Assembly: GCA_938086785.1 (NCBI GenBank)
Contig: CALKCM010000014.1
Coordinates: 2,467 to 66,466 of the forward strand
Direction of reading: 5' to 3'
Origin: an uncultured Bacteroidia bacterium
Lineage (GTDB): Bacteria > Bacteroidota > Bacteroidia > NS11-12g > UBA955
Length of the DNA stretch: 64,000 nt
Shown here piece after piece: positions 1 through 64,000 of this stretch. Positions within the stretch are counted from its first letter, which is position 1. The number at the start of each line of letters is the position of its first letter. The notes under the pieces were generated by a model that saw only the letters and a list, made by a program, of their open reading frames with translations, had not been told where the DNA came from and made no database searches. The translations under genes were made by a program, and so were the position numbers.

Positions 1-642
1 ATCTCTATTCCAAACATCATCCTTTACCCCTTGAGATATTTGCCTGTTTCCTGAACTACTCTCTTGATTTTCTAATCTATTTAAAGAGGCATTCCGCTTT
101 CTCCATTTATGATAATCTTTTTCAGAGATGAAGGTATCAATTCTTATCCAATCTCCGGTTCTTTCAAGTGATTCTAAGGCTGCTTTACTACTGAGATGCA
201 AAAACTCATCATAATTTAATCCAAAAGCCTCTTGAAGGTTAACCTTATGTATTGCTTGTTGAGAGGATACTTCATCATCGCTATATATCAAATCAACTTG
301 AGACTTAATGATATTTGTAGTTTCGGATGCTAAGTCAGTATGTTTTAAGAAGTCTCCTTCCTCAATCCCAAATAATAATTTTAGAAACCGAATATTGCGT
401 AATTCCTCTTCTGAAATTAGGTTGTCATTTAAAACCACTTTTAAGTAAAACATCAGAAGAGGTAAGCTATTTTTTCTTAAATTATTTTTATCATTCGGAC
501 CATCAGCACTTAAGACATTCATACAATCCATTCTTGTTGTTTGAATCCCCTTTTCTGAAATAACTTGGGCTAAATCTATTGATGATTTATCAAGTTCTTG
601 AGATGATATAATGTAACTAAAAACGTGCTCTAAATCCTGCAT
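1..642 (-). CDS. Probable HNH endonuclease with helical (TerB-like) N-terminal region; 3' end runs off the window
   Basis: Not in the ORF track because there is no stop in the window. My manual translation from ATG at 642 is open for 214 codons and ends ...GNRQISQGVKDDVWNRD, the R-x-I-x3-VK-x2-VW-x-RD segment that precedes the CxxC of HNH nucleases. Confidence 0.65.
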   Translation of the reverse strand, partial: MQDLEHVFSYIISSQELDKSSIDLAQVISEKGIQTTRMDCMNVLSADGPNDKNNLRKNSLPLLMFYLKVVLNDNLISEEELRNIRFLKLLFGIEEGDFLKHTDLASETTNIIKSQVDLIYSDDEVSSQQAIHKVNLQEAFGLNYDEFLHLSSKAALESLERTGDWIRIDTFISEKDYHKWRKRNASLNRLENQESSSGNRQISQGVKDDVWNRD

Positions 643-702
643 TCTTTAACAAAACTAAACAAAAAAAAAGTTAATCTTTTTCTTAGATTGATTCTACAGA
701 TA

Positions 703-1014
703 CTACTTACCTTTAATATTTGGATACTCTTTACTTCTTAAAATGGCACTTACAATTAACAAAACTGACCATATAACATCCACCACATTCCATATCTCTC
801 GACCCAAGGCAATTTTAAAAATAGGTTGTATCAATAAAGCTGAAATAACCCATACAGTAAGCCATCCCTTATCCTCCTGTTCTAAATATGCGAGATATGC
901 AAATGCCCCGAATGCAATAAGTCTGAATAATTGGTAATATCCATAGGGCATATCAAATAGACAGGTCAATGATAATAGAGCCAAGATAATTTTTAGGATC
1001 CCGATATGCTTCAT
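703..1014 (-). CDS. DUF6804-like small membrane protein
   Basis: Hydrophobic protein with LCLFDMPYGYYQLFR and QPIFKIALGREIWNVVD motifs; ATG at 1014 preferred over the ORF-track start at 1029. Confidence 0.7.
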   Translation of the reverse strand: MKHIGILKIILALLSLTCLFDMPYGYYQLFRLIAFGAFAYLAYLEQEDKGWLTVWVISALLIQPIFKIALGREIWNVVDVIWSVLLIVSAILRSKEYPNIKGK

Positions 1015-1034
1015 TCGCTTTTTTTGCAACAGAT

Positions 1035-1271
1035 TTAATCAAAAAAAAGAACAATTAGAATTACAGATAAAACTATTAATCCTAAACTGACAGGGATAAC
1101 TAAATAAATATAAAATGATTCTATCTTACTCCTGTTTCGAGTCATAAATAAAGGATATTTATTCGAAAAATAATCTAAAATACTATTTTGTTGTTTCAAT
1201 AAAAAAAAGGCATTTAGAAAGAAAAAGTACGAAAAAATTATTGATGTTGATAGTCCTAAAATATAATCCAT
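1035..1271 (-). CDS. Small hypothetical membrane protein (two TM segments)
   Basis: 78-aa ATG ORF with two hydrophobic stretches, co-oriented with its neighbours. Confidence 0.5.
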   Translation of the reverse strand: MDYILGLSTSIIFSYFFFLNAFFLLKQQNSILDYFSNKYPLFMTRNRSKIESFYIYLVIPVSLGLIVLSVILIVLFFD

Positions 1272-1602
1272 AAATTTTGATTGTAAAGTTACAATAATTC
1301 CTATGAAAATATAAATGAGATTTCAGAAATCAAGCGCTTCCGTATCACTGTCACTTAGAGGGTTTTTTAACCAACGAGATTACAAATAAGGTGTTGACCC
1401 TTCCACTTCAATGACAATTTCTTCGCCTTTGGCTAAATGTTCATTTATTCTATTCAAAATGTCGGTTATCTCATTTTCCTCTTCCATACCGCTGAATTAA
1501 CAAATTAATGAGAGTCCCACACTTCAAAGTTTTGTTCTAAGGTGAAAAGACAAAATATGGTGTGAATTATTTGGCTACTTTTGTGAATCGAAGCTCAAAA
1601 TT

Positions 1603-2933
1603 ATGATTAAGAAAAGCATTGCTAAATTAGTTGGTTTAAAGAAAGATGAATTTGATTTGCTCGTAAAATCAGGTCAAATTCAACTACAATCAGCAAGACT
1701 CATTCCGTCACATAAGACGGGAGATGAGATGGCACTCACTTCAATTTTTATGAGTACCTTAAGGCTTGTCAAAGAGTTCAGGGATAACTTATTCAAGTCG
1801 ATTAAGCTAAGTAGAGCAGGGAAGGTTTATTTTTATACTGAGGCTTGTTTCCCTGACATCAATAAGTGCAGAATAGATGGGTTAGTAATTGTTGTAACAA
1901 AGGGAATTATTGCTGATGCTGCTTTTTTGAAATGAAGAATAAAGGTAATCAGATTGATGCCAATCAAATTGAGTCTTACCTTGAAATATCTAAGAAGCTT
2001 AAGGTAAATAAATTGGTGACTATTTCTAATGAATTTACATCAGAGCCAAAGATTTCGCCTTTAAAGATTAGAGTTCCAAAGAATATCTCATTGCTCCATT
2101 TCTCTTGGACTTATATAATAACGATAGGTCAACTTCTCCTATTCAAGAACGATACAAACATCGAGGATGAAGACCAAGTAGAAATTATGTCAGAGGCTCT
2201 ACATTACTTTGAGAACCCTTTATCAGGTATATCGGGCTACTCAAAAATGAAACCCGGTTGGAAGGTGTTGTGTGAATCGATAAGAGCGCAGAAACCAATG
2301 AAAGCAACTGATGATTACTTAGAGGATGCTTTATTAAGTTGGTATGAAGAAGAAAAAGACATAGCCCTTCTGCTAAGTCGAAAGTTAGGTGTACTTGTGA
2401 AGTCAACAATAAGAACTCCCACTTCAATCAAGAACGATGCCAAGAGACTAATCAAATATCATAGGATTCAGGGGTTGCTTTCCATTAAGAATGGTGTATC
2501 AGATATCAAGGTAATTTCAGACTTTGAGAGAAGGCTTGTATCAATGAGTATAAAGCTTATACCACCTTTAGATAAAGGGAATAAGGCTAAGATTACTTGG
2601 ATTACGAAACAGTTAGAAAAATGCAGCAAGAAATCACCTCAGGAGTTTGGTCATTTAATTAGTGAGATTTGGATTGAGGCGGATATAAAGTTTGCCAAAG
2701 AAAATATTAAAGTGAAATTAACAGATATTGACTCCTTAAATGAACTTACAGTCGGAAAGGTTATCCAAGGGTATAATGTAACAATTAGAAGAAGTTTTGG
2801 AGCTAAGTTCGCAAGCGCCAAGGGTTATATTCAAATGATTGAGCCAATGATTTTAGAGTTCTATGAGCTGATTGTCCAACATTCGAGCAGTTGGACTAAA
2901 CCTGCACCTAAAATTGTAAAAGATGCAGAGTAA
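1603..2933 (+). pseudogene. Frameshifted PD-(D/E)xK nuclease-like protein (stress-response/restriction-like family)
   Basis: ORFs 1603-1935 and 1932-2933 join if the T6 run at 1923-1928 is T7, giving RIDGLVIV...AAFFEMKNK (D...ExK motif). TACTTTTG promoter at 1576-1583. Confidence 0.65.
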
Positions 2934-3063
2934 TTTACTAAGCTCTCTAAAAATCTTCTAAGCCTGACATAAGATATCACTCAATGCCATATTATTCTGC
3001 CTTCCGATACTTTTATGCCTATGGGCTTATTTTGGTAGAAGTTGTATAAGGCAAGGCATAACC

Positions 3064-3150
3064 CCTAAACCTAATTTACTAACCCTAAACATTTGGGGGT
3101 AAACTATATATATTTGTGGTATGAAAAAGATGTTATTCTTGGTATTTGCA
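3064..3150 (+). repeat. Promoter + signal-peptide module P, copy 1 (copy 2 at 6281-6367)
   Basis: 87-bp near-identical direct repeat cctaaacctaatttactaaccctaaacatttgggggtaa...tatatttgtg(g/a)tatgaaaaagatgttattcttggt(a/t)tttgca; contains TATATTTG (-7 box) and encodes [10 protein letters not shown]. Confidence 0.95.
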
Positions 3151-3911
3151 ATGGCTAATACAGTGGTTTACGCTCAGTCAAAAAAGCAGCAAATTATTAT
3201 TCTTAATGACGAAATTATTACTCTTAATAATAGGGTTGATAGCTTTAGATTAGCTCTGTCTAATGAGACACAAATAAAACTCAAGAATGAAAAAAGAGAT
3301 GCACTAAAAATTAGTGATTTGGAGAGAGAAAATAAGGAACTAAAGACTGTCAATGACAATTTTTCTATACGAAACTCTGCGTTGCAAGAAAAATATGATG
3401 AACTGCTTCTCAAATTAGAAACAGCACAAGAGAATCTTTCTATTGCTAGTGATACAATATCTAAAATGCGAAAGAAAATAAAAATGGATAAGTCTAGACA
3501 CGAAGAGGCTCAGGTTAATCAAACAAATAATCTTGAGACAAATAAAACATTACTTCCTCAGTCCATTGATTACGATGGTAAGCCTGACTTAGAATATACA
3601 ATGAGATTATCGCGCTTGATTCTTATGACGAAAACGATTATGAGGGATCATATATAAGAATGAAGTTGAATGATAAGGAGGTGATACTAAAAATGCAAAA
3701 ACATTATTCCTCAAAAGCTAGAAGGGTATATTCTAATAGTGATTATGTGGTTACATTTGATGGAATTATTTATGGTAAGTGTGCTGGCGAAGGAGCACAA
3801 TATTTAACTGGAAAATTATTGATTCAGACTAGTTCAGATCAAAATAGTATCACATTTAAAGGCTCCGACGCGCTATATTCTAGCAAGGAATGTCAAGAAA
3901 TGAGCCAATAG
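3121..3911 (+). pseudogene. Secreted coiled-coil protein, split by a frameshift near 3590-3600
   Basis: ORF 3121-3657 has a signal peptide and coiled coil. The frame of ORF 3660-3911 is open back to 3588 (YNEIIALDSYDENDYEGSYIRMKL...), so a single indel joins them. Confidence 0.55.
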
Positions 3912-3976
3912 GATTTTCGGGCTCCGGTTGCCCGTTAACTCCGGTAAATCACCCTGTTTGGGGCACTTGTCCCTAG
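3902..3976 (+). pseudogene. Orphan DUF285/BspA C-terminal cap
   Basis: Translates EPIGFSGSGCPLTPVNHPVWGTCP*, matching the 6084-6227 cap and the C-termini (PxWGTCPP*) of the two intact DUF285 genes. Confidence 0.9.
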
Positions 3977-3996
3977 AGACTAATTAAAAATATACC

Positions 3997-4024
3997 AAGC
4001 CTCTTCTTCGTAAGGGGCTTTTTT
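3997..4024 (+). terminator. Rho-independent terminator
   Basis: aagcctctt-cttcgt-aaggggctt hairpin followed by a T-run. Confidence 0.75.
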
Positions 4025-4086
4025 ATGCCATCCAATTGCCCAATTACCTCTATTTAGGTATATATCTATAAAAGGATATAATAGCC

Positions 4087-4369
4087 ACGGCAAATAAAAC
4101 GGGAATCAAGTATGGCGGTAGACAAAAAGGTACAGCAAGGCTTTTACAGGGCTTTTAGAAGGCAATATGGGAAGATTACAAGAGTTGCTCGATAAAGTCG
4201 CTGAAAAGAACCCTCAGAACTAATGTTAAAGCTATCAGAGTTTGTTCTTCCTAACCTAAGAGCTATCGAGGTTAATAATGAGCCAGAGGATAAGCATACC
4301 TCTCTAAATATTAATATAATTGATACTGGAGTTCCTTTGGCGAGTTGTGAAGCTGATGTGGTTGATTAG
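4087..4369 (+). pseudogene. Degraded small-terminase-like (GGRxKGT motif) gene, copy 1
   Basis: Begins with ACG (possibly a mutated ATG), then ANKTGIKYGGRQKGT; continues through frameshifts as GLLEGNMGRLQELLDKVAEKNPQ...LKLSEFVLPNLRAIEVNNEPEDKHTSLNINIIDTGVPLASCEADVVD*. Confidence 0.6.
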
Positions 4370-4402
4370 GTCACTCCCCCCTAAGATTATATATTTGTCA
4401 AT

Positions 4403-5812
4403 ATGAAGTTTTCCAGTAAAGTAATACCGCTTATCCTATTATTCTTTTTTGCAAATGATGTTTTAGCACAAAAAATCATTAAAGCTAAAAAAGTAACCAC
4501 ACACAATGGTCTGGTTTGTTATGTGAAAAAATTAACTCCAGTTACTGGAAGAGTTTCAGAGGAGTTTCAAAACATAAAACAGCTAAAGTCTGAAACTGAC
4601 TATATAGATGGTAAGAAAGAGGGTTTGTATAAAGAATGGGATAAAAAAGGGAAGTTAAAGATTAATGTAAATTATATCAATGGTTTAAAAGATGGCTTAT
4701 GTAAGGAGTGGTACCATAACGGGCAGATAAGTAAAGAACAACATTATAAAGACGGTAAGAAAGATGGCTTATGTAATGAGTGGTCCTATGACGGGCAGAT
4801 AATTAAAGAACAACATTATAAAGACGGTAAGAAAGATGGCTTACATAAGGTTTGGCGCGAAAACGGGCAGATAAAGTCTGAAATTAACTATTTAGATGAT
4901 AAGATAGACGGCCTCTGTAAACGCTGGTCAGAAAACAGCGGAAAATTAACGGAAAACCGAAACTACAAAAATGGGCTTCCCGTTGAAGTGAGTGCTTACG
5001 AAATAGAGTTTAAAGGTTCAGATTACTTGTCTGAACTTTGTTATTACAAAAATAAATCAATTCTTTTCACTGGAAGAGTTTCAGAAAAGTTTCTAAACAT
5101 AAAACAGCTAAAGTCTGAAACTGACTATATAGACGGTAAGAAAGATGGCTTACATAAGGTTTGGTTTGAAAATGGCAATTTACGAGCTCAGGGTAATTAT
5201 AAGGAAGGTAAACGAGTGGGTTTGCATAAGACTTGGTCCAAAAACGGGCATTTATTTTTTGAGGGTAATTATAATGAAGGTAAAGAAGTGGGAGTTCGTA
5301 AATTCTGGCACGAAAACGGGCAGTTATACGGAGAAGAAAATTACAATGATGGTATGAAGGTTGGTTTATGGAAGGAGTGGTACGAAAACGGGCAGATAAA
5401 GAAGGAGGAAAATTACAATGATGGTATGGAGGTTGGTTTATGGAAGGAGTGGTACGAAAACGGACAGATAAAGAAGGAGAAAAATTACAATGATTATACA
5501 GAAAAGGAGTGGTATGAAAATGGGAAGGTAAAACCAAAAACCTATACCTTCGATGAAGCAAATAGGTTTATGAAAAGTCGTTGTAGAAAAACTAACCATA
5601 CTATATTAAAGACACATAGTTACACTTTTGAAGGAACTGTGGTATATTGTTTTCTTACTTGTAACTCCGATATGTTAGACCCCTATAAGAGAGTTGCCCC
5701 TAAAAATCAGTCAGTATGTATTAGTATGATATCTGAAAAAAAACTTGAAGTTATAGCAGCTGATTGTGGCTCTCAAGATAGAAAACTACGAGATTGGGAA
5801 AATCTTTTTTAA
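4403..5812 (+). CDS. Secreted MORN-variant repeat protein (YwqK-like family)
   Basis: Signal peptide, many GxKxGLxKxWYxNGQI repeats and a Cys-containing C-terminal domain; TATATTTG promoter at 4390-4397. Confidence 0.9.
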   Translation: MKFSSKVIPLILLFFFANDVLAQKIIKAKKVTTHNGLVCYVKKLTPVTGRVSEEFQNIKQLKSETDYIDGKKEGLYKEWDKKGKLKINVNYINGLKDGLCKEWYHNGQISKEQHYKDGKKDGLCNEWSYDGQIIKEQHYKDGKKDGLHKVWRENGQIKSEINYLDDKIDGLCKRWSENSGKLTENRNYKNGLPVEVSAYEIEFKGSDYLSELCYYKNKSILFTGRVSEKFLNIKQLKSETDYIDGKKDGLHKVWFENGNLRAQGNYKEGKRVGLHKTWSKNGHLFFEGNYNEGKEVGVRKFWHENGQLYGEENYNDGMKVGLWKEWYENGQIKKEENYNDGMEVGLWKEWYENGQIKKEKNYNDYTEKEWYENGKVKPKTYTFDEANRFMKSRCRKTNHTILKTHSYTFEGTVVYCFLTCNSDMLDPYKRVAPKNQSVCISMISEKKLEVIAADCGSQDRKLRDWENLF

Positions 5813-5838
5813 AAAACAGTCTTATTGCTCCACTTATA

Positions 5839-6039
5839 GGCAAGGTCCAAGAACTCTTCGATAAAGTCGCTGAAAAGAACCCTCAGAAAGCATTAGAATT
5901 ACTCTTAAAACTATCTGAATTTGCTTTACCTAAACTACGAGCTATTGAGGTTAATAATCAGCCAGAGGATAAGCATACCTCACTGAACATAAATATTATT
6001 GATACTGGAGTTCCTTTGGCGAGTTGTGAGGCGGATTAG
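5839..6039 (+). pseudogene. 5'-truncated small-terminase-like remnant, copy 2
   Basis: ~200-bp diverged direct repeat of 4169-4369 (GKVQELFDKVAEKNPQKALELLLKLSEFALPKLRAIEV...LASCEAD*). Confidence 0.7.
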
Positions 6040-6083
6040 TCTTTAAAATTGAATAGAGACAATTCATACTCAGTAATGATAAT

Positions 6084-6227
6084 ATGTTTGATAGGGCATC
6101 GTCCTTCAATCAAGATTTAACTCAGTGGTGTGTGACTTTAATTCCAAAGGAGCCACTTCTTTTTTCAGGGTCTGGTTGCCCTTTAACTCCGGCAAACAAA
6201 CCCGTATGGGGCACTTGTCCCCCTTAA
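6084..6227 (+). pseudogene. Orphan DUF285/BspA last repeat + C-terminal cap
   Basis: In-frame MFDRASSFNQDLTQWCVTLIPKEPLLFSGSGCPLTPANKPVWGTCPP*. Confidence 0.9.
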
Positions 6228-6231
6228 AAAT

Positions 6232-6282
6232 AGAATAGGCTTTATTCCCAATTACTGACAGTAAACCATTGGGCTATATACC
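6232..6282. repeat. Non-coding element E, truncated copy 1
   Basis: agaataggctttattcccaattactgacagtaaaccattgggctatatacc, matching the 7116, 14471 and 16084 copies; runs directly into module P. Confidence 0.9.
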
Positions 6283-6367
6283 TAAACCTAATTTACTAAC
6301 CCTAAACATTTGGGGGTAATATCTATATATTTGTGATATGAAAAAGATGTTATTCTTGGTTTTTGCA
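6281..6367 (+). repeat. Promoter + signal-peptide module P, copy 2
   Basis: Direct repeat of 3064-3150; TATATTTG at 6326-6333, ATG at 6338. Confidence 0.95.
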
Positions 6368-7111
6368 GCAATTGTAATGTTGGCAACAACATCAAGTAGT
6401 TTTTCAGGAGATGTTGGAAATAAGAATAGTAACAATAGCGAATGTATTAAGTGTAATGAATTTGAGGTTGGTGAAACTTTCGAGCTTGATGGTGTCACCT
6501 ATACGGTTGCGGATAGGAAAATGTTAGATGAAGCATTCGAAAAAGGTAAAGACTTGACAAAATATTGCACATCTAAAGTGGCTGATATGAGTAGTATGTT
6601 TACGAGAGCTAAATCCTTCAATCAAAATATTGGCAGTTGGGATGTGAGTAATGTGACTGATATGAGTGGGATGTTTTCGTTTGCTACATCCTTCAACCAA
6701 GATATAGGCAATTGGGATGTGAGTAATGTAACTAATATGGGGGGTTTGTTCTTACAAGCTGCATCCTTCAACCAAGATATAGGCAATTGGGATGTGAGTA
6801 ATGTGACTGAAATGAGTATTATGTTTTATAAAGCAACGTCCTTCAACCAAAATATTGGCAATTGGGATGTGAGTAATGTGACTAATATGTATGGTATGTT
6901 TGGGTTTGCTAAACTCTTCAACCAAAATATTGGAAATTGGGATGTGAGTAATGTGACTGATATGAGTAGGATGTTCTATGATAATCCATTATTCAACCAA
7001 GATTTATCACAGTGGTGTGTGTCAAAAATCCCTTCCATCCCGGTAAAATTTTCTTATATAAGCGGATTAACTCGGGCAAACCAACCTATATGGGGTACTT
7101 GTCCTCCTTAA
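6338..7111 (+). CDS. DUF285/BspA-family leucine-rich-repeat surface protein
   Basis: Signal peptide, CxxC N-cap, five 25-aa [25 protein letters not shown] repeats (75-bp period from 6584), terminal repeat and WCV...PIWGTCPP cap. Confidence 0.95.
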
Positions 7112-7115
7112 AGAC

Positions 7116-7244
7116 AGAATAGGCTTTATTCCCAATAACTGACAGTAAGCCATAGGGTTATATACCCGTTCTGAGCAAAGCCTTCAAATAAGAAGCCTAT
7201 CTTTTAAAGGGGTGTGGGGGTGTTAAACAAGAAAAAATAGTTCG
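7116..7244. repeat. Non-coding element E, copy 2
   Basis: Aligns by eye with 16084-16208 and 14471-14583 (tatacccgttctgagcaaag..ttcaaa.aagaag...ggtgtt.aa.aa.aaaa.tagttcg). Confidence 0.95.
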
Positions 7245-7255
7245 TTTTTTTCACG

Positions 7256-7281
7256 TTTTACTGACAGTTTTTACTGACAGT
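7256..7281. repeat. Tandem 13-bp direct repeat (ttttactgacagt x2), integrase arm-site-like
   Basis: Perfect tandem ~110 bp from the tRNA-fMet 3' end; the TTACTGACAGT core also occurs within element E. Confidence 0.8.
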
Positions 7282-7349
7282 TTTGTATATTCGTATAAAT
7301 CGTCAGCCCTTTAAAACCGGGTGATACGCAAAAGTAGAGTAGATGTCAT

Positions 7350-7378
7350 AAAAAAAGCCTCACATTTCTGTAAGGCTT
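7350..7378 (-). terminator. Terminator downstream of tRNA-fMet
   Basis: Minus strand AAGCCTTACAGAAATGTGAGGCTTTTTTT hairpin with U-tract. Confidence 0.8.
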
Positions 7379-7389
7379 GTATTTACTAG

Positions 7390-7461
<72 letters not shown>

Positions 7462-7555
7462 ATATATCTTTTTCTGCTTGCTGTGAAGCAGAAGATTCGC
7501 TTAAAAAAAGAATTAAATTAACTCCTCTAAAACCAATCTGTTTGTCTCAAATAAC

Positions 7556-7570
7556 GAGGTGCAAATCTAA
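7556..7570 (-). promoter_or_regulatory. Bacteroidota -7 promoter for tRNA-fMet
   Basis: TTAGATTTGCACCTC (TAnnTTTG); the identical 15-mer lies upstream of tRNA-Glu at 16396-16410. Confidence 0.7.
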
Positions 7571-7944
7571 CCTTAAATTCTCAATTGTACAAAAGGGAGC
7601 CGCTTTTATTTTTTAAAATATACTTGGCAGAGGTCGCACTACAGCAAAGGGAATAGCACTGCTCAAAATGCCCTGGATCTATACAATGGTTCATGATCTC
7701 ATCATAAATTAATCTCATGATAGCAAAAAAGAACGGCATAAATAAAATCGTAGAAGCCCGTTTAAGCTATAATTAAAGTCAAACGAATGTCAGATTGAAA
7801 TAATTTTATAGCTAAAATAATATCTTTAAGTGATTGAATTATATGTATACTTAAGTAGGCATTTCAATTTTATTTTTTTTGATGAATGAGTAAACTTTCT
7901 TAAAAGTAATTATGTTCCTCTCTATGAATTCATAAAAATAAAAT

Positions 7945-9084
7945 ATGATTAGAAAATCACTCAAAAACGCCTTAATCCTTATTGCCGGTCTATCCATGAC
8001 CGCAGCAGAAGCTCAAACCAATGTATATGATAATGTCATAGCTGTGAGTCCTGTACACACCTCCTTAAAAGCTGCAGTAGATAAAGCTGGCCTTGCCAGC
8101 GTACTTAAATCTGCAGATTCCAATTATACAGTATTTGCGCCGGACAATGCTGCTTTTGATCAATTGGCCAAAGACTTAAAAACAGACATTGCAGGATTAT
8201 TAGCCTTACCCAATTTAGCTGATATTTTATTATACCACGTTTTGGGAACCGAAGCAAAAGCTGCTGACGTAACAAACGGAGCTTTAGTAAACCCATTAGG
8301 AGGAACCAACAGCATTAAATTAACAAAATCAAAAGATGGAATGTCTATCCATGCCAATCAAGCTTTAGTAAATAGAGCCGATGTAGATGTAGATAATGGA
8401 GTAGTACACTCTTTAAATTCTGTACTCTTAGCTGGTGAAACAGTAGTAGATATTGCCTTAGATAATGGGTTTACCTCGCTAGCTGCCGCAGTAATAGAAG
8501 CGCGATTATTACCCGCTTTAACTGACCCATTTGGTATTGTAACTGTATTTGCACCAACCAATAAAGCCTTTGATGATTTTGCAAGTGCAAATAAATTAAC
8601 TATTGCTGAGCTTTTAGCCCTTCCAACTTTAGCCGATGTACTTACCTACCATGTAGTAAGTGGTTCAGTTAAAGCAGCAGATTTAACCAACGGAAATGTA
8701 ACTACCTTAAATGGAAAGGACGTGTTGGTAAATTTAGCCATGGGAGTAAGAATAAACAGTGCTACGGTAACCAAAGCAGATCTTACCGCTTCAAACGGTG
8801 TGGTGCATGTGATTGATGAAGTATTAGACGAAAAGTTTCTGAGCAGTAAAACACTTAATGCTCAAGTTATTTCTATTTATCCAAATCCAAGTTCTTCAGT
8901 AGTAAACATTGCCTTAAATAGTTCAAGTCCTTATTATATTACAGATATGACAGGAAGAGCCGTACGATCAGGAGTATTGTCAGAAAACACCTCTATCGAT
9001 ATTTCAGGCCTAACCAATGGAACATATGTATTAAACATTAATGAAGCAGACGCGAAATATGTCGCAACCTTCATCAAAAACTAA
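7945..9084 (+). CDS. Fasciclin (2x FAS1) domain protein with T9SS type-A CTD
   Basis: TVFAPDNAAF/TVFAPTNKAF, LLYHV and NGVVH motifs; C-terminal IYPNP...GTY...FIK. Confidence 0.93.
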   Translation: MIRKSLKNALILIAGLSMTAAEAQTNVYDNVIAVSPVHTSLKAAVDKAGLASVLKSADSNYTVFAPDNAAFDQLAKDLKTDIAGLLALPNLADILLYHVLGTEAKAADVTNGALVNPLGGTNSIKLTKSKDGMSIHANQALVNRADVDVDNGVVHSLNSVLLAGETVVDIALDNGFTSLAAAVIEARLLPALTDPFGIVTVFAPTNKAFDDFASANKLTIAELLALPTLADVLTYHVVSGSVKAADLTNGNVTTLNGKDVLVNLAMGVRINSATVTKADLTASNGVVHVIDEVLDEKFLSSKTLNAQVISIYPNPSSSVVNIALNSSSPYYITDMTGRAVRSGVLSENTSIDISGLTNGTYVLNINEADAKYVATFIKN

Positions 9085-9103
9085 CATTTTATTTTTCTTT
9101 CTT

Positions 9104-9129
9104 AAAGGCGGCCTTGGTCGCCTTTTTTT
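9104..9129 (+). terminator. Rho-independent terminator
   Basis: aaaggcggcc-tt-ggtcgccttttttt between convergent genes. Confidence 0.8.
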
Positions 9130-9157
9130 ATGGTATTTCTTTATATAGTTTATGTTC

Positions 9158-10003
9158 TTAAGGTTCAATGATTTCCATAAATAACCTAAACCCTACTTCG
9201 GGATGGCCCCATCCTTCGTATTTTTGAGACTGATCCGCATAACACTCAGAGATGAAACTATTCCAGCCTCCTCCTTTGGCTTTTCCTTCCTCCGAAACCA
9301 TTTCTGCTACATTTCCAATCATATCAAAAAGGCCATTTGCATTCATTGGATATTCGCCTACTCGGTTCATATATAAGGCTTTATCAGCCATGTATTCAGG
9401 AGCAGTTCTTCCTTCTGCTTCTACTATGGCAAATTTAATGTTAGCCATATACTTTAAATCGCTCGTGTAGCCTTTATCGCCATACCAAGGCAATTTTCCA
9501 CCAGGTAAGCAACTCGTTGCCACAATCCATTCCTCCTCTGTCGGCAATCTAAACGCTACCTTTTGGTAGGTTCTTTTTTTCATCGAGTTATACTCTTTCG
9601 TGAGCCATTTGCAATATTCCAATGCAGCACTGTATTGAATATTAACAATCGGGTAATCTCCATAAGCTGAATTTGAATGGTAATGTCTCATTAGTGACGA
9701 CGTATATGAATACGGATAAATCCTACTCCAATTTAGGGAGTCATACATGCATTGTTCATACAAGGCAGTATCATTCTTTCTTAGATGGTCAAGAAAGACC
9801 TTATAATTCGAATTTGTCAATTCATATTTGTGACATAATAAATTTTTGTCCAGAACTGGAATCTTTACAAAATTCTTATCTATCTGCTTAGAGGAAATAC
9901 TGCTATTTGGCCGCACGACTCTTCTTACAGTGAATCCTAAAATGGATGTTATAAGTATGCAGAGCAACATAAGTTTTGAGGATATTTTGAGTTTATGCAT
10001 CAT
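9158..10003 (-). CDS. FGE-sulfatase (SUMF1/GldJ/K-like) domain protein
   Basis: YPIVNI, FRLPTEEEW, NANGLFDMIGNVAEM, KGGGW and VGFRL motifs. Confidence 0.9.
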   Translation of the reverse strand: MMHKLKISSKLMLLCILITSILGFTVRRVVRPNSSISSKQIDKNFVKIPVLDKNLLCHKYELTNSNYKVFLDHLRKNDTALYEQCMYDSLNWSRIYPYSYTSSLMRHYHSNSAYGDYPIVNIQYSAALEYCKWLTKEYNSMKKRTYQKVAFRLPTEEEWIVATSCLPGGKLPWYGDKGYTSDLKYMANIKFAIVEAEGRTAPEYMADKALYMNRVGEYPMNANGLFDMIGNVAEMVSEEGKAKGGGWNSFISECYADQSQKYEGWGHPEVGFRLFMEIIEP

Positions 10004-10388
10004 TAAGTGATTTAAGTTTAGAACGTTTTATACTTGAAATTTATTATTTTGACATTTTTCGATGGATTCATAGCTATCTAATTTGGCTGATGCTTCATTT
10101 CTCGAAAAGCGAAAATAGGTTATTATATTGGAACATATAAATTCAGTCTTGGATAGTGGGTAAACGTTTAAATGGGTCCAGAGAGAGATAGAAAGAGGAA
10201 TTAGATGAGGAATATGAGAATTACAGGAATTATTGTAAGTGTTTGGAAGCCAGATGAACCTCCTTTATTAAGTTCATTTAAGCTGAGATTAAAAGAATTT
10301 ACTGAAGATTTTTTATATATTGCTGATAGGCATACATCTAAAATATTAGCTTATCGATAGGTAAATACCCAGTCAAGAAAAACCAGAT

Positions 10389-12131
10389 CTACTTTACAAA
10401 TTTCTTATGATAGGTCTGATTGCTATCGTTATTACTTAATAAAATAAAATAACTGCCTGATTTAAGCGATTCAATATTAATGGTTGTATTCGTTAAATCT
10501 CCATTCATCACTATCTTGCCCAAAGCATTAAAAATACGGTATGAATCCATTTTTACGTTTGAACTTACAGTGATTTGATTTTGTGCAGGATTTGGGTAAA
10601 TGCTAACTTCATCTCTATTTAATCTTTCATCATGATTATCACTTAAAGTAGAGGACCTCTGAATATCATCAAATAAAAACGTAGCCTTAGCTGATGCATC
10701 ATTTTGTGTTGCATAGCCTAGCATCAAGGTCAAAACATTATAAATGGGGTTGTCAAAGTTTGTAAAGTCCCAGGCATAGGTTGCCCATTCGCCAGAAACT
10801 GTAGTTAGTGCATCTCGTTCATCTGCGAAACCTGCTACATTACTTTCTATTTTAAATTTTAATATTGTACCAACAGGTGCATCTGTATATACTTTCATAG
10901 ATATAGATCCAATAGTAGAAAAGTCAGGAATAAATTCTGTTAATGCCAACTTGCTTTTTGCCCAAGGTGCTCCACCACTTCTAACGAACTTTCCCACCGT
11001 AGCACTAGGATTGTTAGCGTCTATATATGGATTTGGGATAACAGTGGTTATTCCTCCGTCCTCATTTATAAAGTCTGAAGTCACGACACTTGATTCAAAT
11101 CCAATGGGAAAAGTAGTTGCTCTAGGCTCAGGTATTACTGGGCCTACTTCTTGTTGTATATCATCAAACAGAAATATTGAAGTGGATGTCCCATCTCCTA
11201 TATTTCCAAAATCAAAAAGGAATTGTATTCTATCATAATCACTGGCTTGTTTGTGAAAATTCCATGTTGCAGTTTCCCATGAGCCAGAAACGGTAGTTAA
11301 ATAATCTATGTTTGTTTTGCCATCTGCGTTTTCTAATTCCAACTTAATTCGAGTTCCCACAGGGGCTGTTGTATACACTTTCATAGATATTTGCCATTGG
11401 GTTGAAAAATCAATGTTCTTATCAATAAATATTTTACTTCCAGCCCAAAAATCACCCCCATCGCGTATAATTTGGGCTACCTTGGCACTTGGATTAATTC
11501 CGTCCACCCGAGGGTTTGCAATGACCATTGCAGTTGCTCCACTGAAATTTAAAAAGTCAGTATCCACTTCTCCCATTTCGAAATCAATGGGTAAAGAAAG
11601 TTTTGTTGGGGCTTTGGGTCCAGTTACTTGTTCAATATCATCAAAGTAAAACGTGGAATTGGCAGAACTATCTCCTACATTTCCAAAATCAAACATAAAA
11701 ACAATCTCATTAAGAGTATTAGGTATACCAACAAAGGTCCATTCCAAAGTTTCCCATGCGCCAGAGACAGTTGTAATAGCATCCATATCTACAGATGATC
11801 CCGACCCTTCCAATTTAAACTTAACCTTTGTACCTGCGGGCGCAGAGGTATATACTTTCATTGAAATTTTTGTCAATACAGAAAAATCAAGATTTTTAGT
11901 CAATAAAATTTTACTGCCAGCCCAAATGGCTTCCTCGTTTCTAATAATTCGCGCAACAGAATCGCTGGTATTAATTCCCGATGGATTCGGGTTGGCCGTC
12001 ACAATTCCCACTCCTCCATCAAAATTAACGAAGTCCTTGGTTGTAACATCTCCTTCGAAATGAATAGGTAAGCTCTGGGAAAATCCTGATTGTGCAATCA
12101 GTAAAATGAGTATTAGATAAGAGTTCTTCAA
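10389..12131 (-). CDS. T9SS type-A secreted protein with three tandem CBM-like beta-sandwich domains
   Basis: TTG at 12131 gives signal peptide MKNSYLILILLIAQSGFSQ; three ~155-aa repeats (PIxFE...ISMKVYT.AP.GT...FDDI); IYPNP CTD. The ORF-track extension to 12284 reads through the end repeat. Confidence 0.85.
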   Translation of the reverse strand: MKNSYLILILLIAQSGFSQSLPIHFEGDVTTKDFVNFDGGVGIVTANPNPSGINTSDSVARIIRNEEAIWAGSKILLTKNLDFSVLTKISMKVYTSAPAGTKVKFKLEGSGSSVDMDAITTVSGAWETLEWTFVGIPNTLNEIVFMFDFGNVGDSSANSTFYFDDIEQVTGPKAPTKLSLPIDFEMGEVDTDFLNFSGATAMVIANPRVDGINPSAKVAQIIRDGGDFWAGSKIFIDKNIDFSTQWQISMKVYTTAPVGTRIKLELENADGKTNIDYLTTVSGSWETATWNFHKQASDYDRIQFLFDFGNIGDGTSTSIFLFDDIQQEVGPVIPEPRATTFPIGFESSVVTSDFINEDGGITTVIPNPYIDANNPSATVGKFVRSGGAPWAKSKLALTEFIPDFSTIGSISMKVYTDAPVGTILKFKIESNVAGFADERDALTTVSGEWATYAWDFTNFDNPIYNVLTLMLGYATQNDASAKATFLFDDIQRSSTLSDNHDERLNRDEVSIYPNPAQNQITVSSNVKMDSYRIFNALGKIVMNGDLTNTTINIESLKSGSYFILLSNNDSNQTYHKKFVK

Positions 12132-12230
12132 AATGGCTTTAAAAATTTGACACAAAATTAACTCCTGAATAGCTCTCAAACAAAACAACGGTTTTAAAAA
12201 ATATGGCTGAAACTTATTAGTTAAAGAACC

Positions 12231-12295
12231 TAAACCGATGCCTTGTGACATAAAAAAACCTATAACCGAATGTGAAACAATCAATTACAGGTTTT
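12231..12295. repeat. tRNA-Glu-flanking end repeat R, copy 1
   Basis: 55-bp core 12241-12295 is identical to 14615-14669 and 16252-16306. Confidence 0.97.
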
Positions 12296-12404
12296 AGTGG
12301 TAGAGGCTGTGAGGCCGAAATCAAATTTGTAGACTTATGCCATATTTAAACCAAATCCATTGGTTCGATAAATGTTTTGCAGTTATAAAACTGCTGGGTA
12401 TTGT

Positions 12405-14276
12405 TTAGCCTTCGCCATTGCGAAAACCATCAATATCGTACCCTTCTAATCTGCCATTGCTGTCAAAAGGAAAAAATGGAAACAGCAACTCATTTTTTAG
12501 TTTTTTATTGTAAGCCTTTTTAAGTGCTTTATCCATGGTCTTTGGTTTAACATCATAGTGTGCTATAATTTTATCCAAAGACAGATTAATTATTGTTATG
12601 AAGTTCACATATTGAACTATTGAAAGACCTTCCTTGAATTGTCCATTTTTTAAATTGTTCATTACCTCCGAATAGGTTATATACAATAGCTTTGTTTTTT
12701 TGGTGAGATTAAGTTCCTCTATTTGTCTTGATTTTGATTCAAATTGTTCTGAAATTAATCGGAATTTTCTAATTCCCTCGAGGCGATCGTCCAACATATC
12801 TTTTAATCCATCAATAACACTAGCTTTATTACAATAGAGATAATATACTTCTCCGTCACTTTTTGAGGACGAGGGATTCGTTAAGCGATTTGGATTAAAA
12901 TATGCTTTCGATTGATAACTCTCTTTTAATACATCATTAATATCCAGATCATTCAAACTATTTATCGCTCCCTCCTGAAAGTATCGATAAAAAGCCATAT
13001 CCTTAGACTCAAGGGAAGAGGTTATTATGTTTTCTTCTTCTTTAATCCTTTTACTTAGGTTTGAACTTAGTGAATTAACTTCTCTCTTTGAAATTAATAT
13101 TTTACTTAGGGAATCGGCTTTATCAAAGGAGATCTGAGTTTTTTTATCCAATCTTTTCAAGTCACTTTTTTTATATCTGTAGCCAGTATATTGTTTGATA
13201 TACCTTTTAACATCGTTATAAGAGTTAAAGGCGTCAAAATATAATCCAGAGCTAAATGACTTTTCTGCTTTTTCGTAGCCCCTGATGTTGTCCATTTTAG
13301 AGAATTTCGCCTTCTCAAGAACTATGTTACATCCCCCAGATATAGACTCACTTCTACTGTAGCGTTGGTAAGTTAAATCACCTGTGATATGTTTGTATAA
13401 AAACCAATCTGATTTCATCATGTACTTAAAGTAATCTTGAATGTATTTAGTCGGAACACTGTTGTAGCATAAGGTATCTAAATCGTAACCCGCGTTTTCG
13501 AGTTCTTCCAAAGAAGCTCTTTTTAAATCTAAAAATCTTTGATTCCTCTCAGCATTTAACTCAGGATTTAAAGATGTTGAACCATCCAGTATTTGCCCGC
13601 TGCCATTACGACCAATAAAATCTGTCATATATTTATCTTTAAATGTAATTTCAAAAGTTTGGTTTTTATTTAAAAAATCCAATTTCCACGTACCATTAGA
13701 ATAGCTATTTAGATCATAGTTTCCATTAACTTTTAATACACCTACTTCATTAATAATTACATTGCCTACAATTCTTCCTTTGCTAAAATTCATACTCGTG
13801 GTTATATTATTTTCTGGATTGTACGCTCCCCAACCGGTGTACCTACTATACAACCTTGTTTTATTTTTAGAGTAATATTTCCAATTTCCGTCGGCTAAAC
13901 CATTTTTGTAATTGGCTGTCAACGTTATAGTCCCAGTAGCGTGATAATATCCCAAAAAGTAATCATTCATAACAAGTTTGTACGTCCAGGTTCCATGCTT
14001 GAGTCCCTTTTCATAATTCCCAGAAATGGTTTGTCTTAGCCCTTTATTATCGTCTTTGCCATTTAAGCTATAGTTAAAGGCTCCTTGCTTGACATATTCT
14101 CTTGTTTTTGGATCTTCATAGTATTTATAATCTGCTTGACCCGGTTGATTACTTCCGTTAGCAAATGAGCCACTATAGGTCTTTAATGACTGTCCATAAC
14201 TGCCCGCAGATATAAATAAGAATAGTGAACATAAGCAGGTCGACAGATTGATTTTTCTCTTTCTAATATAATTCAT
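12405..14276 (-). CDS. Secreted hypothetical protein: N-terminal MORN-like beta region, helical C-terminus
   Basis: ATG at 14276 follows the TAACTTTG promoter (14283-14290); signal peptide; GNYEKGLKHGTWTY and ANYKNGLADGNWKY motifs. Confidence 0.8.
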   Translation of the reverse strand: MNYIRKRKINLSTCLCSLFLFISAGSYGQSLKTYSGSFANGSNQPGQADYKYYEDPKTREYVKQGAFNYSLNGKDDNKGLRQTISGNYEKGLKHGTWTYKLVMNDYFLGYYHATGTITLTANYKNGLADGNWKYYSKNKTRLYSRYTGWGAYNPENNITTSMNFSKGRIVGNVIINEVGVLKVNGNYDLNSYSNGTWKLDFLNKNQTFEITFKDKYMTDFIGRNGSGQILDGSTSLNPELNAERNQRFLDLKRASLEELENAGYDLDTLCYNSVPTKYIQDYFKYMMKSDWFLYKHITGDLTYQRYSRSESISGGCNIVLEKAKFSKMDNIRGYEKAEKSFSSGLYFDAFNSYNDVKRYIKQYTGYRYKKSDLKRLDKKTQISFDKADSLSKILISKREVNSLSSNLSKRIKEEENIITSSLESKDMAFYRYFQEGAINSLNDLDINDVLKESYQSKAYFNPNRLTNPSSSKSDGEVYYLYCNKASVIDGLKDMLDDRLEGIRKFRLISEQFESKSRQIEELNLTKKTKLLYITYSEVMNNLKNGQFKEGLSIVQYVNFITIINLSLDKIIAHYDVKPKTMDKALKKAYNKKLKNELLFPFFPFDSNGRLEGYDIDGFRNGEG

Positions 14277-14470
14277 TTTCGCAAAGTTATACAAAGTATG
14301 TTCTAGGGAATAGCCCATTTGCAGCCCATATATAGTAGAATATTATTTGAGTAAATATGTTGTAAAAACGCATCATAGATTTGTGGTATAAAAAATATAT
14401 TTGTATTTTTTCTGTTGTTCGGGATAGTTCTCTTCGGCTGTAAGAAAAAAGATGTTGAAACCTCCGATAA

Positions 14471-14681
14471 TCCCAATTACTGACAGTAAACCATTGGGCT
14501 GTATACCCGTTCTGAGCAAAGCCTTCAAATAAGAAGGCCTTATTATAAAGAATACGGAGGTGTTGAATAAGAAAAGTAGTTCGGATTTTTTTGGGATTTA
14601 TCTGTAAACCGATACCTTGTGACATAAAAAAACCTATAACCGAATGTGAAACAATCAATTACAGGTTTTTAAGTGTAGCCC
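14471..14681. repeat. Element E (copy 3) + end repeat R (copy 2) + partial tRNA-Glu 3' end (att-like)
   Basis: ~210-bp direct repeat of 16095-16318, ending in aagtgtagccc, which is the tRNA-Glu 3' end and flank. Confidence 0.95.
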
Positions 14682-14809
14682 CTAAGGTTCGATTCTCGAA
14701 CACTTTTACTGAGAACTTAAGCGAGCTGTACAACTTGAAACATTTACTTATAGAGCAAGAAATCATTGGTGATGGTGGCGGTTCCCTTTATTTAAAAGGA
14801 TTTCCTTAA
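14675..14809 (+). other. Putative att junction / recombinase C-terminal tail remnant
   Basis: Reads VAPKVRFSNTFTENLSELYNLKHLL..., starting exactly where the tRNA antisense reads VARRGIEP; gtagccc-c-ta-a-gg vs gtagccc-g-ta-g-gg, and tcgaac is retained. Confidence 0.5.
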
Positions 14810-14963
14810 TATTCTAATATTCCTTAGAGTCATTAAACTACAGTAGATAGATAACTTGGTAGATTTATTATTATTAAAGAGATAGACTTACTAAGGTTAG
14901 TGTTCACGCCAACACCTCCTTATTGTCAATAATTGGCAAATTATAATTGTTTACTTTTGGCAA

Positions 14964-16070
14964 ATGAAAAAATTATTTTTAGCAATATTAGTTTTAGGTG
15001 CAATTCTAAATGGCTGCAAAAAAGAAGAGGTTGTAGAAACCACAAAGGAAATAGTTAGCACCGCTTCAGACTTGCCTCAAGTTACCACTGGGAATCCAAT
15101 AGTTACAGATACTGCTTTAATTTTATCTGGAGAAGTTACATTTACTGATGGAGACGATTCTACTACAAGAGGAATCTGTTGGAGTGAAAGTCCAAATCCA
15201 ACAACAAACGACCAAAACTATCTGGATACCGCAACTGGTTTAGGTACTTTTAGTGTTAATGTATTCTCTCAACTTGAACCAAATACAAATTATTATATTC
15301 GAGCATTTGCTGAGAACTCGGTAGGTAAAGTATACGGAAATGTGGTTTCTTTCACTACAAATTATTTTAATCGTAATAATGCATATATAAATTCAAAAGG
15401 TTGCTTGGAATGTAATAAATACGAAGTAGGAGACACTTTTACAATACAATATACTAATTATATAGTTGCAGACAGAGAAATGCTTGATGACGCATTACAA
15501 AATGGCGAAGATTTAACAAAATATTGTACATCCAAAGTGACTGATATGTCAAATATGTTTAATGGCGCTCAATCCTTCAATCAAGACATAGGCAATTGGG
15601 ATGTAAGTAATGTGACTTCTATGGGTGGTATGTTTCATATGAATGAATCCTTCAACCAAGACATTGGCAACTGGGATGTAAGTAATGTGACTGATATGTC
15701 AGCTATGTTTCAGATTACTCAATCCTTCAATCAAGACATAGGCAATTGGGATGTGAGTAATGTGACTGATATGTCTGGTATGTTTACAGCAGCATACGTC
15801 TTCAATCAAGACATTGGTAATTGGGATGTAAGTAATGTGACTAATATGGTTATTATGTTTGCATCAGCATACGACTTCAATCAAGACATAGGCAACTGGG
15901 ATGTAAGTAATGTGACTTCTATGCGAGGGATGTTTAATATGAATGAATCCTTCAACCAAGATTTAACTAAATGGTGTGTAAAAAATATCGCTGTAATGCC
16001 AGATTTTTTTTCCGCAAATAGCAATTTTTCAATTACATATCATCCAGTATGGGGCACTTGTCCCCCTTAA
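14964..16070 (+). CDS. DUF285/BspA LRR lipoprotein with N-terminal Fn3-like domain
   Basis: Lipobox LNGC; RGICWS..PNPT...LEPNTNYYIRAFAENSVG; five 25-aa repeats from 15543 plus terminal repeat and HPVWGTCPP cap; TACTTTTG promoter at 14952-14959. Confidence 0.95.
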   Translation: MKKLFLAILVLGAILNGCKKEEVVETTKEIVSTASDLPQVTTGNPIVTDTALILSGEVTFTDGDDSTTRGICWSESPNPTTNDQNYLDTATGLGTFSVNVFSQLEPNTNYYIRAFAENSVGKVYGNVVSFTTNYFNRNNAYINSKGCLECNKYEVGDTFTIQYTNYIVADREMLDDALQNGEDLTKYCTSKVTDMSNMFNGAQSFNQDIGNWDVSNVTSMGGMFHMNESFNQDIGNWDVSNVTDMSAMFQITQSFNQDIGNWDVSNVTDMSGMFTAAYVFNQDIGNWDVSNVTNMVIMFASAYDFNQDIGNWDVSNVTSMRGMFNMNESFNQDLTKWCVKNIAVMPDFFSANSNFSITYHPVWGTCPP

Positions 16071-16083
16071 AAATAGAATATCG

Positions 16084-16312
16084 ATAGGCTTTATTCCCAA
16101 TTACTGACAGTAAAGCATCGGACTATATACCCGTTCTGAGCAAAGTATTCAAACAAGAAGCCTATATTTTAAAGGGGTGCGGGGGTGTTAAACAATAAAA
16201 ATAGTTCGGATTTTTTTGGGATTTATCTGTAAAACGATACCTAAAACGATACCTTGTGACATAAAAAAACCTATAACCGAATGTGAAACAATCAATTACA
16301 GGTTTTTAAGTG
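16084..16312. repeat. Element E (copy 4), tandem 12-bp repeat (taaaacgatacc x2, 16230-16253) and end repeat R (copy 3)
   Basis: Direct alignment with 7116-7244, 14471-14670 and 12231-12295. Confidence 0.95.
16263..16307 (-). terminator. Terminator hairpin downstream of tRNA-Glu (also present in the R copies at 12252-12295 and 14626-14670)
   Basis: Minus strand ACCTGTAATTGA/TCGGTTATAGGT stem with G-U pairs, followed by a U-tract. Confidence 0.7.
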
Positions 16313-16384
16313 TAGCCCGTAGGGGAATCGAACCCCTCTTACATGGATGAAAACCATGCGTCCTAGCCGATAGACGAACGGGCC
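16313..16384 (-). tRNA. tRNA-Glu (TTC)
   Basis: GGCCCGTTCGTCTATCGGCTAGGACGCATGGTTTTCATCCATGTAAGAGGGGTTCGATTCCCCTACGGGCTA cloverleaf. Confidence 0.97.
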
Positions 16385-16437
16385 ATTGTTAAAATGAGGT
16401 GCAAATCTAAGTTGTGTTTTTCAAAAAAACCACACTT

Positions 16438-16803
16438 TTAGAATTTTTTTATTTTGGCATCTCCCCAAAGTTCTTCTAGCGCATAAAACTCCCTTTTGTC
16501 TTTTAAGAAAATATGAAGTACCACGTTCACAAAGTCAAGCACCAACCACTCCGATTCTTGACCTACTCCCTCGCGAACAAAGGGCTTTTCGCTGAGTTGC
16601 TTGCGAGCAAAATCCTCTGCACTATCTACCAATGCCTCTAGTTGTTTATAATTACTTCCGCTGCAGATGACCATAAACTCTGCAAATGTATTTTTTAGAT
16701 TTCTCAAATCTAAAGAGACAATATCTTCTCCTTTTTTTTCTTCAAGACCAGCCACAAGTACATTTACGAGTAATTCTGATTCACTTATTTCGGTTTTTGC
16801 CAT
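16438..16803 (-). CDS. rsfS: Ribosome silencing factor
   Basis: EKKGEDIVSLDL, WLVLDFVNVVLHIF and REFYALEELWGDA motifs. Confidence 0.96.
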   Translation of the reverse strand: MAKTEISESELLVNVLVAGLEEKKGEDIVSLDLRNLKNTFAEFMVICSGSNYKQLEALVDSAEDFARKQLSEKPFVREGVGQESEWLVLDFVNVVLHIFLKDKREFYALEELWGDAKIKKF

Positions 16804-16838
16804 ACGTGGTTTTAACTTTGTGCAAAGGTCAACAAAAA

Positions 16839-17600
16839 ATGGGAGATATTGAACTGTATTCAGAAATAGCTAATATGACCGTCTGGTCCGTTTCAGAATG
16901 CGAATCCACCTTTGATGTTTTAAAAGATCTCCCCGTCGCAAAAAACAAGTACAATGCCGTGTTTACGTTTAACCAAACCGCCGGCAAAGGGCAGTTTAAT
17001 CGAAAATGGGCATCCCAGCCCTTTAAAAACATAGCACTTAGTATAGCCATTCCGCTAAGCCCAGATATGGCGGCAAATCCTACCTTATTTAACATGCATT
17101 TGAGTACTGCTGTTCTTGCTGCATTACAAGACCATTGCCTTGCCGATTTAAGCATAAAATGGCCCAATGATATTTATGGAGAAGACAAAAAACTGGCGGG
17201 TTTTCTAATGTCTATCCTCAGCATTAAACAGAACAAGTTCTTTCAGTTGGGTTTAGGTATCAACATAAATCAAATAAAATGGGCTGTAGACATCCCCAAT
17301 CCTACCTCCTTGAAAATCTTAAATAATCAGGAACAGAATTTACATGCAATCCTAAAGGGTATATTAAATCAGATTCAAAACAGTGTAGAAACCTTTAAAT
17401 TAGGGAATCACAAAGAGATCTTGGGTGCATTTAATAAAGGCCTGTGGCGAAGGGGGGAAAATGTAAGCTATGCTGCAGAAGGCAAAGATCCGGAACAGGG
17501 AATTCTCTTAGGTATCAATGGAAAAGGCCAAATACAGCTTACCCATGCCCGCGGAATACAGTCATTCCATTTAGGGGAAGTTCGGCTTCTACCCAGATAA
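16839..17600 (+). CDS. birA: Biotin--[acetyl-CoA-carboxylase] ligase (no HTH)
   Basis: QTAGKGQFNRKW, IKWPNDI, KKLAGFL and GLGININ motifs; ATG at 16839 follows TAACTTTG (16813-16820). Confidence 0.9.
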   Translation: MGDIELYSEIANMTVWSVSECESTFDVLKDLPVAKNKYNAVFTFNQTAGKGQFNRKWASQPFKNIALSIAIPLSPDMAANPTLFNMHLSTAVLAALQDHCLADLSIKWPNDIYGEDKKLAGFLMSILSIKQNKFFQLGLGININQIKWAVDIPNPTSLKILNNQEQNLHAILKGILNQIQNSVETFKLGNHKEILGAFNKGLWRRGENVSYAAEGKDPEQGILLGINGKGQIQLTHARGIQSFHLGEVRLLPR

Positions 17601-17656
17601 TTGTTGTAATTGTGATGCAACCTTTTTATCTTCGGGCAGTCAAATAGTTGAATATC

Positions 17657-19321
17657 ATGAATAGAAGAGAGTTTTTTTCTGCTTCCCTTCCTAAAACGGA
17701 GGGAGTTTCGGAGCTTAAACAAGTAAAGAAAGTAGAGCGCAGAACCAGTTCGGGAATATCTGAATATACAGGTACATGGAGCCAATGGGAAGTAAAGCAC
17801 TTGCTATCCAGAGCTCTTTTTGGATACAATCATGCAGATTTGGCCAAATACGGCGCTAAAACCATGTCAGAAACCGTAGCCGAGTTAATTAATATTGATG
17901 AAACCGTGCCGGACCTGCCAATCAATGACTATAGTTTTAATACAACCGATCCATACTGCCCAGAAAATGCCATTTGGTTGACAACCCGGTCTTCCAATAA
18001 TTTTGGAAGGCGAATGAGCCTAAAAAATTGGTGGATGAAACACATGATTTCGGATGGGACCATTCGCGAAAAGATGACGTTGTTTTGGCACAATCATTTT
18101 GCCGCAGAGTCTGCTGCGATTGCTGATGCGCGCATGGCTTACGTTTACCTTGCCCTTTTACGCAAACATTGCATGGGTGATTTAAAGGTTCTTACCAAAG
18201 AAATGACCATTGATCCAGGCATGTTGAAATATTTAAACGGTTATGTGAATTCAAAGGAAGCACCCGATGAAAACTATGCCCGTGAACTGCAAGAACTTTT
18301 TACCCTAGGAAAAGGCCCAGAGAGTAAGTATACTGAGGATGACGTGAAAGCCGCCGCTCGAGTATTAACAGGTTGGAGAATTGATTATTCTAAGAATCCA
18401 CCCGTTCGACTTTTTCAGAGCAGCAGGCATGACGAAGACGATAAACAGTTTTCTGCCTTCTATGGAAATAAGGTCATTAAAGGCCAATCTGGAGCAACTG
18501 CCGGAGAGGGAGAACTCGACGAAATGCTAGAGATGATTTTTGCTAAAAGCGAGGTATCCAAGCACATTATTCGGAGGTTATATGTCTTTTTTGTATACTA
18601 TGAGATAGATGCAGATACCGAAGCCAACGTTATTGAGCCTTTGGCCCAATTGTATGAAACAAATAACCACAACATTAAACCAGTCATAGAAACGCTTCTT
18701 AAGAGTGAGCACTTTTTTGATCAAGCCAATAGAGGATGCATCATTAAGCCACCCTTAGATTATATGGTGGGTTTTGCAAAATCGGGATACGTAAATCTAC
18801 CAGCAAAAACAGAGAGCAATGCAGTGCGTTATTCCCACGAAAAATATATTAACGATATCTGTGTAGGGAGCGAACAGGCCTTATTAGATCCACCAGGTGT
18901 GGCTGGCTGGCCAGCCTATTATCAAGCGCCCTCATTTCACGAAGTGTGGATTTCGAGTAATACCATGCCTACACGAGTTTCTGTGATGGGACAGTTGGCC
19001 TATAACGGACGAAAAAGCCAAGGCTATACCCTTAAAATGAATTTGTTTGAAATTGCAGAAAATACATCCAATCCCAGTGATCCAAATGTTTTGGTAAGCG
19101 AATGCCTCGATTATTTTTTACCCATGCCATCATCCGAAAATTTAAAGGCAAGCACCAAAGAATTTTTGCTTCCTGGCGGTTTGCCAGATTTTAACTGGAC
19201 CACTATTTGGAATACCTACAAATCCGATCCTGGAGACGCAACCAATACAAAAACCTGCACGGACTTACTTACCTATATGATCTATAGTATTTTTAACTTA
19301 GCCGAATTTCAACTACACTAA
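17657..19321 (+). CDS. DUF1800 family protein
   Basis: REKMTLFWHNHF, DENYARELQELFTLG and DVKAAARVLTGW motifs. Confidence 0.93.
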   Translation: MNRREFFSASLPKTEGVSELKQVKKVERRTSSGISEYTGTWSQWEVKHLLSRALFGYNHADLAKYGAKTMSETVAELINIDETVPDLPINDYSFNTTDPYCPENAIWLTTRSSNNFGRRMSLKNWWMKHMISDGTIREKMTLFWHNHFAAESAAIADARMAYVYLALLRKHCMGDLKVLTKEMTIDPGMLKYLNGYVNSKEAPDENYARELQELFTLGKGPESKYTEDDVKAAARVLTGWRIDYSKNPPVRLFQSSRHDEDDKQFSAFYGNKVIKGQSGATAGEGELDEMLEMIFAKSEVSKHIIRRLYVFFVYYEIDADTEANVIEPLAQLYETNNHNIKPVIETLLKSEHFFDQANRGCIIKPPLDYMVGFAKSGYVNLPAKTESNAVRYSHEKYINDICVGSEQALLDPPGVAGWPAYYQAPSFHEVWISSNTMPTRVSVMGQLAYNGRKSQGYTLKMNLFEIAENTSNPSDPNVLVSECLDYFLPMPSSENLKASTKEFLLPGGLPDFNWTTIWNTYKSDPGDATNTKTCTDLLTYMIYSIFNLAEFQLH

Positions 19322-19340
19322 TTTTAGAGAGGAACATCAA

Positions 19341-20915
19341 ATGAAAAGAAGAAATTTTTTAAAAGCAACCAGCCTTCTTCCCTTAGGAATTGGAGGTCTT
19401 GGATTTAAAAATTTGAGTGCTACCCCTTTCCTAGCCTCATTAGGCTTAAAGGCGGCAACCAACGATAATATATTAGTTTTAATACGATTAAGTGGAGGTA
19501 ATGACGGACTCAATACCGTTATTCCATTAGACCAATACACAAACCTGAGCAAAGCCAGGAGCAATGTATTAATACCCGAAACCGAAGTTCTTAAACTTAC
19601 AGGTACGGATAATACAGGGTTACATCCATCCATGACAGCCATCAGAGGCATGTATGATGAGGGATTGGTAAATATTGTACAATCAGCAGGGTATCCAAAT
19701 CCAAATTTTTCGCATTTTAGATCTACGGATATATGGAATTCAGGAAGTGATTCTAACCAATTTTGGGACACCGGTTGGCTAGGAAGAGCCTTGGATAAGG
19801 AGTATCCGGGGTACCCCACGGGTTATCCAACTTCAGATATGCCCGATCCTTTAGCCTTAGGAATAGGTACTTTTTCTACTGTAACGCAAGGTCCAACGAA
19901 TCAAATGGGAATAGGGGTAAGTAATCCCAATACCGTGTATGATTTAATTAATGGAAATACCGATACTGCACCCAATTCAAAATATGGAAAAGAGCTCGCC
20001 TATATTCGCTTGGTAAACGAGCAAACCAATGTATATACAAAAGCCATAAAAGCAGCCAGTGATAAGGGAGAAAACTTAAGCACCAAATACCCTACAGGTG
20101 TAAGGGGAAATAGTCTTAGTGAGCAATTAAAAATAGTTGCAAGGCTTATTTCTGGAGGCTTAAAAACCAAAGTATATATGGTTTCCATAGGTGGTTTTGA
20201 TACCCATGCAAGCCAAGTGGATGCAATGGACCATAAAGTAGGAACTCATGCGAATTTGCTAAAAACACTATCTGATTCCATTGGTGCATTCCAAGATGAT
20301 TTGAAACTCTTGTCCTTGGACGAAAGAGTGGCCGGAATGACCTACTCTGAGTTTGGACGAAGAATTAAGAGTAATTTAAGTGGTGGTACGGATCACGGGG
20401 CAGGAGCGCCCATGATGGTATTCGGCAAGAACGTTCAAGGCGGCATTTTAGGAAATAGTCCGGTTATACCCGAAACAGTAGAAGTGAAGGACAATATACC
20501 TATGCAGTTTGACATGCGTCAGGTGTATGCCAGCACCATTAAAGATTGGTTTGGAATTACAGGATCCACTCTTACAGATATTATGGGCAAGCCCTATGAT
20601 ATTTTACCCATATACAAGAGCAGCAATGTTTCCATCAATGATTTTGAGGATTTAGTGAGTAATATTAAGATTTATGAGCCTTTCCCAAATCCGGTGGACG
20701 ATGAAGTAAATCTTAAATTTAAAACCGATGGGGGTACTATAGCCATTCGTATATTTGATCCCTTAGGGAATCTTATAAAGCAGGCATTTACAGGAAGAGT
20801 AGCCTCGGGAGAGCAAATAAAAACCTTTAGCTTAAAAGGAATGAGCAGTGGAAACTACTTTATTCAGTTGGCTCAAGGAACCAAACGGGTTAGTTCCGTC
20901 ATTATTAAGAAATAG
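19341..20915 (+). CDS. DUF1501 family protein with T9SS type-A CTD
   Basis: MKRRNFLK; LSGGNDGLNTVIP, SHFRSTDIW, GGFDTH, SEFGRR and GTDHG motifs; C-terminal FPNP...GNYFI. Confidence 0.93.
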   Translation: MKRRNFLKATSLLPLGIGGLGFKNLSATPFLASLGLKAATNDNILVLIRLSGGNDGLNTVIPLDQYTNLSKARSNVLIPETEVLKLTGTDNTGLHPSMTAIRGMYDEGLVNIVQSAGYPNPNFSHFRSTDIWNSGSDSNQFWDTGWLGRALDKEYPGYPTGYPTSDMPDPLALGIGTFSTVTQGPTNQMGIGVSNPNTVYDLINGNTDTAPNSKYGKELAYIRLVNEQTNVYTKAIKAASDKGENLSTKYPTGVRGNSLSEQLKIVARLISGGLKTKVYMVSIGGFDTHASQVDAMDHKVGTHANLLKTLSDSIGAFQDDLKLLSLDERVAGMTYSEFGRRIKSNLSGGTDHGAGAPMMVFGKNVQGGILGNSPVIPETVEVKDNIPMQFDMRQVYASTIKDWFGITGSTLTDIMGKPYDILPIYKSSNVSINDFEDLVSNIKIYEPFPNPVDDEVNLKFKTDGGTIAIRIFDPLGNLIKQAFTGRVASGEQIKTFSLKGMSSGNYFIQLAQGTKRVSSVIIKK

Positions 20916-21046
20916 CAGATGAGACAATAGCTAGAGCTTTAGTAAGCAATAGTTATTCATTACTCAGGGATTGTATTTGTATATTTTGCGTCAAAGGCAT
21001 GCAACAAAGCCAAGGGCAATGACGTCTATAAGTTATATTTGTAGAT

Positions 21047-24016
21047 ATTCGTAGTATAGCGGCCATACTAATTTCGGCGATCGGAACACTCCTTTCCGCT
21101 CAAACCTATTTTACCCCAAATGCGGGTCAATGGTCCAATCCTTCTATTGCCAGAAATTTACAAGCTTTTGGTTCTGTATTTATTGAAACCAATGGGTTTA
21201 AAATTAAACAAGTAGACCCCGAAGCAGCCTTAAAAAAGCACCATTTATTTCACCAGCAAAGCAGTTTAAGAGAGCTTACTGTTCGTGGAAACCATTTGTT
21301 TTTTACCTGGGAAGGGAGTCAGCCAGCTTCCGTTTTCATGGCAGATTCTGCCAATTATTACGAAAATTATTTTATTGGCCAAAAGGCCTCTCAATGGAAA
21401 TCGAGTGTGTACCCTGTATCAGAAATAAAACAATCTGAAATGTATGAGGGAATTGATGTGAAATATTATGGGATTAAAGAGGGCATTGAGTTTGATTTAA
21501 TCCTGCATCCCGGCGCCAATGTGAAGGATATAGGACTATCTGTAGAGGGGGCCAATGATGTTTACTTGCAATCGGGATCGGCCATTTACTCTCATGGCAT
21601 TGGAGATTTTAGATTGGCTGCGCCTTTCGCATATCAATATATTGGGAATGAGAAAATTCCTGTTTACTGCCGCTATACCTTAAATAATAAAGTCTTGGGC
21701 TTCGAATTGGGAGGGTATAATCCATCCTTTGATGTTACTATTGATCCCATTCTAGTTTTTAGCACCTACTCGGGTTCTACGGGCGATAATTTTGGATTTA
21801 CAGCCACCTTTGACTCTAAGGGAAATCTTTATGCGGGTGGAATTGTAGATACCACAGAGGGAGCTTATCCCTATACCTCAGGTGCTTTTCAAACGACTTA
21901 TGGCGGGGTGGGTTTGGCTCGACTTCCTGTAAATTTGGGTTGCGATATTTCCATATCAAAGTATAGCTCGGACGGGTCTACTTTGCTCTATGCTTCGTAC
22001 TACGGAGGAAAAGACGATGAGTTTCCGCATAGCCTGGTCTGCGACCCATTCGATAATTTGTTCATTTTTGGCACGACCTGGAGCGATAACTTTCCTGTCA
22101 CTTCGGGAGTGTTTGACCCATCGCATAATGGATTAACGGATATTATTGTTGGAAAGGTAAGCGAGGATGGGAAAACCTTAGAAGCATCGACTTACTTGGG
22201 TGGAAGCAATTCTGACGGGTTTAATGGATCGGATTTAATATACAACTATGCAGATGATTTTAGGGGCGATATAATAACGGATGAAAGGGGCAAAGTGTTT
22301 ATTGCCACCACCAGTAGAAGTGGAGATTTTCCCACCTCAATAGATGCAGATAAACGTGCCTTGCAAGGGAATAATGACGGATTGTACATAGCAATGGAAA
22401 GCGATTTAAGTGATGTTAATTACGCCTCGTTTATTGGAGGTTCTCAGGATGATGCAGCCTATAGTATAAAGCTACAGGACAGTTCTGTTTTTATTGGAGG
22501 AGGCACAGCTAGTGACGATATTTCTTGGCCTTCGGGGGCCTTAAACCCCGTTTATTTGGGTGGAGAAAGCGATGGATTCTTATGTGAATTTAATAAAAAA
22601 TCGGGTAAACTGTTGCATGGCACCTTCTACGGAACCAACGCCTATGACCAAGTATACTTTATAGAGGTAGATTTAGATAAGCGCGTTTATGCTACAGGGC
22701 AAACGGAAGGAGCCTTAGCAAGAACAGCAAATACCTATGGAAAAGACAATGCAAAGCAGTTTATATCTGCACTAACTCCAAGCCTAGATTCCGTATACTT
22801 TAGTACCACATTTGGAAACAGAACCACCTTGCCAGAATTAAGCCCAAGTGCTTTTATGGTTGATAATTGCTACAATATTTATTTTAGCGGTTGGGGTTCG
22901 TTTACTGGAACCACAGTGGATTTGGAAATTACCCCCGATGCCAATCAGAAAACCACAGATGGCTCTGATTTTTATTTGGTTGTACTCAATAGGAATGCAG
23001 AACGCATCGTTTACGCGAGCTACTTTGGAGGAGATGCTAGTGAGGATCATGTGGATGGTGGAACCAGTCGTTTCGATAAAACGGGTGTGGTATACCAATC
23101 CGTCTGTGCCAGTTGCCCCAATGCTCCGCCGGGTTTGCAAGATTTTCCTACCTCAACGGGCGCTGTTTTTGAAACCAATAACAGTTTCCGTTGCAGCAAT
23201 GCCAGTTTTAAACTGGATTTTGAAATCACCTATACCGTCAATGCAAACTTTACCTACAGTCCTATAGATGTCTGCTCCAATGACACCATCCGTTTTAAAA
23301 ATTTAAGTAAGGCGGGTTTAAAGTATCGTTGGGATTTTGGCGATGGCGATACGAGTCTTCTTTACGAACCTACGCACCACTATAAAAAAGAGGGATTTTA
23401 TACGGTTGTTCTCACGGTTTTAGACCCCGCAAGCTGCAATAAGAGCGATCGCAAAGAACGTATTATAGAAGTAGGCAAATCGCCCAGTGGGAGCATAAGT
23501 ATTAAAGAAGAGGTCTGTTCCAATACGTATGAATTTGAATTAAGTGATGGAGTATATGATCCCAATTTTACATGGACCGTGGGAACGGAGGATATTGTTG
23601 GAGAGAAAAAATTTAAACGTAATTTAAGTCTCGGGTCTTACCCCGTTCGTTTGGTTATAAAGCATCCCTCGTATAATTGTTATGATACCATTACTCGTAT
23701 AATTGATAGCAGTAAAGATTCCAGCGGCCGCGCTTTGGTGGCGAATGTATTTACTCCAAATGCAGATGGAAAAAATGACTGTTGGAGTGTTCGAGGTTTA
23801 GCACAAGCTTGCGATAAAATGGAATTGACCATTTTTAATCGCTGGGGTGAGCGCGTGTTTAAAACCAAAGATCCAGAGGAGTGCTGGACGGGATTATTAA
23901 ATAATACGGCCATTGAGCTGCCCGATGGAAATTACTTTTATATTTTAACAATTAAGGAAAGTAAAAAATATCCCAAGGATCACATGATAGAGGGATCCAT
24001 AACCTTAATCCGTTAA
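21047..24016 (+). CDS. SBBP beta-propeller/PKD protein with T9SS type-B (gliding motility-associated) CTD
   Basis: IDPILVFSTYSG, WDFGDG and NVFTPNADGKND...IFNRWG motifs. The frame is open upstream of the ORF-track start to 21032 and includes a signal peptide and FTPNAGQW; start placed tentatively at ATT 21047. Confidence 0.85.
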   Translation: MRSIAAILISAIGTLLSAQTYFTPNAGQWSNPSIARNLQAFGSVFIETNGFKIKQVDPEAALKKHHLFHQQSSLRELTVRGNHLFFTWEGSQPASVFMADSANYYENYFIGQKASQWKSSVYPVSEIKQSEMYEGIDVKYYGIKEGIEFDLILHPGANVKDIGLSVEGANDVYLQSGSAIYSHGIGDFRLAAPFAYQYIGNEKIPVYCRYTLNNKVLGFELGGYNPSFDVTIDPILVFSTYSGSTGDNFGFTATFDSKGNLYAGGIVDTTEGAYPYTSGAFQTTYGGVGLARLPVNLGCDISISKYSSDGSTLLYASYYGGKDDEFPHSLVCDPFDNLFIFGTTWSDNFPVTSGVFDPSHNGLTDIIVGKVSEDGKTLEASTYLGGSNSDGFNGSDLIYNYADDFRGDIITDERGKVFIATTSRSGDFPTSIDADKRALQGNNDGLYIAMESDLSDVNYASFIGGSQDDAAYSIKLQDSSVFIGGGTASDDISWPSGALNPVYLGGESDGFLCEFNKKSGKLLHGTFYGTNAYDQVYFIEVDLDKRVYATGQTEGALARTANTYGKDNAKQFISALTPSLDSVYFSTTFGNRTTLPELSPSAFMVDNCYNIYFSGWGSFTGTTVDLEITPDANQKTTDGSDFYLVVLNRNAERIVYASYFGGDASEDHVDGGTSRFDKTGVVYQSVCASCPNAPPGLQDFPTSTGAVFETNNSFRCSNASFKLDFEITYTVNANFTYSPIDVCSNDTIRFKNLSKAGLKYRWDFGDGDTSLLYEPTHHYKKEGFYTVVLTVLDPASCNKSDRKERIIEVGKSPSGSISIKEEVCSNTYEFELSDGVYDPNFTWTVGTEDIVGEKKFKRNLSLGSYPVRLVIKHPSYNCYDTITRIIDSSKDSSGRALVANVFTPNADGKNDCWSVRGLAQACDKMELTIFNRWGERVFKTKDPEECWTGLLNNTAIELPDGNYFYILTIKESKKYPKDHMIEGSITLIR

Positions 24017-24104
24017 AAAAGAGGTCTGTTTAGACCCTGAGTACATAGAAAGAGGACTTTATTCTAGCTTACGGCATGCTTTTTATGCAAAGCAAAAGAG
24101 CCGT

Positions 24105-25646
24105 TTAGATATCAAACTTAATTCCTTGAGCTAGAGGCAAGTCTACTCCATAGTTAATGGTATTGGTTTGGCGTCGCATGTAGCCTTTCCAAGCATCGGA
24201 ACCACTCTCGCGACCTCCACCAGTTTCTTTTTCGCCACCAAAGGCTCCACCAATTTCGGCACCACTGGTACCAATATTTACATTAGCAATACCACAATCA
24301 CTTCCCCAAGCACTTAAGAACTGTTCTGCTTCTTGTAAGTTTTTTGTGAAAATACTGCTGCTTAACCCTTGCTTTACATCGTTTTGCATGGCAATAGCTT
24401 CATTTAAATCGCTGTATTTAAGAACGTAAAGGATGGGAGCAAAGGTTTCCTCTTGCACAATATGGAAATGATTTTGTGCCTCTACAATAGCTGGCTCAAC
24501 ATAGCAGCCGCTTTCGTATCCTTCGCCGCTAAGTACTTCGCCACCTGCTAGCAATGTGCCACCTTCTTTTTGGGCAGCTGCTAATGCTCTGGTATAGTTT
24601 TTTACTGCATCTTTATCAATTAAAGGACCCATGTGGTTGTTCTCATCCAAGGGATTTCCTATTCTTAATTGCGTGTAAATGGTTTTGAGTTTGTCTATCG
24701 TACTATCGTAAATAGAATCGTGAATGATTAAACGGCGTGTGCTTGTACAACGCTGACCTGCTGTACCTACAGCTCCAAAAACAATGGCCGGCAATGCCAT
24801 TTTTAAGTCGGCCTCTTGAGATAGTATAATGGCGTTATTTCCGCCTAATTCTAAAATACTTTTTCCCAATCGCTCTCCAACAACCTTCCCCACTTCTTTC
24901 CCCATGCGGGTGCTTCCTGTGGCAGAAATTAAGGCAACTCTTTTATCCTTCGTCATCATTTCACCTATTTCGCGCGCGCCTTGAACGAGGGTAAATATTC
25001 CTTCTGGAAGATCATTTTCTACCAAAACTTCTTTCAAAATATTTTGAACAGCTACTGCAGTAGCCGGTGTTTTTTCACTGGGTTTCCAAATGCATACATT
25101 GCCACAAACAGCTGCTAACATCGCATTCCAAGCCCAAACAGCTACTGGGAAGTTGAAGGCAGATATAATGCCAACAACGCCTAAGGGATGCCATTGCTCG
25201 TACATGCGGTGGTTTGGTCTTTCGCTATGCATGGTAAGGCCATGTAATTGGCGGCTTAAGCCAACAGCAAAGTCGCAAATGTCAATCATCTCTTGAACCT
25301 CACCGTAGCCTTCTTGCAAGCTTTTTCCCATTTCGTAACTAACCAAAGCACCCAGGCTTTCTTTATTTTTTCGGAGTTCGTTTCCTACTTGACGCACAAT
25401 TTCACCTCGCGCGGGAGCTGGCATATGTCTCCAAGATAAATGCGCTTTTTGGCAGCGGCCAATCACAGCCTCGTATTCGGTTACTGAGGCGTAAGCCACT
25501 TCTGTTATTTCGGCACCATCTACCGGACTGGTGATAGTCCTTTTGTCTGTTCCTAAGGCATGTAACCATTGTGTTCCAGTACTTGCGCTTTCGACCTTAG
25601 CGTGGATGCCAAGCTCTTTCTTAATTTCTTTAATGTTTACTTTCAT
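24105..25646 (-). CDS. Aldehyde dehydrogenase, ALDH7/piperideine-6-carboxylate dehydrogenase-like
   Basis: [27 protein letters not shown] and [15 protein letters not shown] motifs. Confidence 0.93.
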
Positions 25647-26685
25647 ACATTTTCGTATAATATTGTTTGTATTCGCCGTTAAGGACGTTATTTAACCATG
25701 AGTGATTTGTCAAATACCAATCGATGGTATTGCTAAACCCTTCATCAAATTGAATGCTGGGTTCCCAGCCAAGATCGTTTTTTAATTTACTGGCATCTAT
25801 CGCATATCTAAAATCATGCCCCGCTCTATCTGTTACAAAGGTGACGAGCTTTCTGCTTTCGCCAGCGGCTCTATTCAGTTTGTCATCCATTAAATCGCAA
25901 AGCTTGTAAACCAAGTCTAAATTACTCCATTCATTATTGCCTCCAATATTGTAAGTTTCTCCATCTGCGCCGCTGTGGAATATAACATCTATGGCGCGTG
26001 CATGATCTTCTACCCAAAGCCAATCGCGCACATTATCTCCTTTCCCATAAACGGGCAAAGGCTTGTTATCCTTGATATTATTTATCATTAAAGGAATCAA
26101 TTTTTCAGGAAACTGATGGCTTCCATAATTATTGCTGCAATTGCTTATAACTATGGGCAGTTTGTAGGTGTCGTGGTATGCGCGTACAAAATGATCGCTG
26201 CTGGCCTTGCTAGAGCTATAAGGACTGTGAGGGGTGTAGGGAGTTTCTTCCGTAAATAAGCCTTCATCTCCTAGTTCGCCATATACCTCATCTGTACTCA
26301 CATGGTAAAACCGACCGTTTGCCACATCTCCAAAATTTTTGAAGGCATTGAGCATAACACAGGTTCCCAGAACATTGGTTTTTACAAATTCTAGAGGGTT
26401 TGTAATGCTTCTATCCACATGACTTTCTGCCGCTAAATGGATAACGGAATGGATGTGGTTTTGCTTAAAAAAGGCATTTATTGCTTCTTCATCACAAATA
26501 TCTAGATGAGCAAAAGAGTAATTCTCTTTCTGCTCTATGTCATTCAAATTTTCTAAATTTCCAGCGTAGGTAAGTTTATCTAGATTAATGATATCATAGT
26601 CCTGGTATTTATTTACAAAAAGGCGGACAACATGGTTTCCAATAAATCCTGCTCCACCTGTTATCACTATTTTCTTTCGGTTCAT
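25630..26685 (-). CDS. rfbB: dTDP-glucose 4,6-dehydratase
   Basis: [28 protein letters not shown] and YSSSK motifs. Confidence 0.96.
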
Positions 26686-26686
26686 A

Positions 26687-27601
26687 CTATAATTTTTCTA
26701 AATCAAATATTCGTATCACTAAAGGTTCGTAAGGGGCAACGCCATAACTTCCCGCAGCATCATAGGCTAAATATGATGGCACTACAAAGGTAACATCTTC
26801 TCCCACTCTCATATGCAAGGGCAATACTTGAAATGCACGCAAAGGATGATTGGCTTGCCCTAAAATAGTTTTATATTTTTTGCGTTCCAGTGCGGTACTC
26901 ATGTGAGTAATTCCATTAAACTTAGTAACTAAAAGCTCGAAGGCTACCTCATCTCCAATTTTTAAGGTATCATTTGTGGTAGCTACATTGGTGTGATATC
27001 TAAAATGTGCATCTGGGTGAAGGAGGTATTCTTCACTTAAAGAATCACAGTAAGAGTCTATGGCACTTGCCTCTGCACTGATGCGATAAAACCTCTTTTT
27101 ATTAGCAAAAACTTCATATTTATCTGGGTTTAAAACCGCCGTAACTCGAATCAGAAATTTGGCATATTTCCCATTGGGCATCTCCATGAGTTTATCGTGA
27201 TTTTTTAGGTTTATATGATTGGCAAATTGCCGTTTCATACTATCCGTGTTTACCAAAAGTTCCATTTGAGACTTACTGGTCATTTTACGAAGTGCAGCCA
27301 TTAATACATTGTTATCTGCCGAGGGGTAGGGTGCTATGGTGGCTGTATCTGCGGCAAAACTATTAATAATAGTATCTCCATTAGGGCTTGTCAAGAGGTA
27401 ATTAATCAACATCATGTGATCTGCTCCGTACTGTCCTTCTTGGCTTTCATCTCCATAATTAAACTTGTAGATGAGGCCATTTGAATCTGTTTTAAAATTA
27501 TTAAAATACCGCTGGTATATATTTTTCCCTTGGAAGAACAGAAAGGCTCCACCAAGAATTATTAGAGCCAAAAGGAAATATTTGTTTTTTACTAGATTCA
27601 T
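26687..27601 (-). CDS. Membrane-anchored FKBP-type PPIase-like protein
   Basis: MRVGEDVTFVVPSYLAYDAAG...PYEPLV C-terminal FKBP motif; lies next to the DHH gene as is usual in Bacteroidota. Confidence 0.7.
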   Translation of the reverse strand: MNLVKNKYFLLALIILGGAFLFFQGKNIYQRYFNNFKTDSNGLIYKFNYGDESQEGQYGADHMMLINYLLTSPNGDTIINSFAADTATIAPYPSADNNVLMAALRKMTSKSQMELLVNTDSMKRQFANHINLKNHDKLMEMPNGKYAKFLIRVTAVLNPDKYEVFANKKRFYRISAEASAIDSYCDSLSEEYLLHPDAHFRYHTNVATTNDTLKIGDEVAFELLVTKFNGITHMSTALERKKYKTILGQANHPLRAFQVLPLHMRVGEDVTFVVPSYLAYDAAGSYGVAPYEPLVIRIFDLEKL

Positions 27602-28620
27602 ACTCCTAATAACTCTTCTTTATGATCTTTTAGTGCATTTTTAAATTTAAAAATGGTATCCTCCAATGAATCATCACTTGCACCACCCGCTGCATTAAAG
27701 TGCCCACCTCCATTAAAATGCTTTGCAGCAAAGGCATTGGCTGCAAAACTTCCTTTGCTTCTAAAACTCATTTTAACTCGCTCTGTTCGATCAATAATTA
27801 ACACGCTAAAGACAATTCCTTCTAATCCAAGACCAAAATTTACCAAGCCTTCAGTATCGCCAGTGATCACATTAAACTCCTCTAATTCATCTGCATCTAA
27901 ATAAAGCAAGGCTGTTTTCAGCTCAGGAATAACCTCTAATTTTTTATACAAGCAATACCCAAAAAGCTTGCTTCGGCTGTGAGAGAATGTGTTAAATATA
28001 CGTTCGTAAATTTGCACATTATTTGCTCCTTTATCCATTAAATCAGCGGCAATTCTATGAGTACTAGAAGTGGTATTTCCATGCGCAAAATGGCCGGTAT
28101 CGGTCACGGTTCCTGTATAAATGCAGGTGGCCATATCGGCATCAATAACATCTGTATTAAAATATTTTTGAATAAAAAGATACACTAATTCACAGGTGCT
28201 TCCAATGTCAGAATTGGCGAAGGTATATTTGGCAAAATCTTCTGGATCCAAGTGATGATCAATCATCACCACATCGGCACTGCACTTTCCAATGAGCTCT
28301 CCCAGCTCGTTAATGCGGTGCAATCGATTAAAATCCAAACAGAAAACCACATCAGCCGCTTCTAAAAGCTGCTTGCTTTTATCTTTATCCTTTTCGTAAA
28401 TAACCACCTCATCATTGCCAGGAAGCCAATGCAAAAAGTGCGCATAGTCCGTTGGGGTAACAAGGGTTACACTCGGAATGTGCTGCTCTAAAAATCTCTT
28501 TAAGGCTAAGGTTGAACCCATGGCGTCCCCATCTGGTTTGTGATGAGTAGTGATAAAGGCATTTTTATATTCCTTATTCTTAATTTTAAGTGCTAATTCT
28601 TCCGCAGTATCCGTAAACAT
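27598..28620 (-). CDS. nrnA: DHH-family bifunctional oligoribonuclease/pAp phosphatase
   Basis: HHKPDGDAMGS, IDHH, TDTGHF and GGGHFNAAG motifs. Confidence 0.9.
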   Translation of the reverse strand: MFTDTAEELALKIKNKEYKNAFITTHHKPDGDAMGSTLALKRFLEQHIPSVTLVTPTDYAHFLHWLPGNDEVVIYEKDKDKSKQLLEAADVVFCLDFNRLHRINELGELIGKCSADVVMIDHHLDPEDFAKYTFANSDIGSTCELVYLFIQKYFNTDVIDADMATCIYTGTVTDTGHFAHGNTTSSTHRIAADLMDKGANNVQIYERIFNTFSHSRSKLFGYCLYKKLEVIPELKTALLYLDADELEEFNVITGDTEGLVNFGLGLEGIVFSVLIIDRTERVKMSFRSKGSFAANAFAAKHFNGGGHFNAAGGASDDSLEDTIFKFKNALKDHKEELLGV

Positions 28621-28795
28621 GAGGAGCAAATTTACAATAGATTTTCATGCTTTGGGCTACCTTTTCCTTTGCATTGAATCTAGCCATGTAGGTATTTTAA
28701 TTATCCGGCAATAGTTGAATAAATTGTTTGTGTTTTTTGGTTCGTCATTTTCTACATTGAGTTATATTTGCCTTTAGAAATAAAGATAAGGATTT

Positions 28796-29794
28796 ATGAG
28801 TGAAATAAGATATGATTGGACAGTAGCAGATGCAAAAGAAATTTATCAAATGCCTTTATTGGATTTGGTTTACAAAGCAGCAACTGTTCACAGAGAGTAT
28901 CACGATCCAAGCAAGGTTCAAATAAGCAGCTTGCTATCTATTAAAACCGGAGGATGTAAAGAAGATTGTTCTTATTGCCCACAAGCAGCCCGATATCATA
29001 CAGATGTGGATGTTCATAAAACCATGGATGTAGAAGATGTTTTGGTGAAAGCCGAAGCTGCAAAAAAATCTGGAGCCAATCGCATGTGCTTGGGAGCTGC
29101 ATGGCGAGAAGTGAGAGATAATAGTGATTTTGATAAGGTATTAAACATGGTAAAAGGAATCAACGAACTAGATATGGAGGTTTGTTGTACCCTGGGCATG
29201 CTTACCCAAGATCAGGCCAATAAACTGGCTGATGCTGGCGTGTATGCTTATAATCACAACATTGATACTTCAGAAGATTATTATGGCGAAGTCATTTCTA
29301 CTCGTACCTATGACGATCGATTAAATACCCTGAAAAGTGTGCGAAAGGCAAAAATGACCATTTGTTCAGGAGGTATAATAGGAATGGGAGAGTCTATTGA
29401 GGATCGCCTGAAGATGCTCATTACTTTATCGGACATAAATCCTCATCCAGAATCGGTTCCAATAAACACATTGGTTCCTGTAAAAGGGACTCCATTGGCA
29501 GATCAAGGGGCTATTCCTTTTGAAGATTTACTGCGCATGATTGCAACTGCTCGAATCATGATGCCAAAATCAATGGTTCGTTTATCTGCAGGACGTTTGG
29601 AGAGATCTACTTTTGAACAAGGCTTTTGTTTTATGGCAGGAGCAAACTCTATTTTTGCAGGAGATAAATTGCTAACAACCCCAAATCCTGAATTTAACCA
29701 GGATCTTAAAATGTTTGACTTTTTTGGGCTGACGGCCATGGACTCTATTCATGAACGGAGGAAAAAAGAAGAGGTTGAGCCGGTAAAATCTTGA
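28796..29794 (+). CDS. bioB: Biotin synthase
   Basis: CKEDCSYC radical-SAM motif, YNHNIDTS, VRLSAGR. Confidence 0.98.
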   Translation: MSEIRYDWTVADAKEIYQMPLLDLVYKAATVHREYHDPSKVQISSLLSIKTGGCKEDCSYCPQAARYHTDVDVHKTMDVEDVLVKAEAAKKSGANRMCLGAAWREVRDNSDFDKVLNMVKGINELDMEVCCTLGMLTQDQANKLADAGVYAYNHNIDTSEDYYGEVISTRTYDDRLNTLKSVRKAKMTICSGGIIGMGESIEDRLKMLITLSDINPHPESVPINTLVPVKGTPLADQGAIPFEDLLRMIATARIMMPKSMVRLSAGRLERSTFEQGFCFMAGANSIFAGDKLLTTPNPEFNQDLKMFDFFGLTAMDSIHERRKKEEVEPVKS

Positions 29795-30894
29795 AATTTT
29801 TAAAGCAAAAATTAGATACTCTTAAAAAGAATGGACTCCTTAGGAATCTGTCCGTTCATGCCCATACTATAGATTTTAGTTCCAATGATTATTTAGGCTT
29901 TAGCCGCTCAGTTGCATTTGGGAAGGCTTTTTCCAAGGAATTGAATGCGGAAAAAATAGCCGGTTCAACAGGCTCTCGCTTACTTACGGGAAATACGCTT
30001 GAAATTGAAGCGCTTGAAGAGAAAATAGCCCGTTTTCATCAGGCTGAATCCGCCTTGATTTTTCCCAGTGGCTACCAAGCCAATGTTGGTTTTTTATCCT
30101 CCATTGCTGGGAGGGGAGATACGGTTATTAGAGACGAGTTTTGCCATGCAAGCATTATAGATGGCTTGCGTTTAGGTTTTGCCAATACCTTAAAGTTTAC
30201 GCATAATAATTATACAGATTTAGATGCAAAATTGAGCAAGGCATCCGGAGAAAAATTTGTTATTGTAGAAGGCTTGTACTCCATGGATGGAGATATACCA
30301 GACTTGCAAATGGTGGCTAACCTATGCAAAAAGCACGAGGCTCACCTCATTGTAGACGAGGCGCATACCGGCGGTTTGTATGGGAATAGGGGAGAGGGAA
30401 TGGTTGTAGAACAAGGCTTAGAATCTCAGGTTTTTGCCAGAATAATGACCTATGGAAAGGCCTTTGCATACCAAGGAGGAGCTATCATTGGCTCAGAGGA
30501 GCTCCGGCAATACCTCATTAATAAATCAAGAGCTTTTATCTATTCTACAGGCATTAATTATTCTCAAATTTTGGGCTTATCACTGGCCTACGACTTTGTT
30601 GAAAAAGCAGAGGAGGAACGATATCAATTAAAAGAAAACATCCGCTATTTCAGGCAGGCTATACAAGGAAAACCCAGTGCCTGGATTGATTCTCATTCTC
30701 AAATTCAGGGCGTGCGAATTCCGGGAAATAGCGCGGTAATGGAAAAATCAGTGGAGCTTAAGAATGCAGGCATTCTTGCTTTGCCTATTCGGAATCCTAC
30801 GGTGGCCGAAGGCGAAGAACGCATTCGAATATGTTTGCATGCCTACAATACGAAAAGTGAAATGGATGGCTTGATTAAAATAGTAGGACGATGA
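29791..30894 (+). CDS. bioF: 8-amino-7-oxononanoate synthase
   Basis: FSSNDYLG, GSTGSRLLTG, SMDGD and VDEAH motifs; operon context. Confidence 0.93.
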   Translation: MKFLKQKLDTLKKNGLLRNLSVHAHTIDFSSNDYLGFSRSVAFGKAFSKELNAEKIAGSTGSRLLTGNTLEIEALEEKIARFHQAESALIFPSGYQANVGFLSSIAGRGDTVIRDEFCHASIIDGLRLGFANTLKFTHNNYTDLDAKLSKASGEKFVIVEGLYSMDGDIPDLQMVANLCKKHEAHLIVDEAHTGGLYGNRGEGMVVEQGLESQVFARIMTYGKAFAYQGGAIIGSEELRQYLINKSRAFIYSTGINYSQILGLSLAYDFVEKAEEERYQLKENIRYFRQAIQGKPSAWIDSHSQIQGVRIPGNSAVMEKSVELKNAGILALPIRNPTVAEGEERIRICLHAYNTKSEMDGLIKIVGR

Positions 30895-31508
30895 GGAAGA
30901 CACTAGTAATTGCAGGCATTTCTACCGAGGTGGGCAAAACCCTTGTTTCGGCCATTTTTACGGAGGCTCTGGAGGCAGACTATTGGAAGCCTGTGCAATC
31001 GGGGAGTATTTCCGATTCGGATACGACTGCTGTGAGAGACGGCATTAGTAATCTAAAATCTACATTGCATCCTGAATCTTATTTGCTAAAGGAACCGCTC
31101 TCTCCACATGCCGCTGCTGCATTGGAAAACATTCAAATAGACCTCAATAAAATAAAAGTTCCAGATAGTAAAAACCACTTAATCATTGAAATGGCTGGCG
31201 GATTAATGGTTCCCTTAAACGATACCCAGCTTAGTTTAGACCTTTTAAAGGAATGGAAATTTCCGGTGGTTTTGGTTGCCAACTATTATTTGGGTAGCAT
31301 AAACCATACGCTGTTAAGTATAGATGCTTTGCGGAGCAACTCCATACCCATTCACTCCATTGTATTTAATGGAACCTGCGTGCCAGCAAGCAAAGAAGCT
31401 ATTCTTAGATATGCCAAGGTAGAACACTATTTTGAAATCCCTGCCTTGGATGTCATCAATAAAGAAACTATAAAAAAATATGCTCAACAAATCGCAGATC
31501 ACATTTGA
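30891..31508 (+). CDS. bioD: Dethiobiotin synthase
   Basis: STEVGKT, YWKPVQSG, EMAGGLMVP and LGSINHT motifs. Confidence 0.96.
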   Translation: MRKTLVIAGISTEVGKTLVSAIFTEALEADYWKPVQSGSISDSDTTAVRDGISNLKSTLHPESYLLKEPLSPHAAAALENIQIDLNKIKVPDSKNHLIIEMAGGLMVPLNDTQLSLDLLKEWKFPVVLVANYYLGSINHTLLSIDALRSNSIPIHSIVFNGTCVPASKEAILRYAKVEHYFEIPALDVINKETIKKYAQQIADHI

Positions 31509-32775
31509 TAAGAACCATATATGGCATCCATACACCTCTTTGGAAGATCCATTGCCGGTGTATGAGGTGGAATCTGCAGAGGGCGTCTATATTTCATTGG
31601 CCACGGGGCAAAAACTTGTGGATGGAATGAGTTCTTGGTGGTGTGCCATTCACGGATACAATCACCCTAAATTAAATGAGGCTGTAAGCCATCAACTTTC
31701 CAAGATGTCGCATATCATGTTTGGTGGAATTACCCATGAACCCGCTGTTTTGTTATGCCAAAAGTTAGTGGAGATTACTCCTGCTCCTTTAGATAAAGTT
31801 TTTCTTTGCGATAGTGGTTCTATTGCAATAGAAGTGGCCATAAAAATGGCCTTTCAATATTGGCATTCCAAGGGAGATTCGAAAAAGATTCGATTAATGA
31901 CGGTGAGCAAGGGATACCATGGAGATTCTTTTGGAGCCATGTCGGTTTGCGATCCTCAAAATGGCATGCATCATATCTTTAACCCAGTATTGCCAAAGCA
32001 TGAGTTTATTGCAGAGCCTAGCACTCCTTTTGGATCGGAGCTGAATGCTACTGATTTGAAACATTTGGAGGAGGCTTTTGAAAAGCATCACGAGGAGATT
32101 GCTGCTTTTATTATAGAACCCATTGTACAAGGAGCAGGCGGTATGCGAATGTATGCGGCAGATTACTTAAAAAAAGTAAAAGAACTGTGTGTTTCATATA
32201 ATATACTCTTAATTTTTGACGAAATAGCTACAGGCTTTGGAAGAACAGGAACCTTGTTTGCAGCCAATCATGCCAATGTATCCCCAGATATTATGTGCTT
32301 AGGGAAGTCTCTTACGGGAGGAATGATGACTCAGGCCGCTACTCTGTGTACAGAAAATGTAGCCAAGGTAGTTTGTGAGGGAGAGAGTGGGGTGCTTATG
32401 CACGGGCCTACTTTTATGGCAAATCCATTGGCTTGTGCCGTTTCATTGGCCAGTATTGAGTTGCTCCTATCCTACGATTGGGCTAAAAAAGTATCTGCTA
32501 TTGAGGGAGATCTTAATTCGCATTTATGCCCTCTTAAGCAACACCCCAGGGTAAAAGAGGTACGCGTTTTGGGAGCCATTGGCGTGGTGGAATGCACGCA
32601 GGATGTGCAGGTTGCAGAAATTCAAAAATTCTTTGTGAAAGAGTCTGTATGGATCCGCCCATTCCGAAATTTAATATATCTCATGCCTCCTTTTATTGTT
32701 GACTCGAATGAACTCAATATTTTGTGTCAGGCCATTGTGAAATCCTTAGATATAGATGCTCATTTTAAACCTTAA
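31480..32775 (+). CDS. bioA: Adenosylmethionine-8-amino-7-oxononanoate aminotransferase
   Basis: IWHPYTS, DGMSSWW, DEIATGFGRTG and HGPTFMANPLAC motifs. Confidence 0.97.
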   Translation: MLNKSQITFDKNHIWHPYTSLEDPLPVYEVESAEGVYISLATGQKLVDGMSSWWCAIHGYNHPKLNEAVSHQLSKMSHIMFGGITHEPAVLLCQKLVEITPAPLDKVFLCDSGSIAIEVAIKMAFQYWHSKGDSKKIRLMTVSKGYHGDSFGAMSVCDPQNGMHHIFNPVLPKHEFIAEPSTPFGSELNATDLKHLEEAFEKHHEEIAAFIIEPIVQGAGGMRMYAADYLKKVKELCVSYNILLIFDEIATGFGRTGTLFAANHANVSPDIMCLGKSLTGGMMTQAATLCTENVAKVVCEGESGVLMHGPTFMANPLACAVSLASIELLLSYDWAKKVSAIEGDLNSHLCPLKQHPRVKEVRVLGAIGVVECTQDVQVAEIQKFFVKESVWIRPFRNLIYLMPPFIVDSNELNILCQAIVKSLDIDAHFKP

Positions 32776-32803
32776 TGTGGTTAATTTGTATATCTAATAA
32801 ATC

Positions 32804-33418
32804 ATGCTAGAAACATTAATAGAAGAGATTGTGAAAGACGACCAGGTTCATGCCAAATGGTTAAATTCTTTATCCTATATGGAGAACTGTGGAGCGCGTA
32901 AGATTTCTAAGTTTGAACATGCCGTTGATGTAGATATTATGGTATTGAAACATGCCGCAGAAGAGCATAGGCATGCATACTATCTTAAAAAATTAATCAA
33001 GAAAATAGATGATACTGCTTGCCCAACCTATAATGATAAGGAGCTTTTAGGTTTGTATAGTACCAAACATTACTTGGGTAAATTAGATATTTTTACCTCT
33101 CGTTATTTGCGTAGTAAGTTGAATGTATCTGGAGATAAGCTTAAGTATTTGGCGTATTTACTGGTAACCTATTCTATTGAAGTGCGTGCCGATGGATTAT
33201 ACCCCGTTTATCAAAAAGTTCTGAAAAGTATTCAGAGTAAAATTTCTGTCTATACCATCATCAAAGAAGAGGAGGGACATTTGGAAGAAATGATTGCTTC
33301 TTTAGACCGATATCTGCCGAATTGGCAAGCACATGCAGAGGTTGTTTTGGCATATGAACAAGAGCTTCACGACATTTGGGTATCCGATATTAGTGCGCAA
33401 GTTAAAAAAAGCAATTAA
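32804..33418 (+). CDS. Ferritin-like (di-iron) protein at the end of the bio operon
   Basis: E...EEHRH and E...EEEGH carboxylate/His motifs in a helical 204-aa protein. Confidence 0.7.
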   Translation: MLETLIEEIVKDDQVHAKWLNSLSYMENCGARKISKFEHAVDVDIMVLKHAAEEHRHAYYLKKLIKKIDDTACPTYNDKELLGLYSTKHYLGKLDIFTSRYLRSKLNVSGDKLKYLAYLLVTYSIEVRADGLYPVYQKVLKSIQSKISVYTIIKEEEGHLEEMIASLDRYLPNWQAHAEVVLAYEQELHDIWVSDISAQVKKSN

Positions 33419-34695
33419 CGATTCTGTTGGCTATTTTTTAAGCCATATCCAATTAGTTCATGGTATCCCAAGGTTTGGTTCTTGTGATACATAAATACGT
33501 AGTAATTGTTCTCTGCTTGAGATTGAGAGCCTTCAAAATTAGTGTAGTCTATGGTTCCATCTTCGTTTACCACTACATATTGGTAATTGTAAAAGGCCTG
33601 TTTAAGTTGAATAATAGCTTCATATTGGCCCGTTTCTGAATTGTGGTAACACTGAAACATGTCTTGGATGCGCCAATCGCTAAACTCGCCATACACATAT
33701 ACTTTTTTGTTTTTTATTTCTTCGGATTTTAGCGAAAAATGGACAAAGACATAATCGGATCCGGTTCTGTTTGTTCCTATACTGGGCAAATCCCTATTGT
33801 AAATAAGGTAGCGTCCGTTATAATCCGTCCACCGGAGGTAATTGTCATATTTTCGGGTTTGATCCTGAATTAATATAGCATGCTTTTGCCCTCTAATATT
33901 TAGGCGATCCCTCACATTTGCTGCTGCACCTATAAGGCTTCGAATGTCAAAAAATCGGTACTCATTGAGTCCTGAAAATAAGTTGCCTGTATTTTGATTG
34001 TACTGAAATTTATTTCCAGAAATAAATTGAGGCTTTAAGTCGTACTTGGCCGTATTCCAATCGCCGTTCTGCATAACCACAGTGTACAGTTCTTGATAGG
34101 GTCTTGGAATGAGATATCCTTGGTTATTATTAAAGGTAAAAGTCACTTGCTGGTGCGTTCTTCGGGTATCCACCATAGGCGATTGTTTTACATTCACATC
34201 AAGGTTTCCCTTCGTATCGTAAATCATAATGCGCCGTGTAATAATAATATCCGTAGGGTCATAGTTTCGATAAACCACCAATAGGTAGTTCCCAGATATT
34301 TTGGGTTTCACATTATCCGAAGGAAAATTAAATGCGTAATGCGTGTATTGGGTGAGGACAGAATTAGAAAAAGTGGGATCTGGAACTTCATCATACATAA
34401 TGCCATCAATGGTCATGTTCTTTGTCATGCCCTGCGTTTCATTCCATTGATAATCGCAATGGATAAGGGTGTATTGAAAGTAATCTTGCTCGCTCGAAAG
34501 TCTATCAAACTGCAAAGACAAGCTTTCCATGGATCCCAGGGGAGCAATGGGAATATTAAGTCCAGATTCAGATTGAAGGCATTGAACCGTGCGCACATCT
34601 CCCTCGTAAATGTAATTCCCATACTGCATGGGTACATTGGAGGCACTTACAGTTAAAAAGGATAAGAATAAAAGAATGAATAAGGGGTTCCTCAT
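33415..34695 (-). CDS. DUF5103 / T9SS plug-type protein
   Basis: YTLIHCDYQW, KISGNYLLVVY, GLNEYRFFDIR and LKQAFYNYQY motifs; signal peptide from ATG 34695. Confidence 0.85.
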   Translation of the reverse strand: MRNPLFILLFLSFLTVSASNVPMQYGNYIYEGDVRTVQCLQSESGLNIPIAPLGSMESLSLQFDRLSSEQDYFQYTLIHCDYQWNETQGMTKNMTIDGIMYDEVPDPTFSNSVLTQYTHYAFNFPSDNVKPKISGNYLLVVYRNYDPTDIIITRRIMIYDTKGNLDVNVKQSPMVDTRRTHQQVTFTFNNNQGYLIPRPYQELYTVVMQNGDWNTAKYDLKPQFISGNKFQYNQNTGNLFSGLNEYRFFDIRSLIGAAANVRDRLNIRGQKHAILIQDQTRKYDNYLRWTDYNGRYLIYNRDLPSIGTNRTGSDYVFVHFSLKSEEIKNKKVYVYGEFSDWRIQDMFQCYHNSETGQYEAIIQLKQAFYNYQYVVVNEDGTIDYTNFEGSQSQAENNYYVFMYHKNQTLGYHELIGYGLKNSQQNR

Positions 34696-34744
34696 GGTCT
34701 GGAAATTAATATATTCCAAAAGTATGCCAATTATTTTAAAAATC

Positions 34745-36676
34745 TTAGGATTGTTGTTCCATCCATTGGTCAAATAAAACATCGTATTCCTTCTGGGTTT
34801 TTTCTGATTTGGATAAAAGAAGATTTCTTTCTTCAATAATGCTTTGCAATTGTTCAAAGTCGGCAGCCACTTCTGGTTTAGCTGCTCGGATATCTATTTC
34901 GGCTAAATCATTGGTAAAAGCGGCTAATTCAGCATCCAATTCAGCCATTTTTTTCTCGATTTGAGCATAGGAGAATTTGCTAATTTTAGGCTTCTTCGGT
35001 TCTGCTTTTTTTGATTTTTCGAGCCCTTTTTTAGGCTCCCTCACGCTCATTTTATCCTGCTCCGTAAGGCTTTGTTCTTCTTTTTTTCTGAGGTACTCCG
35101 CATATTCATCGTACGAACCAATAAACTCGCGAAGCTGTCCATCTTCAATCCACCATATTTTATTAGCTACTCGACTAAGAAAGGTTCTATCGTGACTTAC
35201 CACGACGAAGGTTCCCTTGTAATCTTCCAATGCCTGAGCAAGCACAGAGGCACTAAACATATCCAAGTGATTCGTGGGTTCATCCAAGAGTAAAAAATTG
35301 GCTTGCATGAGCAATGTTTTAGCCAAAGCCAAACGACTCCGTTCACCTCCAGATAATACCTTTACCTTTTTAAATACATCTTCGCCAGAGAACAGAAAGC
35401 AACCCAAGGTACTTCTCAGTTCAGCATCCGTATACTGTCCACCAGCCCGAGCTATTTCCTCCAATAAATTGTTTTTTAAATTTAAGGATTCCATTTGATG
35501 TTGGGCAAAAAAGGCGGTTTCTACATTCCAGCCAGGCTCAATTGTTCCCTCATAAGGCTCATGCTCCGCAATAAGCTTAAGCAAAGTCGTTTTTCCTTTC
35601 CCATTGGCACCCACAAAGGCAATTTTATCGCCCCTATAAATTTGAGCCGAGGCTTGCTTAAACAAGGCTATACCCGGATAGGCTTTACTTATTTTATCAA
35701 TTTTAAGGATTTGTTTCCCCGGAGTAACTTTGATATTAAAACGGATTTCAAATTTTCGTTTCTCCTCCTCAGGGATTTCTATTTTGTCCATTTTATCCAA
35801 CTGCCTTACCCTGCTTTGCACGGCTTTGGCCTTGCTGGCTTTATACCTAAACCGAGATATAAATTGCATTTGCTGGTTAATAAAACTCTGTTGGTTCTGA
35901 AACTTACGCGCCATGAGCGCATCATTTTCCGCTTTTAGGTCCAAGTATTTTGTAAAATTCCCTTTAAAGTGATTGAGTTGGGAGTAACTTACTTCTACTG
36001 TTCTGGTAACCGTATTATCCAAGAAGTGCCTGTCATGCGAAACCACAATAAATGTTCCATTATAGCTTTGTAAATAGGTTTCTAGCCACTCTATGGTAGG
36101 TAAATCCAAGTGATTTGTAGGCTCATCGAGCATCAGCAAATCAGGTTCAGACAATAATAATTTAGCAAGCAAAGCTCTCATTCGCCAACCTCCACTAAAC
36201 TTACCGAAAGGTTTTGCCATGTCAGCGGTAGAAAAACCGAGTCCTTCTAAGATGGTTTCTGCTTCGCTGCGCCAAGTATACCCACCCAAGCGATTAAAAT
36301 CGTCTTGAAGTTCTCCCAAACGGTCTAAAAGGGATGAATCCTCGCTATTCTCCGCTAGTTTTTCATAAATTTCGCCCATTTCCTTTTCTGCATGGTACAA
36401 AACGGGTTTTCCTTGGAGAACTACATTTAATAAATCCCCTTTGAGGTCCATGCTCAGTAAATCTTGGTTAAAAAAGCCAATGCTTACCCCTTTCTCAAAC
36501 TCAATGCGTCCTTCTCTTAATTCATACTCTCCACTAATGACTTTAAGCAAGGTAGATTTACCGGTTCCGTTCAGACCAACCAAGCCTATTTTTTCGCCAC
36601 GTTTTATGTGCCAGTTGCTATCTTTAAATAAATAGCGACCTGCAAATTCAAATGAAAAATCGACCAAGGCAATCAC
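34745..36676 (-). CDS. ABC-F family ATPase
   Basis: Two ABC domains (GLNGTGKST/FSGGWRMR; GANGKGKTT/LSGGERSR), LDEPTNHLD twice, C-terminal coiled coil. Confidence 0.95.
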   Translation of the reverse strand: MIALVDFSFEFAGRYLFKDSNWHIKRGEKIGLVGLNGTGKSTLLKVISGEYELREGRIEFEKGVSIGFFNQDLLSMDLKGDLLNVVLQGKPVLYHAEKEMGEIYEKLAENSEDSSLLDRLGELQDDFNRLGGYTWRSEAETILEGLGFSTADMAKPFGKFSGGWRMRALLAKLLLSEPDLLMLDEPTNHLDLPTIEWLETYLQSYNGTFIVVSHDRHFLDNTVTRTVEVSYSQLNHFKGNFTKYLDLKAENDALMARKFQNQQSFINQQMQFISRFRYKASKAKAVQSRVRQLDKMDKIEIPEEEKRKFEIRFNIKVTPGKQILKIDKISKAYPGIALFKQASAQIYRGDKIAFVGANGKGKTTLLKLIAEHEPYEGTIEPGWNVETAFFAQHQMESLNLKNNLLEEIARAGGQYTDAELRSTLGCFLFSGEDVFKKVKVLSGGERSRLALAKTLLMQANFLLLDEPTNHLDMFSASVLAQALEDYKGTFVVVSHDRTFLSRVANKIWWIEDGQLREFIGSYDEYAEYLRKKEEQSLTEQDKMSVREPKKGLEKSKKAEPKKPKISKFSYAQIEKKMAELDAELAAFTNDLAEIDIRAAKPEVAADFEQLQSIIEERNLLLSKSEKTQKEYDVLFDQWMEQQS

Positions 36677-36736
36677 GGCGGCAAAATTAGTTTACGCAGG
36701 GCAATCATCTTTAAAAAAATCAAGTACTTTCGCAAT

Positions 36737-37555
36737 GTGCATTTGTATTGCTTTTTTAACCAAAATAGAACGAAATCGGTTCAGGCGGTAAAGCAATTTA
36801 CAGCCCATTTTGATCAGGTTACGAACATTAATAGGTTTGAGGACTTGGTCCACTTAAAAAGTCAAACCATCGTTGTTTTTGGTGGAGATGGCACTTTTCA
36901 TGCCGTTGTAAATGCCATCGATTTTAGCAATCGCTTGGTTTTTATCCCCTGCGGTTCCGGCAATGATTTTATCCGAAATTTCGAAGCACTTTCTATGACT
37001 CATTTAAAGGAGGCCTTTGCACAAAACAAAGCCCATCGCATTGGACTTCTTAAAGTAAACGAGGTGTACGGATTAAATGCAGCTGGTTTTTTCTACGATG
37101 CCCAAGTGGCTAGAACAGCCAATGATAGCAAAAAGAGGTTAGGGGCTTTGGTCTATTTTGTGGCTGCTCTAAAGCATATTTTTTCATATAAACCTCAGCG
37201 AGTTTTGGTAAACAATATCTCGCAAAACATATTAATGCTCAGTTTTGGAAATGGCGCCTATGCGGGTGGAGGGTTTTGCTTATTTCCGGGCGCCAAACCT
37301 ACGGAGTATCATTTTGTGTTGCTGCAAATTGGTCCCATAAAAATTCTAAAGCGTTTGGCCTATTTAGTATTGGTATCATTTGGGAAGCATCACCGCATTC
37401 CTCAAATTAATCTATCTACTGCAACTTATGCTACTATAAAAAGCGATGCTACACTTATGGCGGAGGTAGATGGAGAATCATACGAATTGGAGAATGAGGT
37501 AAGCGTAAATTATGTCCCCGATGCTTTGTCTGTTCTTGTAGCCAAAATAGCTTAA
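36737..37555 (+). CDS. Diacylglycerol/lipid kinase family protein
   Basis: GGDGT, PCGSGNDF, GNGAYAGGGF and EVDGE motifs. Confidence 0.9.
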   Translation: MHLYCFFNQNRTKSVQAVKQFTAHFDQVTNINRFEDLVHLKSQTIVVFGGDGTFHAVVNAIDFSNRLVFIPCGSGNDFIRNFEALSMTHLKEAFAQNKAHRIGLLKVNEVYGLNAAGFFYDAQVARTANDSKKRLGALVYFVAALKHIFSYKPQRVLVNNISQNILMLSFGNGAYAGGGFCLFPGAKPTEYHFVLLQIGPIKILKRLAYLVLVSFGKHHRIPQINLSTATYATIKSDATLMAEVDGESYELENEVSVNYVPDALSVLVAKIA

Positions 37556-37576
37556 GAGGAACAGGTATTTCAGATT

Positions 37577-38062
37577 TTAGGAAGGAGCTCTCCACTCCAT
37601 TACAAAATCATTCATAAAATAGCCCTCACCAATATCAAAATCTTCTACAGATTTAATTTTAAAGCGGCACTTAAAATAGAAATTAATGGATTTATAGTTT
37701 TCGCGGTTCACCGTGAGTTGTATGCTTTTTGGATGCCCCAATTCTGTAACAATGAGATCAAATACGTCTTTGCCTAAGCCTTGCCCTTGTTGCGTGGGAT
37801 GAATGTAAAATTTATGAATAAAGCCTCCATTTTTCATCGAAAGCCCTAAAAACCCAATGATTGTTCCTTGGTTTTTAATAAAGTAAAACGTTTGCCCTTC
37901 TTGGGTTTGCTTTTCAAGGCCAGCAGGCGAGTACATGGAGTTAAGCATATAATCTACTTGCCCTTGACCCACGATAGGGACGTAATGCATATCCCAAATT
38001 TCTCGGGCTAATCCAAATAGCGTATCAAATTGGCTCGAATCAATCTTAACTAATGCTGGCAT
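37577..38062 (-). CDS. GNAT acetyltransferase
   Basis: KFYIHPTQQGQGLGK, LTVNREN and GYFMNDFVME motifs. Confidence 0.9.
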   Translation of the reverse strand: MPALVKIDSSQFDTLFGLAREIWDMHYVPIVGQGQVDYMLNSMYSPAGLEKQTQEGQTFYFIKNQGTIIGFLGLSMKNGGFIHKFYIHPTQQGQGLGKDVFDLIVTELGHPKSIQLTVNRENYKSINFYFKCRFKIKSVEDFDIGEGYFMNDFVMEWRAPS

Positions 38063-38139
38063 ACTGCGAAGAAAAAGCAATTGTAGATTAATTCAATCTT
38101 TATTTCTGAATTGTTCATTTAAAGCCCATTTTTGCAAAG

Positions 38140-38826
38140 GTGTTACACATTTCTGATTTAGAGATTTCCTTTGGGGAACAGACTCTTTTGAAAAAAGGAG
38201 AACTGCGCTTGGATAAAGCGGAGTTGATTGTACTTGCTGGAAAAAATGGAGCAGGTAAATCGACCCTTCTAAAAATGATTTGTGGCCTCTTGCCTTTGCA
38301 AAAAGGGTCGGTTAAGCTTGTTGGGAGGGAATTACATATAGACTCACCCATGCATGAGCTGGTTTCTTTTATGCCTAGCATGCCTCCTCAGCAGTGCTAT
38401 TTAAGGGTGGATGAACTGGTTAAGACCAGCCATGTAAAAGGAAATGCTATTTTTGGTAAACGAGGCGTAGATACCGATACATATTTGCGAAAAGTGGGCA
38501 TGATTTCCTTTGCGCAACGAGTATTTAACTCATTAAGCGATGGGGAGAAGCAGAAAGTAATGATTGCAAGAGCTCTGGCCCAAGAAACCCCCATTATTTT
38601 ATTGGATGAGCCTCTGGCATTTCTAGACTATCCCTCAAAAATAGAATTATTAGATGTGTTAAAGCAGGTAAGTGCAAATGAGCAGAAACTTATTGTTTAC
38701 AGCAGTCACGATTTGGAACTTAGCATGAAACGATCGGATGGGATGATCTTATTGGATGGGGGAGTGTTAAAAATGCTTCATTCTGAAATGCTAAAAGAAA
38801 GCAATCCCTCAAATTTATTCCAATAA
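38140..38826 (+). CDS. ABC transporter ATP-binding protein (iron-siderophore/cobalamin type)
   Basis: GKNGAGKST, LSDGEKQKVMIARALAQETP and LDEP motifs. Confidence 0.9.
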   Translation: MLHISDLEISFGEQTLLKKGELRLDKAELIVLAGKNGAGKSTLLKMICGLLPLQKGSVKLVGRELHIDSPMHELVSFMPSMPPQQCYLRVDELVKTSHVKGNAIFGKRGVDTDTYLRKVGMISFAQRVFNSLSDGEKQKVMIARALAQETPIILLDEPLAFLDYPSKIELLDVLKQVSANEQKLIVYSSHDLELSMKRSDGMILLDGGVLKMLHSEMLKESNPSNLFQ

Positions 38827-38855
38827 AAAAGGCTGCTCTTTCGAACAGCCTCTTT
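38825..38855. terminator. Bidirectional terminator
   Basis: aaaaaaggctg...cagcctcttt between convergent genes. Confidence 0.7.
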
Positions 38856-38875
38856 AGGATCATTTAATTTTTTAA

Positions 38876-40387
38876 TTAGTCTACAATAACCTTCTTGGTT
38901 GCAGTTCCATTATCGAACTGAATGTTTAAGAAGTAAACACCCGCTGGAATATTTAATGGAATGCTTAAGAAGCTTTTAGACGTTGGAGTTCTCAATACCT
39001 CACGGCCATTAATATCTCTTAACACCACTTCTTGCATGGCATTCGTAGTATTCATATTTCTAACAGTAATGTTGTTAGAAGCAGGAACAGGATATACAGA
39101 AACGTCGTCAGATAAATCCAATGTTTTAAGACCTACACTAGCTGTTAAACCTAGACTTACCGCAATTCTTGGGGCAATGTATCCTTGCAATGTATCTATG
39201 TATGCTAAGGCTCTTGTTTTGCTCATGAATGGATTGCTTAAAGAACTGTTTCCGTTAATGGTAGTAATATCTTTTTGAGTGAAACGAGGACTAAACGTAA
39301 GTACCTGGCGGATGCGAACGCTATCCCACCATTCCCAAGGGCCACTTCCATTAGCAACTCCATCAATTGGGAACAAGCCTTCAAGACCGTCATTCAATTG
39401 ATTTGCTCGGAATGTATAGCGATCGTATACTTTTCCTTTATATGGAGCGTTATTTCCCAACGCATTTTCTTTTTCCATGATAGAATATCCACCACTTACT
39501 TCAACCACATTTAAGGGAGTTCCAGGTACTTTAACTACACCTGTCTTGTAAGGAGCAAACGGATCATAAATTCCATGAACACAAATTAATGGTATTTCAC
39601 CAGCATCCATCCATGAAGTATCTCCCATGGCTCCACCAATATTAAAGGCAACCTGAGAATTACTTGTATGGCTAGACCAGTTAGATCGCGCATAAGGAGT
39701 GCTAGGAACAATTGGTAAACCCATTCGATCTCCCCAAATGGTATCATTTACCATGATTTTGTTATTATCAAAATCAAAGAACTTATCAATTTTTATTTCA
39801 TCTTGATTGTCTAAAGATGCGTAAGCAGAAGTCAAATAACCTCCTGTTCCTTGACCGCCTACACAAATTTTAGTAGAGTCAATTTTCCACGTGTTTGAAC
39901 CAGCTGCATCTCTTTTGAAGTAACGTACAGCGGCGCTCAAATCTTGAACTCCTTTGTAGGCTGCATTAATAATAGAGCTTTTTCTACCAGTCTCCGTTGT
40001 TGCGCCAGGATTCCATCCCGTACGGTAAGAGATTGAAGCAACTACATACCCTTTTTGTGCAAAACGCATGCACATTTCCACAGTTGCACTATCATCTTTT
40101 CCACCAGTAGCCAGTTGGTTAATGTAGCGAGGAAGAAAACTTCCTGTGTGGCAATAAATGATTAAGGGTTTTGCTGCGTCTGTATTTTCGCTGCTCACAT
40201 ACATATCCATGTATAATGAATCTAGGGTAGGAACACCGGTTAAAACACTGTATCCATCAGCATAAAAAATGTTGTTTGTTCGTGAAACAGATGCTCTTGT
40301 ATGAACATCATTCACATACTTGGTGGTTTGCGAGAAACCTGCCGTGGCGGTAACCAATGCGGCGATAAGAAGTAACTTTTTCATCAT
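38876..40387 (-). CDS. Secreted alpha/beta-hydrolase-fold protein with T9SS type-A CTD
   Basis: LIIYCHTGSF, GYVVASISYR, GGQGTGG elbow, VHGIYD; VYPVP...GVYFL CTD. Confidence 0.85.
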   Translation of the reverse strand: MMKKLLLIAALVTATAGFSQTTKYVNDVHTRASVSRTNNIFYADGYSVLTGVPTLDSLYMDMYVSSENTDAAKPLIIYCHTGSFLPRYINQLATGGKDDSATVEMCMRFAQKGYVVASISYRTGWNPGATTETGRKSSIINAAYKGVQDLSAAVRYFKRDAAGSNTWKIDSTKICVGGQGTGGYLTSAYASLDNQDEIKIDKFFDFDNNKIMVNDTIWGDRMGLPIVPSTPYARSNWSSHTSNSQVAFNIGGAMGDTSWMDAGEIPLICVHGIYDPFAPYKTGVVKVPGTPLNVVEVSGGYSIMEKENALGNNAPYKGKVYDRYTFRANQLNDGLEGLFPIDGVANGSGPWEWWDSVRIRQVLTFSPRFTQKDITTINGNSSLSNPFMSKTRALAYIDTLQGYIAPRIAVSLGLTASVGLKTLDLSDDVSVYPVPASNNITVRNMNTTNAMQEVVLRDINGREVLRTPTSKSFLSIPLNIPAGVYFLNIQFDNGTATKKVIVD

Positions 40388-40456
40388 ATTTTTTTCTTTT
40401 ATTGATTTACGAATGTACGTGGTATTTGTCAAAAAACTGCAACTTTTGGCAATTCC

Positions 40457-43255
40457 TTACTTTGGTTCCCAGGTAAGGCTAATGTATGCCATCCTTCCAA
40501 TATATGGTCCACCATACACTTGGAAGAATTTTTGATTCATTAAATTGCTTGCTCCAATTTTAAGCGTGCTGTTCCATTTGCTTATTTCTTTCGATACTTG
40601 CGCATCAAGCATATGGTAGGTTGGTACCTGCCCAGTAAATTGCGGAGAGCCCTCAAAAAGAAAGCCTTTTACCCATTTCCAATTTACATTGAAACCCCAG
40701 TGCATAATCTTCATAGATCCCAATTCACTATTGATATTCGATCCGTTTAACCCAATATTAAACTTGTGCGCAGGGGTGTTAAAAGCTGGAATAAGTGGAT
40801 CAGAGCTTCCTGCTCTATTTAACTCGTTCCAGTTCCAATTCGTGCTGAACATATAATACTTCTTAAAGAAATAATTGATGCCAACGGAGGCTCCATAGGT
40901 ATATACTACGTCTTTAGAGTTGGTTGCAATCCGATACGCTTGAGCACTTTTTAGAAAATTAGTAGCGGAATCTATAGCTGCATCAACTACAATTTTGTAT
41001 CCGATAAAATCGACATAACGGCTAAAGTATGCTCCGGCATCCAAGGTTAATCTATTCTTAAACAAGACCCCTTTGTAACTCATTTCAATGGTTTTTACTT
41101 TTTCTGGCCGTATTGCAGCCACACTAGTATTTCCTAAGGTGTCTCTGTTTCGTGTATCTAAGTAATTAATGAAATCATTCACTTCATAGACATTATCCAC
41201 TCCGTTTAAATTTCCTAATAAAATAGCCCTACCCACATTGTAATAGAGGTATTGGTCTTGTAATGTAGGATTTCGCACTGCTGAGCTCATGCTCGCTCTC
41301 CAGGTATTGTTTTTTCTTTTGGCGTATACAAAAGAGGCGGCTGGACTAAATAGAAAACCAAAGTTCTGGTTCTTATCTACTCGTGCGGTTAAATCCACTT
41401 TAAGTTTTCGTTTCCAGAAACGTTTTTGCATTCCTCCGTATACACCTGCCTCCCAATTAGTGATGCGGGTTGATCCAGTATCTAAGAAGATGGTTCCTTT
41501 GGAATAGGGGGTGTAATATCTGCTACTAAAGCCTACTTTGTATACTGTTTTTGGGCGGATAATGTTCTGCTCTCCTGCCAAATGATACATGGCACTTTGA
41601 TCAAAGAAACGGCTTCCAGTGGCAACGCCATCTTGACTATAGCTATTTCTACTGGTTATATCATTTTTTAATGCCTCAAATTCGGGAGTACCTGGCTTAT
41701 ATCTCTGGTACATTGGATCCACTCTATTTAAGCCTTGATAATCCTTATTAGAGTTTGCGATGTCACGAGTTATGGCATGCCATGCCAATAAGCTATCTCT
41801 ATTGGCGGTGAGGGCTGCGGCTTGTTTGGTATACCAATCCTTGTCCGTTCGTGCGCTCGTAGTAGGATATCCCGGTAGCCTACGCACCTTTGAACTAAAG
41901 TTATTTTGCCAATAATTCCTGTAATCGGAGCCCCAAAAATCCTCTCTTTTAGCATGTTTTTGCATGAGAAAGGCTGTATACACCGCATCGTAGGTATTTC
42001 CGGCATCCTCGTTGGTGGCATAAAAGCGTAAAAATGATTTTTTACCTTTCAGTTCCAAGCGGTTTTGAAAAAACAAAATATTATTTAGGCTAAATCTATT
42101 TTCTCCTTGGTATACTGTATTTCCTGTACCAAAGTTAAACCCATACTCAAGGTCTAATTTGGGTGTAATTTTATAGGCCAAAACAGCTGAGGTTTTAAGG
42201 TTTCTTGTATTGTAATTAACCAGATCTTTTTCCCAGTACCCATCTCTGTAGTAAGCGCCCAAACCGGGTTGCGTGACTTTTGCATTGTTTGTTACTTGGT
42301 CGTTGCTTGCAGTTCCAAATACTTCATCGCCATACCGGTTTACTGCGTCATAACCACCGAGATTGTATTGATCGGCAACACTTTCTTGGGTTGGATCTGC
42401 ATTATTGGCTTCCCAGTCGTATGCACGCATGTAACTCAGGTTTAATTTAAAGGCAAAGACATCCTTCCCTTTTTTGTTTTTGTATGAATTGGCATAGCGC
42501 AACATGATTTGACCTAAAGAGCGTTCTCCCATTTTTATTTGTGCTGAAAAGCCTTTGTGTTTCCATGGGCTCTTGGTTAACATATTCACAACACCATTAA
42601 ATGCGTTCGGGCCATAATATGCGCTGCTGGCACCTACAATAATATCTGCAGTTTGAATATCGAGTTCGCTGGCTCCTAAAAAATTTCCAAGGGAAAAGTT
42701 TAGACCTGGAGACATATTATCAACCCCATCAATAAGCTGTAAGCTCCTTACAGGACTGGTACTGTTAAACCCGCGTGTATTAATGACCTTAAAACCCATG
42801 CTGGCAGAGGTCACATCCACCCCTCTTAGGTTACCCAAGCCTTCGTAAAAATCGCTGGATGCGGATTCTTTAATATCTCTAGCGGTCATGCGCTCCATCG
42901 TTACAGGGCTTTCTCGCAATTTTTCTTTTTGCCGATGATGCGTAATCACTACCGTTTTCATGGTTTCTTTGGTAGCATTTGACTTTATGAGCCATGGATT
43001 GCTTCCATCGTAAACCACTGTATCTTTAATAACAGCAGCTCCAGAAATTTCTACGAGATCTCCTTTGGAAAGGAGGTTTAAGGTGAAATCCCCTTTCGCA
43101 TTGGTAAGAGTGCTTTCGTCGGTTCGAATAACGAATAGCTGAACTGACCCTATTGGATTGTTGTTTTGTACATTTAAAAGGGTACCTCTCGTTTGCTGTG
43201 AGAAAAGCATATTTGAGAGGGTTGAGAATGATAATATGAGCAGTGTTCTAAGCAT
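40457..43255 (-). CDS. TonB-dependent receptor
   Basis: Plug INTRGFNSTSPVRSLQLIDG, GASSAYYGPNAFNGV; C-terminal KIGASNL...GRMAYISLTW. Confidence 0.93.
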   Translation of the reverse strand: MLRTLLILSFSTLSNMLFSQQTRGTLLNVQNNNPIGSVQLFVIRTDESTLTNAKGDFTLNLLSKGDLVEISGAAVIKDTVVYDGSNPWLIKSNATKETMKTVVITHHRQKEKLRESPVTMERMTARDIKESASSDFYEGLGNLRGVDVTSASMGFKVINTRGFNSTSPVRSLQLIDGVDNMSPGLNFSLGNFLGASELDIQTADIIVGASSAYYGPNAFNGVVNMLTKSPWKHKGFSAQIKMGERSLGQIMLRYANSYKNKKGKDVFAFKLNLSYMRAYDWEANNADPTQESVADQYNLGGYDAVNRYGDEVFGTASNDQVTNNAKVTQPGLGAYYRDGYWEKDLVNYNTRNLKTSAVLAYKITPKLDLEYGFNFGTGNTVYQGENRFSLNNILFFQNRLELKGKKSFLRFYATNEDAGNTYDAVYTAFLMQKHAKREDFWGSDYRNYWQNNFSSKVRRLPGYPTTSARTDKDWYTKQAAALTANRDSLLAWHAITRDIANSNKDYQGLNRVDPMYQRYKPGTPEFEALKNDITSRNSYSQDGVATGSRFFDQSAMYHLAGEQNIIRPKTVYKVGFSSRYYTPYSKGTIFLDTGSTRITNWEAGVYGGMQKRFWKRKLKVDLTARVDKNQNFGFLFSPAASFVYAKRKNNTWRASMSSAVRNPTLQDQYLYYNVGRAILLGNLNGVDNVYEVNDFINYLDTRNRDTLGNTSVAAIRPEKVKTIEMSYKGVLFKNRLTLDAGAYFSRYVDFIGYKIVVDAAIDSATNFLKSAQAYRIATNSKDVVYTYGASVGINYFFKKYYMFSTNWNWNELNRAGSSDPLIPAFNTPAHKFNIGLNGSNINSELGSMKIMHWGFNVNWKWVKGFLFEGSPQFTGQVPTYHMLDAQVSKEISKWNSTLKIGASNLMNQKFFQVYGGPYIGRMAYISLTWEPK

Positions 43256-43343
43256 AAAACAAGGGTGCAAGATAACGTAAGACCATACAAATCACAAAAC
43301 TAAGCTGCGTATTAAATGGCGTATGCGCAATTCTAATAAACAC

Positions 43344-43373
43344 AAAAGGCCATCTTCAATAGAAGGTGGCCTT
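43344..43373 (-). terminator. Terminator of sod
   Basis: aaaaggccatcttc-aata-gaaggtggcctt hairpin. Confidence 0.8.
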
Positions 43374-43393
43374 AATAATTTTAAATATAGTCT

Positions 43394-43993
43394 CTAAACT
43401 GCAGCAGCAAATAATTCGCTAACCTTGGTCCAATTAATTACATTCCAAAATGCAGAAACATAATCAGGGCGACGGTTTTGGTAGTTTAAATAGTAGGCAT
43501 GTTCCCAGACATCTAAGCCTAAAATTGGAGTTCCTTTGACATCCGCAACATCCATAAGTGGATTGTCTTGGTTTGGAGTGCTACATACAACGAGATTTCC
43601 GTCATGCACAACCAACCATGCCCAACCGCTTCCAAATCGGGTTCCGGCCGCTGCGGAAAATTGCGTTTTCAATTCCTCCATTGATCCAAAGGCGCTTGCA
43701 ATAGCCGCATTCAATTCTGGACTCATCGCTCCACCTTCGGGCGACATGACTTCCCAAAAAAGACTGTGGTTAAAATGACCGCCTCCATTATTTCTAACGG
43801 CTGCTCCGTGCTTGCCAGCATCGGCACATAATTCTTCGATGGATTTATTGGCTAAATTGGTTCCTTCAATGGCAGCATTTAATTTGCTTACATAGCCATT
43901 GTGGTGCTTCCCGTGGTGAATTTCCATGGTTTTTGCGTCGATGTGAGGCTCAAGAGCTGAGTGATCGTATGGTAAATTTGGTAATTTGAACAT
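43394..43993 (-). CDS. sodA: Fe/Mn superoxide dismutase
   Basis: [23 protein letters not shown] and DVWEHAYY motifs; GGG and NQD point to the Mn type. Confidence 0.93.
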
Positions 43994-44035
43994 AATTTTT
44001 TTCTATTTAGTACAACAAAACTAACTTGTTTAGGT

Positions 44036-44653
44036 TTGATTTGCCAAAAGATTGTGGAATTGCTTTTTAAGGTATTTACGGATTGGTTTGAATTAGCCGG
44101 ATCTCTATTTGGTGTTGCCTGTGTTTATATGGCGATGCGAAACCATATTATTAACTGGCCCTTGGCTATTATTTCGTCCTTATTTTACCTGGTTTTCTTT
44201 TGGAATGGACGTTTATTTAGCGATGCTGGTTTGCAATTGGTTTTTGTAGGTACTTCTCTATTTGGGTGGATCAATTGGCGCAAGATGGATTCAGGGCATG
44301 CAAGTGATCGGCGTATTTCGCGTTTAACCCATCAAGAAATCACGCAGGCGGCAGTCATTACTTTAATGGCTTGGCGTGCTTGGTATTGGCTATTGCCCAA
44401 GCTTATGCCTCACTCGGAGGCTTTGTTGTTGGATACCTTAACCACTTGTATTAGCATATCGGCTGTGATTCTTCAGGCTAGGCGAAAGCTCGATTGTTGG
44501 GTTTGGTGGTTTATCGCCAATAGTATTTTTGTGCCCTTGTACATCTCAAGAGGGTATCATGCCACTGCAGGACTGTATTCCATTCTTTGGATACTATCGA
44601 TCGTTGGCTTTATCGCTTGGCGTTCAGAAAGCAGAAATCAGGAGGCGGTATAA
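44036..44653 (+). CDS. pnuC: PnuC-family nicotinamide riboside/vitamin transporter
   Basis: NWPLAI, FSDAGLQ, GWINW, LDTLTT and ARRKLDCWVWW motifs; start uncertain. Confidence 0.85.
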   Translation: MICQKIVELLFKVFTDWFELAGSLFGVACVYMAMRNHIINWPLAIISSLFYLVFFWNGRLFSDAGLQLVFVGTSLFGWINWRKMDSGHASDRRISRLTHQEITQAAVITLMAWRAWYWLLPKLMPHSEALLLDTLTTCISISAVILQARRKLDCWVWWFIANSIFVPLYISRGYHATAGLYSILWILSIVGFIAWRSESRNQEAV

Positions 44654-45270
44654 AATTCAGCCTTTTCGGTAGTATGACTCCTAATCACTCCTGCACTCAT
44701 GAGTTTTACAATGGTGCGTGAGGCTCTGCGATAGGAGATGTTTAATTTTTTACTCACTTGCTTTAAGGTTACCCGTTCGGTGGTGTTTAGTAGGGCTAAA
44801 ATACCTTCTTCTACTTTGCCGTATTCTATTTTTATGGGCTTGGATGAGTTTTGCTGATGCATAAAATCAACCGTTGTTTTACTGGCAAGTAGGCATGCAT
44901 CATTTACCCGGACATATACCCACCATTTCTTATCAGAATCTTTGGAATAATAGGGTTTTTCATCGCCTCTTTCAATAATGCACTCGAGCACATATTTCCC
45001 TTCCACTACCCATTCCTTAATGCTAAAAAGGGGGGAGGGTTTGCAATAAAAATTGATGGCATGTTGCAGGACGTGTTTATCCTCCTCTGGACTTACTCCT
45101 GAGATGGTTCCATTGTCGCGAACCCCTACGAGCAATGTACCTCCTTTGGTGTTGGCAAAGCTTACAATGGACTTGGCAATTTTGGTGTAATTATTTACGG
45201 TTTGCTTAAAATCTAAAGACACATCCTCGCCCCTTTTAATAAGAGATGATATGTGTTTTGGAATGTGCAT
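44638..45270 (-). CDS. AlbA_2 (Schlafen-like) domain protein with C-terminal HTH
   Basis: GEDVSLDFKQ and IVSFANTKGGTLLVGVRDNG motifs. Confidence 0.88.
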   Translation of the reverse strand: MHIPKHISSLIKRGEDVSLDFKQTVNNYTKIAKSIVSFANTKGGTLLVGVRDNGTISGVSPEEDKHVLQHAINFYCKPSPLFSIKEWVVEGKYVLECIIERGDEKPYYSKDSDKKWWVYVRVNDACLLASKTTVDFMHQQNSSKPIKIEYGKVEEGILALLNTTERVTLKQVSKKLNISYRRASRTIVKLMSAGVIRSHTTEKAEFYTAS

Positions 45271-45271
45271 T

Positions 45272-46507
45272 TTAACGTTTTGGCTTGTAAGTAAGGCAAG
45301 CAATTTTTTCTGGATTAAATAAGCTGGCCGCATGGTTCATTAAGTCCTCGGCGGTAATTTTATTTATTTGGTCCATGGCTGCTTCAAATGATAGTGCTTT
45401 CCCTTTTCTGAGGATGGCTTTTCCTAAATGGAGCATTACATTACTATAACTCTCTTCAGCAATAACAGCTTGACCCATTAATTGGTTTTTTGCTTTACTT
45501 AATTGCAGTTTGCCTAGGGGTTTCGTTGCAAGTTTATGCAATTCTTGGCGAGTAATGGCTTCGCATCGTTTTAAGTTTTCCGAATCACAGCCGATGTATA
45601 TGGTAAACAATCCGCAATCCGTATACATTTGATAGCCACTTTCGGTATGATAGGCAAGGCCATGTTTTTCTCGGATGGCTAGATTTAATTTAGAATTCAT
45701 GGCCGGGCCACCTAAAATATTATTGAGTAAAAGGGTAATCCAGCGGTCCTTATCGGCATGACCCGGAGCAATGCAACCCAATACCATGTGCGCCTGGTGT
45801 ATAGACATTTCCTTAACCACTCTAGAAACAATGGGTTGGGGTGAAACATCTGCATTCGTATTTTGATGCGTTCCTGTTGATGCGGATATTTCAGAGGCGA
45901 GGCCTTGTGCTTTTTTAAGGCTAATATTGCCTACAATAGCCAATACAGAGTTATTTGTATGGTAAAATTTTTGATGAAAATTGCGCATTGATTCTTGTTC
46001 AATGGCAGAAACATCTGCTGGAGTTCCCAATATGTTATGGCCTAAGGAATGTTGCCCAAAAAATTGCTCTTGAAATTCATCCATGATGCTTTCTTCTGGG
46101 GAATCGAGATACATGTTAATTTCTTCGAGAATGACTTTCTTTTCTTTCTGTAATTCGGCTTTGGGGAAAGTAGAATGGAAAACAATGTCTGAAAGAAGGT
46201 CTAAGGCTCGGCTAAAAAATTTTTTATGCAATGAGGTGTAAATGGCTGTATAATCTCTGGTAGTATATGCATTTAGTTCGCCACCTACATTTTCTAGGTA
46301 GGAGATAATTTGCCAAGTTTTTCTGGTTTCGGTCCCTTTAAAAACCATATGCTCCAGTGCATGAGCCATCCCTTTGAAAGGCTCGTCGTTTCGGCTTCCT
46401 GCATTAATGATATAACCACAATGCACCAAGCGCGTGGCTTTTATTTGTTTGTGAACAAGAGTAATACCATTGGGTAAAACTACTTTTGTGTAGTCTGGAT
46501 CTTTCAA
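45272..46507 (-). CDS. M16 (pitrilysin) family peptidase
   Basis: GMAHALEHMVFKGT inverted HxxEH motif; GGELNAYT. Confidence 0.94.
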   Translation of the reverse strand: MKDPDYTKVVLPNGITLVHKQIKATRLVHCGYIINAGSRNDEPFKGMAHALEHMVFKGTETRKTWQIISYLENVGGELNAYTTRDYTAIYTSLHKKFFSRALDLLSDIVFHSTFPKAELQKEKKVILEEINMYLDSPEESIMDEFQEQFFGQHSLGHNILGTPADVSAIEQESMRNFHQKFYHTNNSVLAIVGNISLKKAQGLASEISASTGTHQNTNADVSPQPIVSRVVKEMSIHQAHMVLGCIAPGHADKDRWITLLLNNILGGPAMNSKLNLAIREKHGLAYHTESGYQMYTDCGLFTIYIGCDSENLKRCEAITRQELHKLATKPLGKLQLSKAKNQLMGQAVIAEESYSNVMLHLGKAILRKGKALSFEAAMDQINKITAEDLMNHAASLFNPEKIACLTYKPKR

Positions 46508-46687
46508 AAGGGTTGCAAAGGTAATTCTATTATTACAACTCTACTCTTATATTAGGAAGAGTATCAATTCATTGAGTATAGGAGTGTTTTTTGCGATCTG
46601 CCGCTCTGTTTATGAAGAAACTATGGTAAGCTAAATTATAGCTAGATATAGATAATTAAAATGCCTTAATTTTGCCGACGTACTAAA

Positions 46688-48202
46688 ATGAGTTTAGAAT
46701 TAAACGAACAGCAGGTGCTTAGACGCCAAAAATTAGATGAGCTACGCGAATTAGGAATTGATCCTTTTCCGCCTCATTTATTTGATGTGACCCATTACTC
46801 AAAGGATATAAAAGCAAACTTTGATTCAAAACCAGAGAATTATACGAAGGTTAAATTGGCTGGACGTATGATGACTCAGCGGGTGATGGGGAAAGCAGCT
46901 TTTGCTGTTTTACAAGATTCTCATGGTAAAATTCAAATTTATGTAAATAGAGATGAGGTTTGTCCTGGAGAGGATAAAACCATGTACAATAGAGTGTTTA
47001 AAAAACTCTTAGATATTGGAGATATTATTGGAGTTGAAGGTCATGTGTTTACTACCCAGACGGGAGAGATTAGTGTGCATGTAACGAAATTAACAGTTTT
47101 ATCAAAATGCATAAATCCGCTGCCTTTGCCTAAAGAAAAGGATGGTGTGGTATACGATGCGTTTACAGACCCTGAGGCACGAGCAAGAATGCGCTATGTG
47201 GATTTAGTGGTTAATCCAGAAAACAAGGAAACCTTTATTAAGCGAAGCCGAGTTATTCAAAGCTTGCGAAATACCTTTTTAGAGAAGGGGTATTTAGAAG
47301 TAGAAACGCCAATTTTACAGCCTGTACATGGTGGAGCTGCGGCGCGTCCATTTAAAACGCATCACAATGCATTGGATATGGAACTATATCTACGAATTGC
47401 CAATGAATTGTACCTCAAAAGATTAATTGTTGGTGGCTTTGATGGTGTTTTTGAGTTTGCTAAAAACTTTAGAAATGAGGGCATTGATCGAACGCACAAT
47501 CCAGAATTTACAGGTCTGGAGATATACGTAGCCTACACCGATTATAATTGGATGATGGATTTTACTGAGGAAATGCTTAGTAAATGCGCTATGGATGTGA
47601 CGGGAGGATACGATGTGAATGTGGGAGAGAATGCAATCAGTTTTAAAGCTCCTTTTGCGCGTATGACGATGGCCGAGGCGATTGAAAAACATAGCGGCAT
47701 TCAAATTGATGGAAAATCAGAAGAAGAGTTGGGTAGTTTAGCCAAAGAAAAAGGCTGTGAGATTACCAAAGAAATGGGTAAAGGAAAGATTATTGATGAG
47801 TTGTTTGGCACCTTTGCCGAAGAGCATATGATTCAACCCACCTTTATTACAGACTATCCTATAGAGATGAGTCCTTTAACCAAAAAGCATAGAGATAAAG
47901 AAGGATTGGTAGAGCGTTTTGAATTATTCGTCAATGGAAAAGAAATTGCAAATGCGTATACTGAGCTGAACGATCCCATAGAGCAGAAGGAACGTTTTGA
48001 GGACCAATTAAAACTTGCGGCGCGAGGGGATACGGAAGCCATGGCTATGGATCACGATTTTGTAAGATCTTTAGAGTTTGCTATGCCACCAACCAGTGGT
48101 TTGGGTTTAGGAATTGATCGATTTACCATGATGCTAACCAACCAAGCAAGTATTCAAGAGGTGTTGTTCTTTCCTCAAATGAGAAGAGAGAACTTTGAGT
48201 AA
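46688..48202 (+). CDS. lysS: Lysine--tRNA ligase
   Basis: YLRIANELYLKRL, FRNEGID.THNPEF and GLGIDR motifs. Confidence 0.98.
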   Translation: MSLELNEQQVLRRQKLDELRELGIDPFPPHLFDVTHYSKDIKANFDSKPENYTKVKLAGRMMTQRVMGKAAFAVLQDSHGKIQIYVNRDEVCPGEDKTMYNRVFKKLLDIGDIIGVEGHVFTTQTGEISVHVTKLTVLSKCINPLPLPKEKDGVVYDAFTDPEARARMRYVDLVVNPENKETFIKRSRVIQSLRNTFLEKGYLEVETPILQPVHGGAAARPFKTHHNALDMELYLRIANELYLKRLIVGGFDGVFEFAKNFRNEGIDRTHNPEFTGLEIYVAYTDYNWMMDFTEEMLSKCAMDVTGGYDVNVGENAISFKAPFARMTMAEAIEKHSGIQIDGKSEEELGSLAKEKGCEITKEMGKGKIIDELFGTFAEEHMIQPTFITDYPIEMSPLTKKHRDKEGLVERFELFVNGKEIANAYTELNDPIEQKERFEDQLKLAARGDTEAMAMDHDFVRSLEFAMPPTSGLGLGIDRFTMMLTNQASIQEVLFFPQMRRENFE

Positions 48203-48229
48203 TTAGAGATTATTGCCGTTAAGTGATAT

Positions 48230-48258
48230 AAAAAAAGGCCTTCAATTGAAGGCCTTTT
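48230..48258. terminator. Bidirectional terminator
   Basis: aaaaaaaggccttcaattgaaggcctttt perfect palindrome between convergent genes. Confidence 0.85.
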
Positions 48259-48263
48259 CTATG

Positions 48264-50933
48264 TTAATTTCTTGGGGGTCTTGGAGCCCTTGGTTTTCTC
48301 TTTGGAATCAAGAAGTAGGTATCTCCTTCGATATACGATTCGGGTTTAAAGTTTCTAAATACACCTCTACCTAACATGGCATCTGCACCGTCCATTTTTT
48401 CGGGACTCAACACTTTAAATCGGGCGCGTTTTACAATGTATCCGTTGATATCTAATTCGTCAACAACAAAGGAGTTACTTGGTAATTTCACTTTACCTAC
48501 TCTAATCTTATCTCCACCGGACACAAAACTTCCCTTATTAATCATTTTCTTAGAGTACCATTCTGCCGCAACCTCTTTGGTAACAGCGGTATATCTTCCT
48601 ACTGGATCAAATCTAAATTTCTGAGCATCTACTTTATTAATCATGCCGCTGATATATTTCTTTCCACCACTTTTAAATACCCTTGCTTTGGCGGCGTAAG
48701 AAATATCAATGACCGGTTTTACTTCTTCTACTATCTTCTTAGCAGTGTCCTCTACAACCTTGGCATTATTGGCATCTACATTTTGCGTGATTTTAGCTGT
48801 ACTCTTAATGTCTTCTGTACTGAAAAGCACAGTGGTTCTTCTGTTTTGGCGATGTTGGAATTCATCGCAATTCACGAATAATTTTCCGTCTTCCGTAATA
48901 ATCTCACTTGGGTCATAATCTTCGTAATATGTTTTTGTTACTACGCCTCCTTCATTGATTTCAACCATTTTACGAGTTTTCCCCGCTATATATGGGGTTA
49001 ACCCTGCGTTATTATCTGGCTCACAAGCACAATTATTTACAAGTTCTTTTTCTCCGTATCCTTTCCAGGTAATTCGTGCAGAATCAATTTTCCACTTGCT
49101 TACCAAGTAGTCTACAGCATTTTTTGCACGTCTTGTTGCTAAATCCTCGTTATGCGCCATGCTCGCTCTACAATCGGTATGTGAACCAAGTTCAGCATAC
49201 AATTTTGGATACTTTAGCATGATGCTTTTTGCAAAATCATCCAATACTTTTTCTGCATCTGGACGGATAAATGCTTTGTCCAAATCGTAATAGATAGGTA
49301 ATGTAAGCAATTTTATAATGGGGTTTTCCATGCAGAAATTTCGCTGAAACGCACCACATTCCATTTCCATGGTAGAAACTTTTTGATCGTCTGCTGCAAA
49401 ATAATATTCATGTTTAGGGTCCACCGGATTTGTTGGAGCACTTACTTCAATACGAAAATTCTTATCCCCTTCTATAATGACGTCATACCTTCCTGCTGCA
49501 TCTGCAGTGAGATTAATTACTGAGGTATCTTTATCATTTGTAATTCGAATGACTGCATTTGGAATCGGTTCGGCAGTTTCACAATCTGTAACAATGCCTT
49601 CTAAGGTAATGGAACAAGGCTCAATGTAAAATTTGTAAATATCAAAATTGTTTCTTTTAGTTCCTCTGTTACTAGAGAAGAATCCTGAGTTAGGTTCATC
49701 TCGGTTAAAGGTAATTCCTAAATCATCACCTCCAGAATTCATAGGAAGTTGCAGATTTTTACGTTTCTTCCAAACGGTTACATCATCGGTTGGATCGATC
49801 TTAAAGATATCTAAACCACCTGCTCCTGGCCATCCATCACTACTAAAGTATAGTTTGTTGTCTCCCTTGTTAAAAAAGGGATAGTATTCATTACCTGCTG
49901 TGTTAATATTTGGCCCTAGGTTTACTGGATCGCTCCAGGTCTTGCCTCTTCTTGTATAATTAGAAACCCAAAGGTCAAATCCACCATATCCACCTTCTCT
50001 ATCGCTGGCGAAAAACATTTGTGAACCATCCGGACTTAATGTGGGATGTCCGTAAAAACTTGCAGAATCTTCGGTACAAAAACTTAGGGGGTCTTGTATT
50101 AACCAATCCTTACCCACTTTTTTCATGGCGTAAATCATACAGTTCTGTCCTTTCCCGTCAAGCCCATTACATTGGGTCATGTACATATTGCTAAATCGGG
50201 TATCAAAAGCCAATGCTCCATCGTTAAACTTAGTGCTGGCTTCTTCCAAAAGCTGTGGTTTACTCCATCGAACTTTACCTCGTTTGGTTGTTTTTTCCAT
50301 AAACCAAATATCACTGTAGGTATTAAAGCTAATGGCGTCAATCTTTTTTGATACTCCACCCACTCTGTCAGAAGCTAGGTATAACATTTTATCTCTTCGA
50401 GATGCTATCATTGGCGCCCAGTCATCTGAGGCTTTGGTGTTGGCTTCTTTAAAATTTTCTACTTTGTATCTACTGCTATCTGGATCCCAGGTTAATTTCA
50501 TTTCTAAACCTTTTCTCCGGTAAATGGCAAATGAATCTCCAGGGACTTCTTGGAGGTAAGTCGTATAGGCCTCAACGGCATCTTCATCTTTTTCTAAATT
50601 TTTTAAGCAATCGGCTCGGTGTAAAAGCGCGTCTGTATTTTTAGGATCGTACTTTAGATACTTGTCGAAGTATTTAACTGCATTCTTGTAATCATTGGAC
50701 ATGCGATAGGACTCTGCTGCCACTAGGTAAGCTTTGTTTTTTGTTTCTTTATCGATTTTTCGGTCTTTACTTACTTCTGTAGCCTCTTGTGCTGCAGTTG
50801 CATAGTAGCCCTTATCATATTCTTCCTTCGCTTTCTCCAAGGAGTAGGATTTACAAGCACCTAAAAAAAGGGTTGTAGAAAGCACACTTAAATATAAGTA
50901 ATGTAAAAATCTGTTTGAACTAGAATTGATCAT
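48264..50933 (-). CDS. PorE-like lipoprotein: TPR + PD40 + carboxypeptidase-regulatory-like + OmpA domains, with extra C-terminal domain
   Basis: Lipobox LGAC, TPR, FASDREGGYGGFD, FSSDGWPGAGGLD, ELGSHTDCR, GYGE and HRQNRRT motifs. Confidence 0.88.
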   Translation of the reverse strand: MINSSSNRFLHYLYLSVLSTTLFLGACKSYSLEKAKEEYDKGYYATAAQEATEVSKDRKIDKETKNKAYLVAAESYRMSNDYKNAVKYFDKYLKYDPKNTDALLHRADCLKNLEKDEDAVEAYTTYLQEVPGDSFAIYRRKGLEMKLTWDPDSSRYKVENFKEANTKASDDWAPMIASRRDKMLYLASDRVGGVSKKIDAISFNTYSDIWFMEKTTKRGKVRWSKPQLLEEASTKFNDGALAFDTRFSNMYMTQCNGLDGKGQNCMIYAMKKVGKDWLIQDPLSFCTEDSASFYGHPTLSPDGSQMFFASDREGGYGGFDLWVSNYTRRGKTWSDPVNLGPNINTAGNEYYPFFNKGDNKLYFSSDGWPGAGGLDIFKIDPTDDVTVWKKRKNLQLPMNSGGDDLGITFNRDEPNSGFFSSNRGTKRNNFDIYKFYIEPCSITLEGIVTDCETAEPIPNAVIRITNDKDTSVINLTADAAGRYDVIIEGDKNFRIEVSAPTNPVDPKHEYYFAADDQKVSTMEMECGAFQRNFCMENPIIKLLTLPIYYDLDKAFIRPDAEKVLDDFAKSIMLKYPKLYAELGSHTDCRASMAHNEDLATRRAKNAVDYLVSKWKIDSARITWKGYGEKELVNNCACEPDNNAGLTPYIAGKTRKMVEINEGGVVTKTYYEDYDPSEIITEDGKLFVNCDEFQHRQNRRTTVLFSTEDIKSTAKITQNVDANNAKVVEDTAKKIVEEVKPVIDISYAAKARVFKSGGKKYISGMINKVDAQKFRFDPVGRYTAVTKEVAAEWYSKKMINKGSFVSGGDKIRVGKVKLPSNSFVVDELDINGYIVKRARFKVLSPEKMDGADAMLGRGVFRNFKPESYIEGDTYFLIPKRKPRAPRPPRN

Positions 50934-51147
50934 AATGTAGTTGTCTTACTGAGGTAAACGTTACAATCCTCAAAATAAGTGCTTTGAGGTCAAAGAAAAA
51001 AATATATTTTACTCTGCTTTCTAAAGCAAAACAGGGTATTTTAGAATGGTGAATTTTGATTTAATTCCAAGCTTTCATGGAATAAATAGGTGTTTTGAAT
51101 ATGCAAAAATTTTGGAAATCAACTCAAATAAATTTGAAACATTAAGC

Positions 51148-51447
51148 CTAGTGGTTAATTTTCAATCGGTGCACTACCATCGAGTCTCCAAAGCTCACAT
51201 TTACCAGGTAAAGGCCATTGGGCACTTTATGGATGTCTAGCGTCGTTGAAATACCAAAAGAGGTGTGTGTGAGTATTTTTTGTCCAAGAATGGAATAGAG
51301 TTCAATGGTTACTAATTGTTGCTCTTCCACACTAATAGTCACTTGCTTATTTGCAGGATTAGGCAATATCTGGATGGTTCCATTATCTGCTTTGAGTGCG
51401 CCTGCAATGTAAAATACAAAGCTGAGTAAGACGATTTTAACCTTCAT
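51148..51447 (-). CDS. Small protein consisting of a signal peptide + T9SS type-A CTD
   Basis: ILPNPA...LYSILGQ...NGLYLV immediately after the signal peptide. Confidence 0.8.
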   Translation of the reverse strand: MKVKIVLLSFVFYIAGALKADNGTIQILPNPANKQVTISVEEQQLVTIELYSILGQKILTHTSFGISTTLDIHKVPNGLYLVNVSFGDSMVVHRLKINH

Positions 51448-51475
51448 GCTTAATATTAATCAATTTTCATGCCAA

Positions 51476-53875
51476 TTAGAGTATTTGGCTTGACTTTAGG
51501 AGGTTTTCAACCTTTAATTTTTCGGTGGAGGGTAGTTTAGCCACTTCTTTTTTAATTTGGTCTAAATTCCCAGAAAGTCCTTTAAGTGTAGATAAGGCAG
51601 GCCCTGTTAGACGTCTATTAAAACTGGTTAGCGCTTCAATAAGGTTCGCAATAACTAAAGTATTTGACAATTTTAAGGACTTAATCGCTCGAAAGGCATT
51701 GATTCGAGTTCTAAACTCATAAGATGAACCTGCAAAGTCTGCGATTAAATTGCGATTTATTTGGTTTTCGGGTTGGTTTCCAATAGCATTGAGTGCGAGG
51801 TATTTAATTTTAATGTTATGTGCCTGACCGTCGGTGTTTTTAACCGCATCCATAATAGCAAAGGTGTCCTTATAACCGCTCAAGGCAAGTTTATCCATAG
51901 CAGAAGCTATAATTGAATAGCTCGAGTCTTTGAGGAGTTTTAGGAAAATTTCATTGTTCTTTTCTTCTGCTGATAAGGTATTTACTAGTGCTCTCCTCAC
52001 CTCTACTTCTTTGGCATCAACCAGTTTTTTGGCCCAGGCATCATCCTTGGCTAATTGCTTGGCAATTTCGGCCTTTATTTGGTCAAAGGATTCGGTTTTA
52101 TATGCGTTTTCTAAGGCTTCTTTTTTCATGCGAAGCGTTACCTCTTTTAATCCAAGAACTGCATCATAGCGATCCATGACAAAAGCCGCATTTTTCAATT
52201 GTGCTAAGTGCTGATCCACTGTCTTTTTAAAGGTTACATTCTTCAAAACAAAGCTTCCTTCGTCAAATAGAGCAAAAGAGATAGGTCCTTTATCGCCTTT
52301 ATTAAAAGAAACCGTTTGCATGGCCTTATCAATCATTACAGTTTGCCTGTCCACAGTTCCATTGGCATAATAAACGGCCAAATCTATGGGCATTTTAAAT
52401 AAGCCAACCGTTTCTCTCATTTCCTGGGTTTGTTCTATTTTCAATTGAACCTGATTGTCATTTTCAATGAGTTCTACCTCGTAATTTGGTTCTCCACCTC
52501 TGTGCACCCATTGGTCTAAGAACCAATCCATATTTAATCCTGTGGCATCTATCATGGCTCTTTGCAGGTCATGGGTTTCGACTCCTTTAAATGCATTGCG
52601 GTTTAAATAGAGGTTTATTCCACGGTTAAAATTTGTGCGACCCATCACATGCTGCATCATGTAAAGCACGCTTGCTCCTTTAGGATAATGTCGGGCAGTT
52701 CCTCCCTCACTGTGGGCAACAGGCAAATCATCTTTAAGGCCGGCTGCCAAGGCGCTATTCATTCTACCTCTAAAGTACCAATACATATCGCTTTTAGTAC
52801 CTATTTCTGATTCAAAAATGCCAGGGTAATAGGTGGCAAAGCTTTCTTGAAGCCAGTGATCTCCGTCATTGCGGGCCGTAATTAAATCACCAAACCACTG
52901 ATGCGTGGCCTCGTGGCAGTTTACCATCACATAATTTCTATCTAAGTAGGCTCGTTCATCTACCCAAAAGAAATCACCAAAGATGGTGGCGCTGGTGTTT
53001 TCCATGGCTCCATACATGAAGTCTTGCACCATGGCTTGAGCATATTTGCCCCATGCATATTTATATCCTGTTTCTTTTTCCAAAAAATCGAGGATTTCTT
53101 CGGTATACCTGCTAGATGGTTCTACCCTTTCTGGATGCTCAGGGTAATACCAAAACTCAGTTTCTACGCCTCCTTTTGTTCGCCCCTTCTTCACTGCATA
53201 TTTATCAATAGCCAGCATTAATAAATAGCCCGCGTGTGGGTTGTTGATTTTATAATGCCATTGAGTTCCTTCATTTTTAGTGGTCTTTTCTATTAGTTTA
53301 CCATTTGATAAAACCCGGTAGGCAGAATCAAATGTCACGCGTACTTCAGTAATAAACTTATCGGCTCTATCGTCCACCATAGGAATCCAATGTCGGTGAT
53401 CTATGCCTTGTCCTTGAGTCCATACTTGTCTTCTTGTTTCATGAACCAAATCTTTCGATGGAGGTTGATTCCACCCTATAAAATAGATCCCCTTTTTTGG
53501 GGTAGCTTCATACGAGATGCGCAATTTATGAACTGTGTTGTACATCTGTTTGAGTTTTGGGTAAAACACAATGCCTCCTTTTACCTGCTTGTAATTCACC
53601 GCCAACCCGTCAATGAAAGCATTTTCAATGGAAATATCTATCCCATCCAAAAAAAACGTATCTACATCATCTTGCCTTGTGGCAAAGGTGTGGGTCACTT
53701 CTCCAATTACCTTTTTGCTCTCGGGTTCAAAACGAACGTTCAAGGACATATGGGTTACATCGATATTTCTACTTCGCTGATGCGAGCCTGCATCTTCGTA
53801 ATAACTGTGAACTTCTTTTGTTTGTGCTTGGAGGGAAGATCCCAGAAGAATGAAAACGATGAATAAATTGCGCAT
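51476..53875 (-). CDS. M1 family aminopeptidase with C-terminal HEAT-like region
   Basis: GAMEN, HEATHQWFGD...WLQESFATY and YPKGA motifs. Confidence 0.94.
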   Translation of the reverse strand: MRNLFIVFILLGSSLQAQTKEVHSYYEDAGSHQRSRNIDVTHMSLNVRFEPESKKVIGEVTHTFATRQDDVDTFFLDGIDISIENAFIDGLAVNYKQVKGGIVFYPKLKQMYNTVHKLRISYEATPKKGIYFIGWNQPPSKDLVHETRRQVWTQGQGIDHRHWIPMVDDRADKFITEVRVTFDSAYRVLSNGKLIEKTTKNEGTQWHYKINNPHAGYLLMLAIDKYAVKKGRTKGGVETEFWYYPEHPERVEPSSRYTEEILDFLEKETGYKYAWGKYAQAMVQDFMYGAMENTSATIFGDFFWVDERAYLDRNYVMVNCHEATHQWFGDLITARNDGDHWLQESFATYYPGIFESEIGTKSDMYWYFRGRMNSALAAGLKDDLPVAHSEGGTARHYPKGASVLYMMQHVMGRTNFNRGINLYLNRNAFKGVETHDLQRAMIDATGLNMDWFLDQWVHRGGEPNYEVELIENDNQVQLKIEQTQEMRETVGLFKMPIDLAVYYANGTVDRQTVMIDKAMQTVSFNKGDKGPISFALFDEGSFVLKNVTFKKTVDQHLAQLKNAAFVMDRYDAVLGLKEVTLRMKKEALENAYKTESFDQIKAEIAKQLAKDDAWAKKLVDAKEVEVRRALVNTLSAEEKNNEIFLKLLKDSSYSIIASAMDKLALSGYKDTFAIMDAVKNTDGQAHNIKIKYLALNAIGNQPENQINRNLIADFAGSSYEFRTRINAFRAIKSLKLSNTLVIANLIEALTSFNRRLTGPALSTLKGLSGNLDQIKKEVAKLPSTEKLKVENLLKSSQIL

Positions 53876-54087
53876 AAGCTGCGAAAATAGTACTTTGTTT
53901 TTGATACTGCCAAAGAGCTTTCTGATTCCACAGAATATCCCATTTTAAAGGGAGGAAATTCAATGAAGTGTACTCAAAAAAGAGGCAATTCTGATTTAAA
54001 AACGTATTTCATAAGATGCGACTCAACATTTATCAACCATAATCTACTTATAAATTCAAAAATTTAAACTAATTTTGACTTAAACAC

Positions 54088-57000
54088 GTGATTATTAAAA
54101 GAGTACAACTCATACTTTTCTGTATACTTGCTGTCTTATTTAGTTCTCAAATTAAGGCTCAGGGGAACAAACTTTCCATTCGATCTACGAGTCCAAAAAA
54201 TATTAGCATCTGTGGTTTTTCGGATACCTCGAGAATTACAGTCTACAATATAAGTTCTAGTGTTATTAACGGAAGCACGCTGAGGTTAAACTTGCCCCCT
54301 GGAGTGAATTATGTTGCAGGGTCATTGGTTTCATCCACTGTATCGGAGTCCAACATTACAAATCCAAATCGCCCTATTTTCAAATCGGGAAAGTTATTGT
54401 TAGCACAATCCTATACCCTTCGTGTGTCCCTTAAAGCTGATTGTGAGTTAATGTACAAATTGGGAGGTTCATTTCAACCACAAATTGATGTAAGAGTCGA
54501 TTATGCAGGTAACTTTGACTTAGGTAGCTCATTGCCCTTTGCTCCAAATGTGCCATCACCCGTTTTAAGTTCCATTACCAATAGAAGCTATACCGGAGAT
54601 GTGGGCAGATCATTTGTAAGGAAATACACCATTAAAAACTTTGGGAAAGGCCCCATTGAGGAATTTTATTTCTATCGCATAAATGGAAAGGATTTAAAGA
54701 CCACTGTTCAAAAGGAGTTTGTTTCAACGTTGGTTGGAGATACACTTAAAACCAAAATAACCAAAGCCCAGATAAGTCAAATAGGCAATAAGGATTCTTT
54801 TTTTGATAGAAATGAGTCCATTGAGTTTTCCGATACCATCAGTATTCAGGGATGTAGATCCTTAGGGACTAATTTCTTCATGATGTGGGGCTGCAATAAT
54901 CAATTGTGCCAAATTATAAAAAATAATGGGTTGGTGAATATTAGCACCAAAGCGCCCAATATTAAATCTTGGGCTAAGTCTAGCTCAAGCACTTGCCAGA
55001 ATAATACGATAGCCAATTCACAGGAGCTTGTGATTACCAATACAGGCCAGTTGGCCGCTATAAATGGTGAAGTTTATATTTATCAGTCCTACGGAAATAC
55101 AGCGAGCTTTTATAAGTACTTGTACAGCAGGATTGATACTAGCAGCATTTTCATTCGTAAATCAAGGAATGGGAAACAGCAGCGAATTTATCCTACTTCA
55201 GTCGAGAATAACCAAACCTATTCTTGCTTAGGAAAGGATCCTATTGGTAGTTTTTTACTCAATTTTGGGGATTTAGAACCTGGGGATAGTCTCATAATTA
55301 ATTGGGATTTGTATAAATGTGCTCCAACGAATTGTGGCTCCTCATTTTATAACCAAGGCTGGTCTTACAGAGTAAATTATTCTGATGCTTGTGGGGATAG
55401 GCAGAGTACCTATCAGCGTTCAGGTAAATCGGGCGCCTTATCTAGAGCTTCATTAAGTGTTAATGCCCCCACGGATATTGCCAGTGGAATAACTGAAAAA
55501 ATAATTTATACGTTTAATTCAACCAATTTCCTGCCGATGGATACTTCGGCAAAAATATATATTGACTTAATTCTTCCAAAGACCCTGAGCCATAGTTTAA
55601 GTACCAAGGATTTTTATATTAGCAACTATAGATTAACCAATTCTTGGTATCCGGATAGTGTTGAGAAACACGGCGATACCATTCGCGGATATTTTGGTAA
55701 CCGTGTCAAAATGAACATTACAAATGGGGAATTGTACATTAATGTGACGGGTAATTGCAGCAACTCAAAAAAGAATGAAAACTTGCCTGTTACCCTCCAA
55801 GTAAAATACAATACGAATGCCAATTGCAACCCCAATGTTTGGATTAATATGGCTTGCAATACGGCGAGTATTAAGGTTCATTGTGACTTTAGTTGTTCTG
55901 GCGGAATGCAATTCAAAAATTTTGATGTTAAGCGAATCAATTTTGGCCTTCCAGACAATGATAATGATGGATTGGCAGATAAAACGGGCACTTTAGATAC
56001 GAGTAAACTACGCACGGAGCGGGCCATGTACGGAGATACTATTTTAGCCAGCTTTTACGGAAGACCTAAGAGCGCGGGTGGATCAAATAGAGCCTGGAGC
56101 AATGGCTTTGCTCAAAGTATAGTTTCTTACGGTAAGTGCTTGGAGGTAATAGATGCCGAGCTTGTTGTGATTAAAGGCTCAACCTTATTTAGTTCTGGAT
56201 GTACAACCGTCAAACATAAAAAGACAGTTGCAGGGAATAATGCCACCTTTAATTTTGACTTTTCCGTTGATTCTATTTTTGGCGCGGGCTGTTTAAATTC
56301 TACTTATAGATATTCGAGAAATGATAGTCTCATATTAAAAGTGCGTTATCGCATTGCGGAAAATATAGGTGGAAGTACCGTAAATCTCCTATTTAAAAAT
56401 AGATATTACTTATCGAATTATGCCAGTCCAACCTTAGCTCAATCCTATCAATGTGATACATTTAATGGGAGGCTCACGTATTTAGGCTATTACTTTACCA
56501 ATTATGGGAGAGACAATAGACTTTACGGCACTTGTGGGGCTTTAACTGTCAATCAAAGTTTTTATTTAGGAATTGGAAAATGTTGCAACAACTATTCTGG
56601 AAATGATGCCTTTCCATACGAGTATAGGAACTGGGCCACTATGGATAAATTAAGGATTCATTTGCCTAAGGGAATGGGTTTCTTAAGTGCTAATTTTTAT
56701 CAATTAAGAACCACTGGTAGGGGCTCGTCGGTGCGGGAAAATGTATTAGATATAAAACCCCTTGCGGGTTATAATAACCCCATCGTTTTTGACTTAAAAA
56801 AGCTGTATAAAGCGAATGGAGGGGCTGTAAATGCAGGGGATGATGGCTTTAACGGCTATGTTTCCTTCCGTTTGCAACCGCTTTGCGATTTTCCTCCGGA
56901 CGTTCCACAAATCATAGATTATGACTATGTTTTTGAGAAGCACAATGCTCTTGGAATTGGTTTTGATACGTTGTTTTCTAAGATAATAGGAACCAGTGAT

Positions 57001-60000
57001 AGGGTTACGTTAGCTAAGCCAAAAATTGCGATGATTCCCGATATTCAAACGGTCTATGCCAATACAGATACTGCGGAGTGGGAGTTGCGTTATTCTAACT
57101 CTAGCACTTCATTTCAGGTGTATAACGTTTGGCTGTCTCAAAAAAAGAATAATAATATTAAGATTGTTGAAATATGGGATGTGGAGAATGATACTCTTGT
57201 AAAACCAACCAATGATATTTTTAGAGCGGGGCCATTGGGAGCTGGAAAAGTGAGAAGGTTCAAAATTAGAGCTACATATAATAATTGTTCACCGGATAGT
57301 TTAATTATTTATGGTGCTTGGGCTTGTGACGGATATCCGATTAATTTTTCTTCGTATGACTGTACTCCGGAAAAAATGACCTTATTGCTTGAGCCTAAAA
57401 ATACCAGGCTGCAATTAACGCTTGAAGATAGTGCAGCACTCCTAAATCTTTGTTCTGAAAATAAAATGGAAGTTTTATTGGAGAATATTCAGGATGTTAA
57501 TTCCTATTCAAATAAACTTCAACTTGTATTGCCTATTGGTATGAAAATAGTGCCTGGGACAATTCAAGTGGAATATCCAACAGGCAAAGCAATGGTATCT
57601 CTTCCCATGCCAGATTTGGTCACTGGAACAACGGTGCAATGGGATTTGGATAAATTATTACCTGGTTTTTCTAAAGGGTTTAGTGGCACAGCCGATACTT
57701 CTATGAACAAAGTGAGGGTTGTTTTTAAAACCACCACGAATTGCGATTATGCTTCGGGGAGTTACATGATTGCAAAAGCGGAAGCAAATATTAATTGCGG
57801 AGACCCTGTTTTGGTTGTCCCGGCATATAGCAGACCCTTAGATATTATAGGAATTACAAGACCATATTATACACTAGCAGAGATTAAGTCTGATTCAATT
57901 TTACCTTGCACTAAACCTTTCGATGTATCCATTAAGTCTATTATTTTGGGTCCTGATAAAACAGCGATTAAGGATCGGATAGAAATACTTATACCGGAGG
58001 GAATGTCATGGGATTCTTCTTATTTTTATAAAATCAGAAATGCTCCTTTTAAAGACTCTTTTGTAATTTCTGATATAAATGGGGCGACTCTGGTTAGCTG
58101 GTTACTGCCGCCAAATATAAAGCCTGGGGATAGTATCGAATTTAAGACGCGATTTAATGCCAAATCAGAGAATTTCTTTTGTGGAGTGACGGATTTATCT
58201 GTGAGAACTGTGGTGGTTCAATCGGCATTATGTGTTGAAACCAATAAGTATTGCGATATAAAAGTTGTTACGGGCGGGGAGTTAATTAACCCTGTTGTAG
58301 ATAAGGCTAGTCTTAAATTATCTCCATTAAATTCGACCTCTTACATGCTCAGAGGAGATTCGGAAAAGGTTGACTTATCCTATGTTGTGCGAAATGATGG
58401 CCAAAATATTAGTTCTAGTCAGGCCATTATTGTTAACTACTATTTTGATAAAAATGCAAATGGCAAATGGGATGTTTCGGATAAGTTTTTGAGTTCAGAT
58501 ACATTGAATAAAACACTAAAAAAGAACGAGCAGGTGAATGTATCAAAATCTATGGGTATAGTTGCTGGGGAGTCTTGTGCGATTATAGCAATAATAGATT
58601 CTTCGGCATGTAGTTGCTTATATGCGCAAATGATATTTCCAGCGCCTCGCTTAATTAATGCAGGTCGGGATACGGCCATATGTTCTGGTTCGCTGCTTTT
58701 AGTTGGGGGGATCAATAATTATAGATTTAGATATTCATGGAATAACCGCTCGATACTGAATGATCCTTCTAAAGCAAGAACCTTATTTATTGCTAATAAC
58801 CAATCGGGTAAACCAGAACAATATGACCTTGTTCTCAGTACTGATAGAGGCGAATGTTTTAGTAAAGACACCGTGAAAGTAGTGGTAAATCCATTGCCGC
58901 AACTTTCGATGAACTTTAAAGATACCCAAATTTGTACGGGTGCTTGGTTGAATCTCGCGCCAAAAATAAACAGTGGTGTTTTGCCCTTTATATATTCTTG
59001 GAAAAGTTCAGTCCCTCTGAAGGATAGCACAAAGGAAAGCCTCTATGTAAAGCCAGATTCTCATACGTTCTATCATTTGTTTTTAAAAGATAAAAATGGT
59101 TGTTCAGACTCAGATTCTGCGAACGTGCAAGTCTTTAAAAAGCCTATTGCCGAATTTAATTATCCTATTACTTGTGCAAATAAGGAATTGATTGTGAGCA
59201 ATTCGAGTTTTAGAGGAACATCTAATTGGAGTAAGGTTATTTGGAGTACTTCAACTTGGGATACTGTGAACTTAGATGTAACAGCCATTCCTATGAGTGG
59301 GTTGACAGAGGCCGTTGAATTAATAGTTGTTAATGATGCAAATTGTGCAGATACCATCAAAAAGCAAGTGAATAAAAAAGCTTTGCCAAGGGCTTTATTT
59401 ACTGCAGATAATCATTGTTTAAATGCCACATTTGAACTAAAAAATGGCTCGGTTTCTGATAGTGGACGCATTATTGAGTATTATTGGCAATTTGATGATG
59501 GTTCATCATCAGGTGATCTCTTGCCAAGCCATGTTTTCAAAACAGCAGATTCTTTTAATGTATCGCTCAGAGTCAAGTCTGAATTTGATTGCACAGACTC
59601 TATTACACAAGCAGTAGTTGTTCATCCCATACCTCAAGCAGACTTTGCAGCCAATGCCCCTTGCGAGGGTCAAGCTCTAAAAATAGTAAATAAATCAACG
59701 CTTCCTAAGGGATTTATTGACTTGGTTAATTGGTCCAGTAAGTACGGGATGGGAACAGCAGATTCGCTAGAATTAATGCTTAATACCTTTGATTCATTCC
59801 AAGTAAAACTCCTTGTTTCGAGTAATTTTTCTTGCATGGATTCGGTGGAAAAACAGGTACGTGTTTTTGATAAACCAAAGGCAAATTTTAGTGTTGCGGA
59901 TGTCTGCGATGGTGTTTCTTTAAATCTAATTGATTCAAGTGAAATACGAGATGGAACGATCGATCGTTACCAATGGAAATTTGGAGATGGGAACAATTCG

Positions 60001-61365
60001 GGGATGATAAACCCAACCCATACCTATGGCACTGAGGGTATTTATTTTGTTGAGCAGAAAGTGATTTCTAATTTTGGTTGTCAAGATTCTGTTAGTATAC
60101 CAGTGGAAGTATTTCCTTTATTGCAATCTGAGATATCTGTGGATGATCATTGTTTTGGTTTTAACCAAAGGTTCAGTTCAACCACGACGGGGACTGGTAT
60201 TTTAGACCAATTGCATTGGAAATTGGGAAATTTAGATTCTCAATCCTTAGCTTCTTTTAATTATATGTATTCGAATACTGGGAAGTACACTATTGAACTA
60301 GAAACAAAAACTACGGATGGCTGTATTACGAAAAAATCTAGGGAAGTGGATGTATTCCCATTGCCTATCTTCACGTCCATTTTTAGCAAGAATCCTTGTT
60401 CAGATGAAAAGGTAAGCTTCGAAGCTACAGTGGATATTAATACGGGAACAGTAGCATCCGTAGATTGGATTTTTAAAGATAACACTTCCTTAAGTGGATT
60501 TGCTGTTAATAGAGATTTTTCTCTACCTACAAAAGATTCGGTGAGTGTCATTGCGAAGAGTAATAGGGGTTGCATAGACTCAACTTCAGTGGTTTTTCAA
60601 AGTTTTGAAAAGGTTGTTCCGCTTTTTTCTGTAGGTGAAGTTTGTTTGGACGAAAGCAGTTTATTTGAAGATTTGTCTACTTCCTATTTATCCATTCGTG
60701 ATTACTCTTGGGATTTTGGCGATGGAGAAAAGGGCTTTGGCAAGACTATTACACATAAATATGCCTCCAGTGGAACGTTTAATTGTACGCATCGTATTAT
60801 AACTATACCTGGCTGTGAATATGAAATAATTAATCCAGTTATTGTGCATCCAAAACCTATTCCGGGTTTTGGATTGGACCCAAAAAGGTCTATCATTACC
60901 GATGCTTACATTTCAGTTTCTGATCTAAGCACAGGTGCAGACTCGGTGTGGTATCGATATGAAAGTGAAAAAATAAACCGCAATAGAAATTTTATTCATC
61001 GGTTTCCAGACAGTGGATTCTTTCGCATACATCAATACGTTTCAAACAAATACGGCTGCATGGATTCAACCTCAGACGATGTATATATTGAATTTTTATA
61101 TACCCTTTTTGTGCCAAATGCATTTTCGCCCAATGGCATTGCTCCTAATAATGTTTTTAAACCAGAGGGTTTGGGTCATATCAATTATGAATTAATAATA
61201 TATAACCGATGGGGGGGAACTATTTATAAAGAAGCGAATGGAGCTTGGGATGGTTCTAGTGAGGGTAAAGTTGTGCCTGATGGAGTTTATCCATATATAA
61301 TTATACTTAAGGACTACAAGGATAAAAATCGATATCACAAAGGATTGATTCACTTGCTCAGGTAA
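54088..61365 (+). CDS. Giant (2425 aa) PKD-repeat surface protein with T9SS type-B CTD
   Basis: Signal peptide, many W.FGDG PKD repeats, C-terminal FVPNAFSPNG...IYNRWG...DGVY...LLR. Confidence 0.92.
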   Translation: MIIKRVQLILFCILAVLFSSQIKAQGNKLSIRSTSPKNISICGFSDTSRITVYNISSSVINGSTLRLNLPPGVNYVAGSLVSSTVSESNITNPNRPIFKSGKLLLAQSYTLRVSLKADCELMYKLGGSFQPQIDVRVDYAGNFDLGSSLPFAPNVPSPVLSSITNRSYTGDVGRSFVRKYTIKNFGKGPIEEFYFYRINGKDLKTTVQKEFVSTLVGDTLKTKITKAQISQIGNKDSFFDRNESIEFSDTISIQGCRSLGTNFFMMWGCNNQLCQIIKNNGLVNISTKAPNIKSWAKSSSSTCQNNTIANSQELVITNTGQLAAINGEVYIYQSYGNTASFYKYLYSRIDTSSIFIRKSRNGKQQRIYPTSVENNQTYSCLGKDPIGSFLLNFGDLEPGDSLIINWDLYKCAPTNCGSSFYNQGWSYRVNYSDACGDRQSTYQRSGKSGALSRASLSVNAPTDIASGITEKIIYTFNSTNFLPMDTSAKIYIDLILPKTLSHSLSTKDFYISNYRLTNSWYPDSVEKHGDTIRGYFGNRVKMNITNGELYINVTGNCSNSKKNENLPVTLQVKYNTNANCNPNVWINMACNTASIKVHCDFSCSGGMQFKNFDVKRINFGLPDNDNDGLADKTGTLDTSKLRTERAMYGDTILASFYGRPKSAGGSNRAWSNGFAQSIVSYGKCLEVIDAELVVIKGSTLFSSGCTTVKHKKTVAGNNATFNFDFSVDSIFGAGCLNSTYRYSRNDSLILKVRYRIAENIGGSTVNLLFKNRYYLSNYASPTLAQSYQCDTFNGRLTYLGYYFTNYGRDNRLYGTCGALTVNQSFYLGIGKCCNNYSGNDAFPYEYRNWATMDKLRIHLPKGMGFLSANFYQLRTTGRGSSVRENVLDIKPLAGYNNPIVFDLKKLYKANGGAVNAGDDGFNGYVSFRLQPLCDFPPDVPQIIDYDYVFEKHNALGIGFDTLFSKIIGTSDRVTLAKPKIAMIPDIQTVYANTDTAEWELRYSNSSTSFQVYNVWLSQKKNNNIKIVEIWDVENDTLVKPTNDIFRAGPLGAGKVRRFKIRATYNNCSPDSLIIYGAWACDGYPINFSSYDCTPEKMTLLLEPKNTRLQLTLEDSAALLNLCSENKMEVLLENIQDVNSYSNKLQLVLPIGMKIVPGTIQVEYPTGKAMVSLPMPDLVTGTTVQWDLDKLLPGFSKGFSGTADTSMNKVRVVFKTTTNCDYASGSYMIAKAEANINCGDPVLVVPAYSRPLDIIGITRPYYTLAEIKSDSILPCTKPFDVSIKSIILGPDKTAIKDRIEILIPEGMSWDSSYFYKIRNAPFKDSFVISDINGATLVSWLLPPNIKPGDSIEFKTRFNAKSENFFCGVTDLSVRTVVVQSALCVETNKYCDIKVVTGGELINPVVDKASLKLSPLNSTSYMLRGDSEKVDLSYVVRNDGQNISSSQAIIVNYYFDKNANGKWDVSDKFLSSDTLNKTLKKNEQVNVSKSMGIVAGESCAIIAIIDSSACSCLYAQMIFPAPRLINAGRDTAICSGSLLLVGGINNYRFRYSWNNRSILNDPSKARTLFIANNQSGKPEQYDLVLSTDRGECFSKDTVKVVVNPLPQLSMNFKDTQICTGAWLNLAPKINSGVLPFIYSWKSSVPLKDSTKESLYVKPDSHTFYHLFLKDKNGCSDSDSANVQVFKKPIAEFNYPITCANKELIVSNSSFRGTSNWSKVIWSTSTWDTVNLDVTAIPMSGLTEAVELIVVNDANCADTIKKQVNKKALPRALFTADNHCLNATFELKNGSVSDSGRIIEYYWQFDDGSSSGDLLPSHVFKTADSFNVSLRVKSEFDCTDSITQAVVVHPIPQADFAANAPCEGQALKIVNKSTLPKGFIDLVNWSSKYGMGTADSLELMLNTFDSFQVKLLVSSNFSCMDSVEKQVRVFDKPKANFSVADVCDGVSLNLIDSSEIRDGTIDRYQWKFGDGNNSGMINPTHTYGTEGIYFVEQKVISNFGCQDSVSIPVEVFPLLQSEISVDDHCFGFNQRFSSTTTGTGILDQLHWKLGNLDSQSLASFNYMYSNTGKYTIELETKTTDGCITKKSREVDVFPLPIFTSIFSKNPCSDEKVSFEATVDINTGTVASVDWIFKDNTSLSGFAVNRDFSLPTKDSVSVIAKSNRGCIDSTSVVFQSFEKVVPLFSVGEVCLDESSLFEDLSTSYLSIRDYSWDFGDGEKGFGKTITHKYASSGTFNCTHRIITIPGCEYEIINPVIVHPKPIPGFGLDPKRSIITDAYISVSDLSTGADSVWYRYESEKINRNRNFIHRFPDSGFFRIHQYVSNKYGCMDSTSDDVYIEFLYTLFVPNAFSPNGIAPNNVFKPEGLGHINYELIIYNRWGGTIYKEANGAWDGSSEGKVVPDGVYPYIIILKDYKDKNRYHKGLIHLLR

Positions 61366-61405
61366 TTTCCTCCCAGAGTGCACCTTCCTAAGAAGACGAA
61401 GTGTT

Positions 61406-62485
61406 TCAACTCAAAATTCGTTGGGCTACTATTTCGCTAGTTTTTTTGTTGCCAATGGCTTTACCCAGCTGCACGTAATCAGATTGCATTTCAATTAATC
61501 CTTCAGTACTCAAGATTCGCTGCAACTCTAAATCAATGTCTATTGCATTGCAATCTTCTTGCACCAATTCTTTTACCGCTGGCTTGTCTAGAATAAGGTT
61601 AACTAAGCTAATATACTTGACTTTTACCACTTGCTTTCCAATCCAATAGGTGAGGGGAGAAAGTTTATAGCAGACCATTTGAGGAACTCTTAAAAGAGCT
61701 GTTTCTAGTGTTGCGGTTCCGCTGGTTACAATGGCGGCATTGGAAGCTGAAAGTATGTTGTAGGTATTGTCTTTTATCGCAATAACATTGCTTGTTTGAA
61801 ACTTCTTAAAATAGTCTAGTTCAAAGTTTGGAGCCACAGCTATGGCAAACATCCAATCGGGATGCAAGGCGGCTACTTCGAGCATAGGAGGAAGCATTTT
61901 TTCAATTTCAGGCTTTCGACTGCCAGGCAATAAGGCTATGACTGTTTTATTTTTGGGCAGTTCTTTGGGAATTGTTGGAATATTCTGTTTCAAGGCATCC
62001 ATAACAGGATTGCCTACATATTCTACATCTAGGCCATGCTGCTTAAAAAAGGCGGGTTCAAAAGGCAGTATAGAATAGAGTTTATCAACTGTTTTTTCTA
62101 ATTTTTTTACTCGTTTGGTATTCCAAGCCCAAACTTTTGGAGCGATGTAATAATGCACCGGGATTCCATGCTTTTTTGCAAATTTTGCCATGCGCATGTT
62201 AAAACCTGGATTGTCAATAAGAATAAGTTTCTCAGGCCTGCAATCTAAAATATCTTGTTGCAATTCTTTGAGTGCTTTTTTTATGGTATTTAAATTTTTT
62301 ATGACCTCCGTAAATCCCATAAATGCTCTATTCTTATAATGTTGTACTAATATGCCTCCCGCTTCTTTCATGAGGTCGCCACCACAAAACCGGAGTTCTA
62401 AATTGGGATTTATATGAAGCATGGCTTTCATGAGATTGCTCCCATGTAAATCACCACTCGCTTCACCTGCAATTAGATATATCAT
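61406..62485 (-). CDS. lpxB: Lipid-A-disaccharide synthase
   Basis: AGEASGDLHG, YYIAPKVWAW, LLPGSR and TSGTATLE motifs. Confidence 0.97.
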   Translation of the reverse strand: MIYLIAGEASGDLHGSNLMKAMLHINPNLELRFCGGDLMKEAGGILVQHYKNRAFMGFTEVIKNLNTIKKALKELQQDILDCRPEKLILIDNPGFNMRMAKFAKKHGIPVHYYIAPKVWAWNTKRVKKLEKTVDKLYSILPFEPAFFKQHGLDVEYVGNPVMDALKQNIPTIPKELPKNKTVIALLPGSRKPEIEKMLPPMLEVAALHPDWMFAIAVAPNFELDYFKKFQTSNVIAIKDNTYNILSASNAAIVTSGTATLETALLRVPQMVCYKLSPLTYWIGKQVVKVKYISLVNLILDKPAVKELVQEDCNAIDIDLELQRILSTEGLIEMQSDYVQLGKAIGNKKTSEIVAQRILS

Positions 62486-62793
62486 TAGCTAACTTCTGCG
62501 TAAAATATCCAAATAACCAAAATGAAACAACCTATAATAAATCCTCTGAGGAGCGAAATGTCTTTCATCTTTTTAGAGAGCAAAAAGAAAATTCCAATAT
62601 TGGCAGCTAGCCCCAACTGCATGAAAAGCATCATGCGATCATTCATTATTTTTAATCCGTAATTATAATTTGAAAACCCACCTCCTTGTGCTACATAGAT
62701 AGCTGCAGATAGGATGTATGGAAGAAGTAGACTTCCTATAAAACCGGCAAACACATAGAGCCAGTTTATTTTTTGTCTAGGTTGAGATTCCAT
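62485..62793 (-). CDS. Small membrane protein
   Basis: Three hydrophobic segments; lies in the operon between surE and lpxB. Confidence 0.65.
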   Translation of the reverse strand: MESQPRQKINWLYVFAGFIGSLLLPYILSAAIYVAQGGGFSNYNYGLKIMNDRMMLFMQLGLAANIGIFFLLSKKMKDISLLRGFIIGCFILVIWIFYAEVS

Positions 62794-63539
62794 TGTTTTA
62801 AGGTTTCTATTTGTTGGTGTGCTGTAAGGTCAAACATGGTTGGAACTACACTAATATATCCATTATTTAAGGCCCATTCATCCGAATCTTCTTGATGATC
62901 CATGTCAACAAACTGTCCGGTCATCCAAAAATATTCTCTTCCAAATGGATCGTGTCTTCTATCAAAATCTTCTTTCCAACGTCCTTTTGCTTGGCGGCAT
63001 ACTTTCACTCCTTTGATCTCTCCTGGAGGGATATTTACATTGAGTAAGTTGCCATAGGGGAGCTTATTCTCTAAAGCTTCACGCGCCAGTCTTTCTATAT
63101 ACGGTTTGCAATGGTCAAAGTTTGCATTCCAGCTGAAGTCGCACAGCGAAAACCCAATGGCAGGCATGCCGTCGATACTCGCTTCTACGGCTGCGCTCAT
63201 GGTACCTGAATACAGAACATTGATGCTAGCATTTGAACCATGGTTGATTCCTGAAACCATGAGGTCAGGTTGACGAGATAACAATTTATCTATAGCAATT
63301 TTAACACAATCTACCGGAGTTCCTGAGCACTGATATGCAGTGACTCCCTTAAAGGTGTTTACTTTAGATAAGCGAATGGGATCTTCAATCGTAATGGAAT
63401 GTCCTTGGGCACTTTGTGGTCCATCTGGAGCAACCACAATGACCTCCCCAATCTTGAGCATGATCTCTACTAAAACAGCAATTCCTGGAGAATTTATGCT
63501 ATCGTCGTTACTGATAAGAATTAAGGGTTTTTCTGCCAT
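62766..63539 (-). CDS. surE: 5'/3'-nucleotidase SurE
   Basis: ILISNDD, GTPVDCV, SGINHGSN and YSGTMSAA motifs. Confidence 0.97.
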   Translation of the reverse strand: MAEKPLILISNDDSINSPGIAVLVEIMLKIGEVIVVAPDGPQSAQGHSITIEDPIRLSKVNTFKGVTAYQCSGTPVDCVKIAIDKLLSRQPDLMVSGINHGSNASINVLYSGTMSAAVEASIDGMPAIGFSLCDFSWNANFDHCKPYIERLAREALENKLPYGNLLNVNIPPGEIKGVKVCRQAKGRWKEDFDRRHDPFGREYFWMTGQFVDMDHQEDSDEWALNNGYISVVPTMFDLTAHQQIETLKQWNLNLDKK

Positions 63540-63570
63540 AGAAGGCTCAAATTTACACTAATTTTAAAAG

Positions 63571-64000
63571 CTATGGTGTTTTCTTGCTCTGAAGTTTTAC
63601 CATCTCAAGAAGTTTAGATTCTTCGCCCTCTTTTCCATTCATCTGAATGTAATCTCCAAGACCAATCTCGGCTAATTCATGTAAGAACAGGATTCCCCTC
63701 TCGTTGGGATTGAGGCCTATGGTACTTAAATGGATTCCTTCTTCGGCTTTTTGTTGGATTAATCCGAACATTTCTTTACGGCTCATGCTCCCTCCAGTAA
63801 AGGTTCCATCTGTAGCAATGATAATTTGGTTGTTGCCTTCCAAGACAAAGTGTTCAGAAGCCATGTTATAAGCCATTTGAAGTGCAGCACCTCCATTTGT
63901 CGCTCCTCCAATTTTAATAGTTGTGAGGATAGATCTCAGACTATCTTTATTCGTAACAAACCCAGGGGCATGAATAATATTAGCAGTACTTGCTAAACTA
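63571..64000 (-). CDS. VWA-domain protein (C-terminal part; starts beyond the window)
   Basis: Frame open to the window end: GGATNGGAALQMAY...IIIATDG...LSTIG...LAEIGLGDY. Confidence 0.85.
   Translation of the reverse strand, partial: SLASTANIIHAPGFVTNKDSLRSILTTIKIGGATNGGAALQMAYNMASEHFVLEGNNQIIIATDGTFTGGSMSRKEMFGLIQQKAEEGIHLSTIGLNPNERGILFLHELAEIGLGDYIQMNGKEGEESKLLEMVKLQSKKTP

Follow-up and report, generated by a model that had tools for sequence, protein, structure and literature searches.

Conserved 5' and 3' modules around different interiors in tRNA-adjacent gene cassettes of an uncultured marine Bacteroidota genus

The erp genes of Borrelia burgdorferi (ospE/ospF/elp) carry an upstream homology box before bodies of independent origin; natural recombination between members is frequent, with insertions and fragments at some loci, and the sections of the source cited here describe this recombination as evolutionary, none having been seen in culture or infection (PMC10016077). 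In Staphylococcus aureus, the lpl genes are paralogs arrayed in tandem within a genomic island. Their conserved unit of evolution consists of the 3' part of one ORF, the intergenic sequence and the 5' part of the ORF that follows, and homologous recombination is described as causing deletions, conversions and translocations and as bringing ORFs into new combinations (PMC2568036; Tsuru & Kobayashi 2008). For proteins with PARCEL repeats, Roske et al. (2010) proposed horizontal gene transfer, intragenomic shuffling and untargeted ORFs that serve as 'reservoirs' of variant repeats (PMC2996958). The rAID-1 arrays of Bacteroidales are described as having integron-like intergenic repeats (10.1101/471110).

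The window analysed here is a 64,000-nucleotide stretch of contig C14 of a metagenome-assembled genome (MAG), and its positions 3064-7300 would be one of several tandem arrays of secreted-protein gene cassettes that an uncultured genus of marine Bacteroidota carries beside tRNAs. This adds a new case to a route already known for diversifying secreted proteins, with no sign of programmed switching. Each cassette consists of a promoter and leader block (P), a variable body and a conserved 3' block. The body is a coiled-coil stalk with one of many unrelated heads, or DUF285/PARCEL repeats, or both fused, and the DUF285 3' block comprises the last repeat and C-cap, followed by a terminator and/or a TTACTGACAGT box. 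We favour, with a probability of about 0.7, homologous recombination and gene conversion in such tandem arrays, with orphan caps left as scars. The arrays appear to work like erp and lpl. As in erp, one conserved promoter/operator and leader block stands ahead of independent bodies; however, erp genes lie on cp32 prophage plasmids, one locus per plasmid, whereas these arrays are chromosomal, tandem and beside tRNAs, and Erp proteins are lipoproteins whereas most members here have a putative type-I-like leader. The conserved 3' module belongs to the window system. The two share no sequence homology; the analogy is one of mechanism, not membership. The unit at 6183-6367 (end of a cap, box and P) would behave like the 3'-intergenic-5' unit of lpl, although in lpl recombination takes place at a central conserved region between two variable halves, and here it would involve conserved ends around a variable, often non-homologous interior. 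Two complete genes of the window encode PARCEL-repeat proteins (TIGR02167, PF03382), but the sections of the PARCEL paper on which we draw describe no shared promoter/leader block, orphan C-caps, coiled-coil fusion or tRNA-adjacent arrays (PMC2996958). Low-GC, co-directional arrays of small genes with repetitive intergenic sequence are also a feature of rAID-1 and integrons, as far as the cited part of that account goes (10.1101/471110); the defining 5' XerD-like recombinase of rAID-1 was not found on the window's contig.

The genes starting at 3121 and 6338 do open with a common 87-bp promoter and leader, as the initial annotation had stated. P1 (3064..3150, plus strand) and P2 (6281..6367, plus strand), each made up of a 57-bp upstream promoter block and the first 10 codons, are 94% identical (82/87 bp, BLAST E 3e-33), and the sequences outside them are unrelated to each other. 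The putative -7 box of P1, TATATTTG, ends 4 nt before the ATG and is of the TAnnTTTG type, which we take to be the Bacteroidetes promoter consensus; the promoter block also holds a near-palindrome, CCCnAAA-CA-TTTnGGG. Besides the window, 12 further copies of P were identified across nine contigs, giving a set of 14 (two from the window, two from the same-genus assembly G001 and 10 from eight metagenome contigs). Downstream of P there is a stalk-family gene in 11 cases and a DUF285-lipoprotein gene in three; upstream, the box with a short spacer was found in four cases, the box with a long flank in two, a GGCATAAACAGAAG type in five and partially in one more, and the type seen near position 3000 of the window in two. 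With four or five upstream contexts and two downstream gene types, the idea that shared ends enclose different interiors was upheld. P starts at almost the same position in four contexts; selection acting on a promoter or operator could also explain this, as could a site-specific process.

The gene behind P1 (3121..3911, plus strand) belongs to a family with a signal peptide, a coiled-coil stalk and a variable head, here of the class ending ...KECQEM. Three-frame translation of the locus gave reading frames at 3121-3657 and 3660-3911 (open from about 3585), split in the MAG by a 7-bp deletion near 3592-3597, with the cap at 3902-3976 in the third frame. Intact homologues of 259-284 aa (P0003, P0021 and P0024) align across both ORFs and end in QEMGNG, the gene here in QEMSQ; AlphaFold gave a helix at 2-138 and no prediction for the head. 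Seven extra bases at 3592-3597, restoring one frame, were present in one contig each from runs X2, X4 and X5 and absent in X1, the likely source run. The restored gene still ends at TAG 3909-3911, 10 nt within cap1, which is therefore untranslated. Cap1 (3898..3976, plus strand) is the remnant of a DUF285 3' end (…EPIGFSGSGCPLTPVNHPVWGTCP and stop) with 79% identity to 6146-6221. Together with downstream sequence (3934-4029) it is 79% identical to the cap and terminator of the intact DUF285 gene of contig L026 and 73-83% identical to DUF285 3' ends in G027, G032 and G016. The terminator hairpin and T run at 3997..4020 (plus strand), recognised by terminator scan and by the L026 alignment, would come from the lost DUF285 gene, and the same alignment shows the TTACTGACAGT box, in decayed form, 3' of it. 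The 3' end of the 3121 gene had been said to run straight into a DUF285 cap: a cap-like stretch is indeed there, but the locus spans three frames and the cap does not share the frame of the gene.

Downstream lie two copies of a 105-aa gene, X, which were compared with the copy of X that is intact in G027 (L002 1489-1806, minus strand). X1 (4094..4369, plus strand) is a pseudogene without a start codon and with 25-bp and 10-bp deletions; X2 (5835..6039, plus strand) is 5'-truncated, lacking about the first 35 codons, has an early stop and shares 92% nucleotide identity with G027, a member of another family. Between them, flanked by the direct repeats 4166-4357 and 5835-6036, stands a gene for a 469-aa secreted MORN_2-repeat protein (4403..5812, plus strand; PF07661, E 1e-38). 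Cap2 (6084..6227, plus strand) is, as previously described, an orphan last PARCEL repeat and C-cap that is still in frame, with 47 open codons; there is no P upstream, and its Pfam DUF285 match (E 0.0036) falls under the family cut-off. Positions 6204-6237 match 16047-16080 in 34 of 34 positions, so that the exact identity noted earlier stands, and it stops at both ends. Contigs of run X2 link DUF285 repeats to 6099/6102 of cap2, and complete genes with a cap2-type end therefore exist; one X2 contig has clustered changes inside cap2, at 6155-6173. The remnants cap1, cap2, X1 and X2 are all 3' parts on one strand. A spacer with a 30-bp TTACTGACAGTAA…TATATAC box (6235..6282, plus strand) joins P2 directly. 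The unit 6183-6367 is 91% identical to L022 over 185 bp, and box plus P, from 6240/6241, recurs in L019 (96%, 85 bp, to 6324), L024 (94%, 128 bp, to 6367) and L013 (87%, 127 bp, to 6366); L013 and L023 contain long flank/P hybrids with the junction at GGGGGT.

P2 opens a complete DUF285/PARCEL gene of 257 aa (6338..7111, plus strand; PF03382, E 3e-69; TIGR02167, E 2e-33), the product of which lacks the lipobox Cys (SSSF, against LSSC in the L026 version) and has an AlphaFold pLDDT of 81.6 for residues 34-257. A second complete gene, for a 368-aa DUF285 lipoprotein (14964..16070, plus strand), has its own promoter and leader, and genes resembling it in N-terminus, PARCEL repeats and WGTCP cap occur in G016, G032 and G027. 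A six-frame scan of the 1.54-Mb MAG found WG[TS]CP four times, only in the window (3959, 6207, 7091 and 16050), and not in the two other DUF285 ORFs of the MAG (C18 and C22). This bore out the count of four caps against two complete cap-bearing genes.

Alternative combinations of P, interior and cap, which the initial annotation had led one to expect, exist in the population. Contig L026 differs from window positions 1117-3033 at 13 sites in 1917 bp (99.3% identical left flank), has a 6-bp indel and nine further changes over 3034-3150, and after P carries a DUF285 lipoprotein gene that is intact, encodes 420 aa and is 82% identical to 6281-6965. A separate Logan contig, from run X2, likewise parts from the left flank at 3034, and its sequence picks up again within DUF285 repeats (side 47). 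The near-identity of L026 stops about 30 bp before P, not within it, and cap1 is only 79% like the L026 cap; the two haplotypes are therefore separated by more than one event, and the crossover may have been elsewhere than in P. The right end of L026, past the repeated long flank (tRNA-Arg), may have arisen by a join during assembly. In L022 (375 aa), P0030 and P0053, P, stalk, DUF285 repeats and cap are fused in one frame, with a common junction between …AESKKST and CIKCNEY. The modules, their reuse and their alternative combinations in the population are shown by comparison of short contigs, with no event observed directly. Population joints were matched at 90% likeness, with other loci or organisms a possible source, and for one of them, 3313 to 6488, the side is only 28.

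Between cassettes, likeness is maintained in the 3' block, the spacer and the P that follows, and ordinary homologous recombination and gene conversion can therefore exchange, duplicate or delete bodies. Exchange would take place within an array, between arrays or with DNA of related strains, and where homology is absent illegitimate joins would provide the second crossover. A stalk-plus-head gene would have taken a slot where a nearly identical strain carries a P-DUF285 lipoprotein gene. It ends just inside the old cap, which would persist as the scar cap1, and would later have been disabled by the 7-bp deletion. Cap2 would be left over from the 3' end of a further DUF285 gene that lost its 5' part when the X/MORN segment arrived. 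The orphan caps are best read as scars, and the products would probably act as surface or periplasmic binding proteins. An origin of P1, P2 and the caps by local tandem duplication and subsequent decay, with ends inactive in exchange, is unlikely. It would fit the pseudogenised remnants, the broken 3121 gene itself and the presence of only two P copies and four caps in the assembled MAG. Against it, P is 94% identical in front of unrelated bodies, P and cap-box-P units occur with other bodies in nine contigs, and the in-frame fusions and the L026 replacement are productive new combinations.

The array closes with a box and long flank (7119..7260, plus strand; 84-89% identical to 16084-16217, 14468-14592 and C4:135-269), and its boundary is a tRNA-Met (7389..7461, minus strand; ARAGORN and Rfam). 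The long flank with a tRNA-proximal repeat is found at 14468..14700 and again at 16084..16311 (both plus strand), so that the second DUF285 gene stands between direct repeats, the latter copy adjoining tRNA-Glu (16312-16384, minus strand). The order DUF285, cap, terminator, long flank, repeat and tRNA-Glu recurs in G027, from a different family, and the intergenic element, kept across two families, adjoins tRNA-Met, tRNA-Glu, tRNA-Arg and tRNA-Met/Ala. A repetitive conserved element at cassette borders and array ends, with a 13-bp palindrome inside the box, in a region with a G+C of 0.32-0.36 compared with about 0.39-0.42 further on, and with the 14964 gene enclosed by its direct repeats, could be the site of an unlinked or unassembled recombinase, as in integrons or rAID-1. 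Such site-specific capture is unlikely, however, as the box is absent from five or six of the 14 P upstream contexts and neither covariation nor a stable fold was found for the box/long flank element. In G027 the long flank is the ordinary spacer between DUF285 and tRNA-Glu, which fits segmental duplication rather than a dedicated attachment site. C14 has no match to an XerD-like or other tyrosine recombinase; the MAG has three, on C7, C3 and C4, and the only one nearby (C4:495-1554) is frameshifted and lies inside an island that split a tRNA-Met. The MAG is 70% complete, and an unlinked recombinase may be missing from it.

Programmed cassette variation, in which orphan caps would be silent donors from which expressed genes receive copies, on the model of pilS/pilE, vls or VLR assembly, is very improbable. 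Variable interiors enclosed by conserved 5' and 3' brackets would suit it, and ongoing conversion would fit both the open frame of cap2 with its 34-bp identity to the cap at 16050 (cap4) and the clustered patch in one X2 contig. The silent-donor idea was nevertheless not supported, since all that the orphans hold is the conserved last repeat and cap, which offer almost no diversity, and cap1 is decaying and out of frame with its box decayed. The comparison with antigenic variation and VLR assembly is likewise not supported: every cassette examined carries its own promoter, with no single expression site, a search around P found no inverted repeats, and no linked recombinase was found. No promoterless variable donors were found, and contigs of run X1 on unique stretches of the window show zero differences from it. 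A MAG contig chimeric across repeats is hardly credible, for although the MAG is in 22 contigs, arrays lie at contig ends (the start of C4; L024 at the start of a 127-kb contig) and summed depth on P and cap2 is 4-7x that of the flanks in X1, the unique parts are tiled by X1 contigs without differences, X4 and X5 contigs from other studies cover the cargo-cap1 junction, five differences between P1 and P2 keep exact repeats short, and the same architecture occurs in G001 and in JGI and ENA contigs.

Head diversity was assessed in 80 stalk-family members (71 database matches and nine translated from loci), of which the last 90 residues were classified. This resulted in 12 head classes with at least two members and five singletons. 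Eleven of the 12 classes were found behind the …VFA[LMI]ANT[VL]VYAQ leader, and six different leaders precede one single head class. The leader types may follow species, by concerted evolution, or be shuffled as well. Searches of representative heads with Pfam and NCBIfam, and of six neighbouring proteins with PADLOC, gave no immunity-family or defence matches. Three stalk-family members, which between them show two leader types, all have 7074 nt as the length of their longest contig and may come from one contig.

The initial annotation described a promoter and leader block shared by the genes starting at 3121 and 6338. This block, hereafter P (P1, 3064–3150; P2, 6281–6367), spans 57 bp of upstream sequence and the first 10 codons; its two copies are identical at 82 of 87 positions, are the only ones in the metagenome-assembled genome (MAG; 1.54 Mb in 22 contigs, 70% complete), and lie in loci that are unrelated both 5' and 3' of the block. 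Six-frame scanning of the entire MAG identified four WG[TS]CP caps, all inside the window, and the 34-bp identity claimed between 6204–6237 and 16047–16080 was exact. These checks confirm the repeats as real and place them well outside chance expectation. The orphan cap at 6084–6227 (cap2) retains an open frame, as proposed; this frame has 47 codons, and its DUF285 match was sub-threshold (17.5 bits). The window corresponds to G000:C14:2467–66466, and its first 16 kb have a G+C content of 0.32–0.36, compared with about 0.37–0.43 in the rest, and the sequencing runs containing the stretch were marine or seawater metagenomes.

Membership of the DUF285 family (PARCEL is the NCBIfam name of its repeat), defined by 25-residue tandem repeats that score higher than the cut-offs of the family models, was found for the products of 6338–7111 (PF03382, 230.6 bits with a cut-off of 25; TIGR02167, 113.8 bits with a cut-off of 30) and 14964–16070 (222 and 107.7 bits, respectively). 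No DUF285/PARCEL match was obtained with the ORFs 3121–3657 and 3660–3911, and the 3121 gene is a non-member. The fold model of the 6338–7111 protein was confident (pLDDT 81.6, pTM 0.77); when it was compared with the PDB by Foldseek for a solenoid (LRR-like) fold, no match at E ≤ 0.001 was obtained, most of the weak rows listed (E 0.1–1) being leucine-rich-repeat proteins, and a sequence search of the PDB revealed no relative. The C-cap belongs to the DUF285 family far outside this genome, as the alignment with a cyanophage protein (46% identity) extends to residue 256 of 257 and phrog_35701 is a 78-position profile spanning the last repeat and cap only. At 6398–6406, the lipobox cysteine is replaced by phenylalanine (…TTSSSFSGD in the complete DUF285 gene vs …ATLSSCSGD in locus L026), and the 6338–7111 product may perhaps no longer be lipidated.

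The interior of the 3121 gene is a coiled coil as initially noted, with P followed by a conserved leader and then repeats of the RVDSFRLALS type. The initial observation was real but partly misread, as this gene does not run into a DUF285 cap; three frames are present instead (3121–3657, 3660–3911 and the cap, 3902–3976). When Logan contigs of four runs were aligned to the stretch, 7 extra bases at 3592/3597 were found in one contig each of runs X2, X4 and X5 and in none from run X1, which is probably the source sample; with these bases, frames 3121–3657 and 3660–3911 merge into one. Homologues P0003, P0021 and P0024 (259–284 aa) align over both ORFs. Their C-termini read …KECQEMGNG, whereas that in the window is …KECQEMSQ*, its stop being 3909–3911, so that the join to the cap remnant falls within the last three codons. 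Cap1 (3902–3976) is out of frame and, judged from the reading frames, is not translated. It is best read as the remainder of a DUF285 gene of the kind occupying this slot elsewhere, based on its position and on its shared terminator type, which caps 2–4 do not have. An annotation as '3121 gene with a DUF285 cap' calls for caution, the stretch consisting of a gene with a frameshift and, behind it, a scar, with no chimeric protein.

A search with residues 1–110 of the protein encoded at locus L024 resulted in 71 proteins. These define an unnamed family, hereafter the stalk family, composed of a signal peptide, an RVDSFRLALS-repeat coiled coil and a variable head of ~120–200 aa. The last 90 residues of the 71 proteins, together with 9 translated from loci, fell into 12 classes with at least two members and five singletons. 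The leader …VFA[LMI]ANT[VL]VYAQ was found with 11 of the 12 head classes, and a single head class was paired with six different leaders. The leader types may follow species through concerted evolution or may themselves be shuffled; three stalk members, which between them have two leader types, each had 7074 nt as the longest contig listed. Pfam and NCBIfam searches with 12 head representatives gave nothing above cut-off for 11 of them; the 313-aa head class matched NF046077, 'M949_RS01915 family surface polysaccharide biosynthesis protein'. An AlphaFold model of P0021 from a five-row alignment comprised one long helix (residues 2–138), residues 133–266 being unusable (pLDDT ~30). A PDB sequence search with the head gave chance-level rows only, and ESM Atlas searches with heads provided leads only (unnamed clusters at 0.87–0.92 and, for the commonest head, DUF1131 at 0.91). 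When 121 genomes of the family were searched, stalk proteins occurred in the MAG itself (G000), in the same-genus genome G001 and weakly in G052, and in no others. We infer localisation and function of the stalk and DUF285 proteins from their leaders only.

The ~25-residue stalk repeats containing RVDSFRLALS number from one (window) to four (locus L022), with further examples in locus L013 and protein P0033, and this varying number is apparently a second source of length variation. The weak homologue in G052 (L030; G052:C231:1–742, minus strand), from another genus, has a different W/Y/N-rich head that may resemble the Fibrobacter succinogenes major paralogous domain. Just 5' of the window start, G000:C14:767–1516 (minus strand) encodes a 249-aa secreted protein with a leader, a coiled coil and a small Cys-rich head; it has the same build as the stalk family, but its leader is unrelated and a P block is absent.

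Scanning for a 32-nt P pattern identified 10 copies on eight metagenome contigs and, in the genome collection, two on a G001 contig. Including the two of the window, 11 of 14 P copies precede stalk-family genes and three precede DUF285-lipoprotein genes, in four or five different upstream contexts. In G001, P stands before each of two tandem stalk genes (258 and 274 aa) with different C-terminal domains; the pair is bounded by two repeated intergenic elements, the box and the long flank, and adjoins tRNA-Met/tRNA-Ala. Alternative combinations of P, interior and cap, the population-level counterpart of the proposed exchange, were looked for and found in loci L026 and L022 and in proteins P0030 and P0053. 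Locus L022 encodes an intact 375-aa protein consisting of P, leader, stalk, DUF285 domain and WGTCPP cap, and its junction …AESKKST|CIKCNEY also occurs in P0030 and P0053, with fewer repeats. Locus L026 differs from window 1117–3033 at 13 of 1917 positions; divergence begins at 3034, ~30 bp before P, with a 6-bp indel and nine further changes to 3150, and P is followed by an intact 420-aa DUF285 lipoprotein gene whose cap and terminator are 79% identical to window 3934–4029. Because cap1 and the L026 cap are only 79% alike, several events appear to separate these haplotypes, the population-level variants being represented by short metagenome contigs, in which different strains and variants of one clone look alike. 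A contig of run X2 also departs from the left flank at 3034 and picks up again in DUF285 repeats (side 47). Contigs of runs X1 and X2 pass from DUF285 repeats into the cap1-type terminator (7030 to 3997 and 7054 to 3935), and others of run X2 join repeats to the last repeat of cap2 (6678 to 6099 and 6901 to 6102); these joints were called at 90% likeness, with other loci or organisms as a possible source.

The stretch that L026 covers at 99.3% (1117–3033) includes an overlapping pair of ORFs (110 and 333 aa; 1603–2933), for which Pfam, NCBIfam, PHROG and PADLOC gave no match, and excludes the HNH-motif protein gene that they adjoin (1–642, minus strand).

At the 3' side of each cassette is a terminator and/or the 30-bp box (TTACTGACAGTAA…TATATAC), and the box is followed either directly by the next P or by the long flank, which closes the array beside a tRNA gene. 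The unit of cap end, box and P (6183–6367) recurs in L022 with 91% identity, and its box and P part in L019 (96%), L024 (94%) and L013 (87%); L013 and L023 carry hybrid elements that pass from long flank to P at GGGGGT. Long flanks adjoin tRNA-Met (7389–7461) and tRNA-Glu (16312–16384) in the window, tRNA-Arg in L026 and G001 contig C278, and a tRNA-Met/Ala pair in G001 contig C95 and contig C4 of the MAG. Contig C4 starts with the 3' untranslated part of one more cassette, so that the arrays are under-represented in the MAG; contig depth in run X1, when summed, is 4–7-fold higher over P and cap2, which is compatible with under-representation and is not a measure of copy number. G027, a genome of a different family, has the order of window 14964–16384, in which a DUF285 gene with its cap and terminator precedes the long flank, the repeat and tRNA-Glu. 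This suggests that the long flank was originally the spacer within an old DUF285–tRNA-Glu neighbourhood and was copied elsewhere. Similar DUF285 lipoprotein genes are present in G016 and G032.

The intergenic element as a whole is ~140–230 nt long and occurs in several copies per genome, with the box followed by TTCTGAGCAAAG… and then GGGGGTGTT…TAGTTCGGATTTTTTTGG (across two families of the order, alignment columns are 74% identical on average). Copies are located at 7119–7260, 12228–12313, 14468–14700 and 16084–16311, at G000:C4:135–274, and in L014, L017 and L033–L036. A terminator-like 'tRNA-proximal repeat' often comes after the element, which is usually beside tRNA genes (exceptions: G027 C6 and G039). 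An Rfam search of the long flank found nothing beyond the tRNAs, and RNAalifold of 11 copies (plus strand) gave −4.4 kcal/mol and no compensatory pairs. The second DUF285 gene lies between direct repeats of ~230 bp (14468–14700 and 16084–16324; 85% identical), with a third, partial copy at 12228–12313, and this arrangement looks like stepwise accretion of segments beside tRNA-Glu.

The interpretation of the initial annotation found support as regards modular reuse and exchange of gene parts, and not as regards a programmed cassette system. The mechanism of exchange may have a site-specific component. In a more far-reaching reading, the arrays would be a dedicated diversification locus, in which a shared frame of promoter, leader and optional stalk is combined across the population with more than 12 interchangeable heads, PARCEL solenoids included, and new cassettes are captured beside tRNAs by a putative recombinase using box and long flank as its site; if true, marine Bacteroidota would have an integron-like system for their envelope proteins, plausibly phage- or grazer-driven, but we consider it improbable. 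Integron and rAID-1 arrays have repetitive intergenic recombination sites between co-directional genes of low G+C; here, a repeated box and long flank lie in a region of low G+C, but the box is absent from 5–6 of the 14 P upstream contexts, and neither folding nor covariation favours a structured site. In rAID-1 arrays, a XerD-like tyrosine recombinase (at least 44% identity) stands at the array head; a PF00589 search found none on C14, the contig of the window, with the three matches of the MAG at C7:77383, C3:120430 and C4:1042, an absence read in a 70%-complete MAG with arrays at contig ends. PADLOC identified no defence system among six neighbouring proteins. The analogy with cassette-based antigenic variation (pilE/pilS, vlsE, Mycoplasma vsa), which involves one expression site, promoterless variable donors, a dedicated recombinase or inverted repeats, and frequent switching within a clone, is not supported, as nothing indicates a programmed system: no inverted repeats of at least 14 nt surround P1 or P2, the tyrosine recombinases are on other contigs, each of the 14 P-linked genes has a promoter block of its own, and the orphan caps, suggested to be silent donors, both carry the conserved last repeat and cap only, with no variable sequence.

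Modular exchange between conserved ends has closer parallels elsewhere. Published accounts describe one promoter/leader before bodies of diverse origin, natural recombination being frequent, in Borrelia erp genes (PMC10016077), and a conserved unit of '3' part + intergenic + 5' part of next ORF' with recombination reshuffling the ORFs in the Staphylococcus aureus lpl cluster (PMC2568036). The arrays show the erp pattern of one promoter/leader with differing bodies, and they match the conserved unit of lpl. With P before both DUF285 and stalk bodies, 12 head classes and in-frame fusions, they belong to the erp-like multigene families with conserved promoter/leader, a functional class rather than a homology family. 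For DUF285, Roske et al. had earlier argued for horizontal gene transfer, intragenomic shuffling and 'reservoir' ORFs (PMC2996958). The present case ties the stalk family to PARCEL/DUF285 proteins and suggests, at the population level, diversification of secreted or envelope proteins in free-living marine Bacteroidota, with promoter and leader (and stalk) constant and heads exchanged in flexible islands adjoining tRNAs.

Further remnants lie between the cassettes. A small gene X, encoding 105 aa with the N-terminus GGRQKGTPNK…, is intact in G027 (L002 1489–1806, minus strand) and shares 92% nucleotide identity with window 5835–6036 across families. The window has two decayed copies, one at 4094–4369 (start codon lost, two deletions) and one at 5835–6039 (~35 codons missing at the 5' end), which bracket a MORN_2 gene. 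Gene X looks recently mobile; its phage links are weak (two PHROGs without known function and the initial 300 bp of a contig from an uncultured Caudoviricetes phage). The four remnants, cap1, the two X copies and cap2, are all 3' parts on the plus strand, which fits repeated replacement from the 5' side. Outside the window, G000:C4:372–5607 contains a partial tRNA-Met copy, a frameshifted tyrosine integrase (495–944 and 976–1554), ~4 kb of genes without known function, and then intact tRNA-Met and tRNA-Ala genes; this region is an island that integrated into and split tRNA-Met, adjoining the end of a cassette array.

Follow-up and report, generated by a model that had tools for sequence, protein, structure and literature searches.

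A conserved non-coding element at the tRNA-facing end of small gene cassettes beside several different tRNA genes in uncultured marine Bacteroidia

The stretch of DNA analysed here (the window) comprises 64,000 nucleotides of contig CALKCM010000014.1 from an uncultured Bacteroidia bacterium. In it and in related bacteria, a conserved non-coding stretch of about 115 nt, here called E, forms the tRNA-facing end of small gene cassettes that have gathered at several different tRNA genes. Inspection of the sequence confirmed E on the forward strand at all four positions given in the initial annotation: 7116–7244 beside tRNA-Met(cat), 16084–16208 beside tRNA-Glu, 14471–14583 further inside the tRNA-Glu array, and 6232–6282, a truncated copy consisting of the 5′ 50 nt. 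The three long copies are grouped by a repeat search, which sets the truncated one apart. In BLASTN searches of the whole 1.54-Mb assembly, the copy beside tRNA-Met, E(Met), matched the copy beside tRNA-Glu, E(Glu), with 89.7% identity over 126 nt (E-value 3e-42), the inner copy with 82.2% over 118 nt and the truncated copy with 92.2% over 51 nt. A fifth copy, at 88–91.5% identity, is present on another contig (G000:C4:135-251), and beyond these five no match to E was obtained in the assembly. All four window copies were also found by nhmmer, with 117 bits for E(Met) (7125–7261, around a conserved core from about 7140 to about 7250) and 128 bits for E(Glu). The truncated copy is fused to a promoter-plus-lipoprotein-start module on the forward strand (6281–6367) that is repeated at 3064–3150 according to the repeat search. 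The possibility that E is coding was rejected by eye, as its longest frame is broken by stops in several copies and the length of the G-run varies. The degenerate G tract of the inner copy had been taken as a sign of decay in an older cassette; the same E subtype, however, directly adjoins a tRNA in a sister genome (92% over 113 nt, beside tRNA-Met/tRNA-Ala), and the tract is for this reason no evidence of decay.

The order of parts first described, DUF285 gene, E, short tandem repeat, terminator and tRNA, is correct at both loci. At tRNA-Met the cargo of the last cassette is a DUF285 lipoprotein gene (6338–7111, forward strand; Pfam PF03382, 3e-69). E(Met) is followed by a tail module (7245–7354, forward) with two direct repeats of TTACTGACAGT at 7258 and 7271, giving a 13-nt period, then by the intrinsic terminator of tRNA-Met (7355–7378, reverse; terminator scan) and by tRNA-Met(cat) itself, which is convergent with E (7389–7461, reverse; ARAGORN and Rfam). 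The last cassette at tRNA-Glu likewise carries a DUF285 lipoprotein gene (14964–16070, forward; PF03382, 1.5e-66), and the tail after E(Glu) (16209–16311, forward) contains two AACGATACC repeats at 16233 and 16245 with a 12-nt period, followed by a two-way terminator hairpin recognised by eye, which the terminator scan did not report. The tRNA-Glu(ttc) gene is again convergent with E (16312–16384, reverse; ARAGORN and Rfam). The inner E is joined directly to the remnant of a lipoprotein signal peptide (14398–14470, forward) whose gene body is deleted, as seen on visual comparison with the beginning of the DUF285 gene at 14964. Behind it, an inner tail, a second terminator and the last 9 nt or so of tRNA-Glu (14584–14687, forward) represent a displaced att copy, 14605–14687 matching 16242–16324 at 96% in the repeat search. 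A third Glu-side tail end with terminator, without E, was located by the same search at 12231–12297 (forward; match extending to 12313, weaker at 81%).

The usual place of the tRNA after this third tail is taken by a recurrent module of about 75–100 nt, here called F (12298–12374, forward; nhmmer 22 bits). At its left end, the last tRNA-Glu cassette shows a weak resemblance to F (14677–14750, forward), which was seen by eye only and was not reported by nhmmer. By eye F bears some likeness to a decayed tRNA-Glu, and it may be one, but the Rfam tRNA model gave no match to it at E-values up to 10. An Rfam match of F to an unrelated sRNA model is weak and far below threshold. The layout of a unit is F, cargo, E, tail, terminator and tRNA, or the same with F replacing the tRNA. 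The bounds may be att-derived, the terminator and about 9 nt of tRNA-Glu being repeated at 14605–14687 and more weakly at 12231–12313, and F, which has no Rfam tRNA match, standing at left ends.

In relatives and marine metagenomes we collected 96 distinct E sequences, 18 of them truncated. Downstream context was judged for the 64 full-length copies with at least 300 nt of downstream sequence, with tRNAs called by ARAGORN in linear topology. Twenty-seven of these 64 face a convergent tRNA, its 3′ end 66–203 nt away (Met 11, Glu 7, Asn 4, Arg-cct 3, Ala 1 and Pro 1), 12 lie before F, 2 before a tRNA in the same direction and 23 before neither. E is tied to tRNA islands elsewhere, at six tRNA anticodon classes, and its description as a discrete conserved non-coding module at tRNA-proximal island ends was borne out in further genomes. 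It occurs in two families within one order of uncultured marine Bacteroidia, and patchily, in 15 of the 191 genomes of the order. The ends that follow the TAGTTCG motif had been described as specific to each tRNA, which did not hold across genomes, where the same tail is found beside different tRNAs; the E(Met)-type tail, for example, recurs in another family beside tRNA-Met, tRNA-Arg or F. On these comparisons the ends after TAGTTCG are shuffled modules. At least five unrelated tail types accompany E, and E is whole in "empty" units in which F abuts it directly with no gene between. Among 24 pairs of loci with E at least 90% alike, the tail is common to 11 and the upstream sequence to 7. Such separate histories of E subtypes, tails and cargo fit the earlier expectation that cargo moves between islands.

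The direct repeats of the tails are paired, one helical turn apart. They also flank the att core beside integrase genes, and therefore the tail repeats directly after E look like arm-type integrase sites, an assignment that would apply to the tail only and not to E. The 18-nt motif AACTG[TC]CTNANNACT[AG]CC has just three occurrences in the 1.54-Mb genome, every one at an att position. One lies in the tail that follows E (C4:269), one between the integrase gene and a displaced partial tRNA (C4:475), and one at the element's inner right end (C4:5427). The motif is also found beside an integrase gene in 4 further loci. Pairs of TGCAAAT flank both sides of a partial tRNA-Pro by an integrase-like remnant (whose Pfam match is below the cut-off), and GGTTGTCGG pairs are present on both arms of an intact element at tRNA-Lys. 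At the left ends of the window cassettes, no arm repeats were visible by eye. The arms of lambda attP carry paired arm-type integrase sites together with accessory-factor sites, and the arrangement found here, with direct repeats paired at a spacing of about one helical turn to either side of the core and beside an integrase gene, resembles it. By this analogy E would match the accessory-factor part of the long arm. Unlike in lambda, E lies farther from the core, and there are integrase elements at the same tRNAs that lack E.

The units themselves contain neither integrase nor transfer genes, as is the case for CIMEs. No integrase was detected with Pfam among the 19 ORFs scanned between 1 and 20 kb of the window, and none of 44 cargo-side ORFs matched PF00589. 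In the assembly PF00589 is matched on contigs C3, C4 and C7 only, and among 17 such matches in five E-bearing genomes only that of C4 adjoins an E. On C4 and at the G088 locus, an E unit and an integrase-bearing element occupy one att site in tandem. A before-and-after pair is provided by a second genome (G001), where E, tail, tRNA-Met and tRNA-Ala follow each other, and C4, where the same site holds in addition a 5-kb integrase element bounded by direct repeats of about 100 bp. The same pattern is seen at tRNA-Pro in the loci L201 and L170, the latter containing only an integrase-like remnant below the Pfam cut-off. Close relatives of the C4 integrase are present in 8 of the 15 E-positive genomes and in 4 of the 176 others in the order, these genomes being kin and not independent. 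The C4 integrase element as seen in place has no E at its own tRNA-proximal end, and in three loci with an intact integrase of 353–365 residues (96%, 95% and 94% identical) neither E nor tail was found beyond the partial tRNA. Since elements at the same tRNAs do without it, E is not required by that integrase for integration. No element with both integrase and E was found, metagenome loci being covered to ±2 kb. Contigs of four DNA runs end at E, at the tail and at DUF285 repeats, with no bridging or excision joint among them.

The reading that we favour, to which we give a probability of about one half, is that E is a conserved inner module of the tRNA-proximal (attL, P′-arm) end of integrase-less, CIME-like cassettes. 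Such cassettes accumulate in tandem at tRNA 3′ ends and resemble remnants of tRNA-targeting tyrosine-integrase elements; newer integrase elements enter the tRNA and shift older E units inward. E would work as double-stranded DNA, neither as RNA nor as protein, and an accessory recombination protein, either a bending factor or a protein of the excisionase type, probably binds to its invariant blocks, each about 10 bp long. E and F together may serve as a homology patch that allows islands at different tRNAs to exchange cargo. The cis-acting role that we infer for E in this scheme has to be set against several observations, among them the integrase elements without E and the conservation of E, which does not exceed that of the tail. 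The distance of E from the tRNA, about 170–330 bp, is larger than in typical attP arms, and 23 of the 64 judged copies have neither a tRNA nor F downstream.

CIMEs are integrase-less, have att-derived ends and accrete one behind another at a target gene's 3′ end, for which a three-step model is described in PMC5704250. Like the streptococcal CIMEs of the ICESt1/ICESt3 type described there, E units lack an integrase, stand in tandem with integrase elements and are displaced inward by newcomers. They differ from streptococcal CIMEs in their very small size of 0 to about 5 kb and in their occurrence at six or more tRNA genes. A further difference from CIMEs as described in PMC5704250 is that one non-coding module, E, is common to all arm-site types and tRNAs. 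Tycheposons, which form arrays in Prochlorococcus islands, are described as tRNA-targeted and stacked, with partial tRNA copies between them, scattered remnants, and both cargo and PICI-like (terS) forms (10.1101/2020.12.28.424599). In common with the tycheposon arrays of that description, E arrays occur in marine, streamlined hosts, are stacked at tRNAs with partial tRNA copies in between, are accompanied by scattered remnants and hold cargo and terS forms together. E arrays belong to another phylum and other integrases, have no recombinase in their units and gave no replication module; they do have a common non-coding junction element, which is not described for tycheposons in 10.1101/2020.12.28.424599. 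The additive flexible genomic islands of Alteromonas also lie at tRNA genes and consist of cassettes and repeats (PMC4898812), and E arrays are distinguished from these islands, as described there, by a 115-bp module common to islands at different tRNAs. A MITE-like nature of E was considered and rejected, as there are merely 6–8-nt inverted matches at its ends in this genus, which are not kept in the other family. No target-site duplications were seen at E by eye.

The conservation of E bears on an alternative that we consider possible, if on balance improbable, in which E has no sequence-specific function and is an ancestral backbone leftover that travels with att arms, spreads horizontally and provides at most passive homology. 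Of the 114 columns of E, 26 do not vary, where 10.3 ± 2.6 would be expected and 5000 simulations gave at most 21; substitutions are strongly uneven and leave near-invariant blocks of 7–12 nt, which is difficult to reconcile with a leftover. The invariant blocks are TTCTGAGCAAAG, ATATTTTAAA and the G-run. Over 125 pairs, on the other hand, identity is 0.838 in E and 0.874 in the adjacent tail, with E lower in 82 pairs, so that E is no better conserved than its neighbour, as a leftover would be. The refuting condition set in the initial annotation, that E diverges at the rate of neutral flanks, is not cleanly rejected: conservation does not exceed that of the adjoining tail, although the substitutions are uneven. 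That E identity stays near 0.81–0.84 at any tail divergence, that E is intact in the "empty" units abutting F and that it is retained beside at least five unrelated tail types all count against a leftover. In its favour are the integrase elements that work without E, the 18 truncated copies among 96, several copies whose junctions with promoters or with the end of the small ORF orfX (see below) fall at short G-runs or microhomologies, and the patchy presence in 15 of 191 genomes. In addition, a neighbouring integrase gene is 94.5% identical over 649 nt between two families, and recent transfer alone could therefore explain the similarity of E.

We are doubtful of a scheme that would give E a larger part, in which E and F form a fixed docking platform of tRNA-gene cassette capture. 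Genes would enter either way at the junction of F and the 5′ end of E, and a putative protein would recognise E and move integrase-less cassettes in trans between islands and families, in an integron-like manner without attC hairpins or IntI. Integron attC is comparable in that each promoter-poor cassette of an array has a conserved non-coding site on one side. Unlike attC, E has no conserved hairpin-forming inverted repeats and no adjacent IntI-type gene, and its arrays lie at tRNA genes with cargo in both orientations.

It is unlikely that E acts in transcription, be it as an outward promoter into the tail and att site, as a leader or as an unstructured small RNA. Structured ncRNA, proposed in the initial annotation, was not supported by any of the analyses: E has no Rfam match at E-values up to 1, RNAalifold predicted 0 pairs for 21 E sequences, and for 66 sequences it predicted 6 weak pairs with 0 compensatory changes on the forward strand and 0 pairs on the reverse strand. 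Single-sequence folds are ordinary (z −0.57 and −1.94). E looks like a DNA-level component of decayed mobile elements and not like an RNA gene. The 3′ end of E, read by eye, does contain a TTG separated by about 20 nt from TTTTTTTG, an arrangement that we take to resemble the Bacteroidetes −33/−7 promoter consensus, and in some loci a TTTG at the 5′ end of E lies, again by eye, 20 nt from the TAnnTTTG box of an outward-facing cargo gene. The TTG, however, reads TTA in about half of the E copies, many copies lie between two terminators, and a sigma-70-type scan, which does not cover Bacteroidetes promoters, found none in E. Of the cargo-side neighbours at 47 loci, 20 are oriented like E and 27 against it, and with both orientations represented E is not linked to transcription.

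A packaging (pac/cos) site or an origin of transfer, from which cassettes would leave in capsids, in vesicles or by conjugation, is a very unlikely role for E. What recommends it is a G-rich tract within AT-rich DNA and the presence in the islands of satellite-like remnants, among them orfX, a small mobile-element ORF (5782–6039, forward) with a frameshifted second copy at 4122–4369 (repeat search). Homologues of orfX in relatives lie inside integrase-bearing satellite-like elements, and in one relative they adjoin a small terminase gene (Terminase_4) together with an integrase. Yet none of 7 pattern matches in IMG/VR was confirmed as E by nhmmer, a second pattern had 0 matches there, and BLAST searches of INPHARED phages and PLSDB plasmids gave no match to E. 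An intact terS-bearing satellite-like element of a relative (L223) is without E, the conserved inverted repeats usual at oriT are missing from E, and no relaxase or terminase gene adjoins E in the loci scanned with Pfam. The packaging role suggested in the initial annotation thus found no counterpart in these collections or in the terS-bearing element. The identity of orfX itself as a small terminase, based on a likeness, was rejected in the absence of a Pfam match to E-value 10 or a PHROG match to 0.01. Homology of E to the orfX 3′ end had been suggested by hybrids that pass from E into the last orfX codons at GGTGTT; two E nhmmer profiles gave no match in orfX at E-values up to 100, nor was E matched by nhmmer in the orfX-bearing loci of relatives, and the hybrids are treated as probable microhomology joints.

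That E is merely a 3′ flank co-duplicated with DUF285 paralogues is hardly credible: both tRNA-adjacent window copies follow DUF285 genes, DUF285 is the commonest single neighbour in an otherwise diverse cargo (6 of 44 ORFs scanned, Pfam) and DUF285-like remnants precede E by eye in some further loci, but 38 of those 44 ORFs have another family assignment or none at all, 27 of 47 neighbours face the opposite way and E abuts F without an intervening gene, which makes E more than such a flank.

Much of the strain-level gene content of marine bacteria resides in flexible islands adjacent to tRNA genes, and the entry and movement of recombinase-less genes in these islands are poorly understood. 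With E and F on either side of the cargo, at six or more tRNA genes and in two families, there is a sequence handle for detecting and counting such cassettes in metagenomes and for tracing their turnover. If E binds a specific protein, it would add a cis-acting component to those known from tRNA-targeting elements of Bacteroidota; if it binds none, it would still be useful as a marker of decayed elements. A pattern scan of genome contigs returned 89 matches, mostly due to chance, and nhmmer confirmed E in 16 stretches; among the matches listed, the confirmed stretches belong to MAGs labelled Bacteroidia, Bacteroidota, Bacteroidetes and Flavobacteriales and to one labelled "uncultured bacterium".

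All four stretches that the initial annotation had assigned to E, the conserved non-coding module of about 115 bp at the tRNA-facing end of the cassettes, were found in place when the sequence was inspected. A repeat search joined the long copies at 7119–7260, 14460–14601 and 16084–16225 in one group and recovered a repeat pair that includes the truncated copy (6183–6282 with 7067–7166). A BLASTN search of the entire 1.54-Mb assembly (22 contigs, about 70% complete) with the three long copies as queries located E in five places only, four inside the window and the fifth on another contig, C4 (135–251), with identities of 82–92% and E-values from 1e-15 to 1e-42. The tRNA-Met(cat) gene (7389–7461) and the tRNA-Glu(ttc) gene (16312–16384) both lie on the minus strand, convergent with E, and the tRNA-adjacent E copies follow the end of the DUF285 lipoprotein gene by 5 and 14 nt at the two loci. 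Behind the inner E copy the repeat search found a duplicate of the Glu-side terminator with about 9 nt of the tRNA 3' end (14605–14687), and a third duplicate lies at 12231–12313 without E, so that at least three units stand in tandem on the tRNA-Glu side. A single base change at 14521–14538 gives the inner E copy a perfect 6-bp hairpin (GCCTTC...GAAGGC), which the terminator scan flags and which is absent from the other copies.

As the initial annotation had suggested, E was searched for in genomes and metagenomes and the adjacent tRNA and gene were recorded, which yielded 96 distinct sequences from relatives and metagenomes, 78 of them full length. DNA searches matched E in 9 of 61 genomes of close relatives, a second family included, and in 15 of 191 genomes of the whole order (E-value up to 1e-4); at the same threshold, with the window's own assembly left out, 1 of 124 genomes of its family carries E and 13 of 66 of the other family. 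An exact-pattern scan of prokaryote species genomes returned 89 stretches, 16 confirmed as E by an nhmmer profile and belonging, among the matches listed, to MAGs labelled Bacteroidia, Bacteroidota, Bacteroidetes or Flavobacteriales and to one "uncultured bacterium". In marine metagenomes a stricter pattern gave 60 stretches, all of which were confirmed.

The association with tRNA islands extends beyond the window. Downstream sequence of 300 nt or more is available for 64 full-length copies. Of these, 27 precede a convergent tRNA, the 3' end of which is 66–203 nt from E (Met 11, from two different genes, Glu 7, Asn 4, Arg-cct 3, Ala 1, Pro 1), and two precede a tRNA in the same direction; twelve have F, a recurrent non-coding element, in the tRNA's position, and 23 have neither. 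On the cargo side, 47 loci carry an ORF (90 aa or longer) no more than 500 nt away from E, oriented as E in 20 and oppositely in 27. A Pfam scan of 44 of these ORFs, duplicates removed, identified T9SS-tailed proteins in five, single cases of MORN, SRAP, YgjP, TM2, outer-membrane barrel, DUF481 and IS transposase, no tyrosine integrase, and no match at all for about 20. DUF285 accounts for six of the 44 only, and E is thus not a mere 3' flank of DUF285 genes, the deflating explanation that the initial annotation had named.

The sequences after TAGTTCG, initially taken for tRNA-specific ends, are modules across genomes, the same tail occurring at different tRNAs. The TACTGACAGT-repeat tail is found at initiator-type tRNA-Met in three genera and also at tRNA-Arg(cct) (L168) and F (L021), and the CGATACC-repeat tail at tRNA-Glu and tRNA-Arg(cct); only the final ~50 nt, the terminator, track the tRNA. 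Every tail opens with two direct repeats, 11–13 nt apart, that look like integrase arm-type sites (integrase-binding repeats beside an att core) on several grounds. An 18-nt tail motif occurs three times in the whole genome of the window, namely after E, between a displaced partial tRNA and an integrase gene, and inside the right end of the integrative element on C4, and it adjoins an integrase gene in four further genomes. At a tRNA-Pro locus TGCAAAT pairs lie on either side of a partial tRNA, followed by an integrase-like remnant (Arm-DNA-bind_5, 20.9 bits, under Pfam's cut-off), and an intact tRNA-Lys element of a relative, with the order integrase, HTH_17, ..., orfX, Terminase_4, shows a clean att repeat, with GGTTGTCGG pairs on either arm.

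F is present at 12298–12374 and, as a weak likeness judged by eye, at about 14677–14750, as well as at L012, L021, L030, L032, L038, L041, L042 and other loci. It is non-coding, 75–100 nt long, begins GTAGAG[GT]CT, is bracketed by GAGTAG-like repeats and contains a lox/dif-type inverted repeat with arms of ~8–12 nt and a spacer of 7–8 nt. By eye F faintly resembles a reversed tRNA-Glu; it has no match to Rfam's tRNA model. It stands in the tRNA's place after E, tail and terminator and also at the far end of cassettes, and in two loci it lies directly against E with no gene between. Together with the cargo survey, this contact defines a repeating unit of F, cargo (0 to ~5 kb), E, tail, terminator and tRNA or next F, an order matched by the Glu array of the window.

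On C4 a 5-kb integrative element (440–5532) sits in tRNA-Met beside tRNA-Ala, and the direct repeat of ~100 bp at its ends consists of the terminator and 66 nt of tRNA-Met. Its integrase gene (PF00589) is split into two ORFs (495–944 and 976–1554); intact versions of 353–365 aa occur in three other genomes. In the sister genome the order E, tail, terminator, tRNA-Met, tRNA-Ala is unbroken, whereas on C4 the integrase element occupies that tRNA-Met and E and its tail are shifted outward. A second such pair exists at tRNA-Pro, intact at L201 and occupied at L170. Accretion of this kind is the process described for CIMEs (PMC5704250), which are integrase-less, cis-mobilizable units with att-derived ends, and for stacked tycheposons (10.1101/2020.12.28.424599). 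The integrase family whose insertions are visible here can do without E: the C4 element has none at its own end, and beyond the displaced tRNA both E and tail are missing from three loci whose intact integrases are 96%, 95% and 94% identical. Close kin of this integrase occur in 8 of 15 E-positive genomes (two as short fragments only) versus 4 of 176 others, a co-occurrence that is not an independent test, both being restricted to the same few genera. The integrase gene at C4:994–1642 is 94.5% identical over 649 nt to that on contig C2 of a genome of a different family (G088; L152:475–1123), with the tRNA flank 88% and E about 80% identical; the integrase identity speaks for a recent horizontal transfer, although mis-binned contigs are another possibility. 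At L225 (G039), L227 (G081) and L229 (G047), integrases 91–96% identical lie beside tRNA-Asn in two genomes and beside a partial tRNA-Met in the third, and the T-arm region common to these tRNAs may be what they recognise.

The arrangement of the parts has good support: E forms the inner module, at the end nearest the tRNA, of cassettes that lack an integrase and accumulate at tRNA genes, and arm-type integrase sites adjoin it. As to its role, we favour action at the DNA level, in which an accessory protein would bind E and/or E and F would serve as conserved flanks across which cargo is exchanged. The main rival holds that E is a neutral relic, and the absence of E from the C4 element and the three integrase loci is in its favour. 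E is also slightly less conserved than the adjacent tail (identity 0.838 versus 0.874, E lower in 82 of 125 pairs), in a comparison that favours the tail since the pairs were picked by tail identity. Substitutions are nonetheless uneven: across 21 E sequences found by BLAST rather than by pattern and placed on a parsimony tree, 26 of 114 columns are unchanging against 10.3 ± 2.6 expected (maximum 21 in 5000 simulations), concentrated in TTCTGAGCAAAG, ATATTTTAAA, the G-run and the T-run, and E also persists in empty units and next to five or more tail types that are unrelated. The initial annotation had counted divergence at the rate of neutral flanks against a function; the substitution pattern sides with function, the comparison with the tail does not. 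Judged by sequence identity, the histories of E, tail and cargo are uncoupled. The E copy at tRNA-Met of the window is nearest to that at tRNA-Arg of the sister genome (94%), the copy at tRNA-Glu to the one on C4 (91.5%), and the inner copy to that at tRNA-Met/Ala of the sister genome (92%); where two E sequences are at least 90% alike (24 pairs), the tail is shared in only 11 cases and the upstream sequence in 7.

Other proposals fared less well. A packaging or transfer site, raised initially, found no backing: none of seven pattern matches in IMG/VR was confirmed by nhmmer, a second E pattern had no match in viral sequences, and BLAST found no E in INPHARED phages or PLSDB plasmids. Nor did the suggested non-coding RNA emerge from a consensus-structure check, as RNAalifold returned 0 pairs with 21 sequences and, with 66, six weak, mostly G-U pairs without compensatory changes on the plus strand and none on the minus strand; single-sequence folds are ordinary and no Rfam family matched at E-values up to 1. 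The two orientations of the cargo, and the many copies that come after the previous gene's terminator, rule out E as promoter or 3' UTR of the cargo, and a coding role is dismissed by frames broken in several copies and a G-run of variable length, as seen by eye. In the near-identical metagenome loci L189 and L207 a terminator hairpin separates the DUF285 stop codon from E; in the window it is deleted at 7109–7125 and 16068–16090, leaving only the 3' half (GGCTTTATT), so that DUF285 transcripts probably run through E.

The nearest known systems are CIME accretion arrays (PMC5704250), tycheposon islands (10.1101/2020.12.28.424599) and additive tRNA islands (PMC4898812), the available portions of whose descriptions contain no non-coding module common to islands at different tRNAs. 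The tRNA-Met island also holds orfX, a small mobile-element ORF without a match in Pfam or PHROG (5782–6039, with a frameshifted second copy at 4122–4369). One homologue, in G044 (L223), is part of a 5.5-kb satellite-like element that is intact and sits at tRNA-Lys (integrase, HTH_17, orfX, Terminase_4); another, in G051 (L221), is 2 kb from an integrase. The island therefore contains PICI-like satellite remnants. A promoter-plus-signal-peptide module (TATATTTG box, then ATGAAAAAGATG...) at 3064–3150 and 6281–6367 (94% identical), also present at L014 and L011, is fused, at a short run of G, to truncated copies of E, and further truncated copies (L164, L162, L032) are joined at GGTGTT to the final orfX codons; short microhomologies apparently mark where the mosaic breaks. 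In the complete genome G051 (C1:3038000–3045000; L145/L146), a tRNA-Met gene and a decayed tRNA-Glu gene lie 6 kb apart in facing orientation, with an outward-pointing E copy at either end and an IS21, a MazG-like gene and an FG-GAP/T9SS gene between, and a degraded integrase and primase-like genes (DUF6371, Zn_ribbon_16) lie 10–13 kb beyond this stretch.

Follow-up and report, generated by a model that had tools for sequence, protein, structure and literature searches.

Integrons gather small gene units into an ordered array at a single site, where the unit closest to the insertion point is the most recent. An array of small units, the newest nearest the insertion point, also lies behind the tRNA-Glu gene in the window analyzed here, a 64,000-nucleotide stretch of contig CALKCM010000014.1 (C14) from a metagenome-assembled genome (G000) of an uncultured Bacteroidia bacterium, and a first-pass annotation had termed it integron-like. 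That comparison fails at this locus: intI, attI/attC-type boundaries and a common promoter are absent, the genes have promoters of their own and opposite orientations, and the units are bounded by scars of a tRNA end. The locus is of a known kind and is not an integron.

Excerpts of the literature on genomic islands offer closer parallels. The accretion of CIMEs, reviewed along with ICESt1-type islands (PMC5704250), likewise features units that lack an integrase but retain an att-type repeat at either boundary; they have decayed from larger elements and pile up at the 3' end of a single target gene, the most recent one beside it. In contrast, the repeats here are mostly tRNA-downstream sequence (65 to 220 nt) with a tRNA part of 4 to 13 nt, and the units are single-gene, with no conjugation or mobilisation genes seen. 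The additive island fGI-2 of a 'Ca.' bacterium is punctuated by repeats of the last 20 bp of a tRNA (PMC10872708). It also belongs to a streamlined aquatic bacterium and combines tRNA-end repeats in a strain-variable region with cargo mostly of unknown function, but the repeat in the window adds a conserved terminator hairpin and a second module, R, that is common to islands at other tRNA genes, and its cargo encodes cell-surface proteins.

The tycheposons of Prochlorococcus are tandem elements parted by partial tRNAs, with degenerate remnants (10.1101/2020.12.28.424599). As excerpted, their likenesses include the marine setting, tRNA-targeting tyrosine-recombinase elements lying side by side with a partial tRNA between them, fragmented integrases and partial tRNAs as fossils, and cultures heterogeneous for excision; the differences are the host phylum, the very short partial tRNA of our locus and the lack of any replication module seen in the window. 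At the ssrA gene of Dehalococcoides, 15 integrase-less islands stand in tandem, with 20-bp repeats of the target 3' end as their boundaries, and were proposed to be cis-mobilizable (PMC3146451). The integrase of this system belongs to the large serine recombinases, which are also represented in the L082 element (see below), but the target is a tmRNA, the islands are far larger, and, in the excerpted account, the integration module is conserved and identified.

Repeats and scars behind tRNA-Glu

The putative integration target, tRNA-Glu(ttc), lies at 16312 to 16384 on the reverse strand (ARAGORN; Rfam tRNA, 54.4 bits) and is the sole tRNA-Glu that ARAGORN finds in the assembled genome. As the first-pass annotation had reported, a 55-bp sequence occurs three times (12241 to 12295, 14615 to 14669 and 16252 to 16306) with 0 mismatches; the copies start 2374 and 1637 bp apart, and three matches did not arise in any of 100 shuffles. 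With the tRNA placed by ARAGORN as above, the proximal copy stops 5 nt short of its 3' end. The whole repeat is larger than had been claimed, because 65 to 83 nt are common to all three copies, and the middle and proximal copies (B and C) have 220 to 233 nt in common at 85% identity (14468 to 14687 versus 16092 to 16324).

The repeat consists of two parts, the terminator hairpin of tRNA-Glu (T) and a module of about 130 bp (R). The proximal copy T_C (16242 to 16311) comprises the direct doublet TAAAACGATACC in two copies, then A7, a hairpin and T5; the hairpin resembles a bidirectional terminator, and 6 of its 13 pairs show compensatory changes among the 10 sequences compared. T is predicted to act as the terminator of tRNA-Glu and to end transcription of the convergent or downstream cargo gene as well. 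T_B (14605 to 14674) has a single CGATACC box, and the distal T_A (12231 to 12295) has the same 55-nt core as T_B and T_C. R_C (16092 to 16230), located 3' of the stop codon of a DUF285 gene, contains the palindrome TTACTGACAGTAA; R_B (14468 to 14604) is a second complete copy, 85% identical to R_C. Five R copies are present in the genome, at window positions 6243 (first 40 nt), 7127, 14468 and 16092 and on another contig (C4:135-274), and in a handful of marine Flavobacteriales genera R also adjoins tRNA-Met, tRNA-Asn and tRNA-Arg genes. Of 124 other genomes in the family to which the window belongs, 3 yielded R/T (the window's own genus, plus two weak matches), against 17 of 66 in a second family, a patchy distribution that agrees with horizontal spread.

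The middle 55-bp copy does run on, as first noted, into tgtagccc, identical to 16311 to 16318, and tRNA likeness extends through 14687 (13 nt with 2 mismatches); the copy retains the final 7 to 13 bases of tRNA-Glu, an att-type scar between units (14675 to 14687, reverse strand, GTAGCCC exact). In two surveys, all T copies not joined to the tRNA (7/7 and 12/12) retain the tRNA-terminal GTAG or a longer tRNA remnant. These surveys comprised 13 and 22 rows, 6 and 9 of them joined to tRNA-Glu and one cut by a contig end, with partial redundancy (L075/L076 repeat L043/L044, and L090 looks like G027 C6). The scar is 4, 7 or 13 to 16 nt long, its length is fixed within each junction type, and in other genomes and metagenome contigs it is followed by a left end from a small recurring set. 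One type, GTAGCCC and then C/ATA..GGTTCGATTCTCGAAC, is found at copy B and in L082; another, GTAGCCC and then CTAGGAGCCTTAAGTCGAAC, in G025 and L085; a third, ...GACTCTTATCGAATCTTTAGACT, in diverged form at copy A and in G027 C6, G064 C8, L084, L087 and L088; and one of about 240 nt is common to G063 and G065. With tRNA-terminal bases on each distal repeat and junction types recurring in unrelated genomes, the serial insertion at tRNA-Glu proposed in the first-pass annotation gains support. Further tandem T pairs stand at tRNA-Glu in G025, where 1.9 kb with an rve gene separates the copies, and in G063, where the distance is 2.65 kb and the interval has three ORFs and no integrase.

Cargo, flanks and recombinases

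Each interval between the repeat copies holds one long ORF with a TAnnTTTG-like motif immediately 5' of its start on sequence inspection, in agreement with the first description of one surface or secreted gene per interval. The E1 unit carries a DUF285 lipoprotein gene (14964 to 16070, forward strand; 368 aa, internal 75-bp repeats; PF03382, E 1.5e-66) whose product is 62% identical in amino acids to a paralogue at 6338 to 7111. Its conserved, non-coding left end (14682 to 14887) opens with the small palindrome GGTTCGATTCTCGAAC and, including the scar (14675 to 14887), matches positions 10229 to 10017 of the metagenome contig L082 at 95.3% over 213 nt, behind the same T-GTAGCCC junction; the adjoining T of L082 is just 84% identical to that of the window. 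In L082, this left end opens an element that exceeds 10 kb and encodes both a large serine recombinase of 532 aa (PF00239, 2.5e-24) and a tyrosine integrase of 433 aa (PF00589, 6.8e-19).

The E2 cargo, P637, is a secreted protein of 623 to 637 aa (12405 to 14276/14318, reverse strand, from the ORF listing) that matched no Pfam family. Weak MORN-like repeats are visible close to its N-terminus. Homologues occur in L095 (97% aa) and G064 (61% aa), each followed by a T copy; the G064 homologue has the same T junction type on one side, with R-T absent from the opposite side. The E2 left end (12296 to 12404), GTAG and then AGGCTGTGAGG..., is a diverged version of the recurring GACTCTTATCGAATCTTTAGACT-type end and is 95% identical to L095. 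With P637 lacking R-T in G064 and the L082 element exceeding 10 kb, the units look like eroded remnants of larger elements rather than the mini-elements of the first-pass annotation.

Beyond the last copy, the expected T9SS gene was found as a CBM_4_9 gene with a T9SS C-terminal signal (Pfam profile search), which forms the chromosomal flank on the reverse strand (10389 to 12131/12284, the start at 12131 being our reading with TTG and 12284 that of the ORF listing). The opposite flank is rsfS (16438 to 16803, reverse strand; PF02410, E 2.2e-28), which also adjoins tRNA-Glu in G001, L094 and L095. A sister structure at tRNA-Met (7389 to 7461, reverse strand) consists of an R copy and two ACTGACAGT boxes 13 nt apart (7127 to 7283), with island remnants at 5794 to 6282 (forward strand), where an N-terminally truncated copy of a 106-aa element gene is accompanied by the 3' part of a DUF285 gene and the opening 40 nt of R. 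The same genome carries at tRNA-Met a 5.1-kb element on contig C4, missing from G001, with a tyrosine integrase inside. Its flanking repeat comprises 68 nt of tRNA-Met and 37 nt of the downstream terminator, contrary to the initial premise that an integration duplicates the tRNA 3' end alone, and the element is a precedent from the same genome for accretion at tRNA-Glu.

The absence of a recombinase, first noted for the window, extends to the whole of contig C14, on which a profile search found neither a tyrosine or serine recombinase nor an rve gene. In the 70%-complete genome, PF00589 gave three matches, none on C14, and PF00239 and PF00665 gave 0; no recombinase specific for tRNA-Glu, such as had been supposed to act in trans, was found, which counts against accretion. 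The C4-type integrase family abuts tRNA-Met or tRNA-Asn in the examined loci, never tRNA-Glu (tRNA within 9 of 14 loci, several overlapping), and its copy in the window's genome is frameshifted. The L082 serine recombinase has no homologue in that genome and homologues merely 23 to 33% identical in the other family. An intact element with a recombinase between two T copies was not recovered, and the excised circles anticipated earlier were not seen in contigs, where rare forms cannot show.

Variation at the locus and competing explanations

Unit number and content vary among close relatives, with five states of the tRNA-Glu locus, including an empty site and a one-unit form. The window's genome has two units, whereas the independent 126.9-kb metagenome contig L095 has P637 only, in the order T_A, P637, R, T, tRNA-Glu, and is collinear with the window (95.8% over 10584 to 14335 and 90.1% over 16090 to 19441). 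In run X4, P637 has a depth of 9 to 12 against 12 to 15 for the flanks, and depth is 0 across 14678 to 15011. The empty form, with the CBM_4_9 gene joined directly to T-tRNA-Glu, comes from run X2, where a 333-nt contig (depth, 111.9) links 12251 to 16264; as a de Bruijn assembly it could in principle walk through a 43- to 55-nt repeat, which is opposed by the depth figures alone (flanks, 102 to 114; P637, 10; 14678 to 15345, 0 to 6). Different genes adjoin R-T-tRNA-Glu in L094 and G001. Because wild relatives have none, one or two blocks, the locus appears as an ordinary variable island of worn-down mobile elements and not as a new integron-like system.

The direct observations on this locus, i.e., repeats with their scars, recurring junction types, the homology of the E1 left end, strain-level presence or absence and gene conversion, are best explained by an additive flexible genomic island at the 3' end of tRNA-Glu, which probably arose by tandem, CIME-like accretion of integrative elements whose recombination genes have since been lost. 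The attP of an incoming element would combine three pieces, namely, a T copy of its own backed by R, a brief sequence identical to the tRNA 3' end, and the left end. The new element, recombining at the tRNA end, would come to lie beside tRNA-Glu and displace the older T and its tRNA-end scar outward, leaving the order CBM gene, T_A-GTAG, E2 (P637), R_B-T_B-GTAGCCC, E1 (DUF285), R_C-T_C and tRNA-Glu. The insertions would have been the work of a site-specific recombinase that is now missing or escaped assembly, and the units would be deletion derivatives of larger elements. Present gain and loss may proceed mainly via homologous recombination between the 55- to 220-bp repeats, possibly helped in trans by the integrase of a sibling element. 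Against accretion counts that G000 and L095 do not differ by a clean one-unit indel, as the 130 to 175 bp upstream of P637 differ too.

Homologous recombination without any site-specific integration is the most serious rival, though an unlikely one. A single event of illegitimate or unequal recombination would have duplicated the flank (R-T with a few tRNA bases), and different surface-protein genes would then have been swapped with incoming DNA in a RecA-dependent manner, resulting in a replacement-type island. RecA acting on the repeats had been an option of the first-pass annotation, and it finds backing in T_A: the orthologous copy in L095, whose flanks are orthologous too, differs at 10 to 11 of 55 positions, and the exact identity of the three window copies stems from gene conversion, with a tract that covers exactly the 55-nt core. 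The R of L095 has a mosaic makeup, some sites resembling R_B and others R_C, and in view of this mosaic and the converted T, homologous recombination alone could account for much of the present variation. The deletion form joins inside identical repeat, the paralogous cargo genes have common 5' and 3' flanks (signal-peptide region; DUF285 3' end and R), and the lack of a recombinase on the contig and of one for tRNA-Glu in the genome fits as well. However, this explanation does not cover why distal T copies in many unrelated genomes all stop at GTAG(CCC...) and leave a scar whose length is constant for each type, why the same non-coding left ends stand beside different cargo, or why an E1-type left end heads a recombinase-carrying element.

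Still less probable is active, integron-like capture, in which single-gene mini-elements (promoter, gene, R and T) would be the normal mobile units, inserted singly at tRNA-Glu by a sibling's recombinase in trans. Small, T-bounded units without a recombinase do occur in three genomes (1.6 and 2.4 kb in G000, 1.9 kb in G025 and 2.65 kb in G063), forms with zero, one or two units coexist in the wild, the unit beside the tRNA being the newest, and the conserved hairpin and covarying direct doublets of T might represent protein-binding sites, which they resemble. In run X1, E1-unique contigs have a depth of 19 to 19.5 against 30 to 37 for the flanks, a weak hint of heterogeneity within one sample. 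The integron features are all lacking, however; elsewhere, the ends of P637 and E1 are parts of larger elements, the same unit was never seen at another site or array position, contigs showed no circles and this genome no candidate recombinase, and homologous recombination would be enough to account for the losses.

Least credible by far is an assembly artefact, in which the repeats led a short-read assembler to stitch unrelated pieces behind tRNA-Glu: the genome is indeed a 22-contig, 70%-complete assembly, and unitigs of its probable source run break at the repeats, but the exact repeat (55 to 71 nt) is below usual read lengths, the junction of T_B with the E1 left end is crossed by contigs of two studies (run X1, 14640 to 14867; run X3, 14650 to 14886), T_A-P637 is present in L095 and run X4, L095 repeats the order from P637 through R-T to tRNA-Glu, and the layout tRNA-Glu, T, R, DUF285 is found again in G027 and L086.

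The tandem array behind tRNA-Glu and its variation

The structure behind tRNA-Glu is real, and the locus is best read as a tandem accretion of decayed tRNA-Glu-targeting integrative elements. The three exact copies of a 55-bp sequence reported in the first-pass annotation were recovered at 12241, 14615 and 16252 with 0 mismatches and at spacings of 2374 and 1637 bp, and shuffled sequence gave no matches. The repeat is larger than 55 bp, with 65 to 83 nt common to all three copies, and the middle copy B (14468-14687) and the proximal copy C (16092-16324) share 220 to 233 nt at 85% identity. Copy B continues through GTAGCCC, the last seven bases of tRNA-Glu(ttc) (16312-16384, minus strand), and is similar to the tRNA over 13 nt. 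In the following, T denotes the terminator module (copies T_A, T_B and T_C, from distal to proximal) and R the ~130-bp module (R_B and R_C). Each interval holds a single long ORF, in line with the earlier description of one surface or secreted gene per interval: unit E2, between T_A and T_B, encodes the secreted 623-aa protein P637 (12405-14276, minus strand), which has weak MORN-like similarity and matched no Pfam family and no PHROG, and unit E1, between T_B and T_C, encodes a DUF285 lipoprotein identified by Pfam (14964-16070, plus strand). A CBM_4_9/T9SS gene lies on one side of the array and rsfS-birA on the other. Profile searches detected neither a tyrosine or serine recombinase gene nor an rve gene on contig C14, which carries the window, in agreement with what had been noted for the window itself; PF00589 has three matches in genome G000 (assembly of 1.54 Mb in 22 contigs, 70% complete) and none on C14.

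Internal repeats are present in two of these genes. The DUF285 gene has six 75-bp repeats in tandem (15500-16010; 65-86% identical to the copy taken as reference), each corresponding to a DUF285 repeat unit, in a region where metagenome contigs display many length variants and joints, and the CBM/T9SS gene has three repeats of ~480 bp (10660-11870; families D3, D4, D7 and D8).

Variable cassettes at tRNA-Glu, proposed at first pass as a test, were indeed observed, with five states among close relatives (G000, the 126.9-kb metagenome contig L095, a joint in sequencing run X2, L094 and the same-genus genome G001), and different gene content at one chromosomal site in close strains fits an additive flexible genomic island. 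L095 is collinear with the window (95.8% identity over 10584-14335 and 90.1% over 16090-19441) and has the order CBM, T_A, P637, R, T, tRNA-Glu, with the DUF285 unit missing. In run X4 (about 94% identical), the depth is 9 to 12 over T_A-P637, compared with 12 to 15 in the flanks, and 0 over 14678-15011; stretches without coverage in runs X3 and X4 were counted only where a flank depth from the same run was given. Run X2, from another study, has flanks that differ at 5 of 1473 nt and a 333-nt contig (depth, 111.9) that joins 12251 to 16264, with depths of 102 to 114 in the flanks, 10 on the P637 contig and 0 to 6 over the unique part of E1. Joint and depths together identify an empty site, CBM/T/tRNA-Glu; this call is based on both, since Logan contigs are de Bruijn assemblies that are able to walk through a short repeat. 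In L094 (RsfS 99% identical in amino acids) and G001, other genes adjoin a partial R-T-tRNA-Glu. Forms with no unit, one unit and two units all occur among public metagenome contigs, and among the joints listed, which stem from contigs that drop rare forms, none links ~16311 to ~14682 or 14674 to 12296.

The T_A flanks of L095 are orthologous to those of the window, and its 55-nt T_A core differs at 10 to 11 positions both from the proximal T of L095 and from the T of the window. In G000 the T_A core is exactly that of T_B and T_C, whereas R_B and R_C are only 85% alike. An identical core despite the diverged L095 orthologue and the 85% of R indicates a gene-conversion tract, and in the single R of L095, positions like those of R_B are mixed with positions like those of R_C, so that converted core and mosaic R together show homologous recombination acting on the repeats. 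Homologous recombination alone can yield the deletion seen in X2.

T junctions and larger elements elsewhere

The junctions of every T copy found in genome and metagenome loci were surveyed in two listings of 13 and 22 rows. T is joined to tRNA-Glu in 6 and 9 of these rows, respectively, and the other complete copies (7 and 12 rows, leaving out one that is cut by a contig end) all retain GTAG, GTAGCCC or 13 to 16 nt of the tRNA end. Past this scar, the copies change to one of a few recurring left ends: one type is common to window copy B and metagenome contig L082, a second to G025 and L085, a third of ~240 nt to G063 and G065, and a fourth, GACTCTTATCGAATCTTTAGACT, to window copy A (diverged), G027 C6, G064 C8, L084, L087 and L088. 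The non-coding left end of E1 is 95.3% identical to that of L082 over 213 nt and has the same T-GTAGCCC junction, with only 84% identity in the adjacent T. In L082 this end stands at the head of an element with genes for an FKBP_N lipoprotein, a DnaJ-domain protein, a 106-aa phage-like protein, a MerR-like protein, a large serine recombinase and a tyrosine integrase; the element was seen from one end, and none of the sites where it was seen has an intact tRNA-Glu. Its serine recombinase has no homologue in G000 and no close one among the other family's 66 genomes, where identity reaches at most 33%. A P637 homologue in G064 (61% amino acid identity) is likewise followed by T and has no R-T on its other side; judged by this homologue and the L082 left end, the window units look like shortened versions of larger elements. 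The 106-aa gene adjoins T in several metagenome contigs as well as in genomes G063 and G064, and a truncated remnant is located at window 5794-6039.

Genomes G025 and G063 have T pairs of their own at tRNA-Glu, 1.9 and 2.65 kb apart. In G025 (L036, G025:C10, 7245-9232), two T copies of ~110 bp, about 95% alike by eye, surround 1.9 kb with a 432-aa rve-family transposase-like ORF, and an IS6-type transposase fragment adjoins. This transposase was set aside as a possible unrelated IS insertion, and no rve gene is present in G000. In window copy B and G025 (window 14675-14690, L036 ~7340, L019 ~1215), the scar GTAGCCCCTA(A)GG is no less similar to the tRNA-Arg(cct) 3' end (GTAGCCCCGCTAGGAATCG in G001) than to the tRNA-Glu 3' end. 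A tRNA-Arg site may be the origin of the copy-B element type or a further target for it.

On contig C4 of G000, a 5.1-kb segment between tRNA-Met and a 68-nt partial copy of the same tRNA (C4:372-5607, loci L003/L018) encodes a tyrosine integrase split by a frameshift; G001 lacks this segment, and its tRNA-Met runs straight into an R-bearing flank. The direct repeat of the element comprises 68 nt of the tRNA and 37 nt of the downstream terminator. The earlier premise that integration duplicates only the tRNA 3' end is thus incorrect here, and repeats that pass the tRNA end are normal for elements of this lineage. Those of about 200 bp behind tRNA-Glu would be explained by elements bringing their own copy of the terminator region and by gene conversion holding the copies identical. 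The C4-type integrase, which scores only 33 to 35 bits on PF00589, recurs in another family with 96-98% amino acid identity (intact in G027 C25, truncated in G071, and also in G064) and is broken in G035 (92-100% identical). Its role as the tRNA-Glu enzyme is not supported: in the loci examined it abuts only tRNA-Met or tRNA-Asn and never an intact tRNA-Glu. The intact 7-kb element in G027 C25 has no R. Near-identical integrase copies are located at tRNA-Met in one genome of the other family and at tRNA-Asn in another.

Composition and distribution of R and T

T spans the last ~70 to 80 nt before the tRNA. A direct doublet (copy C has TAAAACGATACC two times) comes first, followed by an A-run, the hairpin and a T-run. 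Over ten copies from different genomes, 13 pairs are predicted for the hairpin, 6 of them with compensatory changes, and T_A lies directly downstream of the P637 stop. By its position, T is placed to terminate the tRNA on the minus strand and the convergent DUF285 gene on the plus strand. R (~130 nt) contains the palindrome TTACTGACAGTAA and is present in five copies in G000 (window 6243, first 40 nt only; 7127; 14468; 16092; C4:135-274). It comes after DUF285 genes or gene remnants and on the 3' side of tRNA-Glu, the window's tRNA-Met and the second tRNA-Met on C4; the partial copy at 6243-6282 sits 1.1 kb from tRNA-Met. The sequence ACTGNCAGT occurs only 13 times in 1.54 Mb, 7 times within R copies or the tRNA-Met 3' doublet. 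In L068 and L070, the stretch from the tRNA-Met copy to the start of the integrase contains two ACTGACAGT boxes spaced by 13 nt. The window, L034, L095 and L062 have such a pair on the 3' side of tRNA-Met, which places the motif on both arms of that att region; R holds one further copy. The T doublet, with a spacing of 12 nt, varies in step among lineages (CGATACC, CAATACC, CCGCCCC/CCGACCC). Both ACTGACAGT and the T doublets look like candidate arm-type recombinase sites.

Within the order, R/T was detected in 21 of 191 genomes, including 3 of the 124 other genomes of the same family (G001 and two weak matches in one genus) and 17 of 66 in a second family, where three genera contribute 13 of 28, 3 of 11 and 1 of 1. 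A tRNA is present in 11 of the 25 R/T loci returned with ±1.5 kb (Glu in six, Met in three and Asn in two, which overlap), and the orientation of R relative to the tRNA is constant among them. In G001, R and the doublet part of T also adjoin tRNA-Arg(cct). The patchy pattern across families fits horizontal spread better than an ancestral tRNA flank. A first metagenome scan with an exact 39-mer gave no match, and a scan of genome contigs matched only contigs of G027 and G064. Work on oceanic gene flow might profit from both the integrase, 96-98% identical across two bacterial families, and the non-coding R with its rare palindromic box, in islands at four tRNAs.

Class of the locus and other tRNA islands

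In the proposed scenario, integrative elements targeting tRNA-Glu would accrete in tandem and decay to single-gene, integrase-less units within a strain-variable island, which would now also be reshaped by recombination between the repeats. The units are like CIMEs in that both sides are flanked by direct repeats with the 3' end of the target (T_A/T_B for P637, T_B/T_C for DUF285) and that each has one long ORF and no integration or transfer genes; as scars, T_B keeps GTAGCCC (13 nt, 2 mismatches) and T_A keeps GTAG. Kinds of locus that match are described in four sources: CIMEs and their accretion (PMC5704250), tandem islands without integrases at ssrA (PMC3146451), additive islands in which repeats of a tRNA end recur (PMC10872708) and tandem and degenerate tycheposons (10.1101/2020.12.28.424599). 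The finding opens no new class of system. It provides a worked example, from an uncultured marine lineage of Flavobacteriales with small genomes, of the gain and loss of surface-protein genes at a tRNA hot spot.

We consider it improbable that R-T instead represents the working ends of minimal integrase-less carriers, each consisting of a promoter, one surface-protein gene, R including a ACTGACAGT-type box, and a terminator hairpin accompanied by CGATACC doublets, which a sibling element's recombinase would insert and remove at tRNA-Glu and, with other terminators, at tRNA-Met, tRNA-Asn and tRNA-Arg. If true, streamlined marine Flavobacteriia would possess a cassette system anchored at tRNAs and shared across bacterial families, in which cell-surface proteins are shuffled much as by an integron.

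Integrons proper have an intI-type tyrosine recombinase gene beside the array, and their cassettes end in attC, with recombination at a GTTRRRY-type core, and are promoterless, uniformly oriented and read from a common promoter. The label "integron-like" had to be abandoned, as the sequence displays no such feature: the nearest genes are rsfS/birA and the CBM/T9SS gene rather than intI; the boundaries are not attC but direct repeats of the tRNA-Glu flank ending in the GTAG(CCC) of the tRNA; the hairpin of T differs from attC in that the boundary of T is the tRNA end; and the cargo genes lie on opposite strands, each with a TAnnTTTG-like motif within ~15 nt of its start. An attC-like crossover in the first 40 nt of R was considered and dropped: the three junctions concerned (window 6254, G001 L039 and L095) are mutually homologous including the promoter and signal peptide that follow, and so represent one event that was later copied. 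A MITE or transposon is contradicted by the absence of terminal inverted repeats and target duplications and by the mere five R and three T copies in the genome, six of the eight beside tRNA genes or in the arrays behind them. R/T is no described RNA family, since an Rfam scan of 5000-18000 (E<=1) gave only two tRNAs and two chance-level matches, and R, on inspection by eye, has stops in all frames and was not taken as coding.

Further islands with related content were noted. The region 3' of tRNA-Met in the window (1-7388), with many ORFs outside Pfam and PHROG families, looks like a second island; it comprises a MORN_2 protein (4403-5812), the truncated 106-aa gene (5794-6039), a DUF285 fragment, a DUF285 paralogue (6338-7111), two R pieces and an ORF (1932-2933) with 83% amino acid identity to one on metagenome contig L085. 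In a complete genome from another family (L034+L035, G039:C1:3036000-3066831), convergent tRNA-Met and tRNA-Glu enclose an island of ~25 kb that has R-like sequences in inverted orientation at both ends and contains IS21- and IS3-type genes, surface proteins and fragments of a C4-type integrase. Behind tRNA-Ala/tRNA-Met on G001 C95 (L039 10020-12152), R pieces stand between two paralogous genes for secreted proteins of 274 and 258 aa, which have a repeat region resembling a coiled coil, and the genes' promoter and signal-peptide sequence is common to the window genes at 3121-3657 and 6338-7111.
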